Numbered from the stretch's first letter, positions 1 to 64,000 are shown. The stretch: DNA of 64,000 nt from Beijerinckiaceae bacterium (GCA_051646285.1 JBOFCU010000324.1:8407-72406), one strand, 5' to 3'. A program made the numbers and translations. The notes: generated from the letters alone by a model not told the origin.

Positions 1-136
1 GCTCCGATTCCAGCCTTTCACCAATATACCAGGCGGCACCGACAGAGAACACGGTGACCAAAACCGCGCCTTTGACCGTCGTGGCCAGCATGGTGCCCGA
101 TGTGTCTTTCAAAAACCGATGAATCAGCGCGCGCAT
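1..136 (-). CDS. 5' end (first 45 codons) of a hypothetical membrane protein gene that runs off the left edge
   Basis: ATG at 136-134 on the minus strand opens an unbroken frame to position 1: MRALIHRFLKDTSGTMLATTVKGAVLVTVFSVGAAWYIGERLESE. A basic N-terminus is followed by a hydrophobic helix. The RFLKDxSG start is reminiscent of Tad/Flp pilus accessory proteins, but too little sequence is visible to call it. Confidence 0.3.
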   Translation of the reverse strand, partial: MRALIHRFLKDTSGTMLATTVKGAVLVTVFSVGAAWYIGERLESE

Positions 137-366
137 GACTGGCCCCAACCTGAATGACCGTCATTGTGCGCACTGATGGTAAAGAGAGTCTTGCCAATCG
201 CATAGCAGCGTCGCCAACGGGTAACTCTCCTGCACGCCATCATGGTTTTGGCGGGCATGCGCCGAGCAAGTCTCACGGGTATGTGACATTTTAGCACTCG
301 ACGTTTGGTCACGGATGCGGCAATCTCGTGGTGGAATCAGGGTTCAATTATAGAGGATATCGAAAT

Positions 367-1062
367 ATGAAACGTATTGTTGCAACTTTGCTCGCTGGCG
401 CTGCGATGATCGGTGCCGCATCGGCCGCTGATCTTCCGTCGCGGAAGGTTGCTCCGGTGGCTTTCGTCCCGGCTTTCTCATGGACCGGGTTCTATGTTGG
501 TCTTCAGGGCGGTTATCAGTGGGGCCGGACAACCGGCACACTCGCTAACGCCGCTGGCCTCCTGCCGGATCCTGCCGCTTACAATCCGAATGGTATGATG
601 GTTGGTGCCCATGTTGGTTACAACTATCAGATCAATCAGATCGTTGTCGGTCTTGAGGGTGATCTGGAATGGAGCGACCTGTCCGGCCGCGGGATTTCGG
701 TGTCGCTGGCCCGCTATCACACCACGAATGTTGATTGGCAGGCATCGATCCGCGCCCGTCTCGGTATCGCCATTGACCGCGCGCTCATCTATGTCACCGG
801 TGGTGTGGCGTTTGCTGACGTGAACCACACAATCGGCTTCACACCGGCTGTGCTTCCGTATCACTCCTATGGTTCGATGCGCACGGGCTGGACGGCAGGT
901 GCTGGTCTTGAATACGCCTTCACCAACAATTGGACGGGCCGCGTTGAATATCGTTATGCCGACTATGGCAAAACGAGTGCGACATCTATTGCGAACAACT
1001 CGAACGACCGCAGCCATCTGACGACACATGCTGTGCGCGTTGGCGTCAGCTACAAGTTCTGA
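367..1062 (+). CDS. Outer-membrane beta-barrel protein, Omp25/Omp31/OmpA-like porin family
   Basis: ORF 328-1062. The ATG at 367 gives the Sec signal peptide MKRIVATLLAGAAMIGAASA/ADL. Gly/Tyr/Trp-rich alternating strand pattern and a C-terminal ...VRVGVSYKF with terminal Phe, typical of small OM barrels in this order. Confidence 0.85.
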   Translation: MKRIVATLLAGAAMIGAASAADLPSRKVAPVAFVPAFSWTGFYVGLQGGYQWGRTTGTLANAAGLLPDPAAYNPNGMMVGAHVGYNYQINQIVVGLEGDLEWSDLSGRGISVSLARYHTTNVDWQASIRARLGIAIDRALIYVTGGVAFADVNHTIGFTPAVLPYHSYGSMRTGWTAGAGLEYAFTNNWTGRVEYRYADYGKTSATSIANNSNDRSHLTTHAVRVGVSYKF

Positions 1063-1081
1063 CCCCTCTCAGGGGGCAGAG

Positions 1082-1110
1082 AAAAACCCGGCGGAAACGC
1101 CGGGTTTTTT
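1082..1110. terminator. Bidirectional rho-independent terminator between the convergent omp and parE genes
   Basis: Stem cccggcg (1087-1093), loop gaaa, stem cgccggg (1098-1104). An A-run lies upstream (1082-1086) and a T-run downstream (1105-1110). Confidence 0.75.
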
Positions 1111-1172
1111 GTTGTTCTGTTTTGCGATTATCGTTGAAGCGGCAAAGCTGCGGCAGCCGTGCGAGAACAGGT

Positions 1173-3338
1173 TTAAATATCCAGCAGATCGCCTTCGGCA
1201 AATGCAGCGCGTTCCTGGATAAAGGCAAAGCGGGCTTCCGGTTTGTTGCCCATCAACCGCTCAACCGTATCGCCGGTGTCGTTGCGGTCTTCCTGCAAGA
1301 CAACGACCTTCAACAGCGTACGCTTCTTCGGGTCCATCGTCGTTTCCTTCAATTGCGCCGGCATCATCTCGCCAAGGCCCTTAAAGCGGCCGATCTCCGG
1401 TTTTTTGCCCTTGAAAAGTGAGCCGAGCAATTCGTTGCGGTGCGCATCGTCGCGGGCATAGGCGGTCTTGCCGCCATGGCTGAGGCGGTAGAGCGGCGGC
1501 ACTGCCATATACAAATGGCCCTGATCAATCAGTTTCGGCATCTGGCGCCAGAAGTATGTGATGAGCAGTGATGCGATATGCGCGCCGTCGACATCGGCGT
1601 CGGTCATGATGATCACGCGCTCATAGCGCAAGTCATCACTGCGGAAATTCGATCCGGAGCCGCACCCCAGCGCCAGTTGCAGATCGCCGATCTGCTGGTT
1701 GGCCGTGACCTTGTCGCGCGTGGCGTTGGCGACATTGAGAATTTTGCCGCGCAGCGGCAGCACCGCCTGCGTGGCGCGGTCCCGCGCCTGTTTGGCCGAG
1801 CCACCGGCGGAATCGCCTTCCACAATAAACAATTCCGAATTGTCCTGGCCTGCGTTGGTGCAATCCGCCAGCTTGCCGGGGAGGCGGAGCTTTTTCACCG
1901 CGCTCTTGCGGGCCACTTCCTTTTCGGCGCGGCGGCGCAGCCGTTCGTCACTGCGCTCAATGGCGAAATCAAGCAGACGAACAGCCTGGGCTGGCGCGGC
2001 GGCAAGCCAGTGGTCAAAGGCATCACGCACGGCATTTTCAACAATGCGGCCTGCCTCAACCGTCGCCAGCTTGTCCTTGGTCTGGCCAACAAATTCCGGC
2101 TCGCGGATAAAGACCGAGAGCATGGCGGCGCAGCAGACCATCACGTCATCGGTGGTGAGATTGGCAGCGCGTTTGCTCTGGCCAATGCGTTCGGCATGGT
2201 CTTTCAGGCCGCGCAGCAGGGCCACGCGCAGACCGGATTCATGGGTGCCGCCATCCGCCGTGGGAATGGTGTTGCAGTAGGACGAGACGAAACCGTCATC
2301 ACCGGCCAGCCACGCCACGGCCCATTCGCAGGTGCCATGCCCGCCGCCGGGTTTGGAGACTTTGCCCGAGAACATATTGTCGGCAACGCAATCGCGCCCT
2401 TCAATATCCTTGGCCAGATAATCCTTCAGGCCGCCGGGAAATTTGAACATCGCCTCAGGCGGCAGTTCATAAGGCGCCACGACGCTGTCCGGCGCTTTCC
2501 AGCGAATTTCCACACCGCCAAACAAATAGGCCTTTGAGCGCGCCATCTTGAAAATGCGGCGCGGGTCGAAATGCGCCTTTTCGCCGAATATTTGCGGATC
2601 AGGCTTGAAGCGCACGCGCGTGCCGCGGCGGTTGTGCACATCGCCGAGATTTTTCAATTTGCCGAGGGGAATGCCGCGGGAAAAATCCTGCCGGTAGAGT
2701 TGCCGCCCACGCGCCACCTCGACTTCAAGTTTTTCAGACAGGGCGTTGACCACCGAAATGCCGACACCATGCAGGCCGCCGGATGTTTCATAAACCTTCG
2801 AGTCGAATTTGCCGCCGGCATGCAGCGTGCACATGATCACTTCGAGCGCCGACTTGTCCTTGAATTTGGGATGGGGGTCGACGGGAATGCCGCGCCCGTT
2901 ATCGGTGACAATCAGGTAGCCCTCGGCATCCATTTCCACCTCGATGAAGGTGGCATGCCCGGCCACCGCTTCGTCCATGGAATTGTCGATGACTTCGGCA
3001 AAGAGGTGATGCAGCGCCTTTTCGTCGGTGCCGCCAATATATATGCCGGGGCGGCGGCGCACGGGCTCCAGCCCTTCCAGCACCTCGATGGATGAAGCGG
3101 TGTAGCCAGCTTCGCCCGGCGTCATGCCTTCTGCATTGCCGCCGGATTTCTTCGTCGCCATATCTTTTCTTTCCTTTTCGGCCCGCAGTGCCGCCGTGCG
3201 GGCATCTTCCGCAGCCTTGCGGGCACGGACCAGATCATCGCGCATCTTGACGCTGGGCGGCGTGCCGGCATTGACCGTATCGGCAGGCCGCGTTGCCGTG
3301 CCAAACAGGTCAGGCGCTTTTTCAGGTTTGCGAGACAT
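1173..3338 (-). CDS. parE: DNA topoisomerase IV subunit B
   Basis: ORF 1173-3377. GHKL ATPase motifs (EVIDNSMDEA, DNGRGIP, GGLHGVG) and Toprim motifs (EGDSAGG, IMTDADVDGAHI). Length and the C-terminal LMGNKPEARFAFIQE fit ParE rather than GyrB. The ATG at 3338 is preferred over 3377. A basic, low-complexity N-terminal extension of about 85 aa is present. Confidence 0.9.
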   Translation of the reverse strand: MSRKPEKAPDLFGTATRPADTVNAGTPPSVKMRDDLVRARKAAEDARTAALRAEKERKDMATKKSGGNAEGMTPGEAGYTASSIEVLEGLEPVRRRPGIYIGGTDEKALHHLFAEVIDNSMDEAVAGHATFIEVEMDAEGYLIVTDNGRGIPVDPHPKFKDKSALEVIMCTLHAGGKFDSKVYETSGGLHGVGISVVNALSEKLEVEVARGRQLYRQDFSRGIPLGKLKNLGDVHNRRGTRVRFKPDPQIFGEKAHFDPRRIFKMARSKAYLFGGVEIRWKAPDSVVAPYELPPEAMFKFPGGLKDYLAKDIEGRDCVADNMFSGKVSKPGGGHGTCEWAVAWLAGDDGFVSSYCNTIPTADGGTHESGLRVALLRGLKDHAERIGQSKRAANLTTDDVMVCCAAMLSVFIREPEFVGQTKDKLATVEAGRIVENAVRDAFDHWLAAAPAQAVRLLDFAIERSDERLRRRAEKEVARKSAVKKLRLPGKLADCTNAGQDNSELFIVEGDSAGGSAKQARDRATQAVLPLRGKILNVANATRDKVTANQQIGDLQLALGCGSGSNFRSDDLRYERVIIMTDADVDGAHIASLLITYFWRQMPKLIDQGHLYMAVPPLYRLSHGGKTAYARDDAHRNELLGSLFKGKKPEIGRFKGLGEMMPAQLKETTMDPKKRTLLKVVVLQEDRNDTGDTVERLMGNKPEARFAFIQERAAFAEGDLLDI

Positions 3339-3456
3339 GCATATCCGTCCGTGATTCGGTTGGGCGGACTTTCGCATGGTGGGCGGCTAAACGGAATCGC
3401 CTCGCGTCCGTCAGGTGTTTTTCTTTTGCCATTTCTCAGGCAAGGCGGGCTGCCGG

Positions 3457-3792
3457 TCAGCCGCGCTGTTCGTCCGGCACCGCGCAGCGTGCCGCCTCAT
3501 CAATGATGGAGCGGGCTTCGACCAGACGCTGCTGCGCCAGCACAGTGGCTTTGTCATTGGCGATGGGTTTGAGCATCGATGCTTCGCCGCGCAGGCAACC
3601 GGCCGCAAATGTCACGCCGGCAAGGCCAAGCAGAACGCCGCCGGCAAGAGAAAAATGAAGGGGCAGGCCCAGCACCTCGGTTTCAGCTGTTGCTGGCCCA
3701 AGGATAAAAGCGGTGCCGATCATTGCCGCTCCTAGCGCCGTGAAAGAAAGAATGCGCTTTTTGCCTGTGCTGCAAGCATTCTGTTCATTCAT
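3457..3792 (-). CDS. Hypothetical small membrane protein (about 111 aa)
   Basis: ORF 3457-3918. The internal ATG at 3792 is preceded by AAGGGAAA. Two hydrophobic helices (ILSFTALGAAMIGTAFILG, GGVLLGLAGVTFAAG) are followed by a soluble helical tail. No family recognised. Confidence 0.45.
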   Translation of the reverse strand: MNEQNACSTGKKRILSFTALGAAMIGTAFILGPATAETEVLGLPLHFSLAGGVLLGLAGVTFAAGCLRGEASMLKPIANDKATVLAQQRLVEARSIIDEAARCAVPDEQRG

Positions 3793-4367
3793 GACCGTTT
3801 CCCTTTTTCCCATTCCCGCACGCCGTGCAGCCGCATCAATGTCCGTGACCAAACCGCAGCATTGGCATTGGCGTGACAAACATGTCAGCCCCAAGGCAAA
3901 AAATGCGCGCGATGCCAACTATTTCACTTCACAGGAAAAACCGTCAACAAATCGTCAACTGAATTGATTAATCGTACGTCATAGAGTTTTGGATCGGGTT
4001 GGCAATCATGGCGTCTTCGTTTCAACTGCAACTGCAAGCTGAACAATTGCAGCGCACGTCCGAGATGGCCGGACACGCTTTCGGCCATGGCGCTGATGGC
4101 GAGGGCGAGGGTGCGCAATCCTTGCCATCGGCCGGTGCGCAGCCGGTTGCCCACTGGCGATGGATGGCCGTGCTGGGGATAGCCGGTCTCGTCTTGCTCG
4201 CCATGGCTGCCTTGAGCTGACGTCTTGCAATGATCCGCCTGGTGGATAACGCACCGGCAATTATGCCTGCGCTGTCTGTGGATATTCAGCCAGCGTTCAT
4301 GCCGCCATCGTAACGTCATGCCCATGCCTGAGAAGAGCGCGTTCAGCGCTGGGCGAGGGGTTCGACC

Positions 4368-6695
4368 GTGGTTCAGTGGCTGTTGCGCCGTCCCTATCTG
4401 GCGGCTTCTCTGCTCTTTGTAGCGGCATGGGTTGCGATCGGCTGGCCCTGGCTGTCAGGCGCAGTCACAATTCCCTACGATGCGAAAGCCCATTTTCAGG
4501 CTCAGGTCGCTTTCCTCGCCAAGGCGATCCATGAAGGCCAGTCACCATTCTGGGTGCCAAATGTCTTTGCCGGATCGCCGCAAATTGCCGATCCGCAATC
4601 GCTGATTTTTTCACCGGCGCTGATTTTGGCACTGCTGACAGCCAATCCCAGCTTCTGGGCGGTTGATGTGCTTGTGCTGGTGATGCTTGGCGTGGGCGGC
4701 CTCGGTATCATCGGTTTTTTCCGTGACCGGGCATGGCATCCGGCAGGGGCTATTGTCGCAGCGCTTGGGTTTACATTTGGCGCGTCGGCCGCGTGGCGCA
4801 TCCAGCATATTGGGCAAATCGAATCCTATGCGGCATTCGGGCTTGCGCTCTGGCTGCTGGCGCGTGCGCTCGAGCGCCGCAGCGCCATCTGGGGGGCGTG
4901 GGCCGGGGCGGCGGCTGGCCTGATGGTGGTTGGCCCCGATCAGGTCGCCTACCTCGCCTTGCTGGTGCTGGCCGGATATGTCGCCGATTATTGGCTCCGG
5001 CAGGAGCTGCGCGGGCCGGGGTTTAGAGCCAGCCTGCGCCCGCTGGCGGCTGGCGCTGCCGCTGGCATTGCGGTCGTTGCCTTGCCGCTTGTCATGACCA
5101 TGCTGTTTGCTGGTGAGACGCAGCGTGCCGACATCCCGTTTTCGGAAGCTGTGAAAGGGTCACTCCATCCGGCATCGCTGCTGACATTCGTGATCGCTGA
5201 TCTATTTGGTGCCGCCGATCCATCCGTGGATTACTGGGGGCCCTCCAGTGTTGCGTGGGACCCGGGTTCGCTGTCGCTCTCGCAGAATATGGGGCAGTTG
5301 TATCTGGGCGCACTTCCAGCGCTGGTGGTTCTGGCGTTTGGTCTGTTACGCGGCATCCTGGCCGGGCGCGATATCCGTTTTTTCTGCATCGCTGCGCTGG
5401 CCATGGTTGCCTATGCGCTTGGCCACTACACGCCGCTGTTTCATTATTTTTATGACTGGCTGCCGGGCGTCCATCTGTTTCGCCGGCCAGCGGATGCAAC
5501 TTTTCTGATCGGTGCGCTCGTCTCCATTCTCGGCGGCTATTGCGTGCATCGCTGGCTGGCCGACACCGATGAGCGGGTGCCATCGCGGGCGGGGGCATTT
5601 GATATTGCGCTGATCATCGGGCTGCTGGCACTCTCGCTCGTGCTGGCCACCTCGCATGGGCACTTCGGCGACGCGGTGAAGCCGGTCATCACATCTTTCG
5701 GCTGGTTTGCGGTTGCTGCCGCCATTCTAATTTCAGCGCGCTCGCTGCGCCGGTCGGCGCCGCTGGTGCCGCTGGTGCTGGTGACGCTGATGAGTGCTGC
5801 CGATTTGCGCATGAACAATGGGCCGAATGAATCGACGGCGCTTGCGCACAAGCAATATGATGTGCTCGATCCGGCGACAAAAAATGAGACGATCCGTTTT
5901 TTGAAGGAAAAACTCGCGGGCAAGAAAAACTCGGATCGCCGCGACCGCGTGGAACTGGTTGGCCTTGGCTTTGAATGGCCCAATGTTGGCCTTGTGCACG
6001 GGTTTGATCACACGCTGGGCTATAACCCCTTGCGCATGGCCGATTTTGTTGATGCGACAGGCGCGCGCGACACCATTGCCGGGCCGGATCAGAAACGGTT
6101 CTCGCGCCTGTTCCCGCGCTACCGCTGCAAAATGGCGGATATGCTGGGCCTGCGCTACATCGTCTCCAGCATCCCGATTGATCAGGTCGACAAGCAATAT
6201 AAGCCCGGTGACCTGCGCTTCGTCACGCGCACGAAGGACGGCTTTATTTACGAAAATCCCAATGCGCTGCCGCGTGTGCTGTTCACCAGTGAATTTCGTG
6301 TAGCCGATTTCGAGGAACTGCAAAAAACCGGGCAGTGGCCGGACTTTGATGCGCGCAAGACAGTGCTGCTCGATGCGGTGCCGGACGGGCCAATTGCCAA
6401 CAATCTTGATCCGGGCGGGCCTTCAACAGCCACGCTGACACGCTACGAAAATACCACGATTGAAATCGCCGTTGATGCCGGGCAGGCGGGGTTCGTCGTG
6501 CTCAACGATATGTATCACGACTGGTGGGAAGCGACGCTCGATGGCAAGCCTGTCGATATTCTGCGCGCCAATGTGCTGTTCCGCGCCGTGCAGGTGCCAG
6601 CCGGCAAGCATGTGCTGACATTCGAATTCAAGCCTCTGAATGGTGTTGTGGCGGATTTGAAGGAGCGGGTGCTGGGCGAGGAGGAAGAGGAGTGA
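4368..6695 (+). CDS. Large polytopic membrane protein with a soluble C-terminal domain, YfhO/GT-C-like (function unknown)
   Basis: GTG at 4368 is preceded by GAGGGG. A region of about 530 aa with many hydrophobic helices is followed by a hydrophilic C-terminal domain of about 240 aa. The architecture resembles YfhO-type membrane glycosyltransferase-like proteins. Family assignment is from memory only. Confidence 0.75.
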   Translation: MVQWLLRRPYLAASLLFVAAWVAIGWPWLSGAVTIPYDAKAHFQAQVAFLAKAIHEGQSPFWVPNVFAGSPQIADPQSLIFSPALILALLTANPSFWAVDVLVLVMLGVGGLGIIGFFRDRAWHPAGAIVAALGFTFGASAAWRIQHIGQIESYAAFGLALWLLARALERRSAIWGAWAGAAAGLMVVGPDQVAYLALLVLAGYVADYWLRQELRGPGFRASLRPLAAGAAAGIAVVALPLVMTMLFAGETQRADIPFSEAVKGSLHPASLLTFVIADLFGAADPSVDYWGPSSVAWDPGSLSLSQNMGQLYLGALPALVVLAFGLLRGILAGRDIRFFCIAALAMVAYALGHYTPLFHYFYDWLPGVHLFRRPADATFLIGALVSILGGYCVHRWLADTDERVPSRAGAFDIALIIGLLALSLVLATSHGHFGDAVKPVITSFGWFAVAAAILISARSLRRSAPLVPLVLVTLMSAADLRMNNGPNESTALAHKQYDVLDPATKNETIRFLKEKLAGKKNSDRRDRVELVGLGFEWPNVGLVHGFDHTLGYNPLRMADFVDATGARDTIAGPDQKRFSRLFPRYRCKMADMLGLRYIVSSIPIDQVDKQYKPGDLRFVTRTKDGFIYENPNALPRVLFTSEFRVADFEELQKTGQWPDFDARKTVLLDAVPDGPIANNLDPGGPSTATLTRYENTTIEIAVDAGQAGFVVLNDMYHDWWEATLDGKPVDILRANVLFRAVQVPAGKHVLTFEFKPLNGVVADLKERVLGEEEEE

Positions 6696-6743
6696 AGCAT
6701 CTTTCTGGCCAGGATTGGCGCGGGCGTTTCGCACATGCTCAAT

Positions 6744-6869
6744 CGTCATGCCCGTGCTTGTCACGGGCATCCACGTCTTAATTTGAGTATTGCAAGCAAG
6801 GCGTGGATGGCCGGAATTGAAGCGTCCGCAAAACATGAAGTGTTTTGCAGCGGAACTCCGGCCATGACG
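6744..6869. repeat. REP-like nested palindromic intergenic element
   Basis: Inverted repeats: atgcccgtg/cacgggcat (6748-6770); catccacg (6768-6775) with cgtggatg (6802-6809); gcaaaaca/tgttttgc (6828-6848); outer cgtcatg (6744-6750) with catgacg (6863-6869). Translated fragments (GHPRL..., KTWMP..TS.GMT) match the spurious-ORF signature of a palindromic repeat family widespread in alphaproteobacteria. Confidence 0.55.
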
Positions 6870-6882
6870 GCTGGGAGAGTCG

Positions 6883-6916
6883 AAAAAAAGGCCGCCCTGA
6901 GGCGGCCTTTTCTTTT
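6883..6916. terminator. Bidirectional rho-independent terminator (membrane protein gene on +, glnA on -)
   Basis: Stem ggccgcc (6890-6896), loop ctga, stem ggcggcc (6901-6907). Flanked by aaaaaaa upstream and ttttctttt downstream. Confidence 0.75.
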
Positions 6917-7030
6917 CGCGGACCATCCGATTTTTGCGCGAAACCGGTTCCCACATTTCGGCGCGATGCGCTGATTGTTTGCGCATCGCCTTGATCGAAA
7001 AACCGCTGCGCCCTTTTTCGGGCGATGCGA

Positions 7031-8440
7031 TCAAGCCGAATAATACATCACATATTCGACCGGGTGCGGGGTGTGCTCGAAGCGGATGACTTCCTGCATT
7101 TTCAGCTCGATGTAAGCGTCGATGAAGTCGTCATTGAACACGCCGCCGGCTTTCAGGAAGCCGCGGTTCTTGTCGAGGGATTCCAGCGCTTCGCGCAAGC
7201 TGCCGCACACGGTCGGGATCTTTTTCAACTCCTTGGGCGGAAGATCGTAGAGATCCTTGTCCATGGCTGCACCCGGATCGATCTTGTTCACGATGCCGTC
7301 CATGCCCGCCATCAGAAGGGCAGCGAAGCAAAGATACGGATTCGCGGTCGGATCAGGGAAACGCACTTCCACGCGCTTGGCCTTCGGGTTCGCCGTCCAC
7401 GGAATACGGCAGGACGCCGACCGGTTACGCGCAGAATAGGCCAGCAGCACCGGCGCTTCAAAGCCTGGAACCAGACGCTTGTAGGAGTTGGTTGCCGGGT
7501 TGGTGAAGGCATTCACGGCCTTGGCGTTCTTGATCACGCCGCCGATGAAATACAGGCACTCCTGGCTCAGGTCGGCGTACTTGTTGCCGGCGAACATGGG
7601 CTTGCCCTTGTTCCAGATCGAGAAGTGGCAGTGCATGCCCGACCCGTTGTCGCCATAGACCGGCTTCGGCATGAAGGTCGCGGTCTTGCCATAGCTCTGC
7701 GCGACATTGTGGATGCAGTATTTATAGATCTGCATCTGGTCGCCCATGCGGGTCAGCGTGTCATACTTCATGCCAAGCTCGTGCTGGGCGGAAGCGACTT
7801 CGTGATGGTGCTTTTCAACGGTGACGCCCATGGCCGCCATGGCGGCCAGCATTTCGCCGCGCATATCCTGCGAGGAATCCAGCGGCGGAACCGGGAAATA
7901 GCCGCCCTTGATCGGCACGCGGTGGCCAAGGTTGCCGCCTTCGTAATCGGTCATGCCGTTGATCGGCAGTTCCGCGTGGTCGAGCTTGAACGCGACCTGA
8001 TAGGTGTCAGCCGTGAACTTGGCGTCGTCGAAAATGAAGAACTCGGCTTCCGGGCCGACATAGATGGTGTCGCCCACGCCCGTGGACTTCACGTAGGCTT
8101 CCGCCTTCTTGGCAATGCCGCGCGGATCGCGTGAATAGGGTTCGCCCGTGCCCGGCTCAACAATGTCGCAGACCACAGACAGCGTGGAGGCGGCAAAGAA
8201 CGGGTCCATCTGGGCTGAAGTCGGGTCCGGCATGAGGGTCATGTCGGATTCGTTGATGGCCTTCCAGCCAGCGATGGACGAGCCATCAAACATGATGCCT
8301 TCGGCAAACATTTCTTCATCGACCATCGACACGTCGTAGGTCATGTGCTGCCACTTGCCGCGCGGGTCGGTGAAACGAAAATCGACGTACTTGACGTCAT
8401 TGTCCTTGATCGCCTTCAGGACATCCTTGGCGCTTTTCAT
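7031..8440 (-). CDS. glnA: Glutamine synthetase type I
   Basis: 469 aa, [32 protein letters not shown]... Canonical GSI length and motifs, including the adenylylation-site context NLYDLPPKE. Sits immediately downstream of glnB. Confidence 0.97.
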
Positions 8441-8557
8441 CAGTCTGGTCCCTGGTCAGAAAAACGGTGTTTGAAACCGCGAGGTGGAAGTGGTGGGGTC
8501 ATCATTTGCAGCATCAGCCTGGTGCCGGAACCGGCGCCATTGTGCAGGGCTAATGCC

Positions 8558-8926
<369 letters not shown>

Positions 8927-9065
8927 CTAAAGGCATCGGGCTTGGCGCGCATGTCTGATAGCATCCCTTTCGCGGCGCACCAATCGGCATCCGCGTCTCA
9001 GCAGTCCGGAAAATGAGCAAACCCACACAAGAGTCTGCCGCTTTTTTGTGCAGATAGGTGAATAA

Positions 9066-10595
9066 GTGAGCAAAAAACATCATCAAGTGGATCGTCATGC
9101 CCTTTTGACAGTCGCCCAGATGCGGGAGGCGGACCGGCTGACGATTGCCGGGGGCACGCCGGGGCTTGTGCTGATGGAGCGTGCCGGCGCTGCGGTGGCG
9201 GATGCTGCACGCCGGTTCCTGCCCCCGCATGGCCGGATTGCCGTTCTGTGCGGGCCCGGCAATAATGGCGGTGATGGTTTTGCGGCTGCCCGGATCCTGC
9301 ATGAATGCGGCCTTCCGGTACGGGTCTATTTGTCCGGAAACCGGGAGCAGATCAAAGGCGATGCGGCGCTGGCGCTTGCTGCATGGCCAGACATTGTGCA
9401 GCCTATCAGCGCTTTCACGCCGCCGGATGCAGATATCGTCATTGATGCGCTGTTTGGCGCGGGCCTCGTGCGGGCGATTGACGGTGGTCTGGCTGGCACA
9501 ATCCGTGCCGTTAACGCATGGCATGGGCCTGTCGTTGCAGTGGATGTGCCGTCAGGCGTGGATGGCGACAGCGGGCAGGTGCGTGGCATCGCGGTCAATG
9601 CGACCGCAACAGTGACCTTCTTTCGCCGCAAGCCGGGCCATGTGCTGATGCCGGGGCGGGCGATGTGCGGCGAGGTTCACGTTGCCGACATTGGCATTGC
9701 ACCTGCGGTGTTGATGCAAACTGGCATAGCGGCCCATGAGAACATGCCGGCCCTTTGGATGGATGCCTTCCCGCCGTTGCGGGAGGACGGGCATAAATTT
9801 CAGCGTGGTCATGCGCTGGTTGTGGCTGGCGGTCTGGAGGGTGTTGGCGCGCCACGCCTGAGCGCGCGTGCAGCGCTGCGGGCTGGCGCGGGGCTGGTAA
9901 CGATTGCAGCGCCGCCGGAGGCCTTGGCCGCCCATGCGGCGCGCGGGCCGGATGCCTTGATGGTACGATCTTGCGCCGATGCTGCGGCGCTGACCCGTCT
10001 GCTTTCCGATACGCGGCGCAACGTGTGTGTGATTGGCCCGGCGCTCGGGCTGGACGCATCGGCGCGCAACAAGGTGGATGCGGTTCTGCGCAGTGCGGCA
10101 GCCTGCGTGATCGATGCTGATGGGCTGACATTGCTGGCCGGACGCGCTGATGCCATTGCCCGTGCGGCGGGCCGCAAGGCTGTTGTTCTCACTCCCCATG
10201 ATGGCGAATTTGCCCGGCTGTTCGGGCCCAGCCGCGATGATGATGCCTTGAATCAGGAAGCAGCGGGTAATGCGTTGTTTTCCGATTCAAAATTGCAGCG
10301 TGCGCTGGCGGCGGCGCAACAGACGCAGGCGGTGATTGTGCTGAAAGGGGCGGATACCGTGATTGCAACGCCTGATGGCCGCGCGGCGATCAATGTCAAT
10401 GCGCCGCCATGGCTTGCGACGGCGGGTGCGGGGGATGTGCTGGCCGGTCTGATTGGCGGGTTACTGGCGCAGCAGATGCCGCCTTTTGAAGCGGCCTGTG
10501 CAGCAGTCTTTATGCATGGCGCCACAGCCGCGCAGTTCAGGCGCGGCATGATCGCGGATGATCTGGTTGATGCGCTGGCGTGGCCGTCTGCTTAA
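9066..10595 (+). CDS. nnr: Bifunctional NAD(P)H-hydrate repair enzyme (epimerase / ADP-dependent dehydratase)
   Basis: N-terminal YjeF-N domain (GPGNNGGDG) fused to a C-terminal carbohydrate-kinase-like domain (GAGDVLAG). The start is uncertain: GTG at 9066 or 9087, or ATG at 9120. Confidence 0.88.
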   Translation: MSKKHHQVDRHALLTVAQMREADRLTIAGGTPGLVLMERAGAAVADAARRFLPPHGRIAVLCGPGNNGGDGFAAARILHECGLPVRVYLSGNREQIKGDAALALAAWPDIVQPISAFTPPDADIVIDALFGAGLVRAIDGGLAGTIRAVNAWHGPVVAVDVPSGVDGDSGQVRGIAVNATATVTFFRRKPGHVLMPGRAMCGEVHVADIGIAPAVLMQTGIAAHENMPALWMDAFPPLREDGHKFQRGHALVVAGGLEGVGAPRLSARAALRAGAGLVTIAAPPEALAAHAARGPDALMVRSCADAAALTRLLSDTRRNVCVIGPALGLDASARNKVDAVLRSAAACVIDADGLTLLAGRADAIARAAGRKAVVLTPHDGEFARLFGPSRDDDALNQEAAGNALFSDSKLQRALAAAQQTQAVIVLKGADTVIATPDGRAAINVNAPPWLATAGAGDVLAGLIGGLLAQQMPPFEAACAAVFMHGATAAQFRRGMIADDLVDALAWPSA

Positions 10596-12109
10596 GGTTT
10601 TGATTCCGCCTGCATCGCCATGGCGCTGTTTCTTTTCTGATAAAATCTTAGAAACACGACACCAACAATCACGGCAAAGAAAAGCGCCACAGACACTTGC
10701 GCGCCAGCACCTTTGAGAAAAATCGACGGGTCGCCTTCCGAAATTGTCAAGGCGCGGCGGAAACTGACTTCAATGCGGTCGCCCAACACGGTGGCCAGCA
10801 GCAGGGGCGCAATATCGAATTTTGCCAGCCTGAGCGCATAACCTGCGATACCCGCTGCAATCATCACCCATAAATCGAAAGGTGACGCTTTGACGGAATA
10901 AACGCCGATGATGCAGATCAGCAAAATCATCGGCGCGAGATAGCCGTAGGGCAGACGCAGCATCGAAACGAAAAGGCTGACGAGCGGCAGATTCAAAATC
11001 ACCAGAATAAAATTGCCGATCAGCATGCTGGCGATCAGCCCCCAGAAAACCTCCGGATGCTGGGAAATCAGCATCGGGCCGGGTTGCACACCATGCACGG
11101 TCAACGCTGACAGCAGCACAGCCGTGACAGGAATGGCAGGGATACCAAGCACCAGCAGCGGGATCATCGCTGCGCCTGTGGTGGCATTGTTAGCCGTTTC
11201 CGGCCCGGCGACGCCGGCGACCGCGCCCTTGCCAAATTCTTCGGGATTCTTCGACAGGCTTTTTTCGACAGCATACGAAGCGAATGTCGAAACGATATGG
11301 CCCACGCCCGGCACGATGCCGAAAATAAATCCGATGCCTGAGCCGCGCAGCATCGGCATGGCGGAATCCTTCAATTCCTTTTTGGTCGGCACCATGTCGC
11401 GCAAGGCGGGAGCGCGCGGGCGGTCATTGATGCTTTGCCCAAATGACATCAGGATTTCAGAGACACCAAACAGGCCAATGGCCATGGCCGAAAAGCTCAG
11501 GCCATCGGTGAGATTGAGGCTACCGAATGTAAAGCGCGGCGTTGCGGTCAGCGGGTCCAGCCCGACCATCGCAATCAGCAAGCCCAGCACCACCATGGCA
11601 ATGGTCTTGATGAGCGGGCCATTGGCCGCAAACAGCGAGATCAGCAGGGCGGTTGTCAAAATTGTAAATTCTGCCGCCGGGCCAATTGACAGCATCGCAT
11701 CCGCGACCTTTGGCGCGACGAGCATCAGCCCGATCACCGACAAGACGCCGCCGACAAATGAGCCGAGTGCGGCGATGGTCAGCGCGCCGCCAGCGCGGCC
11801 CTTACGCGCCATCTCATAGCCGTCAATGCAGGTGACCACAGACGCGGCCTCACCGGGAATCCGCATCAAAATCGATGTTGTCGAGCCGCCATACATCGCG
11901 CCGTAGAAAATGCCCGACAGCATGATGACGGCCCCGGTGGGATCGAGCGTGAAGGTGAGGGGCAGCAACAGCGCCATGCCGGCCAGAGGGCCTAGTCCGG
12001 GCAGCACACCAACAATGGACCCCCAGAAACAGCCAATGAAACAGAACAGAATATATTTCGGCTGCATCGCCAGAGCGAGGCCATTCATGAGGTGATGAAA
12101 CGCATCCAT
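10592..12109 (-). CDS. tctA: Tripartite tricarboxylate transporter, large permease TctA
   Basis: ORF 10592-12238. The ATG at 12109 (MDAFHHLMNGLALAM...) lies 11 nt after the tctB stop. About 505 aa, polytopic, TctA-like throughout. Confidence 0.9.
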   Translation of the reverse strand: MDAFHHLMNGLALAMQPKYILFCFIGCFWGSIVGVLPGLGPLAGMALLLPLTFTLDPTGAVIMLSGIFYGAMYGGSTTSILMRIPGEAASVVTCIDGYEMARKGRAGGALTIAALGSFVGGVLSVIGLMLVAPKVADAMLSIGPAAEFTILTTALLISLFAANGPLIKTIAMVVLGLLIAMVGLDPLTATPRFTFGSLNLTDGLSFSAMAIGLFGVSEILMSFGQSINDRPRAPALRDMVPTKKELKDSAMPMLRGSGIGFIFGIVPGVGHIVSTFASYAVEKSLSKNPEEFGKGAVAGVAGPETANNATTGAAMIPLLVLGIPAIPVTAVLLSALTVHGVQPGPMLISQHPEVFWGLIASMLIGNFILVILNLPLVSLFVSMLRLPYGYLAPMILLICIIGVYSVKASPFDLWVMIAAGIAGYALRLAKFDIAPLLLATVLGDRIEVSFRRALTISEGDPSIFLKGAGAQVSVALFFAVIVGVVFLRFYQKRNSAMAMQAESKP

Positions 12110-12120
12110 GAAGACAGCCT

Positions 12121-12603
12121 TCAGCGAAACAGGATTTGCTCGATCAGGCCGTAGGGCAAACCCACGCCGAGCAGTTTGGTGAAAAACAGCCACAAGCCCG
12201 TGGCGCCAATGGCTGCCGCAGGCAGCGCAATCCGCCACGGTGTTTCACCCAGCAGAATGAAACCGGCGCTGAGGAACAGGAACGTGGCGAGAATGAAGCC
12301 GAGCGGTTCAAGGCCCAGGGCGCAAGCGATCAGCAGCGCCAGCGCCGTCAGTGGCTTGCGCATTGCGCCTGATGTTTCATGCGAAGCATCCGGCTTGCCC
12401 GCAGCCTGAAATGCAGCCTTGACCAGAATGACCAGACCGCACGCCATCAGCGCAAGGCCCAAAAAACCCGGAGCCGTGCCGGGGCCGGGGATGCCCGCTT
12501 CAGTGCCGGCCGGCAAACGCCACGCGAGCGTGGCGAGTGCCAGGCCGATCATCGACAGCGCTGCTGCAACCGTCAGTTCAATCCAGCGCTGGTAGCCCGT
12601 CAT
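12121..12603 (-). CDS. tctB: Tripartite tricarboxylate transporter, small membrane subunit TctB
   Basis: 160 aa with four hydrophobic helices. Sits between tctC and tctA and abuts the tctC stop at 12604. Confidence 0.8.
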   Translation of the reverse strand: MTGYQRWIELTVAAALSMIGLALATLAWRLPAGTEAGIPGPGTAPGFLGLALMACGLVILVKAAFQAAGKPDASHETSGAMRKPLTALALLIACALGLEPLGFILATFLFLSAGFILLGETPWRIALPAAAIGATGLWLFFTKLLGVGLPYGLIEQILFR

Positions 12604-13581
12604 TTATTGGGTCTTTTTCTCGATGCCGAGACCTTTGGCAATATCACCCAGAGCCTTGTACTCCGCATTGATCAGACCTGCGGTTGCCTTGCCGTCGAGC
12701 ACGCGTGCGGTCGCCCCCTGCTTGGCCATCACATCCTTGAACTTGTCGGATTTGGCGGCGTCGGAGAACACCTTTTCAAGCTCGGCAACAACTGCATCCG
12801 GGGTGCCTTTGGGCGCAATCAGGCCCCACCACAGCACCGTTTCTTCCTTGCCGAGATTGAGCGCATCCAGCCCCTTGGCCGCTGGCAGCGCCGGATTGTC
12901 GCCAGCCGATGTCAGGACGAGGCATTTCGCTTTGCCGGCCTGCACGTGCGGCAAAATGGGCGGCAGCGAGCCACCGTAGAAATCAACATGGCCACCCAGA
13001 AAATTCTTGGCCGTCTCGCCCGCGCCGCCAAACGGAATGGCGCGCACCTTCACGCCGCTGGCGGAGAAAATGCGCTCGGCCGCAAGCTGCATGGTGCCGC
13101 CGACGCCATCATTGCCATAGGTGTATTTCGCGCCCGGCTCCTTGAGCTTGGCGATAAATTCCTGCGCGTTAGCCGCCGGAAAATCAGGCTGCGTGCACAG
13201 CACATATGACGAAAATCCGATCGACATCACGGGCCGGTAATTTTCCGGCGTGTATACGACCTGAAGGCTGTGCGGGCTTGTCGTCAGCGGCGAATTCCAG
13301 ATGAAGGCGAGGGTGTAACCATCCGGCCTGCCGGTCACGAGTTGCGTGACCCCCAGTGTGCCGCCGCCACCGGCGCGATTCTCGATGACCACCTTCTGTT
13401 TGAGCACCGGCTCCACGATTTCCGCCAGAGCACGGGCAAAAACATCCGTGCCGCCGCCGGGCGGCGCAGGAACAATCATCGTGATGGGGCGAGTCGGATA
13501 GGTTTGTGCAGAGGCCGGCGCGGCGGCTATCACTGCTGCCGTTACAATAAATGTCGCCGATGCCAATGATTTCAAACGCAT
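12604..13581 (-). CDS. tctC: Tripartite tricarboxylate transporter substrate-binding protein (Bug/TctC family)
   Basis: ORF 12604-13623. The ATG at 13581 gives the signal peptide MRLKSLASATFIVTAAVIAAAPASA/QTYPTRPITMIVPAPPGGGTDV, the typical Bug-family N-terminus. Confidence 0.88.
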   Translation of the reverse strand: MRLKSLASATFIVTAAVIAAAPASAQTYPTRPITMIVPAPPGGGTDVFARALAEIVEPVLKQKVVIENRAGGGGTLGVTQLVTGRPDGYTLAFIWNSPLTTSPHSLQVVYTPENYRPVMSIGFSSYVLCTQPDFPAANAQEFIAKLKEPGAKYTYGNDGVGGTMQLAAERIFSASGVKVRAIPFGGAGETAKNFLGGHVDFYGGSLPPILPHVQAGKAKCLVLTSAGDNPALPAAKGLDALNLGKEETVLWWGLIAPKGTPDAVVAELEKVFSDAAKSDKFKDVMAKQGATARVLDGKATAGLINAEYKALGDIAKGLGIEKKTQ

Positions 13582-13721
13582 ATGGATGCTCCTGCAATTG
13601 CGTTCATGGTGCGCGCCAGCCATTTGCGGGGCTGCATGCTAACTATGTCTTCAATGCTTCGTTGCAGAACGCAAGGGAGTGTTTACGAAATGGTAACCAC
13701 AACCGCCTGACAGCAGTGTTC

Positions 13722-14555
13722 ATGCCTTACGTCGATACCCACGCGCATATTTTTCACCGGTCGCTGCCCATGATGCCGGGCCGGCGTTATTCGCCGTCGC
13801 AGGATTGCCCGCCGGAAATGTATCTGGCGCAGTTGTCCGCGCATGATGTGATGCTGGGCGTGCTGGTGCAGCCATCTTTTCTCGGCACCGACAACAGCTA
13901 CATGGTCGCGGCGCTGGACCGTTATGCGGACCGTCTGCGCGGCATTGCTGTCGTCGATCCAGCGGTTAGCGACGATGCCCTCGCGGTGATGCACGAGACC
14001 GGCGTTGTCGGCATCCGGTTCAACATGATCGGCCGCGACATGGCGGCACTGTCTGCGCCCGATACCCAAAGCCTTTTGAAACGCGTCGATTCGCTTGGCT
14101 GGCAGGTTGAGGTTCAGGCGCGCGGTTCTGATCTCCCGCAGGTTTTCAACAGTCTCTCGATTTTTCAGGGACCGGTGGTGATTGATCATTTTGGTTTGCC
14201 AGACCCGTCCCGCGGTATTGGTGATCCCGGATTTCGCGCGTTGCTGTCAGAAGGGGCGAAAGGGCGCACCTTCGTCAAAATGTCTGCGGGCTATCGCTGC
14301 GGCGGACAGGATGTTGCCAGTTGCGCCGGTGCGCTGCTGGCCGTGCTGGGCCCGCGCCGGCTTTTGTGGGGCAGTGACTGGCCGTTTACGCAGCATGAGG
14401 AAGGCCGTACCTACGCCACCATGGTGCAGGATTTGGTGCGGTGTGTGCCTGACAAGGCTGCACGTGATGCGATGGATCAGACAGCGATGGACCTGTTCGG
14501 CTTCACCCGCTCGCGGGACGCGCTGGCTGTGCCCCGCCGTGTGGCCGGTGCCTGA
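13722..14555 (+). CDS. Amidohydrolase-2 family metal-dependent hydrolase (LigI/lactonase-like)
   Basis: ORF 13551-14555. The ATG at 13722 gives MPYVDTHAHIF..., the usual HxH metal-site start of the family. It ends with the GSDWPF motif. Transcribed divergently from tctCBA. Confidence 0.8.
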   Translation: MPYVDTHAHIFHRSLPMMPGRRYSPSQDCPPEMYLAQLSAHDVMLGVLVQPSFLGTDNSYMVAALDRYADRLRGIAVVDPAVSDDALAVMHETGVVGIRFNMIGRDMAALSAPDTQSLLKRVDSLGWQVEVQARGSDLPQVFNSLSIFQGPVVIDHFGLPDPSRGIGDPGFRALLSEGAKGRTFVKMSAGYRCGGQDVASCAGALLAVLGPRRLLWGSDWPFTQHEEGRTYATMVQDLVRCVPDKAARDAMDQTAMDLFGFTRSRDALAVPRRVAGA

Positions 14556-14754
14556 GGTCTGTTGAACAGGATCAATCGTCAGGACACTGGCCGTTTCCCG
14601 CCAGCCCTGAAACAACTCCTTAAAGATTCATGGTTTATAGCTATCCCGAATTATGACCTGCCATCCAGGTCCATCACAGTCGGGTTGCGTAATGTCCAGC
14701 GTTGCACACAAATTATCCCTGCCGTCACAGGCCTATCGCCGCCAAGGCCGCGAT

Positions 14755-15885
14755 ATGGATCTCAATCGCCAAATTGAAAAGCTTTTCCGCCGCTTGCGGA
14801 TGGCTGTCGTGTATGGCGGTGACAAGAGCAAGGAAGGTGCGGTGATTGAGCCGACCACCAATCCGCGCTCATGGAAAAGCTACGAAGCGGTCGCAAAAGA
14901 TATTGCGAGTGCCATGCGCCGGCTGGGCTGCAAGAATATCGATCTGATGCCGGATGACATGCATCTTGGCGAGCGACTCAAGGACATAGATGCGCATATT
15001 GCCTGGTTGAATACGGGTGGTGTGCAAGGGCATTGCTCGGTTGCCCATGCGCCTGCCATGCTGGAATTGTTCGGCATTCCCTATATCGGCCATGATCCGA
15101 TGACGGCCGGTATTCTCGACAACAAACATGTGTTCAAGCGTCAGGTGCGTGCCGCTGGTATTCCCACTGCCAATTTTTATATCTGGCAGCCGGGTTCATC
15201 GCCGCAGGATCCAACCAAAGATCCGCATTTTGCCGAGAGTTTCGGCCATTCAAAGGGGCCGTTTATTGTGAAGCCCGTATCGGGCCGGGCCTCGCTGCAT
15301 GTCAGCTTTGTTGAAAAAATTGGTGATGTCGCAGAGGCGGTGCGCAAGGTTTACGATATTACGCGCAACCATGTGCTGATCGAATCTTATCTGGGTGGGC
15401 GCGAATTTTGCGTTGCCGTCGCAGGGCCTGTTATCTGGCGCCATGGCCGTGCCGAGCGGCTGGATGGCCCATTTGTTTTTTCTGCGCTCGAGCGTGTGCT
15501 GGACAAAGACGAAAAGATTTTCACATCCATGGATGTGAAGCCTATCACAGGTGAGCGCGCGTTTGTGCTGGATCCGGCCAAAGAGGGTGTATTGTGCGAC
15601 CGGCTGACCAAACTGGCGCGCGATGTCTTCACACAGCTCGGCGTTGAAACGCTCATCCGCCTCGATGTCCGGTCTGATGCTGATGGCAATCTTTTTGTTC
15701 TGGAAGCCAATCCGAAGCCGGATCTCAAGGCCCCGGCGCCGGGTGTTACGAGTCTCGTCAGTATTGGTCTGCCGCAGCATGGCATGACCTACGACGACCT
15801 TATCATGTCTGTTTTTGCTGATCGGGTTGACGTGCTGCTCAGTGAGCGGCGCGGCACTGCCGATCGTCTGACCCGTCTGCTCTGA
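14755..15885 (+). CDS. ATP-grasp enzyme of the D-alanine--D-alanine ligase family (non-canonical context)
   Basis: ORF 14653-15885. The ATG at 14755 is preceded by AAGG. Features: MAVVYGGDKSKE start, central ATP-grasp region (FIVKPVSGRASLHV, LIESYLGGREF) and C-terminal RLDVR...LFVLEANPKP. First gene of a four-gene cluster. Confidence 0.8.
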   Translation: MDLNRQIEKLFRRLRMAVVYGGDKSKEGAVIEPTTNPRSWKSYEAVAKDIASAMRRLGCKNIDLMPDDMHLGERLKDIDAHIAWLNTGGVQGHCSVAHAPAMLELFGIPYIGHDPMTAGILDNKHVFKRQVRAAGIPTANFYIWQPGSSPQDPTKDPHFAESFGHSKGPFIVKPVSGRASLHVSFVEKIGDVAEAVRKVYDITRNHVLIESYLGGREFCVAVAGPVIWRHGRAERLDGPFVFSALERVLDKDEKIFTSMDVKPITGERAFVLDPAKEGVLCDRLTKLARDVFTQLGVETLIRLDVRSDADGNLFVLEANPKPDLKAPAPGVTSLVSIGLPQHGMTYDDLIMSVFADRVDVLLSERRGTADRLTRLL

Positions 15886-15902
15886 TATTTGAAAGATCAC
15901 TG

Positions 15903-18284
15903 ATGCAACCGTCATCCGACCTTTCTCTTGGGCGCAAACTGATTGACACGGCGGCGATGCTTGTCGTCGCCATCGTGTCGATGATTTTGCTGATTTATGT
16001 GTCGTTTGGCGAAGCCAAGCGGACGTATGAAAAATTCCAGATCGAAAAGCTTGTGGCTCAGGGGCAGGTCATTCAAAGCTCGATCGAGACGTTTGTCCGT
16101 CCCGGTCTTCCGATCCAGCAATTCGTCGGGTTCAACGCGCTGGCCGAACCGATGGTGAAGCAGGATTTGCTGATCGACGCGATTTCTGCTTACAGCATGG
16201 AGAGTGAGCAGGTTTTCTCCTCAGGCGAGCAGCGCGGCTACCTGCTGCAAAATGCAGAATCGATTTATAAAACCGCTGATGAAGGCGCAGAAGTGCGACG
16301 GACAGGTGAGTTGCTGCAGGTTCATCTGCCGCTTCGCAACCGCTTCGAACAGGTGGGTGTGCTTGTTCTCTCGGTTCCCAATGCAAAAATTGCTGAACGT
16401 GTGCAGGAGGCATTTAAGCCTCTCACCATTGCAGCGATCGTTGGTTGTCTTTCTTTTGCGCTCCTGGTTTTCGTCACCTCGTCGTCATCGTCTGTCCGCT
16501 CGCGTGCGCGATGGGTGGCCGGCGGTTTTGCCGCAACCTTTATCATCACCAGCGTTTTTGTGGTGTCCACGCTGGTGGATGTTTATTCGCAGGGTGCGCA
16601 GGCGCGCGCCAAGTCACTCGCTGACAGCCTTGGCCAGCGGCTTGATGATCTCGTGGCGTACAATGTCAATCTCGATGATATTACCGGCATCATCAAACTG
16701 TTTGGCGACTACAAGCGGCTCAACCCCGATTTGAGATCGGCAGCATTGATTGTCGATGGCAAGGTGCGTGCCCACCCAGATGCAGACCGCCGCGGGTCCG
16801 ACTGGGATTCAGTGCCGGACGATTATGAGTATACTGTCACGATTTCACAGCCGGATTCGGCACGCGTTGTTGAAATCAAGGTGGCACTGCCGCGCAATAT
16901 CGTCTTCAAGCAGGTTTTGCGCAGTATCAAGAATGCATCGGCCTTGTTCGTAGCGTCTGGGTTCTTCGCCGCGATCTTCATGGGACTGGCGCGATCGCTG
17001 CAAAATCTTGCGCAATCGCGTGGCTCAAACTGGTCGCTGCGGGAAGAAAGCGCGACCATCAACCTGGTCAAGCCAGTCTTTTTTCTGGCCGTATTTGCCG
17101 AACATTTGAGCTACGCATTTTTGCCAAGTGCCATGCAGGGGCTTGCCGCTGCGAGCAAGCTGTCGCCAGCCTTCGCTGCGCTTCCGTTCGTTGCCTATTA
17201 TGCGATGTTTGCCATATCGCTGATTCCGTCAGGGCATCTGGAGCGCCGTGTCGGCCCGCGCGCGCTCATTCTTGGCGGTTTGCTGCTGGCGAGCGGTGCT
17301 CTGGCCATGCTGGCACTGCGCGGCGATTTCTGGTCGGCTGTGGCAGCGCGCGCTGTTGCGGGCATCGGGCAGGGTGCATTGTTTATCGGCGTGCAGGCTT
17401 ATGTTCTGGCCAACTCATCGCCTGATTACCGCACCCGTGCGGGCAGTTCCATCGTGTTCGGATTTCAGGCTGGTATGATCGCTGGCATGGCCATCGGATC
17501 GCTGCTTGTTTCCTACATGGATGCATCAGGCGTGTTCTATCTGGGCGCTGTCGTGGCGATCATTACGGCCATTTATGCCGTGCTGGTGCTGCCGCTCACC
17601 GTGACTGCAACTGAAAAAAGCATTGCGCTGACATCCGCTGCGCGTGACGTCTTTCGCATGATGCGTGACAAGACATTTGCCCGCACAATTTTTCTGGTCG
17701 GCATGCCGGCAAAAGCTGTGCTGACAGGCGTGCTGCTGTTTGGCCTGCCCTTGCTGTTGACGCAGCAGGGATTCGTCAAAGAAGACATTGGGCAGATCAC
17801 GATGATTTATGCGGGAGCTGTTATCATCGCATCGCATTATGCCTCAGCGCGCGCGGACAAGAATAAAAATACCGAAGCCATCGTTTTTCAAGGCAGCTGC
17901 ATGACTGCTGCCGGTCTGATCGTGATGTCGGCCGCCGGCTTCGTCAACTGGAATACGAGCAATGCGACAGGTGTTATTCTGATTGTGCTCGGTGCAGTGA
18001 TTGTTGGTTTCGCCCATGGCTTTATCAATGCGCCGATTGTGACGCATGTCACACATACGCGCGCGGCTGATGATGTCGGCATGATGGGCGCTGCTGCTGC
18101 TTACCGCCTGATGGAACGTATCGGACATGTTATTGGCCCGATGATTATTGGCCAGTTGTTCATGTATTTTGGGCAGTCCTGGCAAGTGCTTGGCGGTGTC
18201 GCTATCGTCATCTTTATTTTTGGTGCCTTGTTTCTCTCGCCGGGAGGCCAGCAGACGCGCACCGAAGACAACCAGTTGGCATGA
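15903..18284 (+). CDS. MFS transporter core fused to a ~380-aa N-terminal extension carrying two predicted periplasmic domains
   Basis: 793 aa. The N-terminal part has four hydrophobic helices (about aa 17-37, 173-195, 203-225, 346-366) bracketing two hydrophilic segments of about 130 and 120 aa. An RSRAR loop lies between helices 2 and 3 (positive-inside). Residues ~385-790 look like a 12-helix MFS core. Starts 17 nt after the upstream stop. Confidence 0.8.
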   Translation: MQPSSDLSLGRKLIDTAAMLVVAIVSMILLIYVSFGEAKRTYEKFQIEKLVAQGQVIQSSIETFVRPGLPIQQFVGFNALAEPMVKQDLLIDAISAYSMESEQVFSSGEQRGYLLQNAESIYKTADEGAEVRRTGELLQVHLPLRNRFEQVGVLVLSVPNAKIAERVQEAFKPLTIAAIVGCLSFALLVFVTSSSSSVRSRARWVAGGFAATFIITSVFVVSTLVDVYSQGAQARAKSLADSLGQRLDDLVAYNVNLDDITGIIKLFGDYKRLNPDLRSAALIVDGKVRAHPDADRRGSDWDSVPDDYEYTVTISQPDSARVVEIKVALPRNIVFKQVLRSIKNASALFVASGFFAAIFMGLARSLQNLAQSRGSNWSLREESATINLVKPVFFLAVFAEHLSYAFLPSAMQGLAAASKLSPAFAALPFVAYYAMFAISLIPSGHLERRVGPRALILGGLLLASGALAMLALRGDFWSAVAARAVAGIGQGALFIGVQAYVLANSSPDYRTRAGSSIVFGFQAGMIAGMAIGSLLVSYMDASGVFYLGAVVAIITAIYAVLVLPLTVTATEKSIALTSAARDVFRMMRDKTFARTIFLVGMPAKAVLTGVLLFGLPLLLTQQGFVKEDIGQITMIYAGAVIIASHYASARADKNKNTEAIVFQGSCMTAAGLIVMSAAGFVNWNTSNATGVILIVLGAVIVGFAHGFINAPIVTHVTHTRAADDVGMMGAAAAYRLMERIGHVIGPMIIGQLFMYFGQSWQVLGGVAIVIFIFGALFLSPGGQQTRTEDNQLA

Positions 18285-18294
18285 GTTTGCGTCC

Positions 18295-19521
18295 ATGAAA
18301 ATCACACGCCGTTCCATTGTTGCCGTTCCTGCTTTGATAGCTGCGCAAAATGCCTTTGCCCGCTCGGATGAGCCTACCGGCGGCGCTATGCGCGCCACAA
18401 CGCTTGATGCAAAGCCCAATTTTGATAGCTGGTTCAAGGTTTTTGACAGTGTGCATGCGAAATGGAAAGTGCTGGAAACACCAGGAAATCCTGACCGTGT
18501 CACATTGCGCCCGCGCCGCCTTGCCGCGGGGCAAGGCCGCAAGATTTTGATGATTTATCCACGGCCATCATCCGCCTATGATATTGCCGTCACCAAAATC
18601 ATGAATGTTTTTGAGGACAAATTGCTTGATGTCGAGATTATTGTTGAAAACTATCGCTTGAATCCGGCGCTCGGCAAGGCAGTTCTGGAACGTGCGCAGC
18701 GTGATGGATGCGCGCTCATCATGTCCATGGGGTCGGAAACGACGGCATGGCTTTATGAAGTCTACAATGGCGGCCGTATTCCGGTTGTCACAGTGTGTTC
18801 GAAAGATCCGGTCGTTCTTGGGCAAATTCCGAGCTACCGCGTTGGCTCCGGAACCAATTTTGCTTTTACCTCGCTGAACATGCCGATCAATGTGCAGATG
18901 GCATATGTGCAGGAGTTGAAGCCGCGCTTGCGGAATATTGCTGTGCTCGTGGATTCGCGCAATGTCAGCGCCATCGAAACGCAGGCCAAGCCTGTAGCTG
19001 ATTACGCAAAAACACGCAGCATTCGTGTGCTTGAGCTTGCTGTTCAAAATCCGGATAATGCGCGTGTTGAGCTTGAGCGCATGGTGCGTGATGCTACCAC
19101 GCAAATGGCCAAAAATGATCCTGATCTCAGCAATAGCATTTTCTGGGTCACTGGCAGTACGTCTGTTTTCAAGGAAATCGGCACGGTGAATGCCAATGCC
19201 GGGCGTGCGGCTGTTGTGAGTGTGGTGCCTGAAATCGTCCGTGGTGGCGATGATAGTGCTGTTATTTCGATTGGCATCAGCTTTGAATCCAATGCCCATT
19301 TGGCGGCTGTTTATGCAGCCGATGTTATTCGCGGCCGCTCACAGATCGGTGAATTGAAGGTTGGTGTCGTGTCTCCGCCAGACATTGCCATCAGTTTTCG
19401 AAAACTGCGCGATATCGGTATGACACTGCCGTTGTCGTTTTTTGAAGCGGCCAACACTGTCTACGATTATGATGGCAAGGCCGTTCGTATTGATGGTGTC
19501 ACTGTTGGCAAGAACAGCTGA
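18295..19521 (+). CDS. Periplasmic binding protein (ABC-type substrate-binding fold) with no cognate ABC permease or ATPase
   Basis: ORF 18148-19521. The ATG at 18295 gives the Tat-like signal MKITRRSIVAVPALIAAQNAFA. The body resembles the type-I periplasmic-binding / ABC_sub_bind family. Starts 10 nt after the MFS stop. Confidence 0.8.
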   Translation: MKITRRSIVAVPALIAAQNAFARSDEPTGGAMRATTLDAKPNFDSWFKVFDSVHAKWKVLETPGNPDRVTLRPRRLAAGQGRKILMIYPRPSSAYDIAVTKIMNVFEDKLLDVEIIVENYRLNPALGKAVLERAQRDGCALIMSMGSETTAWLYEVYNGGRIPVVTVCSKDPVVLGQIPSYRVGSGTNFAFTSLNMPINVQMAYVQELKPRLRNIAVLVDSRNVSAIETQAKPVADYAKTRSIRVLELAVQNPDNARVELERMVRDATTQMAKNDPDLSNSIFWVTGSTSVFKEIGTVNANAGRAAVVSVVPEIVRGGDDSAVISIGISFESNAHLAAVYAADVIRGRSQIGELKVGVVSPPDIAISFRKLRDIGMTLPLSFFEAANTVYDYDGKAVRIDGVTVGKNS

Positions 19522-19554
19522 CAGTCATGTTAAGTGCCTGAACGAGGCGGGGAA

Positions 19555-22212
19555 ATGAAATCAGCGACCCACATCATGCTTGGGCAGAATGCTCTGGACA
19601 GACAGGTATTTTCTCATGCCGATATTCACGCATCTGGGGTTTCGCAAGCCTATGCCGATGCACTTGATGCTGTGCTGGCAAATGGAGATGACCGCGTTAT
19701 TTCGGCAAGCATTCGTAGTCTTATTGATGCGTTACAGATTGAAAATTCAACATCGCTGATTGTGCTTTCCAATGATACACAAGAAATTACCTGCGCTATT
19801 GATGGTGAGCGCCGTGCGGAGCAGTTTGCGACCTGTGAATTGATCGAAATTGCGCCAGCGCATGGTGCCGCTGTTCACACGTTTGATGCCTCCAATCAAC
19901 GAATACCCGTTGCTGTTGCCATGCGGGCGCTTGCACTGGGCTTCCGGGCCTGTGTGGCAGCGGCAATTTCCAGCTCGTCAGGCCGCCGCTGTGGTGTCGT
20001 CGTTGTTCTTTTGCGCCATCCCTTGCCAGATGGTCATCCTTGCATTGTAGAAATCGCCAAAATCGGTCATTTTGCCACGACCCTGATGCAGACACGCGAA
20101 TATATTGCGCGCGCTCGCAAAGCGGATACGCAGCTTGCCGGACTGGCTGCGACTGTTCCCGGTGTTTTATATCAGCGCGTTGTGCGGCCAAATGGCGAAA
20201 TTCGTTACACATATATCAGCGAAAATGCTGTTGATCTTTTTGGTGTAACGGCAGAGCGCATTCTCACTGATCCCGAGGCACTTTTTCAAAGTTACAGTGC
20301 CGATTATCGCCAGTCATTCCGGCAAAAACTGTTGCAAGCCTCGAAAGACCTCACATTGTGGGATGTTGAGGCAACGATTGTTCGTCCTGATGGGAAGGTG
20401 CGTTACACACATGCCATTGCCAAGCCGACGCGTGAGCCTGACGGCTCTGTGATCTGGACAGGCGTCATCCTTGATGCGACGCGCATCAAGGAAGCGGAAT
20501 TGATGGCCTCTGCTGCCGAGACACGTACACGCAAGGCAATTGTTGAAAGCCTCTCGCAGGGGCTTTTGATGTTCAACAAGGACGATGTGCTGACAGTCAA
20601 GAATAGTCATTTTGATAAATTGTATCCAGCGCTGGCTGATATTGCCGTACCGGGCGCAAAGTATATCGACCTGTTGCATGCGGAATTGAATGCCTCGACA
20701 AACCCGCATGTCTTGCATTCCGATATCATTGATGAGTTGACGGATCGTCTTACGCGTCACGGGCATGGACATCTTGTCTATGAGCGTGCGATGGCGGGTG
20801 ATCGCTTTATTTTGGTGAATGAATATCGTACACCGGAACTTGAAACCGTGGTGCTTTATACGGACATCAGTGAATTGAAGATGCGCGAAAAGCGTATTGA
20901 GCATCTGGCGCACCATGATGTGCTGACGGGGCTTGCTAACAGGGTTCTTTTCCGCAGCAATCTTGAACATGCGATATTTGATGCTGCGCAGCATCAGCTC
21001 AATGTTGCAGTGCTGTGCCTCGATCTTGACCGCTTCAAGTCCGTCAATGACACGCTCGGACATCACGTCGGGGATTTGCTCCTGAAGCAGGTTGCGCAAC
21101 GTATTCGTGATTGTGTGCGCGAGGATGATCTGGCTTGCCGGCTCGGCGGTGATGAATTCGCGATTATCATGCGCAGTGTCAATGATCCGTTGACTGTTAC
21201 GACGCTGGCATGGCGGCTATTGCAGGCAATGGCGCAGCCCTTTACGGTTGACGGTCATACTATCGTATCGGGAACAAGTATTGGTATTGCGATTGGTTTG
21301 CAGGATGGTGATGATCCTGATGGTCTTTTGAAGAATGCTGATCTTGCGCTTTACCGTGCCAAATCCGATGGGCGTGGTACATTCCGCTTTTTTGAAGCTG
21401 AAATGGATCAAAAGGCTCAGACCCGCCGATTGCTGGAAATTTCCTTGCGTGCAGCTGTGGTGCGGCAGGAAATCGAAGTGCATTATCAGCCGCTGGTTGA
21501 TGTTCACACAGCGCAGATTGTGGGTGTTGAAGCTCTCGTGCGCTGGAATCGCATGGGTGCGGGTTATATACCGCCGCTGGAATTTATTCCGCTGGCTGAA
21601 GAGACCGGGCTCATTAATGATATTGGTATTTTTGTCTTGAAGAAGGCGTGCGCTGACGCGGCTAAATGGCCCAATGATATTCGTGTTGCTGTGAATATTT
21701 CGCCGGCTCAATTCCGCAATACGGCGTTTGCCTCTGTCGTGAAGGGCATTCTCGAACAGGCTGGCTTGTCACCCAACAGGCTGGAGCTTGAAATTACAGA
21801 ATCCATGCTGCTGCGGAACTCTGAGACCAATCTGGCGATTTTGCGGGAACTCAAGGAGCAAGGAATTCGTATTTCCATGGATGATTTCGGCACGGGCTAT
21901 TCATCGCTTGGCAATCTTCGCTCATTTCCGTTCGATAAAATCAAGATTGATAAGTCTTTCATTGGCGATCTCAATAAAAGCGTTGATGCCGCTGCTATCA
22001 TCCGCGCGGTGCTGTCTCTTGGGCGCAGTCTGGGAATGACCACGACGGCAGAAGGTGTTGAAACGCGCGATCAGCTTGCCTATTTGCGTGCGGAGGGCTG
22101 TGTGGAAGTTCAGGGGCATTATTATGCCAGTGCGATGAATGCCAAGGGCATCAGCACAATTCTGGAAAATTCGAATGCCCGCGTGATGCTGCCGGCGTCT
22201 CAATCCATGTAA
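19555..22212 (+). CDS. Cytosolic PAS-PAS-GGDEF-EAL c-di-GMP turnover protein with an unassigned N-terminal domain
   Basis: ATG at 19555 is preceded by GAGGCGGGG. No hydrophobic helix. PAS-like region around GVLYQRVVRPNGEIRYTYISENA. GGDEF motif intact (CRLGGDEFAII). EAL domain intact (EALVRW, DDFGTGYSSL). Confidence 0.88.
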   Translation: MKSATHIMLGQNALDRQVFSHADIHASGVSQAYADALDAVLANGDDRVISASIRSLIDALQIENSTSLIVLSNDTQEITCAIDGERRAEQFATCELIEIAPAHGAAVHTFDASNQRIPVAVAMRALALGFRACVAAAISSSSGRRCGVVVVLLRHPLPDGHPCIVEIAKIGHFATTLMQTREYIARARKADTQLAGLAATVPGVLYQRVVRPNGEIRYTYISENAVDLFGVTAERILTDPEALFQSYSADYRQSFRQKLLQASKDLTLWDVEATIVRPDGKVRYTHAIAKPTREPDGSVIWTGVILDATRIKEAELMASAAETRTRKAIVESLSQGLLMFNKDDVLTVKNSHFDKLYPALADIAVPGAKYIDLLHAELNASTNPHVLHSDIIDELTDRLTRHGHGHLVYERAMAGDRFILVNEYRTPELETVVLYTDISELKMREKRIEHLAHHDVLTGLANRVLFRSNLEHAIFDAAQHQLNVAVLCLDLDRFKSVNDTLGHHVGDLLLKQVAQRIRDCVREDDLACRLGGDEFAIIMRSVNDPLTVTTLAWRLLQAMAQPFTVDGHTIVSGTSIGIAIGLQDGDDPDGLLKNADLALYRAKSDGRGTFRFFEAEMDQKAQTRRLLEISLRAAVVRQEIEVHYQPLVDVHTAQIVGVEALVRWNRMGAGYIPPLEFIPLAEETGLINDIGIFVLKKACADAAKWPNDIRVAVNISPAQFRNTAFASVVKGILEQAGLSPNRLELEITESMLLRNSETNLAILRELKEQGIRISMDDFGTGYSSLGNLRSFPFDKIKIDKSFIGDLNKSVDAAAIIRAVLSLGRSLGMTTTAEGVETRDQLAYLRAEGCVEVQGHYYASAMNAKGISTILENSNARVMLPASQSM

Positions 22213-22214
22213 AA

Positions 22215-22240
22215 ATCCCCGCGCTTTCGGGCGCGGGGAT
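22215..22240. terminator. Hairpin terminator between the convergent GGDEF-EAL gene and catalase
   Basis: Stem atccccgcgc (22215-22224), loop tttcgg, stem gcgcggggat (22231-22240). The A-run at 22211-22215 gives a U-run for the minus-strand (catalase) transcript. The tail on the plus side is weaker. Confidence 0.6.
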
Positions 22241-22263
22241 CATGCTTTAAATAGCGCAGCGGA

Positions 22264-23745
22264 TTATTCCGCCGCCTTCATCCTGCCTGTTGCTGCTGCA
22301 ACAGCTGCGCGCACGCCCGCACCGTAATCGGCGTGGACCTTGTCGAGCAATTTGCATTGCCGCTCGATGATGTCGCCGGGAACGCCTCCCATGGCCGCTG
22401 CGTAATTCGCAAAAAGCTGCTTTTTCTGATCGGGATTCATCAGATTGAACAAGGCCCGCGGCTGGGTGAAATCATCCACCTGCTGACCTTCGCCATTTTT
22501 CTGGGAATAGCGCGATGCCCCTCCTGAAATCTGCAAAGGCGGTTCCAGTGCTGATGCGTCTTCGAACGGTCCATTGAAGGAATTGGGCTCGTAGTACACA
22601 TCCGGATTGCCGGTTTTCAGCCCATCGGCATTCATCAAGCCGTCACGGTTATAATGATGGACGGGGCATTGGGGCCGGTTCACAGGCAACTGCTCGAAAT
22701 GCGTGCCGAGCCGGTAGCGATGGGCGTCCGGATAAGAGAAGATGCGCGCCTGCAACATCTTGTCCGGCGACCAGGAAATACCCGGCACGACGTTGGATGG
22801 CGAAAATGCTGCCATTTCGATTTCGGCAAAATAATCGTCCGGATTCCGGTTCAGTTCAAAATAGCCGATATCCATGACCGGATAATCGCCATGCGGCCAG
22901 ACTTTCGTGAGATCGAATGGGTTGTAAGGCGTCTTTTCCGCATCCTTTTCCGGCATGATCTGCACCTGCATTTTCCAGCGCGGAAATTTGCCGGACTCGA
23001 TCGTGCCGAAAAGCTGTTCCTGATAGCTCTCACGGGTCTTGCCGATCACAGCTTCGGCTTCAGCATTGGTGAGATTTTCAATGCCCTGTTCGGTCTTGAA
23101 ATGGAATTTGACCCAATGGCGTTCGCCTTTTTCATTCCAGAAGGAAAAAGTATGCGAACCGAAACCGTGCATGTGCATGGGAGATTTCGGCAGGCCGCGG
23201 TCCGACATCAATATGGTGACCTGATGCAGGCTTTCTGGCGACAATGACCAGAAATCCCACATTGCCTTGGGTGAGCGCATGTGGTTGCGCGGATGGCGCT
23301 TCTGGGTGTGGATGAAGTCCGCAAATTTCATCGGGTCACGCACAAAGAAAACCGGCGTGTTGTTGCCAACCAGATCCCAGTTACCTTCAGCGGTATAAAA
23401 TTTCAGGGCAAAGCCGCGCACATCACGCTCGGCATCGGCGGCACCAAGTTCACCGGCCACAGTGGAGAAACGAGCCAACATTGGCGTTTCTGCGCCTTTT
23501 TGCAGTGCCTTCGCCTTGGTAAATTTGGAAATGTCAGCGGTAATTTTCAGAACGCCGTGGGCACCCCAGCCCTTGGCGTGCACGGTGCGCTCGGGCAACC
23601 GTTCGCGGTTCTGATGGGCCAGCTTTTGCGTGAGCTGAAAATCCTGCATCAGCAGTGGGCCGCGCGCGCCTGCTGTGACTGAATTCTGGTTGTCAGGTAC
23701 AGGCTGCCCGCCCGTGGTGGTGAGCGTGGGACGTTTATCGGCCAT
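22264..23745 (-). CDS. katA: Monofunctional heme catalase (small-subunit type)
   Basis: 493 aa. [19 protein letters not shown], the distal His/Asn context and the proximal Tyr region ([14 protein letters not shown]). Length fits clade-3 catalases. Confidence 0.95.
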
Positions 23746-23786
23746 GATTGTCTCCCTGTTTTGTCGATTGGATGGAATGGTGAGCT

Positions 23787-23809
23787 TAGTTTACAGCAAT
23801 TCTAAACTA
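23787..23809. promoter_or_regulatory. 7-9-7 inverted repeat in the catalase/aqpZ divergent promoter region (candidate operator)
   Basis: tagttta (23787-23793), cagcaattc, taaacta (23803-23809). Perfect 7-nt arms, about 45-65 nt upstream of the catalase start codon at 23745. Confidence 0.3.
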
Positions 23810-24036
23810 GTGCCAGCCTCGAAGTGCCGTTCCCCATATAGATGGGCCATGGCAATGGGCCAGCCAGCCTCGGCTTGTCCTCACAGGCCGGCTTATCGCA
23901 TAGGGTAGCATCCCCTGACTTGCGCTGGTCAACTGCCGTACTGTTCATTTGCGTGTCATGATGACGCAGCTACGACAATGGTGGCCCGGAATCGCAGGGG
24001 TGCCGGGCAGGGGCAACATAGACGGAAATTCTCACA

Positions 24037-24735
24037 ATGAAAAAATATCTGGCTGAATTTATTGGCACAGCGGCTCTGGTTATCATCGGCTGTGGCGCCG
24101 TGACGTTGGGGGGGCAGGGCGCCGCGCTCGGCGGTGCTGCGCCCATGAACGTGCTGGCAACACTGCCGATTGCCTTTGCTTTTGGGATTGGCGTGATCGC
24201 CATGGCCTATGGCATTGGCCCGGTTTCCGGCTGTCATATCAACCCGGCCGTCACCGCTGGTGTATGGGCTGCCGGCCGCATGCCGACCTCTGATCTGGTC
24301 GGTTATATCGTCGCCCAGTGCCTTGGCGCGATTACGGGTGCAGCCATTCTTTACATCATTTTGTCCGGCAAGGTCGGGGGCTATGATCTGGCTGCGGGCG
24401 GTTTGGGGCAGAATGGCTGGAAGACCTATTCCACCGGCTCGGCCGCTCTGGCCGAATTTGCCGGCACATTCCTGTTCCTCGTCGCTATTCTGGGGGCGAC
24501 CTCAAAGGCTGGTTCTGGCCCGGCTGCGGGTCTGGCCATTGGCATGACGCTTGTTGGTATCCATATCGTGCTCATCCCGGTCACGGGCACGTCGGTCAAT
24601 CCAGCGCGGTCGCTCGGCCCGGCCCTGTTCGTTGGCGGGCAGGCCATGGCGCAGCTCTGGCTGTTCCTGATCATGCCGATTCTGGGTGGCCTTGCGGCGG
24701 GCTTCCTGTTCCGCAACAAGACGCTGGAAGCTTGA
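24037..24735 (+). CDS. aqpZ: Aquaporin Z
   Basis: 232 aa with two NPA boxes ([14 protein letters not shown]) and the [11 protein letters not shown] start typical of AqpZ. Confidence 0.95.
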
Positions 24736-24754
24736 TTTGGCAGTGTGACGAACG

Positions 24755-24785
24755 AAAAACCCGCCGCTCCGGCGGGTTTTTTGTT
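24755..24785 (+). terminator. Rho-independent terminator of aqpZ
   Basis: Stem acccgccg (24759-24766), loop ctcc, stem ggcgggt (24771-24777), followed by tttttt. Confidence 0.8.
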
Positions 24786-24875
24786 GCATTCATGGCCTGG
24801 GTTGGGTTGTCGCCCGAGTGGGGCGCGGCTATAAGCCCGCCACATTCAAAAACAACGAAGCAGGATCATCGTATT

Positions 24876-25298
24876 ATGGCGATTGAACGCACCTTTTCCA
24901 TTCTCAAGCCCGATGCGACCAAGCGCAACATCACGGGTGCCGTGAACGCCATCATCGAAAAATCCGGTTTGCGCATTGTCGCGCAGAAGCGGATTCACAT
25001 GACCAAGGCGCAGGCCGAAACATTCTATGCCGTGCACAGTGCCCGCCCGTTCTTTGGCGAGCTGGTCGAATTCATGACCTCTGCGCCGGTCGTGGTGCAG
25101 GTGCTGGAAGGCGACAATGCCATTGCAAAATATCGTGAAGTGATGGGCGCAACCAACCCGGCGAATGCCGCTGAAGGCACAATCCGCAAGGTGCATGCGC
25201 TTTCTGTCGGCGAGAACACCGCGCATGGTTCGGATTCTGCCGAGAACGCTGCGATCGAGATTGCCCAGTTTTTTTCCGGCAACGAAATCGTCGGCTGA
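24876..25298 (+). CDS. ndk: Nucleoside diphosphate kinase
   Basis: ORF 24732-25298. The ATG at 24876 gives the 140-aa [18 protein letters not shown]...NTAHGSDS with the active-site His context. Confidence 0.97.
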
Positions 25299-25335
25299 AC
25301 TGGTGCGCCGCCATGGATGGCGGCATTCAAGATGA

Positions 25336-25363
25336 CTGGCGCGCAAGCCGCGCCAGTCTTTCT
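25336..25363 (+). terminator. Hairpin after ndk, immediately preceding tRNA-Ser
   Basis: Stem ctggcgcg (25336-25343), loop caagc, stem cgcgccag (25349-25356), tail tctttct. Ends 2 nt before the tRNA. Confidence 0.55.
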
Positions 25364-25365
25364 CC

Positions 25366-25455
25366 GGAAGGGTGGCCGAGTGGTTTAAGGCAGCGGTCTT
25401 GAAAACCGCCGTGGGGGCAACTCCACCGTGGGTTCGAATCCCACCCCTTCCGCCA
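25366..25455 (+). tRNA. tRNA-Ser (anticodon TGA), CCA encoded
   Basis: Hand-folded cloverleaf. Acceptor GGAAGGG/CCCTTCC; anticodon stem GCGGT/ACCGC with loop CTTGAAA; long variable arm; T-arm GTGGG-TTCGAAT-CCCAC; discriminator G plus CCA. Confidence 0.93.
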
Positions 25456-25474
25456 TTGTTTGCAAAGGCGTGCC

Positions 25475-27472
25475 ATGTCCCAACATCCGGCTCTGCCGTT
25501 TTTGCGCAATGCTGAAAAAGGCAAGGTTGTCACTGCGGCGGAAGCGGTGCGGCTTGTACGCCCCGGCGATACGGTCGCGACCGGCGGATTTGTCGGCATC
25601 GGGTTTGCCGAAGAGATTGCGATCGCGCTCGAAGACCTGTTTCTCAGTGACGATCCGGCGCTGGCCAAATCAAAGCCACGCGATCTGACGCTGGTTTATG
25701 CGGCCGGGCAGGGTGACGGCAAAAGCAAGGGCCTCAATCATTTCGGCCATAAGGGGCTGGTGAAGCGCGTAATCGGCGGCCATTGGGGTCTGGTGCCGAA
25801 ATTGCAGCAACTCGCCTTTGCCAATGAGATCGAGGCCTACAACTTGCCGCAGGGCGTGATCACGCATCTGTTCCGCGATATTGCCGCGCACCGGCCAGCC
25901 CATATTACCCGCGTCGGGATGGGCACTTTTGTCGATCCCCTGCTGGGCGGCGGCAAATTAAATACGCGCACCACGGACGATCTCGTCGAGCGCATTTCCA
26001 TCCATGGGCAGGAGTGCCTGCTCTACAAGACATTTCCCATTCATGTCGGCATTATCCGCGCCACAACGGGGGATCCGGAAGGCAATCTCACCATGGAAAA
26101 GGAAGCGCTGACGCTGGAAGCGTTGGCGATAGCCATGGCTGTGCGCAATTCCGGCGGCATCGTGATCGCGCAGGTTGAGCGGGTGGCTGACAGTGGCAGC
26201 CTCAACCCGCGGCAGGTCAAAATTCCGGGTGTGATGGTGGATTGTGTGGTTGTGGCACAGCCCGTCAATCACTGGCAGACCTTTGGCACCCCCTATAATC
26301 CCGCCTACAGCAGCGAAATTCGCGTACGGGCCAGTTCCGTTGCGCCCATGGCCATGAGCGAACGCAAACTGATCGCGCGGCGCGCCGCCTTTGAACTCAA
26401 GCCCAACAGTGTTGTGAATTTGGGGATCGGCATGCCGGAGGGCATTGCGGCTGTCGCCAATGAGGAAAAGATTATCGACCTCATCACGCTGACAGCGGAG
26501 CCGGGTGTGATCGGCGGTATTCCGGCGAGCGGCATTGATTTTGGTGCGGCCATCAATACCCAGGCTGTGATTGATCAGCCCTACCAATTCGATTTTTATG
26601 ATGGCGGCGGGCTGGATGTCGCCTTTCTCGGTCTGGCGCAGGTCGACCGTATCGGCAATCTCAATGTCAGCAAATTCGGCCCGAAACTCGCGGGTGCGGG
26701 CGGCTTCATCAATATCAGCCAGAACGCGCAGAAGGTGGTGTTTGTCGGCACGTTTGGTGCTGGCAAAATGCAACTATCGGCCGGCGACGGCCTGTTGAAA
26801 ATTCACGCGGATGCGCGCGAGACGAAATTCGTGAGCGACGTCGAGCATATTACGTTCAGCGGGCGGTACGCGGCAGAGCAGGGCAAGACAGTTTTGTATG
26901 TCACCGAGCGTTGTGTCTTTGCACTGCGTCCTGACGGGATTGAGCTGACCGAAGTTGCACCCGGTATTGACGTCGAGCGTGACATTCTGGCGCGCATGGC
27001 GTTCAAGCCGCTGATGCCCCACGATCCGATGATCATGGATGCGCGGATTTTCCGTGACGGGCCGATGGATATGCGCGGCGACCTGCTCTCCATCCCGATG
27101 GACCAGCGCTTCAGCTACGATCCGGTGCAGGATCTGTTTTTCGTCAATCTCGAACGGTTTCCCTTGCGCAGCCGGGCGGACATTGCAGCGATCAAGGCTG
27201 CAGCGGAAGCGAAACTGAAGCCGCTCGGCAAACGTGTCTATGCCATTGTCAATTACGACCATTTCTCCATCGTGCCGGAATTGCTGGATGCCTATTCCGA
27301 GATGGTGCGCGGCCTGCATGACCACTATTACTCCGGTGTTTCGCGCTACACTACGAGTGGATTTCTGCGCATGAAACTGGGGGAGGCCCTCCAGAACCGT
27401 GGGGTATCACCGCACATCTTCGAGAGTGCGGCGGCTGCCAAGTCTGAACGTCTGCCATCGTCGGCAGGATAG
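25475..27472 (+). CDS. Acyl-CoA:acetate/3-ketoacid CoA-transferase, fused alpha-beta type (YdiF/Pct-like) with a C-terminal extension
   Basis: ORF 25460-27472, with ATG at 25475. The N-terminus AEAVRLVRPGDTVATGGFVGIG and the central and second CoA-transferase halves are collinear with YdiF as I recall it. About 130 extra C-terminal residues. Confidence 0.85.
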   Translation: MSQHPALPFLRNAEKGKVVTAAEAVRLVRPGDTVATGGFVGIGFAEEIAIALEDLFLSDDPALAKSKPRDLTLVYAAGQGDGKSKGLNHFGHKGLVKRVIGGHWGLVPKLQQLAFANEIEAYNLPQGVITHLFRDIAAHRPAHITRVGMGTFVDPLLGGGKLNTRTTDDLVERISIHGQECLLYKTFPIHVGIIRATTGDPEGNLTMEKEALTLEALAIAMAVRNSGGIVIAQVERVADSGSLNPRQVKIPGVMVDCVVVAQPVNHWQTFGTPYNPAYSSEIRVRASSVAPMAMSERKLIARRAAFELKPNSVVNLGIGMPEGIAAVANEEKIIDLITLTAEPGVIGGIPASGIDFGAAINTQAVIDQPYQFDFYDGGGLDVAFLGLAQVDRIGNLNVSKFGPKLAGAGGFINISQNAQKVVFVGTFGAGKMQLSAGDGLLKIHADARETKFVSDVEHITFSGRYAAEQGKTVLYVTERCVFALRPDGIELTEVAPGIDVERDILARMAFKPLMPHDPMIMDARIFRDGPMDMRGDLLSIPMDQRFSYDPVQDLFFVNLERFPLRSRADIAAIKAAAEAKLKPLGKRVYAIVNYDHFSIVPELLDAYSEMVRGLHDHYYSGVSRYTTSGFLRMKLGEALQNRGVSPHIFESAAAAKSERLPSSAG

Positions 27473-27701
27473 TGCCATTCTGGCAGGGCAGGCCAGAGGC
27501 GTTAACCATTTGTTGGCCATGGACACAGGTTGCCGCAGCGTGGCACCCGGGTTCTGCTGGACCGCGCCGCAGATTCGGCGCATTTATGACGGATGTGATC
27601 ACAATTCGTTGACCATAGGGTGATCCGCCTGTGGACAGCGCCGATGTGTGTTCATCGTGCCGGCAGCCAGAATCGCGTGGCCGGCTTTTGGGGATTTGTG
27701 C

Positions 27702-28808
27702 ATGGCTATACGTTCCGAACAGCCCGGTGCGCCGTTGACGGCGATCCGTCTGTGTCTCGTGGCAATGACCGGCCTGGTGGTCGCCAACTGTGCCAATCAG
27801 GGCGGCGGCGCGCGCGGACCGTATTCAGGTCAGGAGAGCCGTGAGTTTGGCGCGTTTTCCCATTCCAAATATGGCCGGGCGAGCGAACGGGTTGTCGCTG
27901 ATGGTCAGGACGTTCCCAAGGGCGGCGGGCGTGATCTCGTTGGCAAGACGTACCGGATCGCCGGCCGCACCTATACGCCCTATGAGAAGAAGCCGGGCCA
28001 CACCGAAGTGGGCCATTCCTCCTGGTATGGCGCTGCCTTCCATGGCCGCAAAACGGCGAATGGCGAAATTTATGACCGCTTTGCCCTGAGTGCGGCCCAT
28101 CGCACCATGCCGTTGCCGAGCTATGCCCGGGTGACCAATCTGGCCAACAGCCGTTCCATCATCGTGCGGGTGAATGATCGCGGGCCTTATCACGGCAACC
28201 GCATTATCGACGTTTCGCAGAAAACGGCTGATGTGCTCGATTTCCGCTCCGCCGGGACTGGCCGGGTCAAGGTTGAATATATCGGGCGGGCTTCCGTTGC
28301 CGGTTCCGATGATCGCAAACTGCTCGCATCTTTGCGCACGGATGGGTCACCGGCACCGACGCCGGATGGCGTCAGCGCGCCGCGCACCGAGGTCATGGTG
28401 GCTTCGGCTCAGCCTGTGCGCCAGTCTCTGCCGGTGCAGGCCGCCAGCTATGCGCCGGCCAGCCAGCCGACAGTGGCGCAGATCGTACCGGCTGCGGCCC
28501 CTGCCACCACCGCGATTGCCATGGCGCAGCCTGCTGCGCGCGAACCCGCGCCGCAACGGTTTGCCAGCGCCGCCTTGCCAGCGGCTGCACCGCTGCCGCC
28601 GGAGCGGCCTTTCGATCTCATGACCATCCCCAATGCAGGCACACCGGTCATGAATGCCGTGCCGGGGTCTGCCAGCGGGCGCGCTGGCACCACCGTGGCA
28701 CAGCTTTTCTATGCAGAGCCTGACCGCGCTGCGGCCCGGTTTGAGAAGTCCGATCCGTGGTCGACCCTGAAGCCGCAGCGCTTCAAGCCCTTGAAGATTG
28801 CTCCGTAA
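27702..28808 (+). CDS. rlpA: Septal ring lytic transglycosylase RlpA-family lipoprotein
   Basis: ORF 27648-28808. The ATG at 27702 gives a lipobox (LVVANC). DPBB domain (SWYGAAFHGRKTANGEIYD...VRVNDRGP). Long Ala/Pro/Gln-rich linker in the C-terminal half. Confidence 0.85.
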   Translation: MAIRSEQPGAPLTAIRLCLVAMTGLVVANCANQGGGARGPYSGQESREFGAFSHSKYGRASERVVADGQDVPKGGGRDLVGKTYRIAGRTYTPYEKKPGHTEVGHSSWYGAAFHGRKTANGEIYDRFALSAAHRTMPLPSYARVTNLANSRSIIVRVNDRGPYHGNRIIDVSQKTADVLDFRSAGTGRVKVEYIGRASVAGSDDRKLLASLRTDGSPAPTPDGVSAPRTEVMVASAQPVRQSLPVQAASYAPASQPTVAQIVPAAAPATTAIAMAQPAAREPAPQRFASAALPAAAPLPPERPFDLMTIPNAGTPVMNAVPGSASGRAGTTVAQLFYAEPDRAAARFEKSDPWSTLKPQRFKPLKIAP

Positions 28809-28829
28809 GCCAGTCTGGCCGGCATTGTG

Positions 28830-28860
28830 GGCGCAATTCTGAATTGCGCCATTGATTTTG
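28830..28860 (+). terminator. First hairpin after rlpA
   Basis: Stem ggcgcaatt (28830-28838), loop ctg, stem aattgcgcc (28842-28850), tail attgatttt. Confidence 0.5.
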
Positions 28861-28864
28861 ACAG

Positions 28865-28900
28865 GCGGCGCGGTCATGGTCGCGCCGCTTTTGCTTGTTT
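28865..28900 (+). terminator. Second, stronger rho-independent terminator after rlpA
   Basis: Stem gcggcgcg (28865-28872), 8-nt loop, stem cgcgccgc (28881-28888), followed by ttttgcttgttt. This supports the downstream start at 28928 rather than 28895. Confidence 0.7.
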
Positions 28901-28927
28901 CCGATCATCCGGATTGATCACTATTTC

Positions 28928-30121
28928 ATGGGCCAGATACTGACACGCCGCTTTTTTCTGTTGTGGGCTGTTGCCAGCCTGTGCAGCGCTGTGCCCGCAG
29001 CCCATGCGCAAAAATTCGAGACCGCTGCGCCCTATGCCATCGTGATGGACAGCGAGAGCGGCGCTGTGCTGTTCGAGAAGGCGGCTGATGATGCGATGGT
29101 GCCCGCCAGCATGGCCAAGCTGATGACAGCGATCGTGCTGTTTGATGAAATGGCCAAGGGCCGCGTGACGCCGGACAGCGAATTTCTTGTGTCGGAAAAT
29201 GCGTGGCGCAAGGGCGGGGCGCCCTCGGGTGGCTCCACCATGTTTGCGGCGCTTAACAGCCGCATCAAAGTCAGCGACTTGATTCCGGGATTGATCGTGC
29301 TGTCGGGAAATGATGCAGCGATTATTATCGCCGAGGGTATCGCGGGCACGGAAGCCAATTTTGCCGGCATGATGACAGCCAAGGCCCGCGAGCTTGGCCT
29401 GACGAAATCCGTGTTTCGCAATGCCACGGGATTTTCCGAACAGGAGCAGGTTTCGACAGCGCGCGAACTGGCCATCATCGCCAATCACATCATCAAAACC
29501 TATCCGGCCCACTATCCGGTTTTCGGTCTGAAGGACTTTACCTGGAACAAGGTCAAGCAATCCAACCGCAATCCCTTGCTGGATATGGGCATTGGTGCCG
29601 ATGGTTTGAAAACCGGCAATGTCGGCGATAGCGGTTTTGGCCTTGTCGGGTCGGCGGTGCAAAACAATCAGCGGCTGATTGTCGTTGTGAACGGTCTGAA
29701 AACCGCACGCGACCGGGCCAATGACTCGCGCAAATTGCTCGACTGGGGTTTTCGTGCCTTTGACAATCGCCGCTTGTTTGCCGATGGCGCTGTGGTTGGT
29801 GAGGCGCTCGTCTATGGCGGCGAGACAACCAGCGTCGACCTTGTCGCCAAAGGGCCAGTGACGATGTTCGTGCCGCGTGGGGCGAGCGAGCGCGTCAATG
29901 CCCGCATTGTTTACAAGGGCCCGCTCATTCCGCCGATTGCGCAGGGTGCAGAAGTGGCGCGGCTGCGCGTGCAGCGCGGTGACACGCAGGCGCTGGATAT
30001 TCCGCTGTATGCGGCCCATGATGTGGCTGTAGGGCCCATTTCACGACGCGCTATGGATGCGGCGAAAGAATATGGGCTTGGCGTCGTGCGCAAGGTCATT
30101 GGGCCGAAGGCTGGCTTATGA
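28928..30121 (+). CDS. D-alanyl-D-alanine carboxypeptidase (S11 low-molecular-weight PBP)
   Basis: ATG at 28928 gives a signal peptide ending AAHA/QK. SxxK (SMAKLM), SxN (SGND) and KTG (LKTGN) motifs are present. Confidence 0.9.
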   Translation: MGQILTRRFFLLWAVASLCSAVPAAHAQKFETAAPYAIVMDSESGAVLFEKAADDAMVPASMAKLMTAIVLFDEMAKGRVTPDSEFLVSENAWRKGGAPSGGSTMFAALNSRIKVSDLIPGLIVLSGNDAAIIIAEGIAGTEANFAGMMTAKARELGLTKSVFRNATGFSEQEQVSTARELAIIANHIIKTYPAHYPVFGLKDFTWNKVKQSNRNPLLDMGIGADGLKTGNVGDSGFGLVGSAVQNNQRLIVVVNGLKTARDRANDSRKLLDWGFRAFDNRRLFADGAVVGEALVYGGETTSVDLVAKGPVTMFVPRGASERVNARIVYKGPLIPPIAQGAEVARLRVQRGDTQALDIPLYAAHDVAVGPISRRAMDAAKEYGLGVVRKVIGPKAGL

Positions 30122-30786
30122 GGGCGCAGACTGCACCGCCGCGCGGACGTTTCATTACTTTTGAAGGCGGCGAGGGCAGCGGCAAATCCACCCAGATCAT
30201 GACGCTGGCCAAACAGCTTGCGGCGCAGGATATTTCCGCCATCACGACGCGCGAGCCTGGCGGTTCGCCTGACGCAGAAAACATCCGCGCTTTCATTCTG
30301 GGTGGCGGCGCCAAGCCATTGGGTGCGCTGGCCGAGACATTTCTTTTTTCTGCTGCGCGGCTCGATCACGTGCGCACGCGCATTGCACCGGCGCTGCGCG
30401 CGGGCCAATGGGTCTTGTGTGATCGCTTTGCGGATTCGACGCGGGCGTATCAGGGGGCGGCGGGCCGCGTGGACATGACAACCGTGCGCGCCATTGAGCA
30501 TGTTGCGGTCGATGGCTGCGTGCCCGATCTCACGGTTATTCTGGATGTGCCGGTCGAGATTGGCTTGCAGCGCGCGGCAGGACGCCGCGCCATCGGCGCG
30601 GCTGCCGATCGCTTCGAGGGGGAGGCGCTGGATTTCCATGCGCGCATCCGGCAAGCCTTTATTGATCTGGCGCGTGACGAACCGCAGCGCTGTATTTTGA
30701 TTGATGGTCATCGGGACGCTTCTTTTATTGCCGCTGATGTGTGGCGCGCGGTGGAATTGCGGCTGCTGCAAGGTGCAGGCGCATGA
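30118..30786 (+). CDS. tmk: Thymidylate kinase
   Basis: P-loop FITFEGGEGSGKSTQ. The start overlaps the upstream stop (ATGA). Confidence 0.93.
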   Translation: MRAQTAPPRGRFITFEGGEGSGKSTQIMTLAKQLAAQDISAITTREPGGSPDAENIRAFILGGGAKPLGALAETFLFSAARLDHVRTRIAPALRAGQWVLCDRFADSTRAYQGAAGRVDMTTVRAIEHVAVDGCVPDLTVILDVPVEIGLQRAAGRRAIGAAADRFEGEALDFHARIRQAFIDLARDEPQRCILIDGHRDASFIAADVWRAVELRLLQGAGA

Positions 30787-31835
30787 GCGACGATGTTCTG
30801 GCGGATCAGCTCGAAGATTATCCTCATCCGCGCGAGGCGGCCGCCCTGTTTGGCCATGCGCAGGCCGAGCAGCAGTTTCTCGATGCCTACCGCTCTGGCC
30901 GGCTGCACCATGCGTGGATTATTGCCGGCCCGGAAGGGATCGGCAAAGCCACACTGGCTTACCGCATCGCGAAGTTTCTGTTTGCTTATCCGCGTCCTGA
31001 ACTGGCGGCCGGCGCCACGGATTTATCGGTGCCGGAAAACCATCCGGCCTTTACCCGCGTGGCTGCCCAGGGGCATGCTGACCTGTTTGTCCTGCGCCGC
31101 ACCTATGGCAAGGATGGCAAGAAAGTCCGCACCGAAATTGCTGTTGATGATGCCCGCGGCATCATCGACCGGTTCTGGCAGACGTCCGGTGAAGGTGGCT
31201 GGCGCGTGTGCATTGTTGATGCGGCGGATGAGTGGAACCGCAATGTTGCCAATGCGCTTCTGAAAACGCTGGAAGAACCGCCAAAGCGCACAATTTTTCT
31301 GGTCGTTGCCCATCATGCCGGTCGCCTGTTGCCGACGATTCGCTCACGAAGCCGGCTGTTGCCTTTGCAAGCTCTGGGTGATGCCGCAATGCGTCAGGCC
31401 ATCAACAGCGTCGCGTCCGGTGCGCAGGCTGATGCGGTGGATGAGGCCATTGCGGGTGCCAATGGCTCCGTGCGCCGGGCCCTGATGCTGCTGGACCGCG
31501 ACATTGCCGCGATCGGGACGATGACGCGGGCTTTGCTCGACAAACTGCCACAGCTGGATACGCCCGGCATCATGTCGCTGGCAGAAGCCGTGGCGGGCCG
31601 GGCCAAAGATGACGCTTTTGCCGAGTTTGAGCATGTGCTGCGCGCGTGGATGAGCCAGGCCGTGGAAGCGCGGGCCGGCCAAGGTGCCGGGGCGGTCACA
31701 CCGCTGGCTGAGCTGTGGGACATGCTGGGGCGCGGGCTTGCGACAACGGATGCCTATAATCTTGACCGGAAACCTTTTATTCTCGCGCTCTTTTCCGATA
31801 TGGCAGAAGCCATGAAGCGGCTGCGCGCCGCGTGA
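30783..31835 (+). CDS. holB: DNA polymerase III subunit delta'
   Basis: ORF 30741-31835. The ATG at 30783 overlaps the tmk stop (ATGA). [24 protein letters not shown]-like motif. Conserved tmk-holB-metG order. Confidence 0.88.
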
Positions 31836-31858
31836 CTCGCACGAAGATTGGCCCCGGC

Positions 31859-33418
31859 ATGAGCGGCAAAGAAAAATTCTACATCACCACGGCCATTTCC
31901 TACCCGAATGGCCCGCCCCATATCGGCCACGCCTATGAAGTGATGGCGACAGACGCCATTGCCCGCTTTAAGCGGCTCGATGGCTATGACGTGTATTTTC
32001 AGACCGGCACGGATGAGCATGGTCAGAAGGTGCAGCGTGCGGCGGAAGCCAAGGGTGTCAGCCCCAAAGATTATGTGGATGGACTGGCGGCGCTGTTCCA
32101 CCAGATGGCCGACGCGCTGAATATTTCCTACGACCGCTTTATTCGCACGACCGAAGCTGACCATGTCGTTTCAACACAGGAACTGTGGCGGCGCATGGAG
32201 GCCAATGGCGATATTTATCTCAATAAATATGCCGGCTGGTATTCGGTGCGTGATGAAGCATTTTACGCCGAGAGCGAAACAACCGTGCAGCCGGACGGCG
32301 TGCGGCTGGGCGGGCAGGGCACGCCGGTGGAGTGGGTGGAGGAAGAGAGCTATTTCTTCCGCCTCTCCAAATATCAGGATATTCTGCTGAAGCATTATGC
32401 CGATAATCCTGACTTCATCGCGCCGCGCGAACGGCTCAATGAAATCACCAGCTTTGTGAAGGGCGGCTTGCAGGATCTGTCGATCAGCCGCACAACATTT
32501 ACATGGGGCATTCCTGTTCCCGGCAATGACAAGCACATCATGTATGTGTGGGTTGATGCGCTGAACAATTATGTAACCGGCTGCGGGTTCCCCAACGAGA
32601 ATGATCCGCGCTGGAAATATTGGCCGGCGGATGTGCATATCATCGGGAAGGATATTACCCGCTTTCACAGCGTCTACTGGCCGGCATTTCTGATGTCAGC
32701 CGGCTTGCCCGTGCCAGAGCGCGTGTTCGGCCACGGCTTCGTGCTGAATCGCGGTGAGAAAATGTCCAAGTCGGTCGGTAACGTGATCGATCCGATCGCG
32801 CTCGCCTCGCATTTCGGCGTCGATCAGATGCGCTATTTTTTCATGCGCGAGGTGCCGTTCGGCCAGGATGGTTCCTACAGCCCCGAAGCGATTATCGCGC
32901 GCACCAATGCGGATTTGGCCAATGATCTCGGCAATCTGGCGCAACGCTCGCTCAGCATGATCAACAAGAATTGTGATGGGACATTGCCGGCGCTGGTCAA
33001 CCTGACGGATGCAGATCAGGCCATGCTTGCGATGGCCGACGCACTGCCGGAAAAAGGCCGCGCTGCGATGCAGGACTTTGCCATTCACACCCTTCTTGCC
33101 GAAGTATGGGCTGTGGTGTCGGAAGCAAACCGCTATTTTGCGTCACAGGAGCCGTGGGCGCTGAAGAAAACCAATCCGGAACGGATGCATACGGTGCTTG
33201 GTGTGACGGCGGAAATTATCCGCGCTGTCGCCATCATGGCGCAGCCGGCCATTCCCGTTGCGGCGGCGAAGTTTCTTGATCTCGTGGCAATACCGGAAAG
33301 CAAGCGTATGATTGCCGATGTGGGGCCGCATGGCCGCATGGCGGCTGGCACTGTCTTGCCTGCGCCAACGCCAGTTTTCCCGCGCTATGTCGATCCTGCG
33401 GCAGAAGCGAAATCCTGA
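31859..33418 (+). CDS. metG: Methionine--tRNA ligase
   Basis: HIGH motif (PHIGHAYE) and KMSKS motif ([10 protein letters not shown]). The ATG at 31859 is preferred over the GTG at 31832. Confidence 0.95.
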
Positions 33419-34227
33419 TGCTGATCGACAGCCATTGCCATCTGGATTTTCCAGACCTTGCGCAGGACCGCGATGCGGTTCTGATGCGGGCGCGTGCCGC
33501 CGGGATCGGGATCATGCTGACGATTTCGACGCATGTGGCGCGCTTTGGTCATTATGCGGCGATTGCCGAAGAGCATGCTGATGTTTTCTGCACCGTCGGC
33601 ACCCATCCGCACAATGCCGGCGAGGAGCCGGATATTGCAGTGGGCACGCTTGTTGAATTGTCCCGCCATCCACGCTGTGTCGCAATTGGTGAGGCGGGGC
33701 TGGATTTTTTCTATGACAAAGCGCCACGGGATATTCAGGAAAAGGTGTTCCGCACGCACATTGCGGCGGCCCGCGACACCCAGTTGCCGCTGATTATTCA
33801 TGCCCGTGACGCTGATGATGTGATGATCGCCATTTTGCGCGAGGAGCATGGGCGTGGCGCTTTTCCGGCGGTGCTGCACTGCTTCTCATCGGGCGAAGCT
33901 GTGGCACGTTGCGGTGTTGAACTGGGATTCCTCGTTTCATTTTCCGGTATCCTGACATTCAAGAATTCGGACGAGATCCGGCGCATTGCGGCTCAAGTGC
34001 CACGTGATCAATTGCTGGTGGAAACTGATGCACCCTATCTTGCGCCGGTGCCGTTTCGCGGCAAGCGCAACGAACCGGCTTTTGTGGCGCACACAGCCAA
34101 GGCTCTGGCCGATGTGCATGGTGTCAGCGCCGCCGATATGTCTGACATCACAACAGCGAATTTTTTGCGGTATTTTCCAAAGGCTGCGGCACAGATTCAG
34201 CAACGCATACCATCGAGCGCGGCGTGA
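33418..34227 (+). CDS. tatD: TatD-family metal-dependent hydrolase (DNase)
   Basis: [11 protein letters not shown] start, 269 aa. Its ATG (33418-33420) shares 1 nt with the metG stop (TGATG). Confidence 0.9.
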   Translation: MLIDSHCHLDFPDLAQDRDAVLMRARAAGIGIMLTISTHVARFGHYAAIAEEHADVFCTVGTHPHNAGEEPDIAVGTLVELSRHPRCVAIGEAGLDFFYDKAPRDIQEKVFRTHIAAARDTQLPLIIHARDADDVMIAILREEHGRGAFPAVLHCFSSGEAVARCGVELGFLVSFSGILTFKNSDEIRRIAAQVPRDQLLVETDAPYLAPVPFRGKRNEPAFVAHTAKALADVHGVSAADMSDITTANFLRYFPKAAAQIQQRIPSSAA

Positions 34228-35018
34228 GTACGACACTGACCATTCTGGGTTGCGGATCGTCCGGCGGCGTGCCGCGGGTCGGGCAGGGCTGGGGCGCGTG
34301 CGATCCGGCCGAGCCAAAGAACCGCCGCCGCCGCTGTTCGGTGCTGGTGGAACGTGTGGGCGAGGGCGGCACAACCACCCTGCTCGTCGATACCTCTCCT
34401 GACCTGCGCGAGCAGCTCATTGGTGCCAATGTCACGCGCCTTGATGGCGTGCTGATGACTCATGATCATGCCGACCACACCCACGGCATTGATGATCTGC
34501 GCCCGCTGGTGATCATGCAGCGCAAGCGCATTACCATTCATGCAGATAGCGTGACGACCGAAACGATGATCAGCCGTTTCGGATATTGCTTTGCCGCGCC
34601 TGCTGGCAGTGACTATCCGCCGATCCTTGATTTATCGCTGCTGGAACCGCTTGTGCCGATGTCGGTTGACGGCCCTGGCGGGGCCATTGCCGTGCTGCCC
34701 ATCCGGCTGCGGCATGGCAAGACAGATGCGCTCGGCCTGCGCATTGGCAACACCGCGTATACGCCCGACCTCAACGATATCTATCCAGAATCGATTGCAG
34801 CGCTGTCTGACCTTGATCTGTGGATTGTCGATGCGCTGCGGCCGACGCCGCATCCGACACATTTTTCCTTGCAGGAAGCCTTGCAGTGGATTGACCGGCT
34901 CAAACCCAAACGGGCCATTCTGACCAATCTGCACACCGATCTGGATTACGGCTTACTGGTGCGGAGTCTGCCACCCCATATCGTGCCGGCTTTTGACGGC
35001 ATGACAGTCGCGCTATGA
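34224..35018 (+). CDS. MBL-fold metallo-hydrolase (PhnP-like)
   Basis: GTG at 34224 overlaps the tatD stop. TILGCGSSGGVPR start and the HDHADHTHG metal motif. Confidence 0.85.
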   Translation: MSTTLTILGCGSSGGVPRVGQGWGACDPAEPKNRRRRCSVLVERVGEGGTTTLLVDTSPDLREQLIGANVTRLDGVLMTHDHADHTHGIDDLRPLVIMQRKRITIHADSVTTETMISRFGYCFAAPAGSDYPPILDLSLLEPLVPMSVDGPGGAIAVLPIRLRHGKTDALGLRIGNTAYTPDLNDIYPESIAALSDLDLWIVDALRPTPHPTHFSLQEALQWIDRLKPKRAILTNLHTDLDYGLLVRSLPPHIVPAFDGMTVAL

Positions 35019-35161
35019 GCAACAATCTCATCGCCGCGCTGTTTTTGCTGGCGCTGATTGCCGGTGGCGTTTGGCTCGCCAACAGCATTGCGGATGCCAA
35101 ACGGGCACAGGAATGTATCGAGTCCGGGCGGCGCAATTGCCGGCTCATTGAAGCGAAGTGA
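35015..35161 (+). CDS. Candidate 48-aa single-helix membrane peptide, translationally coupled to the MBL hydrolase gene
   Basis: Below the ORF-track size cutoff. ATG at 35015 overlaps the upstream TGA (ATGA). Sequence MSNNLIAALFLLALIAGGVWLANSIADAKRAQECIESGRRNCRLIEAK: one hydrophobic helix followed by a CX7C tail. Confidence 0.4.
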   Translation: MSNNLIAALFLLALIAGGVWLANSIADAKRAQECIESGRRNCRLIEAK

Positions 35162-35355
35162 CACTGGTTTAGGACAATCCAGTAATTGTCTGATTTGTTT
35201 GTCTAAAATCGGTGATGTGAGTTTGACTGCCTGACATAGGCAGCGCCTTTGTCCTTGATGTTGTGGTTCCATAATATGTCTTATGCGACTCGCGGCAAGC
35301 TGTGTTTCTCCATGGTCGGTAACTTGGTAATATAACGGCAGAGAGGTAAAATCAG

Positions 35356-36069
35356 ATGGACATATCGGTCTGTGTGCTGAAGCCGTTCGGAGATGGCATC
35401 TGGGTTGCTGACGGGCCTGTTCTCGTGGCGGCCTTGGGGTTTGCCTATCCGACGCGCATGGCGGCGATCAGGCTGGCAAACGGCGATGTGTTTGTGTGGT
35501 CGCCTGTAAAGCTGACCAGCGAACTTGTTGACGCGATCAAGGCGCTTGGGCCTGTCGCCCATGTGGTTGCACCCAATGCGCTGCACCATGTTTTTCTGAC
35601 GGAATGGCAAGCCGCCTACCCGGCCGCGCGGTTTTATGCCGCGCCGGGGCTACGGCAGAAGCGCCGGGATGTCGCCTTTCATGGCGATCTGACAGGCGCG
35701 CCGGAAACAGCATGGGCGGGGCAGATTGATCAGGTGCTCGTGGCTGGCAACATCATCACAAATGAAGTGGTTTTCTTCCATCACCAAAGCCAAACGGCCA
35801 TTTTCACTGATCTCTTGCAGCAGTTTCCGGCGCGGTGGTTTTCAGGCTGGCGCAGTGTTGTCGCGAAGCTCGATTTGATGACCGGTGCCGTGCCCGCCGT
35901 GCCGCGCAAATTCCGCGTTGCCTTCACAGACCGTGCCCTTGCGCGGGCGGCTTGCCAGACAATTCTGTCGTGGCCCTCACAGCATGTTCTGATGGCCCAT
36001 GGCACGCCGGTCGTTCAGGGCGGGCAAGAGGCCTTGCGCAAGGCATTCGCATGGCTTGTGCCGGGTTGA
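35356..36069 (+). CDS. DUF4336-like (MBL-related fold) protein of unknown function
   Basis: 237 aa. GDGIWVADGP...IRLANGDVFVWSP...VAPNALHH pattern as I remember for DUF4336. Preceded by an AT-rich promoter region of about 190 nt with GAGAGG upstream of the ATG. Confidence 0.7.
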   Translation: MDISVCVLKPFGDGIWVADGPVLVAALGFAYPTRMAAIRLANGDVFVWSPVKLTSELVDAIKALGPVAHVVAPNALHHVFLTEWQAAYPAARFYAAPGLRQKRRDVAFHGDLTGAPETAWAGQIDQVLVAGNIITNEVVFFHHQSQTAIFTDLLQQFPARWFSGWRSVVAKLDLMTGAVPAVPRKFRVAFTDRALARAACQTILSWPSQHVLMAHGTPVVQGGQEALRKAFAWLVPG

Positions 36070-36202
36070 TTTTCTACAATGCGTAACGGCTGCACCTTGA
36101 CCGGCCGGCCAAGTTCAAAATGCTGTGCATGACCTCTACCAAATGCCCGCGTGGAGTGCCTGCACCACAGTCAGCGCATCTTGCGTTCGCTACTATGCAA
36201 CC

Positions 36203-37033
<831 letters not shown>

Positions 37034-37058
37034 CAGCTGCGCGAGAACGCGGTGCCTC

Positions 37059-37295
37059 TCACAAACCCAGTTTGGCGAGTTGCGCTGCGAGCCAGAAATC
37101 AACCTGATTGAATGGCAGAATATATCTGGCAAATCCGACGGCAGCATTCAGCACAACGGTCGTGATTGTGCCTGCCGCAACGCCAGCCAGCAAACCAAGG
37201 CTTTTCCGGGCAGGCAAGCGGGCACACCAGGCGGTAACGAGCAACGCCAGACACGTGGCCATGCCCAAAAGAATGACCTCAGTGATCGTCTGCAT
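37059..37295 (-). CDS. Hypothetical 78-aa two-helix membrane protein, start overlapping the hflX stop
   Basis: Its ATG shares one nucleotide with the hflX TGA (TGATG). Sequence MQTITEVILLGMATCLALLVTAW...TTVVLNAAVGF has two hydrophobic helices. No family recognised. Confidence 0.45.
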   Translation of the reverse strand: MQTITEVILLGMATCLALLVTAWCARLPARKSLGLLAGVAAGTITTVVLNAAVGFARYILPFNQVDFWLAAQLAKLGL

Positions 37296-38701
37296 CAGTG
37301 ATCCTCTACCGGGCCGCCACTGCGCAGTTTGGCTCGTGGAAAGCGCTGTTCGAGCGTGCTGCGCCGTTCCGGCATGACACGGACAACGAGATGCTGATTG
37401 CCGTCAGCATCCGTGCGGCGGTCGATGACGTCAGCCCGCTCGTAGAGCCAGTTTAAGCCTGCGCCATCATCAGACGGGACAATCACAGCATAGGTTGACT
37501 GCCGGCGGCTGAGGATATTTTCAAGCCTGCCGAGCAGGTGCGGAACGCCCTCACCTGTCAGAGCCGAAATGGCAACCGGCGCTTCGCTCTCTGCCGCCAA
37601 AGCCGCACGCTGCATCAACGCTTCGCGGTGCTCGACATCCAGCACGTCGATCTTGTTCCAGACTTCAATGATCGGTGCATGGCCGGTACCGGCTTCCCCG
37701 TCGATGCCCAGATCCTTCAAGATTGCGGTGACATCTTCGGATTGCGCCTGCGTATCCTCATGGGCGACGTCGCGCACGTGCAGGATGATGTCGGCCTCCA
37801 GCACATCTTCCAGCGTGGCGCGGAATGCTGCGACCAGCATGGTCGGCAAATCCGAGATAAAGCCGACCGTATCGGACAGGATTGCGCGGGTGCCGTGCGG
37901 CAGCCTCAGGGCCCGCGCCGTGGGGTCGAGGGTGGCAAAAAGCATGTCCTGCGCCAGCACCTCAGCCTGCGTCAGCCGGTTAAAGAGGGTCGATTTCCCG
38001 GCGTTGGTGTATCCGACCAGAGCAATCACCGGATAAGGCACGCGCTGGCGGTTGGCCCGGTGCAAACCACGGGTGCGCACCACTGTTTCAAGTTCGGTTT
38101 CGATCTTGTTGATACGCTCCTGAATGAGCCGCCGGTCCGTCTCGATCTGCGTTTCGCCGGGGCCGCCGAGGAAGCCGAACCCGCCGCGCTGGCGCTCCAG
38201 ATGGGTCCATGACCGGACCAGCCGCCCTTTCTGGTAGTTCAGATGGGCCAGTTCAACCTGCAATGTGCCCTCGCGCGTCCTGGCGCGCCGGCCGAAAATC
38301 TCCAGAATCAGGCCTGTCCGGTCGATGACCTTGCAGCTCCAGGCCTTTTCCAGATTGCGCTGCTGGACGGGCGACAAGGCGCAATCCATCGTCACCAGCT
38401 CGATGTCATGCTCCTTGATGAACGCAGCGATTTCCTCGACCTTGCCGGTGCCAAGATAGGCCGATGGCTTGATTTCCTTCAGTACGGCGATCTGGCTTGC
38501 AATGACATTCAGATCAATCGCCAGCGCCAGCCCTACAGCCTCTTCGATCCGGGCCTGCGCGGCGCGCGGATTAACGTCAGGCGCACGGCGATCTTGTGCC
38601 GCAAATCGCGCCTGCGCTGTCTGGGTCAAATATGGGCCGACAACCAGCGCCCGCGTTGCCTTGGCGATCGAACGGTCGAAATCGACGCCCTCGCCGCTCA
38701 T
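37295..38701 (-). CDS. hflX: GTPase HflX
   Basis: G1 motif GYTNAGKSTLFN and an HflX N-terminal domain. The ATG at 38701 overlaps the hfq stop (TGATG). Conserved hfq-hflX pair. Confidence 0.93.
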   Translation of the reverse strand: MSGEGVDFDRSIAKATRALVVGPYLTQTAQARFAAQDRRAPDVNPRAAQARIEEAVGLALAIDLNVIASQIAVLKEIKPSAYLGTGKVEEIAAFIKEHDIELVTMDCALSPVQQRNLEKAWSCKVIDRTGLILEIFGRRARTREGTLQVELAHLNYQKGRLVRSWTHLERQRGGFGFLGGPGETQIETDRRLIQERINKIETELETVVRTRGLHRANRQRVPYPVIALVGYTNAGKSTLFNRLTQAEVLAQDMLFATLDPTARALRLPHGTRAILSDTVGFISDLPTMLVAAFRATLEDVLEADIILHVRDVAHEDTQAQSEDVTAILKDLGIDGEAGTGHAPIIEVWNKIDVLDVEHREALMQRAALAAESEAPVAISALTGEGVPHLLGRLENILSRRQSTYAVIVPSDDGAGLNWLYERADVIDRRTDADGNQHLVVRVMPERRSTLEQRFPRAKLRSGGPVEDH

Positions 38702-38952
38702 CAACCCTTGTCGCTATCGTCTGTCGGGTCAAACAACTGCACGGGCGCACCGGGCATGATGGTGGAAATGGCATGCTTGTAGACCAGCTGGGAATGACCA
38801 TCCCGGCGCAAAAGCACGCAGAAATTGTCGAACCAGGTCACGACACCCTGAAGTTTGACGCCGTTCACGAGAAAGATCGTCAGCGGTATTTTCTGTTTGC
38901 GGACATAATTGAGAAACGTGTCCTGCAAATTTTGAGTCTTTTCAGAGGGCAT
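38701..38952 (-). CDS. hfq: RNA chaperone Hfq
   Basis: 83 aa. [58 protein letters not shown] (Sm1/Sm2 motifs). Confidence 0.97.
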
Positions 38953-39130
38953 CGGCCGGTCCCTGTTCCAATTCCATAGGCGGGTACTGCAGTCATGGTC
39001 AAAGGTAAGCTCACGTCATGGCGCGGTCTTTTCATCCCGCAATGCAGCAAGCAACCAACATTTTGACCTAAACTACAATCTCCTTCAATTTTTCTGATAC
39101 TTACACACGTCTATAAAACTCACCAACGGG

Positions 39131-40504
39131 TTAGTCACTGCCTATGTTAAGCGATTTTAGCTTTCTGTGAAGGGCTGATCGTTCCATTCCAATAAACTCT
39201 GATGTTCGTGAGATGTTACCGCCAAAGCGGTTGATCTGGGCCACCAGATACTCTTTTTCGAACGCTTCGCGCGCTTCGCGCAGTGGCAGGCTGAGCAAAC
39301 GCTCGCCTCCTGCGCCCGTTGGCGTGGATGGCACATGGGTTCCAACATCCTGCGGCAGCATGGCCGGGGAGATTTCGACCGACGGATCGCCGGCCGCGAG
39401 AATCATCAGCCGTTCGATGTTGTTGCGCAGCTGGCGCACATTGCCCGGCCAGTCGTGGGATTGCAGCACGGCCATCGCGTCTAATGAGATGGCACGGCGG
39501 GCAAGCCCGGTGGTCTGCGAGATGCGGTCCATGAACAGGCTGATGAGTTCTGGAATATCCTCGCGCCGCTCAGCCAGGCTCGGCACCCGCAGCGGGACGA
39601 CAGCAAGGCGGTGATACAAGTCATCGCGCACCCTGCCCTCGGCAATTTCCGATTGCAGGTCACGGCTTGTCGAGGAAATGATCCGAACATCCACCGTCAC
39701 CTTGGTGCTGCCATTGACGCGCTGGAAGCTCTGGTCGGTCAGTACGCGCAGGATCTTGCCCTGTGTCTCGCGCGGCATGTCGGCGATCTCATCAAGATAG
39801 AGCGTGCCGCCATGGGCCTCCTCAAGCGCGCCGGTGCGCTTGGGCGTGTCGGCAGTCGCTTCGACGCCGAACAGCTCAATTTCCATGCGATCGGGTGTGA
39901 TGGTGGCGGCATTGACGATCACGAATGGGCCGCTGGCACGTTGCGACAATGTATGCATGGCCCGTGCCGCAAGCTCCTTGCCGGCACCGGGCGCGCCGGT
40001 GATCAGCACGCGCGCATTGGTGGGCGCGACGCGCTCAATGGCGCTGCGCAAATGATTGATCGCGACGGACGCGCCGGCAATTTCCGATGTTTGGGCCGAC
40101 TGCCCCTTCAGTTCGCGCACTTCACGCTTCAGGCGCGAATTTTCCAGCGCCCGTTCCGCTACGAGCAGCAGGCGGTCAGCCTTGAATGGCTTTTCGATAA
40201 AATCATACGCGCCACGCTTGATGGCAGACACAGCGGTTTCGATGTTGCCGTGCCCGGAGATCATCACGATCGGCAGATCGGGGTGATCCTTGCGGACGGT
40301 GTCGAGCACCTGCAACCCGTCGAGCTTGCTGCCTTGCAGCCATATATCGAGAAAAATCAGATTGGGCCGCCGGGCTTGCACGGAAGCCAGCGCCTCGTCT
40401 GATGATCCGGCGGTGCGCGTCTGGTAGCCCTCGTCCGATAAAATACCGGCGACCAGTTCGCGAATATCGTTCTCATCATCAACTACAAGAATATCCGCAC
40501 TCAT
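39131..40504 (-). CDS. ntrX: Response regulator NtrX (receiver, AAA+ and HTH domains)
   Basis: Receiver domain (ILVVDDE...DIWL), Walker A (GAPGAGKE) and a C-terminal HTH. No GAFTGA motif, as is typical of NtrX. Overlaps the ntrY stop. Confidence 0.9.
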   Translation of the reverse strand: MSADILVVDDENDIRELVAGILSDEGYQTRTAGSSDEALASVQARRPNLIFLDIWLQGSKLDGLQVLDTVRKDHPDLPIVMISGHGNIETAVSAIKRGAYDFIEKPFKADRLLLVAERALENSRLKREVRELKGQSAQTSEIAGASVAINHLRSAIERVAPTNARVLITGAPGAGKELAARAMHTLSQRASGPFVIVNAATITPDRMEIELFGVEATADTPKRTGALEEAHGGTLYLDEIADMPRETQGKILRVLTDQSFQRVNGSTKVTVDVRIISSTSRDLQSEIAEGRVRDDLYHRLAVVPLRVPSLAERREDIPELISLFMDRISQTTGLARRAISLDAMAVLQSHDWPGNVRQLRNNIERLMILAAGDPSVEISPAMLPQDVGTHVPSTPTGAGGERLLSLPLREAREAFEKEYLVAQINRFGGNISRTSEFIGMERSALHRKLKSLNIGSD

Positions 40505-42792
40505 TGGCGAAGCTCCGTCCCAGTGTCTGGCAGGCGCACTCCAGCGCTGTCATTGTCAGCCGCATTGTCTGCGGCATTTGTTGAAATCCGCATGCGCACA
40601 CGCGCGCCGCGCCCGGCGGGATTGTCCAGCAATTCGATCCCGCCGCCATGATCCTCAAGAATTTTGCCAACGATGGCGAGGCCAAGGCCGGTGCCGGTGC
40701 TGCGGGTCGTCATATAGGGTTCCAGAAGCCGCTGGCGATTTTCCGCCGGAAAGCCAACGCCATTATCCGTCACATCAATGATGGCGGTTTCTGTTGCCTT
40801 GTCTTCCCGCAGCGTAATGGCGATCTTGCCGGGGCCGCGCACCGCCGGGTCAACAGCTGCAATGGATTCGGTTGCATTCTTGATGATATTTGTGACGGCC
40901 TGCCCGAGCAGGCGGCGATCAAAACGCGCAATGACTTTTCCATCAGGAATGTCATTGTCCATTTCGATGTCGGGATAGCCCACGCGCATGAGGAACACGA
41001 CTTCGCGCACCATATCCGCGATATCATCAGATTCGGGAGCGGGCTTGGGCATCCGCGCAAAGGAAGAAAATTCATCAACCATTTTTTTAATGCCATCGAC
41101 CTGCCGGATAATCGTATCCGTGCACTGGTCGAAAACCTGACGGTCTTCGCCGATATTCTTTCCGTATTTGCGGCGGATGCGCTCAACTGACAGTTGGATG
41201 GGTGTTAACGGATTCTTGATTTCATGCGCAATGCGCCGCGCGACATCAGCCCAGGCGGATGTGCGCTGGGCCGTGATCAGATCGGTGATGTCATCCAGTG
41301 TCATGATCAGGCCATGCTCGGCTTCGTTGGATTGATCCGTGGTCAAACGCACATTCAGCAACTGCTCGCGGCCATCGCGGATCAGGGACACATGGTGCTG
41401 GGTCTGACGCCCGCTGCGGGCCGGAACGGGCTGTGCCGCAATGGCGGCCAGTTTCGGTTCAATCGTTTCGAGTTGCGCGCCAACCAGATTTTGAGCTTGC
41501 CCGCCCAGCAGTTTTTCGGCTGACGGATTGACCAGCGTGATGGTGCCCTGTGGATCAATGCCGATGACACCGGCCGATACGCCTGACAGCACGGCTTCGG
41601 TAAAGCGGCGGCGCTGGTCAATGATATCGGCAGCAGCAGTCAGGCGTTCATGCTGGCGCTGCAATTCCGCAGTCATTTTATTGAAAGTCTGGCCAAGATG
41701 GGCCAAATCGCCATCGCTGGTGCGGACCGGAACGGCGACGGCATATTGCCCGGATGCCACACGGTCTGTGGCCGCGATGAGACGGCGGATGGGGGCAACA
41801 AGCCGGTTGGCGAAATTCAGGCCGAGCCATGCTGCAGACAACAGAACGATCAGGGCCACCAGCGCATACATTGTTGCAAACGCAATCTGCAATGCGCCCT
41901 TCCGCTCTTCCAGCACGCGGTAATATGTCAGGCCAGCGTCCGCGATGCGGGGAAATTCAATGGCGCGCGGATCAACCGGCCGTGCGCCATACAAGAAGAC
42001 GTTGTCGTAGGCCGTGAGTTTGAAAATCACGCGGAACACATTGCCTTCCTGCGGCACCATGCACCAGGGTTCACCATCCCCCGCTGCTTCAATTTCCTGC
42101 GCCGTCGGTCCCGCCACCTCACCAATTTTCGCCGTTTCGATCCGTTCGATCAGCGACTGGTCCTTGTTGACGAGCATCGTGATCGGAAATTCGAGATAAT
42201 TCGCCCGCGATGTCAGAAAACGCCGGAACAAATCGCGGTCCTGCTCAAACATGGGTTTGGCGCGGTCAAGATCGCCTGCCATCAGGCCAATTTCGCGCGT
42301 CATCGTCCGGCATTGGGATTCGGTGTAGGCCTTGGCAATCTCGGATGAGCCGGTGATCACGTCGCGCACAGTGGAGGAAAACCAGGGCTCGAGGCCGCGA
42401 TCCAGGGTGACGTAGGCCACCAGCGCCATCACGATGGCCGGAAATGTGGCCACAAAGCTGAACCAGCGCATGATGCGGCTGTGCAGCTTTGCACCCGCCG
42501 CGCCGCTGCGTTTGGCGCGCCACAGGGCAAACCCCTCGCGCGCCACAACGATCATCAGCAGCGCAATCAAAATGAAATTGATGGCGAACAGCACGACGAG
42601 CGTGCGTTCACCGAACAGGGTTGGCACAAAGCCCGCAAGGGTCAGAAATGTTGCGACGGCGGAGAGCAGCGCCAGCGTTACCAGCACCATGCCGAGGAAC
42701 GCAGAAATACGCCGCGTGGCGAGGCGGTCGATTTCAATGTTCGTCGCGCTGGCATCCGCAGCGATCGTTTCTGGCTTCGCGACTTCGGTCAA
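40501..42792 (-). CDS. ntrY: Sensor histidine kinase NtrY
   Basis: 763 aa. N-terminal membrane helices, HAMP and PAS regions, H-box HEIKNPLTPI and a HATPase C-terminus. TTG start at 42792. Confidence 0.9.
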   Translation of the reverse strand: MTEVAKPETIAADASATNIEIDRLATRRISAFLGMVLVTLALLSAVATFLTLAGFVPTLFGERTLVVLFAINFILIALLMIVVAREGFALWRAKRSGAAGAKLHSRIMRWFSFVATFPAIVMALVAYVTLDRGLEPWFSSTVRDVITGSSEIAKAYTESQCRTMTREIGLMAGDLDRAKPMFEQDRDLFRRFLTSRANYLEFPITMLVNKDQSLIERIETAKIGEVAGPTAQEIEAAGDGEPWCMVPQEGNVFRVIFKLTAYDNVFLYGARPVDPRAIEFPRIADAGLTYYRVLEERKGALQIAFATMYALVALIVLLSAAWLGLNFANRLVAPIRRLIAATDRVASGQYAVAVPVRTSDGDLAHLGQTFNKMTAELQRQHERLTAAADIIDQRRRFTEAVLSGVSAGVIGIDPQGTITLVNPSAEKLLGGQAQNLVGAQLETIEPKLAAIAAQPVPARSGRQTQHHVSLIRDGREQLLNVRLTTDQSNEAEHGLIMTLDDITDLITAQRTSAWADVARRIAHEIKNPLTPIQLSVERIRRKYGKNIGEDRQVFDQCTDTIIRQVDGIKKMVDEFSSFARMPKPAPESDDIADMVREVVFLMRVGYPDIEMDNDIPDGKVIARFDRRLLGQAVTNIIKNATESIAAVDPAVRGPGKIAITLREDKATETAIIDVTDNGVGFPAENRQRLLEPYMTTRSTGTGLGLAIVGKILEDHGGGIELLDNPAGRGARVRMRISTNAADNAADNDSAGVRLPDTGTELRQ

Positions 42793-42921
42793 TGCTGTGT
42801 AGCCTGCCTGTTTGGCGCAGACCGGGGACTGCCGGAATCTGCACAGTGCAGGTGATGCACCGCAGGCACAGTGTTGTCAAAAAGTGACAATTCCGGGGCG
42901 GCCACCCCGGATCGAAGCCAA

Positions 42922-44376
42922 TTAACCCGGGTGGCGCATGATCTTGAGGTCAAGATCACGGATTTTCTTGCGCAATGTATTGCGGTTCACCCCGAGCAAT
43001 TCAGCCGCCCTGATCTGGTTGCCGCGTGTCGCATAAAGCGCCGCAATAATCAGCGGCGCTTCCACGTCGCGCAGAATGCGGTGATACAAACCCGGCGGCG
43101 GCAGGCGTGAGCCGAAACTGGCGAAATAATTGCCAAGATATTGTTCCGTGAATTCCGAGAGCGACGCTGTTGCCGCAGCGCCCGGGGCAGGAGCCGCATT
43201 TTGCAGCATCGGCGGCCCGGCCTGCAGCTCGTTCATGACAATCTGCGCTGAAATCGTCTCCTGCGGATAAAGTGCGGCCAGCCGGCGGATCAGATTTTCG
43301 AGCTCGCGGATATTGCCAGGCCACGCATAGCCGCGCATCACATCCAGCGCGTCCGGCTCGGCCGACTTGTGACCAAGCCCCTCCTTGTCCGCCTGCTTGA
43401 AAAAATGGCGGGCCAAGTCCGGTATATCCTCGCTGCGTTCACGCAGGGGCGGCAGGCGAATGGGAACGACATTCAGACGGAAGAACAGATCTTCGCGGAA
43501 CAGGCCCTGCTGGATAAGCTGGCGCAGATCCTTGTTGGTCGCAGCGACAATCCGCACATTGGTCTTGATCGCTGTGCGGCCACCGACTGTGGTATATTCG
43601 CCCTGCTGAAGCACACGCAGCAGGCGGGTTTGCGCTTCCATCGGCATATCGCCGATTTCATCAAGAAACAGCGTGCCGCCTTCGGCCAGTTCGAACTTGC
43701 CAGCGGCCCGCTGGGTCGCCCCGGTAAAGGCCCCTTTTTCGTGGCCAAACAGGTCTGATTCTATCAATTCACGCGGAATAGCAGCCATATTGACCGCGAC
43801 AAACGGCCCTTTCTTGCGCTTACCGTAATCGTGCAAGGCACGGGCAACCAGTTCCTTGCCCGTGCCGGATTCACCAACAATCAGGACGGTCAGGTCTGTC
43901 TGCATCAGGCGTGCCAGCACCCGGTAAATGTCCTGCATGGCGGCCGACCGGCCGACCAGCGGAATATCATCCAAGCCATTGGCTGACTCGGGCGGGCGCA
44001 CATCGTGCTTGGGTAAGGCCAGCGCGCGGCCAACCACAGCAACCACTTCTTTCAGATCAAATGGCTTCGGCAAATATTCGAATGCGCCGCGTTCAGACGC
44101 CTTGATCGCTGTCATGAACGTGTTCTGCGCGCTCATGACGATGATCGGCAATTCGGGCCGCATCTTGCGGATTTGCGGGAGGAGATCGAATGCATTCTGA
44201 TCAGGCATCACCACATCGGTGATGACGAGATCACCCTCACCGGCCGCCACCCAGCGCCACAGGGATGCGGCATTGCCAGCGGTTCTTACCTCATAGCCTG
44301 CGCGGGACAGTGCCTGACTCAAGACCGTGCGGATGCCGGCATCATCATCTGCAACCAGAATGCTTGCGCGTGCCAT
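42922..44376 (-). CDS. ntrC: Sigma-54-dependent response regulator NtrC
   Basis: The ATG at 44376 is preceded by GAGGAG. Receiver domain, Walker A GESGTGKE, the GAFTGA motif and a C-terminal Fis-type HTH. Confidence 0.93.
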
Positions 44377-44384
44377 ACGTCTCC

Positions 44385-45539
44385 TCAAATGTCCGATGCG
44401 CGGCCATCCCGCGCTGCGGCCATCGGCAGCAGAACACGAAAGACGGTGCGGTGAGGCTGGGATTCGCAGGCGATGGTGCCTCCGTGATCGCCAACCACCT
44501 TGGCAACCAATGCAAGACCGAGGCCAGACCCTTGCGTTTTGGTGGTGAGGAAGGGATCGAACAGATGCGGCAGGATGTCGGGCGGCACGCCAGAGCCATT
44601 GTCGCGCACAGAAAACTCGAGCGGCAGTGCGACTTTATCGCCAGCGCCCGGCAACCGCAGCCGGATACCGGGGCGATAGGCCGAGGTCAGGATGATCTCG
44701 CCGTCAATGGCGTTGGGGCCAATCGCTTCTGCCGCATTTTTAATCAGGTTCAGAAAGACCTGAATCAGCTCATCACGGTTGCCATAGACCGGCGGCAGTG
44801 ACGGATCGTACTGCTCGGTGAACTTGACGTGCCGCGCGATTCCCGACTGGGCCACACGCTTCACATGTTCCAGAACGGCATGGACATTGACTGGCTCACG
44901 GGTTTTAGGCCTTACATCAGAAAATTGGTCCATCCCATTGACAAGTTTTACGATCCTGTCTGTCTCATCGCAGATAAGCTGGGTCAGTGTGCGGTCTTCA
45001 TCAGAGACTGCGGAGTCGAGCAATTGCGCTGCACCCTTGATGCCGGACAATGGATTCTTGATCTCATGCGCCAGCATGGCGGCCAATGCGGATACGGAAC
45101 GGGCGGCGCCGCGATGGGTGAGTTGCTTGCCTAATTTTTCGGCATTGGTGCGTTCCTGCAGCACGACAACCACATGGTCCTGCTCTTCAGGCAGCAGATT
45201 CACGTAAGCGTCAGCCATGCGCTCGCCAGTGCGCGGCATGGTCAGATCAAGGCTGTAGCCGCTGACGACGGTTCCGCGATCGCGCGCTTCGTTGACGAGG
45301 GAAAGCAGCGGCGAACCGAACGGAACCAGCTCGGCCAGTTTGTGCCGGCGCATGACTGCGACGCTCAAACCCATGAAATGTTCGCCGGCAGAGTTGCTGT
45401 CTATAATGCTGTCGCGCCCATCGAGCACGATGATCGGCATGGGGATGACACGCAAAATCGCATCGGCCCGTTCGGAGGGGGGCAATGATGGCTGCAAGGC
45501 GGCAGTGTCGTGAACGAGGGTGGCGGCGGTTGCCATCAT
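44385..45539 (-). CDS. ntrB: Nitrogen regulation sensor kinase NtrB
   Basis: PAS domain, H-box [10 protein letters not shown] and a HATPase domain. Lies between dusB and ntrC; its start overlaps the dusB stop. Confidence 0.92.
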
Positions 45540-46552
45540 CAGGCGGCCTCTTCCAGAGGTGGGAGCGCATCAAAGCTGCGCAGGCCATCGCACATGATGG
45601 CCGGATCGAGCGTGGTCAGCATGGCGCGGCGCAAGGCCGCAAATGCCGGATCAGCAAGGCTGCCATGATGATCGAGAAAGGCGGCGACATGCTTGCGGCT
45701 GTGGCGCAAGCCCGGTTCGCGCCCATACAGGCCGAGCAATGCCTCGACATGCTCGATCATGGCCGCGCGGCGCGCTGCCATATCCGGACCGTCATTTGAT
45801 GCGCGCCCGGCCAGCGCGCCGGCAATTTGCCCCACCAGCCATGGCTGGCCGAGGCAGGCCCGACCGATCATGACAGCGTGCGCGCCGGATTCTTCCAGAC
45901 AGGTTCGGGCATCTGCGGCAGTGGCAATATCGCCATTGGCAATGACAGGGATTGAGACGGCATCGACGACGGCGCGGATGGCACGCCAGTCGGCCCTGCC
46001 CTTGTAAAATTGCTGGCGCGTGCGGCCATGCACTGTCAGCATTTTCACGCCGAGATTTTCGGCCCGCTTGCCAAGATCCGGGGCATTGATGGACTGGATG
46101 TCCCAGCCCAGCCGCATTTTCAGCGTCACTGGAATTTTGACGGCTGTTGTTACGGCCCTGATCAGATCCTGCGCCAGATCCAAGTTACGCATGAGCGCGG
46201 AACCGGCCCAGCCACCGACAACCTTCTTGGCCGGGCAGCCCATATTGATGTCGATGACACAAGCGCCCTGCGCTTCGGCAATGCGCGCGCCCTCCGCCAT
46301 CCAGTGCGGGTTACATCCGGCCAGTTGCACCACATGCACATCAATGCCAGCCCCTTCGGCGCGGACCTGCGCTTCACGGCTGCCTCTGGCCAACTCGTCG
46401 GATGCCACCATCTCCGATACAACCAGCCCTGCCCCGAACCGGCGGGCAATGCGGCGGCACGCCACATCGGTGACCCCCGACATGGGAGCCAGAACCGCAC
46501 GGCCATCAATCGGGATGCCATTGAAATCGGGCAAAGCCGACGTGTTGCTCAT
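45539..46552 (-). CDS. dusB: tRNA-dihydrouridine synthase B (NifR3 family)
   Basis: 337 aa. LAPMSGVTD...CPAKKV...HGRTR motifs. Classical position upstream of ntrBC. Confidence 0.92.
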
Positions 46553-46661
46553 TTTTTAGGCACTTCTGTTCACTGCCTGCAATGTAACCAATTTTTTGCA
46601 GTGCAGCAATATGGTTAGCTGAGCAAGTTGCCAGTGATGTGACAGCCGTCTATCCGGACCT

Positions 46662-47867
46662 TTGGTGTTGGGAAGGATAAGCCATTTGACTGTCGCTGCA
46701 CTGATCGTTGCTGCCGGTCGCGGATTGCGGGCTGGCTCCGATGGTTTGCCGAAGGCTTACCGGCCCATTGGTGGCGAGCCGATGCTGTTGCGCACGCTGC
46801 GTCTTTTTGCTGACCATCCCGCAGTCAGCATGATCATGGTGGTGATCCATCCCGACGATCAGCCGCTGTGTGATGGCGTGCTGGCACGGCTGGGCACGTT
46901 CAAACCTGTCATGGTGGCTGCCGGTGGCGCATCGCGGCAGGAATCGGTTTTGCGCGGGCTGGAAGAAATGGCCTTCATGCCGAGCGAGATTGTGCTGGTG
47001 CATGATGCCGCCCGGCCCTTTGCCGATGCGGCTCTGATTGACCGCGCCATTGCGGCAGCAAAACATCACGGTGCCGCCGTGCCGGCGCTGCCCGTGACGG
47101 ATACGCTTGTGCAGGTCAGCGGCTCTGTCGTGTCCGGCCATCCGGCGCGCGATATATTGCGGGCCGTGCAAACACCGCAGGCCTTTCAATTTCAAACGTT
47201 GCTGATGGCCCACCGCCGCGCGGCATCGCGCGGGCAGATGGATTTTACCGATGATGGCGCTGTAGCCGGTGCCATGGGTGTTGACGTGCATGTGTTCGAT
47301 GGCGATGCGCGCAATGTCAAAATCACCTGGCCGCAGGATTTTGCCGAGGCGGAACGGCGTTTGTTGGAGGCAACCCCCATGATCGTGCGCGTCAGCAATG
47401 GTTACGATGTCCATGCTTTTGGTGAGGGCGACCATGTCTGGCTTGGCGGCGTGCCTATTCCCCACACGCATGGTCTGACCGGCCACTCCGATGCCGATGT
47501 TGTGCTGCATGCGATCACAGACGCGGTGCTTGGCTTGATTGGTGATGGCGACATCGGCACACATTTTCCGCCCACTGACGAACGCTGGCGCGGCGCGGCC
47601 TCCGATCAATTTCTGGCCTATGCGGTGGAGCGGCTGCGCGTCCGTGGCGGCGTGCTGGATCACATCGACGTCAATCTCGTCTGCGAGCGTCCGAAAATTG
47701 CGCCTGTGCGTGAGGCCATGCGCGCGCGCATTGCAGAGATTGCCGCTGTTGCAATTGGCAGCGTAGCGATCAAGGCGACCACCTCCGAAGGGCTTGGATT
47801 TACCGGGCGCAGCGAAGGCATTGCGGCGCTTGCGACAGTGACGGCCCGCGTGCCAAGCTCAGGCTGA
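46662..47867 (+). CDS. ispDF: Bifunctional IspD/IspF (MEP cytidylyltransferase / MEcPP synthase)
   Basis: N-terminal IVAAGRGLR IspD motif. C-terminal IspF half (GYDVHAF...HSDADVVLHA). The start is uncertain: TTG at 46662 or TTG at 46686, the latter downstream of GGAAGGA. Confidence 0.92.
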   Translation: MVLGRISHLTVAALIVAAGRGLRAGSDGLPKAYRPIGGEPMLLRTLRLFADHPAVSMIMVVIHPDDQPLCDGVLARLGTFKPVMVAAGGASRQESVLRGLEEMAFMPSEIVLVHDAARPFADAALIDRAIAAAKHHGAAVPALPVTDTLVQVSGSVVSGHPARDILRAVQTPQAFQFQTLLMAHRRAASRGQMDFTDDGAVAGAMGVDVHVFDGDARNVKITWPQDFAEAERRLLEATPMIVRVSNGYDVHAFGEGDHVWLGGVPIPHTHGLTGHSDADVVLHAITDAVLGLIGDGDIGTHFPPTDERWRGAASDQFLAYAVERLRVRGGVLDHIDVNLVCERPKIAPVREAMRARIAEIAAVAIGSVAIKATTSEGLGFTGRSEGIAALATVTARVPSSG

Positions 47868-47916
47868 GCCGCCGCCTGTTCACTGCGTGAATATCGCGCT
47901 CGCCAGAGGTGATGCC

Positions 47917-48411
47917 ATGACTGCCGACAGCGCCCTTGTTGACCTCGCCCGCGAAGTGCTGGACCGGGCCCGGTCACAGAAACTGAAAATCGTGACGGCC
48001 GAGAGCTGCACCGGCGGGCTTGTTGCCATGCTGCTCACGGAAATCGCCGGGTCGTCGGACGTGTTTGAACGCGGATTCGTGACCTATTCAAACGATGCCA
48101 AGAGCGAAATGCTGGGCGTTGCGCCGGATATAATCGCCAAGAATGGCGCGGTGAGCGAGCCTGTTGCGCGCTCCATGGCAGAAGGTGCCGTCAAACAGTC
48201 CCATGCTGATGTTGGTGTGGCCATTACGGGTGTTGCCGGTCCGGGCGGCGGCAGCGCGCACAAGCCGGTCGGGCTTGTGCATATCGCGGTCTATCGCAAA
48301 AAGAACGGCACGCGGCACGGCATTTTTCAATTTGGCGATCTGCCGCGCCGCGATATTCGCGAGCGCGCCGCGCGTGATGCCCTGATGATGCTCATGCACG
48401 CCATGGCCTGA
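47917..48411 (+). CDS. CinA C-terminal domain protein (nicotinamide-nucleotide amidase PncC-like)
   Basis: ORF 47887-48411 with ATG at 47917. TAESCTGGL motif, about 164 aa. Confidence 0.85.
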   Translation: MTADSALVDLAREVLDRARSQKLKIVTAESCTGGLVAMLLTEIAGSSDVFERGFVTYSNDAKSEMLGVAPDIIAKNGAVSEPVARSMAEGAVKQSHADVGVAITGVAGPGGGSAHKPVGLVHIAVYRKKNGTRHGIFQFGDLPRRDIRERAARDALMMLMHAMA

Positions 48412-48434
48412 GCCATGTTTTCAGGCCGAGATTT

Positions 48435-50717
48435 TTAATGCGCTTTCATGCCACGGATCATGGCTGACACCACGTCGGAATAATTGTCGCTCCATGGCTT
48501 GACGCCTGCGGTGCGTGCTGGCTCGTTCCAGCCCTGCTCCGGCGTGAATGCCGTCAGCGGCTGCGGATTGCGCGCGATGGCAACAACAATGGATGGCATC
48601 CACAGGCGTGCAGCATAATTGCCGTCCTTGAATGCGTCCTTGGCGAATTTGCGGTCGTCGCGCACGCGGATGGTGTAACCGAGTTCGTCAGCCAGCGCCG
48701 TCAGCACGGATGTCAATTCAAGATGGCGGTTGGAAATGTGCATGACCAGCACGCCATGGGCAGCCATCTTGTCGAAATACATCTGTACCGCTTCACGCGT
48801 CATCAAATGAACGGGAATGGAGTCAGACGAAAATGCATCAATGACGATAATATCCTTGGCAGCCGCGGCTTCATCGGCAAGCGTCAGGCGCGCATCGCCC
48901 AGGATAATGGGCGCTTGCGGCATGCAATCACTGACAAAACGGAAGCGATTGGGATCACGGGCGAGACGGATGACTTCCGGGTCAATTTCAAAGAAGCGCC
49001 AGCTTTCCTGCCCCGTGGCATGGCAGGCCATTGAACCTGCGCCCAGACCGACAACACCGACATGGCGCACGCTGTTGCCCGCCCGCGTGAGATTGACGGC
49101 GCTCGTAATCGCACCGGCCGGATTATAATAGGTCAGTGGTTCGCGCTTGCCGTAACTGGCGGATTTTTCATCGAGGATCAGACGCTCGGCCCCATGCAAT
49201 GTGGTGCCATGGGCCAATGCGCGGAAGGTTCCATTGGCGAAATCGCGCACGACATGGACACCGAAAAAGGAGCGCGCAACTTCGACAACCTGACCGGAAC
49301 GGGTGGTGCTGGCGAGCACGACCATGACAAGCACAGCGCCGGTGAATGCCAACAAGTGCTGGCGGTTCTGCCGCATCATCCAGCCTGCCGCCACAACAGC
49401 GACCATGGTGGCACTGACGAGGACCGGATGGGCCATGGCATGCAGAATGGGGCCGCCGAAAAGAAGCAGCAGCAACGCGCCAGTGCCAAGGCCAATGCGG
49501 CGCAGAATGGCGTCGCGCCCGCCCTGCCACAGGGCCGGATGGCAGAACAAGGCAGCAAACAGCAGGATGGGATATTCATGCGTGTTGTTAAAAATCAGCG
49601 GGGCCACAAGTGCGGCCAGCGTGCCGCCGACAACGCCACCCAGTGACATATAAAAATAGAACTGCGTCAGCGCCTGCGCTGATGGCCTCCGCTGCACAAG
49701 CTCATGATGCGCGCACAATGTCAGAATAAAAAAGGAGGTTGTGCCCAGGGCGAGCGACAGCAATGTCGGCAGGTTGACGCCGATGATCAGCAGCACAATG
49801 GCGCAGACAAAGGCGTAAGGCTGCACCGCCTTGATGAATGTGTAGGACAAGATCGGCTTGCTCTGGAACGCGACAATAAATGTCAGCAGAAACAGCGCCA
49901 GCGGGATCACCCACAAAAACGGCGCAGCCGCAATATCCGTGGAAATATAGGCGGTGAAGGCCACCAGCAATCCGGATGGCACGGCGGACAGGCCAATCCA
50001 TGCCAGTTTTTGTGCGCCCGGTATGGCAACGGCTGTCTCGGGTTCCGCGTCGGCCAGGGTCTTGCCTCTCACTGCAAAACTCGCTGCCATCGCGATCAGC
50101 GCGAGCAGAAATGCAAATGTCCATGACCAGGCCTGCAGCTGTTTGGGCAGCGTGAAATTCGGCTCGATCAGCAATGGATAGGCAAGCAGTGCCAGCAGGC
50201 TGCCGATGTTGGAGGCAGCATACAGAAAATAGGGGTCATGCGCCTGCGGGTGACCCGTCCGCGCAAACCACGCCTGCAACAGCGGCCCGTTGGCGGAGAC
50301 GGCGAAAAACGGCAGGCCGATGGACACGAAAAACAATCCGAACAGCCACAGCACCGGGCCATCAGCTGGCGGCCTGTCCCACCCTTGCGCGATGCCGAGC
50401 GGCAGGGCCACGCCGATCACAAGCGCCATCACCGCGATATGCACGAGGGCAGCCTTGCGCACACTGAGATATTTGGTCAGCACATGGGCGTAACTATAAC
50501 CGCAGAGCAGGACGGCCTGAAAAAATACCGTCGCCACCGACCATACGCCGGGTGATCCCCCCAGTTTCGGCAGCACCAGTTTGGCGAACATGGGCTGCAC
50601 GACAAACAGCAGGCTGGCCGAGGTAAACAGGGCCGCAGCAAAAACCGTGATGACCAGATGCGGGAGCGATGCCGTCTGTTTCTGGGTATAGGTTTGGGTC
50701 AGGTCGCCTGCCGGCAT
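48435..50717 (-). CDS. Fused polytopic membrane domain / spermidine synthase-like methyltransferase-fold protein
   Basis: 760 aa. About 480 aa of hydrophobic helices, then a SAM/dcSAM-binding-like fold (VGVVGLGAGSMA, IIVIDAFSSDSIPVHL). Confidence 0.8.
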   Translation of the reverse strand: MPAGDLTQTYTQKQTASLPHLVITVFAAALFTSASLLFVVQPMFAKLVLPKLGGSPGVWSVATVFFQAVLLCGYSYAHVLTKYLSVRKAALVHIAVMALVIGVALPLGIAQGWDRPPADGPVLWLFGLFFVSIGLPFFAVSANGPLLQAWFARTGHPQAHDPYFLYAASNIGSLLALLAYPLLIEPNFTLPKQLQAWSWTFAFLLALIAMAASFAVRGKTLADAEPETAVAIPGAQKLAWIGLSAVPSGLLVAFTAYISTDIAAAPFLWVIPLALFLLTFIVAFQSKPILSYTFIKAVQPYAFVCAIVLLIIGVNLPTLLSLALGTTSFFILTLCAHHELVQRRPSAQALTQFYFYMSLGGVVGGTLAALVAPLIFNNTHEYPILLFAALFCHPALWQGGRDAILRRIGLGTGALLLLLFGGPILHAMAHPVLVSATMVAVVAAGWMMRQNRQHLLAFTGAVLVMVVLASTTRSGQVVEVARSFFGVHVVRDFANGTFRALAHGTTLHGAERLILDEKSASYGKREPLTYYNPAGAITSAVNLTRAGNSVRHVGVVGLGAGSMACHATGQESWRFFEIDPEVIRLARDPNRFRFVSDCMPQAPIILGDARLTLADEAAAAKDIIVIDAFSSDSIPVHLMTREAVQMYFDKMAAHGVLVMHISNRHLELTSVLTALADELGYTIRVRDDRKFAKDAFKDGNYAARLWMPSIVVAIARNPQPLTAFTPEQGWNEPARTAGVKPWSDNYSDVVSAMIRGMKAH

Positions 50718-50858
50718 TGCTTCTCTCCTGCGATCTATGGGGGGACCGTAAGGACAGAAGGTTAAATCCGGCTTATGGATTCACGCGATGGATTCAGCCG
50801 TTTGCGCCAAAGCGCAGATATTACGCCATTTTCCGGTGCGCGTGACGATGCGCGCTGT

Positions 50859-51311
50859 CTATGCGGCCGTGTAAACCTGTTTGGCCCGCTCCTCGAACGC
50901 ATGGGTGAACATGCGGAATATGCGGTCAAACACCGCGCCGGCAACGGCAGCCAGTATGCGGCTCTTGAATTCATAGGAAATATAGAAATCGATAACGCAG
51001 CCATCCGGGTCTGGCAGAAATGTCCAGCGGTTTTCGAGAAAGCGGAATGGCCCATCGATATATTCGACCAGAATTTTCATCGCGGGCTCATCGAGCGTGA
51101 CGCGGCTGGTAAAGCGTTCGTTAATGGATTTGTAGCCGACCGTCATATCCGCCACGATCACCGGCCTGCCCTCGCCGTCTTCTGTCCGGCGCCGGACTGT
51201 CAGGGCTGAGCAGAATGGCAGGAACTGCGGATATTTTTCCACATCTGCGACAAGCGCAAACATCTGCGCGGCGCTGAACTTGACCGGATGGCGCGTGCGA
51301 AAGGAAGGCAT
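50859..51311 (-). CDS. SRPBCC/START-fold protein (RatA / COQ10-like ubiquinone-binding family)
   Basis: 150 aa. Polyketide-cyclase-like pattern (FSAAQMFALVADVEKYPQFLPFC). Conserved position next to lipA. Confidence 0.85.
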   Translation of the reverse strand: MPSFRTRHPVKFSAAQMFALVADVEKYPQFLPFCSALTVRRRTEDGEGRPVIVADMTVGYKSINERFTSRVTLDEPAMKILVEYIDGPFRFLENRWTFLPDPDGCVIDFYISYEFKSRILAAVAGAVFDRIFRMFTHAFEERAKQVYTAA

Positions 51312-51317
51312 CGTGTT

Positions 51318-52322
51318 TTAATGGCCAAACCGCGCCAGACGCGCTGCCCTCAGTTTGGCAAAATCATCCCCGGCATGATGTGATGATCGGGTCAGCGGTG
51401 TTGATGACACGAGCAGGAAGCCTTTTGTTCCGGCGATTGTGGCGAAGCTCTTGAATTCGTCGGGCGTGACAAATCTCACAACCGGGTGATGCTTGCGTGT
51501 GGGTGCCAGATATTGGCCGATGGTCAGAAAATCGACTTCGGCCGTGCGCAGATCATCCATCAGCTGCAACACCTCGTTGCGCTCCTCACCCAGCCCGACC
51601 ATGATGCCGGACTTGGTGAAAATGGTCGGGTCCAGCTCCTTGACCCGCTGCAACAGCCGGATGGAATGGAAATAGCGTGCGCCCGGCCGCACCGTGAGAT
51701 ACAGCGACGGCACGCATTCAAGATTGTGATTGAACACATCCGGTTTGGCCGCGACCACAACCTCCAGTGCGCCTTCCTTACGCAGGAAATCCGGCGTCAG
51801 AATTTCGATGGTGGTGTTGGGGGCGGCGATGCGGATCGCCCGGATGACCTTGGCAAAATGGTCGGCCCCGCCATCGGCAAGATCATCGCGGTCCACCGAT
51901 GTGATCACCACATGCTCAAGGCCGAGTTTGGCCGTCGCGTCGGCCACTTTTTGTGGCTCATCCGGGTCCAGCGGGGCCGGCATGCCGGTTTTGACATTGC
52001 AGAAGGCGCAGGCGCGCGTGCAGGTGTCACCCATGATCATGAAGGTGGCGTGCTTCTTTTCCCAGCATTCCCCGATGTTGGGGCAGCCCGCCTCCTCGCA
52101 CACGGTGACGAGGTTGTTTTCTTTCACGATGCGGTTGGTTTCAGCCCATTTGGGCGAGCCTGGTGCTTTCACCCGGATCCAGTCGGGTTTGCGCAGCAGT
52201 TCGTGATCCGGCCGTTTCGCCTTTTCCGGGTGGCGTGGACGACTGACGGCGCTTGCGACTTCGCTTGCGACATCGCTGGTGCGCGGGTCTTTCCCGCCGA
52301 GAAGGTCAAGCACCACAGCCAT
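51318..52322 (-). CDS. lipA: Lipoyl synthase
   Basis: ORF 51318-52565. The ATG at 52322 overlaps the upstream stop (TGATG) and gives 334 aa. Cluster motifs are [12 protein letters not shown] and radical-SAM CTRACAFC. Confidence 0.95.
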
Positions 52323-52609
52323 CAGGCAATCATCCTTGCAAGCAACACAACAGCCGCCGCACCTATTGCGGCGGTCACGATCTTTGCCACCAGCGGGTTG
52401 CGGATGGCAAGTGAAAGCCCCAGCGCCCGCAGCACCAGCGTGCCGAGGAACAATCCCAGAAATCCGGTGATGGCATAGCGCAGCAGCCCGCCGCCACCAA
52501 CGATAAAACTGGCCAAGAACCCGCCAACCGATCCAACGATGAGAGGCGGCATCAGCACCGCCCAATTGACCGGCGGGCTGCCAGCCTTCTCAGGCGGCAG
52601 CACGGACAT
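52322..52609 (-). CDS. GlsB/YeaQ/YmgE-family small stress-response membrane protein
   Basis: ORF 52322-52660 with ATG at 52609. 95 aa, Gly-rich helices ([30 protein letters not shown]). Confidence 0.7.
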
Positions 52610-52754
52610 CCGGGGGTCCCCATCCCGGTAATGCGGCGGTTTCTGGCGTCGTGGCGGCATTTTACCGATATGGTCTTTGTGCGGGCATGGGTAAAGATGG
52701 GTGCTGCGGATTTATGTCATTGGCCTGCTGGTCATGGCAGGCTAGAAGACGATC

Positions 52755-53924
52755 ATGCAACGCTTTATGCTCTCCAGAACGGCCCTGTCTCGCGCCGCCG
52801 CTGCCCTGCTGTGCGCCTTGCTGGCCGCCTGCGGCTCAAAGGCGCAGGGTGTGCTGCTGCCAACAGGATTCCAGCAAGCCGGAACCAGCAAGGTCGAAAT
52901 TCTGGTTGCCACCACGCGCAGCAGTGAGGATGCCGGGCCGGGCGAGATGTTCACGGGCGAGCGCGCGATCGGACTGAACTTTGCAGATATTGCCATTTCC
53001 ATTCCACCTGACAGCGCCCGCCAGCCGGGCGAAATTCAATGGCCGTCATCCAAGACAGCGAATCCGGCGACCGATTTCGTGACTTTGCGGGCCGACCGGA
53101 TTGACCAGCCGACGGCGCTGAAGCGGCTTTATAGCCGGGTTGCCAAAGCGCCGCAGCGCCGGGTGCTGCTGTTCATTCATGGCTACAACACGCGCTTTGA
53201 GGAATCTGTCTACCGTTTTGCCCAGATCATGCATGATTCCAAAGCGTCTGTGGTGCCGCTGCTGTTTACCTGGCCATCACGCGGGCAGCTGCTGGATTAC
53301 CCCTATGATCATGAGAGTGCGACCTATTCACGTGATGCACTGGAAGCCATTCTGCAAACACTCTCGAAAGACAAATCGGTCGGCGAAATCTCCATTCTCG
53401 CTCATTCCATGGGCAACTGGGTCGCTGTGGAAGCGCTGCGGCAGATGGCCATCCGTGGTGGCGGTATCGCGCCAAAAATCAAGAATGTCATGCTGGCCGC
53501 GCCCGATATTGATGTGGATGTGTTCCGCCGCCAGATGCGCACCATCGGCGAGAGGCACCCGCCTTTTACGATCTTCGTGTCGCGTGACGACAAGGCGCTG
53601 TCTTTTTCCAAGCGCATTGCCGGCAGCAATGACAGGCTTGGCGGCATTGATCCCGAACAGGAACCCTACAAGTCACGCCTGAAAGAATTGTCGAGTAACC
53701 GCGTGACCATCATTGATCTCACGGATGTCCAGTCCGGTGACAGTCTTGGCCACACGAAGTTCGCGCAATCGCCCGAGGTTGTGCAGATGATTGGCGGACG
53801 GCTCGCCAGCGGGCAGAAACTGAACGAAAGCGGCGGTTTTGGCCAGACACTCGGCTCTACAGCCGTTGGCGTCATTTCCGGTATTGGCAATGTCACTGGA
53901 CGCGTCGTATCGGGCGCACGCTAA
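52755..53924 (+). CDS. Alpha/beta-hydrolase lipoprotein, DUF900-like
   Basis: Lipobox LLAACGS. FIHGYNT and the nucleophile elbow AHSMGN. 389 aa. Confidence 0.8.
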   Translation: MQRFMLSRTALSRAAAALLCALLAACGSKAQGVLLPTGFQQAGTSKVEILVATTRSSEDAGPGEMFTGERAIGLNFADIAISIPPDSARQPGEIQWPSSKTANPATDFVTLRADRIDQPTALKRLYSRVAKAPQRRVLLFIHGYNTRFEESVYRFAQIMHDSKASVVPLLFTWPSRGQLLDYPYDHESATYSRDALEAILQTLSKDKSVGEISILAHSMGNWVAVEALRQMAIRGGGIAPKIKNVMLAAPDIDVDVFRRQMRTIGERHPPFTIFVSRDDKALSFSKRIAGSNDRLGGIDPEQEPYKSRLKELSSNRVTIIDLTDVQSGDSLGHTKFAQSPEVVQMIGGRLASGQKLNESGGFGQTLGSTAVGVISGIGNVTGRVVSGAR

Positions 53925-53968
53925 GGCAGTGCATTGGCCTGCCTTGGCGCATCAGCTTGACGGTGTAT

Positions 53969-54571
53969 TTATTCAGCGGTCAGGCCCAATGCTTCGCGAA
54001 AACGGGCCTTGGCATGCGCGCCCTCACGCAATGGCACCAGACGCGGATAATCGGCGCTGCTGATTTTCACGATCCGCACGCGCGGCCCGGCCCCTATTTT
54101 CGCAACATCGCTTGCAAGCTGTTCAAGATCATCTTCGCTGTTGATCACGTCAGCATCGGCAATGCCGCACCCGCGCGCAATGGCGGCGAGATCAGCGGTG
54201 ATGGTGTGGCTCGCTTGGGCGCCGGTTTCACCATACAGACTGTTGTCGAGCACAATGATGGTGAGATTGTGCGGCTGTTGCAGGGCGATGGTTGCGAAGC
54301 TGCCCATCCCCATCAGCATTTCGCCATCCCCCGTGATGGCGATGACGGGCTTATCGGGCTGCGCCAACGCAAGCCCCAGCGCCAGCGAAGCGGTGCCACC
54401 CATCGCGCCCCAGAGATAAAAATTTTTCGGTGTGTCGCCGCTCGCTGCGACATCATAGGTTGATGCACCCAATCCCGTGACAACAAGTGCATCGCCCCGG
54501 TCACGCAACAGGCGGGCCACGGCCTTGCGGCGATCCAGACGGTTTGATTTTTGCGGGGCGGACTGTGCCAT
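53969..54571 (-). CDS. Thiamine-diphosphate enzyme, C-terminal (TPP-binding) half; sulfopyruvate/phosphonopyruvate decarboxylase beta-like
   Basis: 200 aa with the TPP motif ITGDGEMLMGMGSFATI...VLDN. Lies 18 nt downstream of the partner alpha-like gene. Confidence 0.8.
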   Translation of the reverse strand: MAQSAPQKSNRLDRRKAVARLLRDRGDALVVTGLGASTYDVAASGDTPKNFYLWGAMGGTASLALGLALAQPDKPVIAITGDGEMLMGMGSFATIALQQPHNLTIIVLDNSLYGETGAQASHTITADLAAIARGCGIADADVINSEDDLEQLASDVAKIGAGPRVRIVKISSADYPRLVPLREGAHAKARFREALGLTAE

Positions 54572-54589
54572 GGATGTTTTCGGCCTGAT

Positions 54590-55147
54590 TTATTTTGTGA
54601 AGACTTTTGCGCCAATCAGGCGCTGGGACAACAGCACAGCGACCGACGAGCCGCCGCTGTAAACCATCGAGGCAGCATGGCGCACAACATCACCAACTTC
54701 GGCCGGATGGTCGGCGCGCTGCACCTGCATGCCCATGAGTTTCAGCGCATCCGCAGTGGTGGAACCCATCGGCACTTGCCATGGATTAAATTCGCCCCAC
54801 TCCCCGCGCATGGTTACAAGCATCAGCAATGGAAATTTGCAGATTTTGGTCAGCGACAGCATGTTGATGCAATTGCCGACGCCGCTGGATTGCATCAGCA
54901 GGGCCGACCGCTGGCCGCCGAGCCACGCACCGGCTGATACTGCGATACCTTCTTCTTCGGTGGTGAGCGCGATGCCACGCATATGCGGGTGGGCTTGAAC
55001 AGCGGTGATCAATTCCGCATGTCCACCATCCGGCACATAGGGCACCTGCCGGACATCGAACTCTTCCAATATCCGCAGGATGCTGGCGGGCCAAGTTCCG
55101 GCTGACGATAGGAGCGCTTGAGATGGCGAGAGTGTCTGGTTCATCAT
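54590..55147 (-). CDS. Thiamine-diphosphate enzyme, N-terminal (pyrimidine-binding) half; decarboxylase alpha-like
   Basis: 185 aa. VPDGGHAELI...TTEEEGIAVSAGAWLGG...LMQSSGVGN pattern of TPP_enzyme_N split subunits (ComD-like). Confidence 0.8.
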   Translation of the reverse strand: MMNQTLSPSQALLSSAGTWPASILRILEEFDVRQVPYVPDGGHAELITAVQAHPHMRGIALTTEEEGIAVSAGAWLGGQRSALLMQSSGVGNCINMLSLTKICKFPLLMLVTMRGEWGEFNPWQVPMGSTTADALKLMGMQVQRADHPAEVGDVVRHAASMVYSGGSSVAVLLSQRLIGAKVFTK

Positions 55148-55255
55148 TCACGCATTCCAGCACGGGGCTGGAGCGCATGACAAATCATATCACGCGCGCA
55201 GCGCTCCGCGCGCTGTGCATAACGCAAGCGGCTGAATTATCCGTGGGCAGTGATT

Positions 55256-55705
55256 TCAGTTTCTCTTTGGCGCGCTGATGGAGCCGGTCGTTTCCGGGCT
55301 GGTTGTTGCAGCCGGTGCCTGGCCGGCCTGCACAATGCCGGCCTTGGCCTGCGGCGTGCACACAACATGGTCGTTGAAAACGTAACAGACGCTCATGTCG
55401 CCGGTGCGGTGATTGACGCGGAACACGCCACCCTCGCGCTCGTGACGCGATGCGATGAGCGCATATTCACCGGCGGGCTGGGTGACTGCGCCCTCGCCTG
55501 CGCCATAGCATAGCGTGACACCAATCGTGCCTTCTTTCAGGCCATACTGGCAGGCTGTCACCTCGCCACTGAAACGGTCGATGCGGTAGACGCGGTTGAG
55601 ATCGGTTTGCGGCGCGGCCAGAAAATCAAACGGCGCTGCGGTTGCGGCCATGGGCGCAGACAGGAGCGATACGGTGGCGATGGCAAAACGGCTGATACGG
55701 CGCAT
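55256..55705 (-). CDS. Hypothetical secreted protein (about 149 aa, four Cys)
   Basis: ORF 55256-55885. The ATG at 55705 is preceded by GGAG. Signal peptide MRRISRFAIATVSLLSAPMAATA/AP. The mature part has 4 cysteines and a Pro/Ala/Thr-rich tail. Confidence 0.55.
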   Translation of the reverse strand: MRRISRFAIATVSLLSAPMAATAAPFDFLAAPQTDLNRVYRIDRFSGEVTACQYGLKEGTIGVTLCYGAGEGAVTQPAGEYALIASRHEREGGVFRVNHRTGDMSVCYVFNDHVVCTPQAKAGIVQAGQAPAATTSPETTGSISAPKRN

Positions 55706-55827
55706 CGAAAGTCTCCACAGGCGAGTCATGCTGATCCTTGGCATAGCGAACCGTTTTATGGTTGATGAAGCCTTAACGGTCGGCCTGTATCGATCATCCC
55801 GCCTGCAATTATTTGAGATATGCGCCC

Positions 55828-56511
55828 ATGAGCGACCGACCGACCCTTGTGTTTGATCTCGACGGCACGCTGGCAGACAGCGCACGTGATCTGATCAAGA
55901 CACTCAATGTCATTCTGGAATCGCAGAATGTGCCGGGTGTTCCTATCGAAAAAGCGCGTGATCTGCTGGGCGCTGGTGCGCGCCCGCTGATTGAGCGGGG
56001 CTTTGCGCTGTATGGCAAAACATTGCCGCCACCGCTTCTGGACCAGCTTTATCAGGATTTTCTCAATCATTATCACGACCATCTGGCGGATGAGACAGTG
56101 CTTTTTCCCGGCGTTCTGGATTCGCTGGATGCGCTGGAAGCCGAGGGCTGGCGGTTTGCCGTCTGCACCAACAAACTGGAGCAGCATTCGAGGATATTGC
56201 TGGATGCGCTGGGCATCGCCGGGCGTTTTGCCGCCATCTGCGGCAAGGACACATTTCCCGTTTTCAAGCCTGACCCCGGCCATTTGACCGGCACTGTGGC
56301 ACTGGCCGGCGGCCGGGCGGACCGGGCTGTCATGGTTGGCGATTCGCGGGCGGATATTGATGCGGCCATTGCCGCAAGCATTCCCGTCGTCGCCGTCAGC
56401 TTTGGCTATACCAACGTGCCCGTGCGCGACCTTGGGCCAACTGTCGTGATCGACCATTTCAGCGAATTGCAAACTGCCGTCCGGCGCTGTGCCAGCCAAT
56501 TTTCAGCCTGA
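55828..56511 (+). CDS. gph: HAD-superfamily phosphoglycolate phosphatase
   Basis: LVFDLDGTLADS motif I, CTNK motif II and GDSRADIDAA motif IV. The ATG at 55828 is preferred to 55813. Confidence 0.85.
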   Translation: MSDRPTLVFDLDGTLADSARDLIKTLNVILESQNVPGVPIEKARDLLGAGARPLIERGFALYGKTLPPPLLDQLYQDFLNHYHDHLADETVLFPGVLDSLDALEAEGWRFAVCTNKLEQHSRILLDALGIAGRFAAICGKDTFPVFKPDPGHLTGTVALAGGRADRAVMVGDSRADIDAAIAASIPVVAVSFGYTNVPVRDLGPTVVIDHFSELQTAVRRCASQFSA

Positions 56512-56526
56512 TACCGGACAATGGAA

Positions 56527-56601
56527 TGGTGGGCGCGACAGGGATTGAACCTGTGACCCCTCCCGTGTGAAGGGAGTGCTCTCCCGCTGAGCTACGCGCC
56601 C
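56527..56601 (-). tRNA. tRNA-Val (anticodon CAC), CCA encoded
   Basis: Reverse complement GGGCGCGTAGCTCAGCGGGAGAGCACTCCCTTCACACGGGAGGGGTCACAGGTTCAATCCCTGTCGCGCCCACCA. Anticodon stem CTCCC/GGGAG with loop TTCACAC. Confidence 0.93.
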
Positions 56602-56707
56602 ATTCCGGGTGTCCGTGTAGGCAGGGCCGCCCTGCCCGTCAAGCGTTGCTGATGCGTTTTCCGTGAAACCGCATCGTTGCGGCACTGCACTGGCGATGCC
56701 GGATTGA

Positions 56708-57535
56708 TCAGTCTTTGCCGGGGCGAAACGGAATGTCGAGCGGTGCGCCCAGTGGTTCAGGCGCAGGGATCGATATCCGCGCCAGCCGCTCAGCCGATTC
56801 TTGGCTTGGCCGGTTTGCCTGCTGCCCCTGACGGCTGCCGCCCATCGCGTTGTCCTGGTCGCCGATGGCGCTCCGTTGCCCAAACAAGGCTTCCAGCTCG
56901 ATCGCTGGTGCGGTGAGAAACGGATATTTTGCCAGCACCTTGCCGCGCACAGCGCGGCAATTGGCCCCCATCATGATGATTGGCTTTTTCAGGCCGGGAT
57001 ATGTGCGCGGCTCACTTAAAACGTCCAACCCGAACAGGCGCTTGTAAAAGGGCTGATGCTCAGCGCGCACGGTGGCCAGGCCCAGATCAATACCGAAGTA
57101 ATCACAGGCCAGCCCGGCCAGACGGACCGTCGCATAGGGCAGATAAGGGTTCTCGCGCGCCATATCGGGGTCAGCGACGAACCGTGTCGGGTCAGACACG
57201 GTCGAGCCGGCATTGATGTGCGGCGTCAGCACATCGGGGAAAATATCCATCGCGGGTGACTGGCGGTGAAGATTGCTGGCGATGTGAATACGAAGGGAGC
57301 TGGCAAGGCGGTTGTTGAGATACAGACCGAATATCCAGACATTCGCAAGATCATCAAACTTGTCCCTGAACCGCTTTTGACGGTTGGGTGCAATCGCGCC
57401 TTCCCTTAGGTATGCATCATAGCGCAAACGGTAAATCACGTCGCGATCTTCGTCGGTTACAGCAATGCGGTAATCGACTTGTTCAATGAAATCAGCGACC
57501 TTAGCCGCAAAAGACTGATCCGTTTGAAATTGCAT
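56708..57535 (-). CDS. LuxI/FeeM-like N-acyl synthase (GNAT-fold autoinducer-synthase superfamily), orphan
   Basis: 275 aa. VIYRLRYDAYLREGAI...FDDLANVWIFGLY...PTRFVADPD...TVRAEHQPFYKRLFG resembles N-acyl amino acid / acyl-HSL synthase-like proteins. Low-complexity C-terminal tail of about 50 aa. Confidence 0.65.
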   Translation of the reverse strand: MQFQTDQSFAAKVADFIEQVDYRIAVTDEDRDVIYRLRYDAYLREGAIAPNRQKRFRDKFDDLANVWIFGLYLNNRLASSLRIHIASNLHRQSPAMDIFPDVLTPHINAGSTVSDPTRFVADPDMARENPYLPYATVRLAGLACDYFGIDLGLATVRAEHQPFYKRLFGLDVLSEPRTYPGLKKPIIMMGANCRAVRGKVLAKYPFLTAPAIELEALFGQRSAIGDQDNAMGGSRQGQQANRPSQESAERLARISIPAPEPLGAPLDIPFRPGKD

Positions 57536-57633
57536 AAAACTTGCCCCGTATGCGCCGATGGTTCGACGTCGAGGGAAATTGTTAATGCATTCTTTACCAC
57601 AGTAAAGACGGGCGTAAAAAAAGGATTAATACG

Positions 57634-57652
57634 CTGCGCCGGTTTGGCGCAG
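57634..57652 (-). terminator. Possible terminator hairpin downstream of the membrane GGDEF-EAL gene
   Basis: Stem ctgcgcc (57634-57640), loop ggttt, stem ggcgcag (57646-57652). On the minus strand a T-run follows only after 11 nt, so this is weak. Confidence 0.35.
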
Positions 57653-57732
57653 ATGTTAACACAAATCAATTAACAGAGGTTGGTGTGATATTCGTATGCG
57701 AATGATCAGCCAGCTGGTTGATCTGCCACACG

Positions 57733-60075
57733 TCACATAGCGCCATGTCTTTTTGCCGGCTGTCTTTTTTGTTGCGTCGTGTATTCTGGCTCAGTGAGCA
57801 GTGCCCGAACAACTTCAGCCGTTGATGGCGGACTGAACAGGAAGCCCTGCACTTCGTCGACAGTGCCACTCTCGGAGAGAATGGCCAGCTGTTCATAGGT
57901 TTCCACGCCTTCAATCACAACCGTCATGCCAAGGTCAGCACTGAGCTGTGTCACGCCGAGCAACAGTTTTTTAGCGCGCATGTCCGTTTCAACATTGCGC
58001 AGGAAGGAGCGATCAATCTTGACTTTGTTGAGCGGGAGATTTTGCAGATGACTCAGGCTTGAATAGCCTGTCCCAAAATCATCGAGCGCCGTGCGCACAC
58101 CCATGGCGCGCAGGCGATGCAGGACATCGACCGTGGCCTGCATGTCATGCAGCAATGCCGATTCCGTCACTTCAATTTCCAGACGGTGAGGCGCAAGCCC
58201 GGCATTTTTCAAGGTGCGCCCGATGACCTCGACAACATCGGACCGCTGCAATTGAACCGGCGACAAATTCACCGATACATTGGTGCTTACAGGCCAGCGT
58301 GCACATTCTTCACACGCCTTGCGCAAAATCTGTTCGCCGATCTCGAGGATCATGCCGTTTTCTTCGGACAAGGGAATGAACGTTGCCGGAGAAATCATCC
58401 CCTTGGCCGGATGAACCCACCGTGCAAGGGCTTCGCAAACTGTGATGGTGTTGCGCCGGATATTGTAGAGCGGCTGAAAAAATGGCTCAAACGCGTCAGC
58501 CTTGATTGCTGCGCGCATATCCAGTTCAAGCGCACGCCGGGCCTGGGCACGCTCGTCCATCTCCATTTCAAAGAAGTTGAATGCCTTGCGTCCGCTGGCT
58601 TTGGCGCGGGACAGCGCCATATCGGCTTTCTTGAACAAAATATCCACGGTTTGCCCGTCGCGCGGCGCAAGCGCGATACCAATGGATGCGCTGACGATAA
58701 TCTCCTGGCCGTCAATCACGCATGGCGCGGCCAGCGTTTCAATAATGCGACCAGCCAAGGTCGATGCATCATCTTGTGACGTGCAATGGCGTTGCAGAAT
58801 GACAAATTCGTCTCCGGCAAACCGGGCGACTGTATCATGGGTGCGCAATTGGGAGCGAATACGGTCAGCCACTTCAAACAGCAGGGCATCACCGATAGCA
58901 TGACCCAATGTGTCATTCACATCCTTGAAATTGTCGACATCGACAAACAGGATGGCAAATGGGTCATCCTTGCGGTTGCCATGCAAAACCGCGTCGACCA
59001 TCTCTTGAAAATGCCCACGGTTTGGCAGCCCCGTTAGCGTATCATATCGTGTGATATGCGCGAGCCGCGCCTGTGCTTCTGCCTTTGCCGTTATGTCTTC
59101 CAGCATTGTCAAGAAGCCGCCATTGGTCAGGCGCTCTGACGAAATATCGAAGATGTGGCCGGCGAATGAAATGCCTGTGCGGTGTTCGGCATCCAGTCCT
59201 GGTGCGGGCGGGCCGAGGGCTTCGGCAACGGTCCTGCGCTGATCAGATGTAATACGCCCGCTAACGACATATTCATCGAGCATATTTTCCAGCGACCAGC
59301 CGAAGCGTGACAGGCCAGGATCGACGCCCATGAATTGCGCCCAGCGCGAGTTTGAAACGACCAGATGGCCGGTCTCGTCAAACATGCTCATGCCGTGCGG
59401 GAGATTGCTGAGCGCTGCATCAAACCGGTTCGCCAGCACGCTGGCTTCATGGGATGAAAAGACCGCATCAAAAAACAGCTTGCGCAATTTTTCGGTGTTG
59501 CGCCCAACACTGAACATGAATGGCACGATAAACGCGGACAAGATGTAGTGATGGATTTCACCGCTGATCAGCAGGCCCATCACGAATGGAATAAACAGGC
59601 ACCAGACCTGCCAGCGCACCAGCCTTGCACTGGTAAAATTGCGGCCGATCACACCCATGCACATGGATACTGCGAGCATGGCGCAAAGCAGCTGGCCGAA
59701 CTCATTGTTCGTGAATCCAAAAACAATAAAGCAGGTCAGGCCGATCAGCAGCATGCTCAGTGAGGCACAGGTCTCATAGAGCCGCTCCCACATGGCGCAG
59801 GCTGCTGCAGTGCTTGGCTTGGCCGGCAATGCGGCGTAGCGGCGAAACTGCCTGTAGCGCGCTATGTTGAGCACGACGGTCAGCAGCAGAATGGTGCCGA
59901 TGGCATAGTTATACGTCGAATAGAAAGTCAGGGCTGTAACGGCGATTGTCGAGACGGCGCCCGCCAAAAATGTCTGCACGTCTGAAAACAGCATATCAAC
60001 GAGTTTGGCCCTGCTCTCTTTCGGCAGCAGTAACCCGCTTATCTGGTTCCGGTCGGGGGCGGTTATCATTGTCAT
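57733..60075 (-). CDS. Membrane-anchored PAS-GGDEF-EAL protein (GGDEF motif reads AGDEF)
   Basis: ORF 57733-60147 (GTG). The ATG at 60075 is preferred. About 5-6 N-terminal hydrophobic helices and a PAS-like segment. The cyclase motif is RFAGDEFVIL. The EAL domain is intact (EALARW, DDFGTGYSSL). Confidence 0.88.
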   Translation of the reverse strand: MTMITAPDRNQISGLLLPKESRAKLVDMLFSDVQTFLAGAVSTIAVTALTFYSTYNYAIGTILLLTVVLNIARYRQFRRYAALPAKPSTAAACAMWERLYETCASLSMLLIGLTCFIVFGFTNNEFGQLLCAMLAVSMCMGVIGRNFTSARLVRWQVWCLFIPFVMGLLISGEIHHYILSAFIVPFMFSVGRNTEKLRKLFFDAVFSSHEASVLANRFDAALSNLPHGMSMFDETGHLVVSNSRWAQFMGVDPGLSRFGWSLENMLDEYVVSGRITSDQRRTVAEALGPPAPGLDAEHRTGISFAGHIFDISSERLTNGGFLTMLEDITAKAEAQARLAHITRYDTLTGLPNRGHFQEMVDAVLHGNRKDDPFAILFVDVDNFKDVNDTLGHAIGDALLFEVADRIRSQLRTHDTVARFAGDEFVILQRHCTSQDDASTLAGRIIETLAAPCVIDGQEIIVSASIGIALAPRDGQTVDILFKKADMALSRAKASGRKAFNFFEMEMDERAQARRALELDMRAAIKADAFEPFFQPLYNIRRNTITVCEALARWVHPAKGMISPATFIPLSEENGMILEIGEQILRKACEECARWPVSTNVSVNLSPVQLQRSDVVEVIGRTLKNAGLAPHRLEIEVTESALLHDMQATVDVLHRLRAMGVRTALDDFGTGYSSLSHLQNLPLNKVKIDRSFLRNVETDMRAKKLLLGVTQLSADLGMTVVIEGVETYEQLAILSESGTVDEVQGFLFSPPSTAEVVRALLTEPEYTTQQKRQPAKRHGAM

Positions 60076-60302
60076 TTTAGCCCGGCTTGGCGCATGACGG
60101 TTTTGCGTCAGATGGACAAAATTTGCCTTGAGAAAGTTGCGTTTCACTTAAGGAAAGTGAAGTTTTTCGTGCGAATTTGTGGTGTAATTGCGCGTTACAG
60201 GTGTGGTTCACCGATACGTTTCTGAAGCATCTGCGGCGTCAGATCAGGCCCATATCCGCAAGCCTCTGTCAGTGCTTGATTATTTCTGAGCCACGCTGTC
60301 AG

Positions 60303-61121
60303 TCACCGGCTGGCGGCCATGCTGATGGCCTCGACAGCTCGCCGCAATGCGGGAAGAAATTTTTCGCGCATGGTTTGTGCGGATACGCGCGCGGCCTGCG
60401 CACTGATGTTGATGGCCAGATGCGGACCGCGCGGGCCTTCACTCACGGGCACGGCAATCGACCGGAGCCCGATTTCCAATTCGTCCGACACCAGGGCAAA
60501 GCCATTGGCGCGAATGTCTGCCAGACGGGCGCGCATCGCCGGCGCTGCCGTGATGGTCTCGCCGGTGTAAGGTTTCAGCGCCGTTTGAGCCAGATATTGA
60601 TCCAGTTCGCGCGGGTGAAGCTGCGCCAGCAGCACCTGCCCCATCGAGGTCGCATGCGCAGGCAGCCGGGTGCCGACAGCGAGCGTGACTGACATGATGC
60701 GATGCATGGCAGGTGAGCGGGCAACATAAATGATATCGCTGCCATCCAGCATGGCGGCCGAAGCGGATTCTTCGGTTTCGCGGGTCAAATCCACTAAGAC
60801 CTCGCGCACGATTTCAAGCTGGCTCAAGCCGGACAGAAACGTCTGCCCAATCGTGAGGATCGCCGGCGTGAGTTCAAAATTTTTGCCATCGGACCGGGCC
60901 AGCCCCATGCTGGTCAGGGTCAGCAAAAACCGGCGTGCTGCGGCACGCGTCAGGCCAGTTTGTGCGGCCACATCGGTGATGGTTTGCGACCGCTGCCCAT
61001 CAAAGCTGCGGATGACATCCAGTCCGCGCCGGAAGGATTCGACCGTTTCATCTCTTGGCACTGTGTTCCCCACTGGTTTTGCGATGGCCTGTTCAGCGCG
61101 TGGCGCTCCAAATGTTCGCAT
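60303..61121 (-). CDS. pcaR: IclR-family regulator of the beta-ketoadipate genes
   Basis: ORF 60303-61130 (TTG). The ATG at 61121 is preferred. IclR HTH (TITDVAAQTGLTRAAARRFLLTL) plus an effector domain. Divergent from pcaIJF. Confidence 0.85.
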   Translation of the reverse strand: MRTFGAPRAEQAIAKPVGNTVPRDETVESFRRGLDVIRSFDGQRSQTITDVAAQTGLTRAAARRFLLTLTSMGLARSDGKNFELTPAILTIGQTFLSGLSQLEIVREVLVDLTRETEESASAAMLDGSDIIYVARSPAMHRIMSVTLAVGTRLPAHATSMGQVLLAQLHPRELDQYLAQTALKPYTGETITAAPAMRARLADIRANGFALVSDELEIGLRSIAVPVSEGPRGPHLAINISAQAARVSAQTMREKFLPALRRAVEAISMAASR

Positions 61122-61151
61122 ATCGAACAATTATGTGATTATGCGAACATT
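61111..61151. promoter_or_regulatory. 12-17-12 perfect inverted repeat in the pcaR/pcaI divergent region (candidate PcaR operator)
   Basis: aatgttcgcata (61111-61122) and tatgcgaacatt (61140-61151). The left arm overlaps the pcaR start codon. An inner palindrome gttcg-catat-cgaac is also present (61114-61128). Confidence 0.5.
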
Positions 61152-61248
61152 CTATTGACCTGTTTGGCTGCTTGACGCAAGAGGATGTCAATGAATGGGA
61201 GCCGCCGCATCAAGGGTGGCCATGGGACTGACAAGGGAAACGCAGATC

Positions 61249-61932
61249 ATGATCAACAAAATCCAGCCATCCATCGAGGCCGCCGTGGCTGATATCAAGG
61301 ATGGCGCTACCATTCTGGTTGGCGGGTTCGGCACAGCCGGTATGCCGTTTGCGCTGGTCGATGCCCTGATTGCGCAAGGCGCGCGCGATCTGACCATCGT
61401 GTCCAACAATGCCGGCAATGCCGAGGCCGGGCTTGCGGCTCTGCTCAAAGCCAAGCGCGTGCGCAAGATCATCTGTTCGTTCCCGCGCCAGACGGATTCG
61501 TGGGTTTTTGACGGGCTTTATCGCGCCGGTGAAATCGAGCTTGAGGTTGTGCCACAGGGCAATCTGGCCGAGCGCATGCGTGCAGCGGGCGCTGGTATCG
61601 GCGCTTTTTTCTGCCCGACAGGCTATGGCACGCTGCTGGCCGGTGATCGTGAAACCCGCACCATCAACGGCAAGAATTATGTGCTCGAATATCCGATCCA
61701 TGGCGATGTGGCGCTGATCAAGGCGCTGAAGGGCGACCGTTGGGGCAACCTGATTTATCGTAAAACTGCCCGCAACTTCGGCCCGGTGATGGCGATGGCG
61801 GCCAAAACCACCATTGTAGAAGTTGACGATATCGTGGAGCTCGGCGCGCTCGATCCTGAAGCGGTGGTGACGCCGGGCATTTTTGTGCAACGTGTTGTGC
61901 CTGTTGCAGCCATCCAGAAACAAGCCGCCTGA
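61249..61932 (+). CDS. pcaI: 3-oxoadipate CoA-transferase subunit A
   Basis: ORF 61195-61932. The ATG at 61249 is preceded by AAGGGAAA. Sequence MINKIQPSIEAAVADIKDGATILVGGFG. Confidence 0.9.
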   Translation: MINKIQPSIEAAVADIKDGATILVGGFGTAGMPFALVDALIAQGARDLTIVSNNAGNAEAGLAALLKAKRVRKIICSFPRQTDSWVFDGLYRAGEIELEVVPQGNLAERMRAAGAGIGAFFCPTGYGTLLAGDRETRTINGKNYVLEYPIHGDVALIKALKGDRWGNLIYRKTARNFGPVMAMAAKTTIVEVDDIVELGALDPEAVVTPGIFVQRVVPVAAIQKQAA

Positions 61933-61954
61933 GCGGACATTGAGGGACACTTCC

Positions 61955-62611
61955 ATGAAAAAGCTGACACGCGAAGAGATGGCGGCCCGCGTCGCCCAGG
62001 ATATTCCCAACGGAGCGTTTGTGAATCTCGGCATCGGCTTGCCGACGCTGGTGGCCGATTATTTACCGAAGGACCGTGAAATCATTCTTCACACGGAAAA
62101 TGGCCTGCTCGGCATGGGCCCATCACCGGCCAAGGGGCAAGAAGACTGGGACCTGATCAACGCTGGCAAACAGGCCGTGACTGCCCTGCCAGGCGCGGCG
62201 TATTTTCATCATGCCGATTCATTTGCCATGATGCGCGGCGGCCATCTGGATTTCTGCGTGCTAGGCGCATTTCAGGTGTCGCAAAAAGGCGATCTCGCGA
62301 ACTGGCATACGGGCGCGAAGGATGCCATCCCTGCCGTTGGCGGCGCGATGGATCTCGCCATAGGTGCCAAGAAAACCTTTGTGATGATGGAACATCTCAC
62401 CAAGGACGGCAAAAGCAAGCTGGTGCCTGAATGCACCTATCCGTTGACGGGGCAGGCCTGTGTCTCCCGCATCTATACAGATCTGGCCGTTCTCGACGTG
62501 TCGCAGGATGGATTTGTCGCGATTGAAATCGTGCCAGGGCTTTCGCTGGAAGAATTGGTGAAACTGAGCGGCGTCGCTATTCGCGATGGCCGGGCAAAAA
62601 TCGCCGCCTGA
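61955..62611 (+). CDS. pcaJ: 3-oxoadipate CoA-transferase subunit B
   Basis: ORF 61883-62611 with ATG at 61955. MKKLTREEMAARVAQDIPNGAFVNLGIGLPT, and the active-site Glu context HTENG. Confidence 0.9.
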   Translation: MKKLTREEMAARVAQDIPNGAFVNLGIGLPTLVADYLPKDREIILHTENGLLGMGPSPAKGQEDWDLINAGKQAVTALPGAAYFHHADSFAMMRGGHLDFCVLGAFQVSQKGDLANWHTGAKDAIPAVGGAMDLAIGAKKTFVMMEHLTKDGKSKLVPECTYPLTGQACVSRIYTDLAVLDVSQDGFVAIEIVPGLSLEELVKLSGVAIRDGRAKIAA

Positions 62612-62637
62612 AGTATCAAACACTGATGGAGATCATG

Positions 62638-63837
62638 ATGGACGCGTTTATCTGTGACTATGTGCGCACGCCGATTGGCCGCTTCGGCGGTTCCCTGTCT
62701 TCGGTGCGGGCTGACGATCTTGGCGCCGTGCCGATCAAGGCGCTGATGGCGCGCCATGCCAATCTCGACTGGTCGCAGATTGATGAGGTGTTTTACGGCT
62801 GCGCCAATCAGGCTGGCGAAGACAACCGCAACGTCGCACGCATGTCGGCCTTGCTGGCCGGGTTGCCTGTCGATGTTCCGGGCACGACGATCAACCGGCT
62901 GTGCGGTTCGGGCATGGATGCGGTGATTGCCGCTGCCCGCGGCATCAAGTCCGGGGAAATTGATATTGCCATTGCTGGCGGCGTGGAATCCATGTCACGC
63001 GCGCCCTTCGTCATGCCCAAGGCAGACAGCGCGTTTTCGCGCCATGCGGAAATTCACGATACGACTATCGGCTGGCGCTTCGTGAACCCGCTGATGAAAG
63101 CCCAGTATGGCGTCGATTCCATGCCGGAGACGGCTGAAAATGTCGCGGAAGATTTCAAGATTTCGCGGGAAGATCAGGACAAATTTGCGTTCAATTCGCA
63201 AAAGCGTGCGTCGGCGGCTGTGAAGAATGGTGTGTTCGATCGTGAAATCGTGCCAGTGACTATCCCGCAGCGCAAGGGTGATCCCGTGATCGTCGCTCGC
63301 GACGAGCATCCACGCGAAACAACCATCGAGGCCTTGAACAAGCTTGGAACGCCGTTCCGCAAGGGCGGCAGCGTGACTGCCGGCAATGCTTCCGGCGTGA
63401 ATGATGGCGCAGCGGCTTTGATTATTGCTTCGGAAGCGGCCGCCAAGAAATACGGACTGACTCCGATTGCGCGTATCCTTGGCGGTGCCTCAGCCGGTGT
63501 TGCGCCCCGCATCATGGGCTTCGGCCCCGCACCAGCGACGAAGAAGCTCTGTGCCCGCCTGGGTATCAAGCCGCAGGATTTCGATATCATCGAACTCAAT
63601 GAAGCCTTTGCCAGCCAGGGATTGGCGACTTTGCGCGATCTCGGAATCGCGGATGATGCCGCGCATGTGAATCCGAATGGCGGCGCGATTGCTCTTGGCC
63701 ATCCGCTTGGCATGTCCGGCGCCCGTATCGCCGGCACCGCAGCGCTTGAGCTGAAAGCCAAAGGCGGCAAGCTGGCATTGGCGACCATGTGCATTGGCGT
63801 CGGCCAAGGCATTGCCATTGCCATCGAGCGCGTGTGA
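62638..63837 (+). CDS. pcaF: 3-oxoadipyl-CoA thiolase
   Basis: ORF 62626-63837. Thiolase motifs (NRLCGSGMDA, NEAFASQ, GHPLGMSG, CIGVGQG). Exact start is among the ATGs at 62626, 62635 and 62638. Confidence 0.9.
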   Translation: MDAFICDYVRTPIGRFGGSLSSVRADDLGAVPIKALMARHANLDWSQIDEVFYGCANQAGEDNRNVARMSALLAGLPVDVPGTTINRLCGSGMDAVIAAARGIKSGEIDIAIAGGVESMSRAPFVMPKADSAFSRHAEIHDTTIGWRFVNPLMKAQYGVDSMPETAENVAEDFKISREDQDKFAFNSQKRASAAVKNGVFDREIVPVTIPQRKGDPVIVARDEHPRETTIEALNKLGTPFRKGGSVTAGNASGVNDGAAALIIASEAAAKKYGLTPIARILGGASAGVAPRIMGFGPAPATKKLCARLGIKPQDFDIIELNEAFASQGLATLRDLGIADDAAHVNPNGGAIALGHPLGMSGARIAGTAALELKAKGGKLALATMCIGVGQGIAIAIERV

Positions 63838-63856
63838 TTGCACCGACTGCCGACAC

Positions 63857-63888
63857 AATAAGCCCGCCTGTTGGCGGGCTTATTTTTT
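63857..63888. terminator. Rho-independent terminator after pcaF (shared with a convergent partial gene)
   Basis: Stem aataagcccgcc (63857-63868), loop tgtt, stem ggcgggcttatt (63873-63884), T-run to 63888. Confidence 0.8.
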
Positions 63889-64000
63889 GCTTCCGATTTT
63901 GTAAGGGCGCGGCACGGATGCCAGCAATCGCTCACGCACCCAGATATGGCGCGGATCATCCTGCGCGCGCCGGTGCCACGCCATGAACATGGTCAGCCCG
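63880..64000 (-). CDS. 3' end (last ~40 codons) of an unidentified gene entering from the right edge
   Basis: The minus-strand frame reads ...GLTMFMAWHRRAQDDPRHIWVRERLLASVPRPYKIGSKK, with stop TAA at 63882-63880 inside the terminator stem. Too short to assign. Confidence 0.3.
   Translation of the reverse strand, partial: GLTMFMAWHRRAQDDPRHIWVRERLLASVPRPYKIGSKK

What the first reader, a model, noticed from the sequence alone, without database searches (positions are those of the whole stretch)
14755..22212. Four-gene operon: Ddl-like ATP-grasp ligase, sensor-MFS fusion, orphan periplasmic binding protein, cytosolic PAS-GGDEF-EAL
Seen in sequence: four same-strand genes are separated by only 17, 10 and 33 nt. 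A non-coding gap of about 200 nt precedes them and a hairpin shared with the convergent catalase gene follows. None of the parts sits in its usual context. The ATP-grasp enzyme is not near mur/fts cell-wall genes. The binding protein has no ABC permease or ATPase. The MFS core carries a ~380-aa extension with two predicted periplasmic domains. The c-di-GMP enzyme has no membrane anchor. Spot counts of single 60-nt lines in 19.5-22.2 kb give about 48% G+C, against well over 60% in neighbouring housekeeping genes, so lateral origin is possible. Inference: this may be a signalling module in which a ligase product (a dipeptide-like or amino-acid conjugate) is exported and/or sensed through the MFS and binding protein and coupled to c-di-GMP turnover. 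I do not know of a characterised system with this composition.
Basis: partly seen in the sequence, partly recalled or inferred. Interest (0 to 1): 0.7.

Follow-up and report, generated by a model that had tools for sequence, protein, structure and literature searches.

The report
Conserved ligase–sensor-MFS–binding-protein signalling module
Four tightly packed genes (a D-Ala-D-Ala-ligase-like enzyme, a membrane transporter carrying two sensor-like outer domains, its own binding protein, and a c-di-GMP enzyme) form an uncharacterised module; its first three genes recur, with interchangeable signalling partners, in many Alphaproteobacteria and in a few unrelated lineages sampled.

Summary
Four + strand genes lie 17, 10 and 33 nt apart and end at a strong hairpin shared with the convergent catalase gene. 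Domain calls are right. Two details need correction. Gene 1 starts upstream of 14755, most likely at 14692. G+C of genes 3-4 is 0.51 against a window mean of 0.58, not 48% against more than 60%.

In 80 species-level genomes holding the unusual MFS protein, the binding protein is adjacent in 73 of 74 testable loci. The ligase is adjacent in 66 of 74. A transducer with the same PAS_3 domain (56-77% identical) is present in 50 of 55 loci with full flanks.

The c-di-GMP output is not the conserved part. Elsewhere it is replaced by a soluble GAF-PAS-PAS histidine kinase, a hybrid kinase, or, in distant lineages, a dCache nucleotide cyclase.

The 380-aa extension models confidently as two Cache/PDC-like periplasmic domains on four helices. 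It was found almost only joined to an MFS core. In distant relatives a different binding-protein domain is fused to it.

Best reading: a binding-protein-dependent MFS transporter/receptor for an amino-acid-like ligand, coupled to a cytoplasmic ligase and a sensor. No described system matches. Ligand and transport direction are unknown.

The parts
14556..14691 (+). Upstream non-coding gap, presumed promoter/leader of the cluster
   Evidence: Lies between the amidohydrolase stop (14555) and the likely gene 1 start. No sigma-70-like site was scored here. No Rfam family matched.
14692..15885 (+).
   Evidence: Pfam PF07478 56.7 bits and PF13535. Best solved relative is E. coli DdlB 2DLN, E 2e-13, with ATP/Mg/catalytic residues kept. 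Start revised.
15903..18284 (+). Gene 2: 793-aa membrane protein, a 4-TM extension with two periplasmic Cache/PDC-like domains fused to a 12-TM MFS core
   Evidence: Pfam MFS_1 107.5 bits at residues 394-729 only. AF2 model pLDDT 84, pTM 0.80. More than 150 full-length homologues.
16008..16421 (+). Gene 2, periplasmic Cache/PDC-like domain 1 (residues ~36-173), between TM1 (17-35) and TM2 (174-192)
   Evidence: AF2 secondary structure is a long helix, a helix and six strands. Hydropathy. Foldseek matches to WalK sCache and dCache ligand-binding domains.
16584..16934 (+). Gene 2, periplasmic Cache/PDC-like domain 2 (residues ~228-344), between TM3 (209-227) and TM4 (345-363)
   Evidence: Same order of elements as domain 1. 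Weak in-register profile similarity to domain 1, hhalign E 0.0017, probability 15%.
17037..18233 (+). Gene 2, MFS core (residues ~379-777)
   Evidence: Pfam. Foldseek top matches are MdfA, NorA, VMAT, SotB, Spns2 and DgoT, TM-score on the target 0.7-0.8.
18295..19521 (+). Gene 3: periplasmic solute-binding protein of family PF04392, 408 aa, with a Tat-like RR signal peptide (residues 1-23)
   Evidence: Pfam PF04392 33 bits, cut-off 25.9. Family profile matches PDB 6HNI (E 3e-10) and 3LKV. Adjacent to gene 2 in 73 of 74 testable loci.
19555..22212 (+). Gene 4: soluble GAF-like/PAS_3/PAS_7/GGDEF/EAL protein, 885 aa
   Evidence: Pfam and NCBIfam. RxxD + GGDEF motifs and the EAL catalytic motifs read directly from the translation. 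Residues 99-449 are 41% identical to the GAF-PAS-PAS part of a kinase at the same position in a Rhodospirillales genome.
20125..20514 (+). Gene 4, PAS_3 domain (residues 191-320): the part shared by all alphaproteobacterial partners of the trio
   Evidence: 56-77% identical in partner proteins of 67 loci, whatever their output domain.
22215..22240 (.). Bidirectional terminator-like hairpin between the stop codons of gene 4 and the catalase gene
   Evidence: Stem of 11 pairs with a UUCG loop.

Best explanation
SHOWN BY COMPARATIVE EVIDENCE
The four genes are one conserved sensory module. Its core is the pair formed by the periplasmic binding protein (gene 3) and the Cache-bearing MFS protein (gene 2).

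INFERRED MECHANISM
1. The binding protein captures an amino-acid-like ligand in the periplasm.
2. It docks on the two Cache/PDC-like domains carried by the four extra helices of the MFS protein.
3. The 12-helix MFS core translocates the ligand, or changes conformation as a receptor. The layout of 4 TM accessory + 12 TM carrier + binding protein parallels TRAP (DctQMP) and TTT (TctBAC) transporters.
4. In the cytoplasm the Ddl-like ligase (gene 1) conjugates the ligand in an ATP-dependent step.
5. The soluble GAF-PAS_3-PAS_7 sensor (gene 4) reads the ligand, the ligase product or the state of the transporter.
6. In this genome the sensor converts that into c-di-GMP synthesis or breakdown.

In other lineages the same input apparatus is wired to a histidine kinase with a receiver-only regulator, to a hybrid kinase, or to a membrane dCache nucleotide cyclase.
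For: NEIGHBOURHOOD CONSERVATION
- In 80 loci from distinct species, gene 3 is adjacent in 73 of 74 testable loci.
- Gene 1 is adjacent in 66 of 74, and present somewhere in 75 of 80.
- A PAS_3 partner is present in 50 of 55 loci with at least 5 kb on both sides. All four genes are present in 49 of 55.
- The trio keeps the same order in distant metagenomic lineages. There gene 1 is 45-46% and gene 3 is 46-47% identical to the window proteins, and the fourth gene is a dCache-Guanylate_cyc protein. One such lineage is SAR324/Lambdaproteobacteria-like.

BINDING PROTEIN AND MFS BELONG TOGETHER
- Two distant relatives carry a PF12974 binding-protein domain fused to the N-terminus of the extension + MFS, with a topology that leaves it in the periplasm.
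- One Stellaceae MAG has genes 2 and 3 in a single ORF with no stop codon between them.
- The pair persists where the ligase is absent.
- No ABC ATPase-like ORF is adjacent in any of the 80 loci.

THE EXTENSION IS SENSOR-LIKE AND SPECIFIC TO THIS MFS FAMILY
- AF2 pLDDT is 87, and structural matches are to Cache/PDC sensor domains.
- The extension has 332 cluster representatives, and the listed full-length ones are all joined to an MFS core.

PARTS LOOK FUNCTIONAL
- The ligase keeps the Ddl ATP/Mg/catalytic residues.
- The GGDEF and EAL motifs are intact.

SHARED SENSOR
- The same GAF-PAS-PAS sensor carries different outputs in different genomes.
Against: - No experiment and no ligand is known.
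- The direction of transport is not determined. The nearest MFS structures (MdfA, NorA, VMAT, SotB) are mostly exporters or antiporters, and one distant locus has an outer-membrane efflux protein gene next to the cluster.
- Docking of gene 3 on the Cache-like domains was not modelled.
- The in-frame gene 2-gene 3 fusion is a single MAG and could be an assembly error.
- In the dCache-cyclase variants the transducer senses the periplasm, which fits an exported signal equally well.
- Two Bosea genomes keep the trio, rearranged, without any adjacent transducer.
Confidence: 0.45

Rival explanations
1. Autocrine or quorum-type loop. The ligase makes a dipeptide-like or amino-acid conjugate, and the MFS protein exports it. 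The product is then bound in the periplasm by gene 3 and the Cache-like domains. It is sensed either there (dCache cyclase variants) or in the cytoplasm at its site of synthesis (PAS variants).
For: - The nearest MFS structures are DHA1-type exporters or antiporters.
- From general knowledge, ATP-grasp ligase + MFS exporter pairs are a known design in dipeptide antibiotic clusters such as bacilysin BacD/BacE.
- Periplasm-facing dCache transducers accompany the trio in distant lineages.
- An OEP gene lies next to one cluster.
Against: - From general knowledge, binding proteins are not known partners of exporters.
- The binding protein-MFS pair persists without the ligase (and L081).
- Binding-protein domains are fused to the MFS protein.
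- A cytoplasmic PAS sensor would not need export.
Confidence: 0.3
2. Envelope or metabolic function with attached regulation. The trio salvages or builds a D-amino-acid or peptide-type compound, for example a cell-wall-derived or surface component. The neighbouring transducer only regulates this pathway, or is regulated alongside it, and does not sense through it.
For: - Gene 1 is closest to true D-Ala-D-Ala ligases.
- Solved PF04392 proteins bind amino acids.
- The transducer changes position and strand between genomes, and is absent next to the Bosea clusters.
Against: - The partner is a signalling protein in nearly every lineage.
- Where it is a kinase, it is followed by a receiver-only regulator with no DNA-binding domain nearby.
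- The MFS protein itself carries sensor-type domains, and in one relative a dCache domain is fused to it.
- No other metabolic genes are conserved in the neighbourhood.
Confidence: 0.18
3. Chance juxtaposition of four unrelated genes that happen to be closely spaced.
For: - Each family is common in Alphaproteobacteria.
- No promoter, terminator or transcript data define the unit.
Against: - The order and strand of the trio are kept in about 90% of 80 species-level loci and in distant phyla.
- A partner with a 56-77% identical PAS_3 domain is present in 50 of 55 fully covered loci.
Confidence: 0.02

Closest known systems
TRAP (DctPQM) and TTT (TctCBA) binding-protein-dependent secondary transporters, and the recently described TAXI-GltS class (PMC12344293)
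   Same: A periplasmic binding protein is encoded next to a secondary carrier. The membrane part combines a 4-helix accessory element with a 12-helix carrier. The binding protein has no ABC partner.
   Different: - The carrier is an MFS, not a DctM/TctA/GltS fold.
- The binding protein is PF04392 (or PF12974 when fused), not DctP/TAXI/TctC.
- The accessory helices carry two Cache-like periplasmic domains.
- Transport and its dependence on the binding protein are untested.
- The TAXI-GltS paper does not contain the terms 'MFS' or 'major facilitator'.
Binding-protein-assisted sensors and transporter-sensor pairs: LuxP-LuxQ, TorT-TorS, ChvE-VirA, UhpC-UhpB, DctA-DcuS, SLC5/STAC kinases CbrA/CrbS (general knowledge; PMC9100948 for the last)
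   Same: A periplasmic binding protein or a transporter serves as the input device of a signalling protein. Cache/PDC-type periplasmic domains are flanked by membrane helices.
   Different: - The Cache-like domains sit on the transporter, not on the kinase or cyclase.
- The alphaproteobacterial transducer is soluble and has no membrane contact of its own.
- A dedicated ATP-grasp ligase is part of the set.
D-alanine-D-alanine ligase family (Ddl, VanA) and ATP-grasp L-amino-acid ligases paired with MFS exporters in dipeptide antibiotic clusters (e.g. bacilysin BacD/BacE; general knowledge)
   Same: ATP-grasp fold with the Ddl ATP/Mg/catalytic residues. The ligase gene is directly upstream of an MFS gene.
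   Different: - Scores lie far below every Ddl/Van model cut-off (81.5 bits against 243).
- Substrate-pocket residues differ, and the omega-loop is 16-17 residues longer depending on the alignment.
- There is no cell-wall or antibiotic-biosynthesis context.
- A binding protein and a transducer are always present.
RimABK of Pseudomonas: an ATP-grasp ligase RimK controlled by the EAL protein RimA and c-di-GMP (general knowledge; RimA model listed)
   Same: An ATP-grasp ligase and a c-di-GMP enzyme are encoded in one cluster.
   Different: - Gene 1 is Ddl-like, not RimK-like.
- The RimA model scores 88 bits against a cut-off of 430.
- RimABK has no MFS protein or binding protein.
- Here the c-di-GMP enzyme is replaceable by kinases or cyclases.

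Membership tests
D-alanine-D-alanine ligase (Ddl/Van) | Sequence reaches the curated family score | tested here: not met
   The Pfam domain PF07478 is passed (56.7 bits against 24). Every NCBIfam Ddl/Van model falls far below its cut-off, the best being 81.5 bits against 243.
D-alanine-D-alanine ligase (Ddl/Van) | ATP-grasp catalytic residues (DdlB K97, K144, E180, E187, K215, R255, D257, E270, N272, S281-L282) | tested here: met
   Equivalents are present in the HMMER alignment to 2DLN. Most are invariant or nearly so in 19 family members. The K215 equivalent is K or R in most members, H or S in a few.
D-alanine-D-alanine ligase (Ddl/Van) | D-Ala pocket triad E15-S150-Y216 and a standard omega-loop | tested here: not met
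   S150 aligns with Ala and Y216 with a nearly invariant Pro. The E15 position is not conserved. The omega-loop carries an insertion of 16-17 residues with the family motif ERVL..DE.IFTSMD..PIT. The alignment in this loop is uncertain.
D-alanine-D-alanine ligase (Ddl/Van) | Cell-wall gene context (mur/fts/ddl) | tested here: not met
   None among the ORFs scanned around the cluster in the window. No such family is conserved in the 80 loci.
Major facilitator superfamily | MFS_1 profile above cut-off and a 12-helix core with MFS fold | tested here: met
   107.5 bits against 33.4. The AF2 model has 12 helices after residue 379. Foldseek TM-score on the target is 0.7-0.8 to MdfA, NorA, VMAT and Spns2.
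PF04392 ABC-type substrate-binding protein | Profile above cut-off and an export signal | tested here: met
   33 bits against 25.9. The family profile matches PDB 6HNI at 3e-10 and 3LKV. An N-terminal RR-type signal peptide is present.
PF04392 ABC-type substrate-binding protein | Encoded with an ABC permease and ATPase | tested here: not met
   None among the ORFs scanned around the cluster in the window. An ABC-ATPase-like ORF occurs within the held sequence (up to 10 kb each side) in only 13 of 80 loci and is never adjacent.
GGDEF-EAL c-di-GMP enzymes | GGDEF and EAL profiles, with the GG(D/E)EF motif, RxxD I-site and EAL catalytic motifs | tested here: met
   GGDEF 167.6 bits and EAL 238.4 bits. 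The translation shows REDDLACRLGGDEF, then EAL, ELEITES, DDFGTGYSS, KIDKSF, EGVE and QG. Enzyme activity was not tested.
TRAP / TTT binding-protein-dependent secondary transporters | DctP/TAXI or TctC binding protein with DctQM or TctBA membrane subunits | tested here: not met
   Gene 3 is PF04392 and gene 2 is MFS_1. The resemblance is in layout only. A true TctCBA operon lies next door at 10592-13623 (the TctB assignment rests on the position and size of the middle ORF only).
TRAP / TTT binding-protein-dependent secondary transporters | Transport depends on the binding protein | not testable with these tools
   Needs transport assays with and without gene 3.
Cache/PDC extracellular sensor domains | Long N-terminal helix followed by a PAS-like alpha/beta sheet, between membrane helices, facing the periplasm | tested here: inconclusive
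   The AF2 model has this element order twice. The top Foldseek matches are nearly all Cache/PDC domains, but only two have E below 0.001, and the best single-domain TM-score is 0.57. No Pfam Cache model matches.

The most novel reading that the evidence does not exclude
[quoted passage not shown] It has three parts: a 4-helix module bearing two Cache-like docking or sensing domains, a 12-helix MFS carrier, and a PF04392 (or fused PF12974) binding protein. With the Ddl-like ligase it feeds a dedicated amino-acid-conjugate signal into interchangeable second-messenger or two-component outputs.
Probability: 0.3. Interest if true: 0.85.

Novelty: new variant of a known kind. Interest (0 to 1): 0.68.

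Why it matters
- Binding-protein-dependent secondary transport is known for only a few carrier folds: TRAP, TTT and, since 2025, TAXI-GltS. An MFS version with its own Cache-like docking domains would add a class to the largest transporter superfamily.
- The module gives a defined, widely conserved input device for otherwise orphan soluble PAS kinases and PAS-GGDEF-EAL proteins, whose signals are mostly unknown.
- The same trio is wired to c-di-GMP enzymes, histidine kinases and nucleotide cyclases. It is therefore a natural case of output swapping around one sensory apparatus.
- It is directly testable in the cultured strains that carry it, Rhabdaerophilum calidifontis and Pelagibius sp. Alg239-R121. 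Two Bosea strains carry the trio without an adjacent transducer.

Tried and rejected
- Rfam scan of the window found only two tRNAs and no leader RNA for the cluster.
- The sigma-70 and terminator consensus scan was uninformative inside the cluster. Only the terminal hairpin stands out.
- phmmer of gene 3 against PDB found nothing. A family profile was needed to reach 6HNI and 3LKV.
- Six literature searches found no description of this gene set or of a binding-protein-dependent MFS. The TAXI-GltS paper, checked directly, does not contain the terms 'MFS' or 'major facilitator'.
- Gene 1 fused to gene 2 was suspected for the ~1170-1197-aa relatives. It was rejected: their extra 370 residues are a second copy of the extension.
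- Two further apparent gene 2-gene 3 fusions (L034, L056) are only overlapping genes in different frames.
- Internal duplication of the extension is suggested by the fold but is not significant by sequence (hhalign probability 15%).
- Recent lateral transfer is not supported. The upstream flank is syntenic in L001, L004-L006 and L008-L011, and the 22 loci checked show no G+C dip. The local dip remains unexplained.
- Cluster look-up gave no organism names for the distant relatives. One lineage was placed through a neighbouring housekeeping gene instead.
- A model of the gene 2-gene 3 complex was considered and dropped. The tool returns no interface confidence and accepts only single natural chains.

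Full report
WHAT IS IN THE SEQUENCE

The window is chromosomal DNA of a Beijerinckiaceae MAG. The gene 2 product is 100% identical to an NCBI protein from a 76.9-kb contig. glnA, metG, holB and a D-Ala-D-Ala carboxypeptidase gene lie nearby.

Four + strand ORFs are packed with gaps of 17, 10 and 33 nt. Immediately after the gene 4 stop codon there is an 11-bp G+C-rich hairpin (22215-22240), shared with the convergent catalase gene.

Two details of the finding need correcting:
- Gene 1 begins upstream of 14755. A conserved RRxGR motif precedes that Met, and homologues are 396-400 aa. The start is 14692, as in the NCBI record, or 14653, and the upstream gap is about 136 nt or 97 nt.
- G+C of genes 3 and 4 is 0.51, against a window mean of 0.583 and flanking genes at 0.55-0.61.

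THE FOUR PROTEINS

Gene 1 is a soluble ATP-grasp enzyme closest to D-Ala-D-Ala ligases: PF07478, with E. coli DdlB as the best solved relative at E 2e-13.
- It keeps the residues that bind ATP and Mg and stabilise the acyl-phosphate.
- It lacks the Ddl substrate triad (S150 to Ala, Y216 to Pro, E15 not conserved).
- It has an insertion in the omega-loop of 16 or 17 residues, depending on the alignment.
- It scores far below all curated Ddl/Van cut-offs.
- It is therefore probably an active ligase with other substrates.

Gene 2 is a 793-aa membrane protein in which Pfam sees only the MFS core at residues 394-729.
- Full-length AF2 model: pLDDT 84, pTM 0.80. Model of residues 1-385 alone: pLDDT 87.
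- Both show the same unit twice: a membrane helix running into a long periplasmic helix, a short helix, a five-to-six-stranded sheet and a return membrane helix. A 12-helix MFS follows.
- Arg/Lys-rich loops after TM2 and TM4 place both domains in the periplasm.
- Foldseek matches for the extension are nearly all Cache/PDC sensor domains of kinases and chemoreceptors (WalK, PctA-D, McpU, Mlp24, KinD, CqsR). Scores are modest.
- The MFS core resembles MdfA, NorA, VMAT, SotB, Spns2 and DgoT.

Gene 3 is a PF04392 binding protein with a Tat-like signal peptide. Its family profile reaches the solved PF04392 proteins 6HNI and 3LKV. The ligands recorded for solved members of this family are aromatic amino acids.

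Gene 4 is a soluble protein with a degenerate GAF-like N-terminus, then PAS_3, PAS_7, GGDEF and EAL. The RxxD I-site, the GGDEF motif and the EAL catalytic motifs are all intact.

A scan of one genome per species with the gene 2 family found 167 relatives, and the best 80 loci were analysed. They come from Beijerinckiaceae, Methylobacterium, Bosea, Rhabdaerophilum, Devosia, Kiloniellales, Pelagibius, Inquilinaceae, Stellaceae, Geminicoccaceae, Hyphomicrobiaceae and others.

| Feature | Count |
|---|---|
| Gene 3 directly downstream of gene 2 | 73 of 74 loci with enough sequence |
| Gene 1 directly upstream of gene 2 | 66 of 74 |
| Gene 1 anywhere in the locus | 75 of 80 |
| Protein with the gene 4-type PAS_3 domain present | 67 of 80 |
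| Same, in loci with at least 5 kb on both sides | 50 of 55 |
| All four genes, in those loci | 49 of 55 |

An unsupervised clustering of all ORFs found no other widely conserved family, apart from antisense shadow ORFs. The one exception is a receiver-only response regulator next to the kinase, in 22 loci.

The partner's architecture varies:
- GAF-like/PAS_3/PAS_7/GGDEF/EAL, usually downstream on the same strand as here;
- a soluble GAF-PAS_3-PAS_7-HisKA-HATPase kinase, usually divergent upstream;
- PAS_3 hybrid kinases with REC and Hpt domains.

The PAS_3 domain stays 56-77% identical to that of gene 4 in all of them. Residues 99-449 of gene 4 are 41% identical to the sensor half of a Rhodospirillales kinase. 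The conserved unit is therefore the trio plus one sensor module, with interchangeable outputs.

BEYOND ALPHAPROTEOBACTERIA

An exhaustive profile-free search with the extension alone found 332 cluster representatives. The listed full-length ones are about 780-840 aa, that is, extension plus MFS. The variants are informative.
- Some relatives carry the extension twice, giving four periplasmic domains.
- Two carry a PF12974 binding-protein domain fused in front of the extension. A signal peptide and an extra membrane helix keep that domain periplasmic.
- One has a dCache domain fused behind the MFS core.
- One Stellaceae MAG has genes 2 and 3 in one ORF with no stop codon, the signal peptide serving as linker.

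Neighbourhoods of these distant relatives repeat the pattern:
- ligase, MFS, PF04392 protein, dCache-Guanylate_cyc, seen twice independently;
- ligase, dCache-cyclase, TctC, hybrid kinase, then the binding-protein-fused MFS;
- ligase, MFS, PF04392 protein, dCache protein, OEP;
- PF04392 protein and MFS-dCache without a ligase.

The ligase and binding protein of these lineages are still 45-47% identical to those of the window. One lineage is SAR324/Lambdaproteobacteria-like, judged from its PRPP synthetase.

HOW IT MOST LIKELY WORKS

What is shown:
- the genes form a conserved unit;
- binding protein + Cache-bearing MFS is its most constant pair and is sometimes one polypeptide;
- the binding protein has no ABC partner in any locus;
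- the transducer is interchangeable.

What is inferred:
- The binding protein captures an amino-acid-like ligand and docks on the Cache-like domains.
- The MFS core moves the ligand or signals its presence.
- The ligase conjugates the ligand in the cytoplasm.
- The GAF-PAS-PAS protein senses the ligand, the product or the transporter state, and sets c-di-GMP.

I prefer uptake or reception over export for two reasons. Binding proteins are known partners of importers and sensors but not of exporters. The pair also survives without the ligase.

The export/autocrine model remains a serious rival. The MFS core resembles DHA1 exporters, ligase + MFS exporter pairs are an established design, and the dCache transducers of distant lineages look into the periplasm.

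A third possibility is a salvage or envelope pathway that is merely regulated by the neighbouring transducer.

COMPARISON WITH KNOWN SYSTEMS

The layout of 4 TM + 12 TM + binding protein parallels TRAP and TTT transporters, but none of the families match. It is not a member of those families.

It also resembles binding-protein-assisted sensors and transporter-sensor pairs. The difference is that the sensor-type domains sit on the transporter and the transducer is soluble.

The ligase is Ddl-like but fails the curated scores, the substrate residues and the genomic context of true Ddl. RimABK shares only the pairing of an ATP-grasp ligase with a c-di-GMP enzyme.

No paper in the searchable library describes this gene set or a binding-protein-dependent MFS.

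NOVELTY AND CAVEATS

All parts belong to known superfamilies. The combination appears undescribed, and so does the extension-MFS family with its dedicated binding protein.

The evidence is comparative and structural-predictive only. The ligand, transport direction, protein contacts and co-transcription are all untested. Most loci are MAGs, and the single in-frame fusion could be an assembly error.

The G+C dip of genes 3-4 is specific to this genome and unexplained. The upstream flank is syntenic in L001, L004-L006 and L008-L011, and the 22 loci checked show no such dip, which argues against recent transfer of the whole cluster.

Noticed in passing
window 18295-22212: Genes 3 and 4 form the lowest-G+C stretch of the whole 64-kb window: 0.51 against a mean of 0.583 (sd 0.024), with GC3 of 0.50 against 0.64-0.70 in the flanks. 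There is a gradient from gene 1 (0.554). Orthologous clusters in 22 relatives show no comparable dip.
   Followed up: partly
L030:5262-8861: In a Stellaceae MAG the MFS gene and the binding-protein gene are one continuous ORF of 1199 codons. There is no stop and no canonical start codon between them, and the signal peptide lies in the linker. This is either a natural fusion or an assembly error.
   Followed up: partly
P0241 (L081:8001-11795), P0203 (L086:7001-11008): Distant relatives carry a PF12974 (PhnD-like) binding-protein domain fused N-terminally to the extension + MFS; one also has a peptidoglycan-binding domain. An orphan TctC gene lies beside both.
   Followed up: partly
P0121, P0127, P0134, P0136 (e.g. 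L082:8001-11513): Relatives of about 1170-1197 aa carry the whole four-helix, two-domain extension twice. This gives four periplasmic domains in front of the MFS core.
   Followed up: partly
P0266 (L085:7001-11731): A 1576-aa relative has a dCache domain and a further multi-helix C-terminal region fused behind the MFS core. It has no recognised output domain and no ligase nearby. The contig also encodes a TLC ATP/ADP translocase, which hints at an intracellular lifestyle.
   Followed up: no
L013 and L015 (Bosea sp. AAP35, Bosea massiliensis): The order is rearranged to MFS, binding protein, ligase, and no PAS-type transducer lies within the sequence held (10 kb on each side in L013; 10 kb upstream and 4.7 kb downstream in L015). 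L070 has the MFS gene alone.
   Followed up: no
window 18295-18363 and alignment A3: The signal peptide of the binding protein has a Tat-like motif (TRRSIV). A similar RR motif occurs in 10 of 28 aligned homologues. Export in a folded state would be unusual for a binding protein.
   Followed up: no
window 10592-14555: A likely TTT transporter operon (TctA 10592-12238, a 160-aa ORF 12121-12603 in the TctB position but not profile-checked, TctC 12604-13623, all on the - strand) lies back to back with an Amidohydro_2 gene (13551-14555, +). Their longest ORFs overlap by about 70 nt at their 5' ends. The TctC + amidohydrolase pair flanks the cluster in several related genomes too.
   Followed up: partly
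window 22264-24735 and 25366-25455: The catalase gene (-) and an aquaporin-type MIP channel gene (+) are divergent neighbours, followed by tRNA-Ser(UGA). The downstream flank of the cluster is not conserved in relatives.
   Followed up: no
L084:13259-14821: An outer-membrane efflux protein (OEP/TolC-like) gene follows the ligase, MFS, binding-protein and dCache genes in one distant metagenomic locus. If it is linked, it would favour an export role.
   Followed up: no
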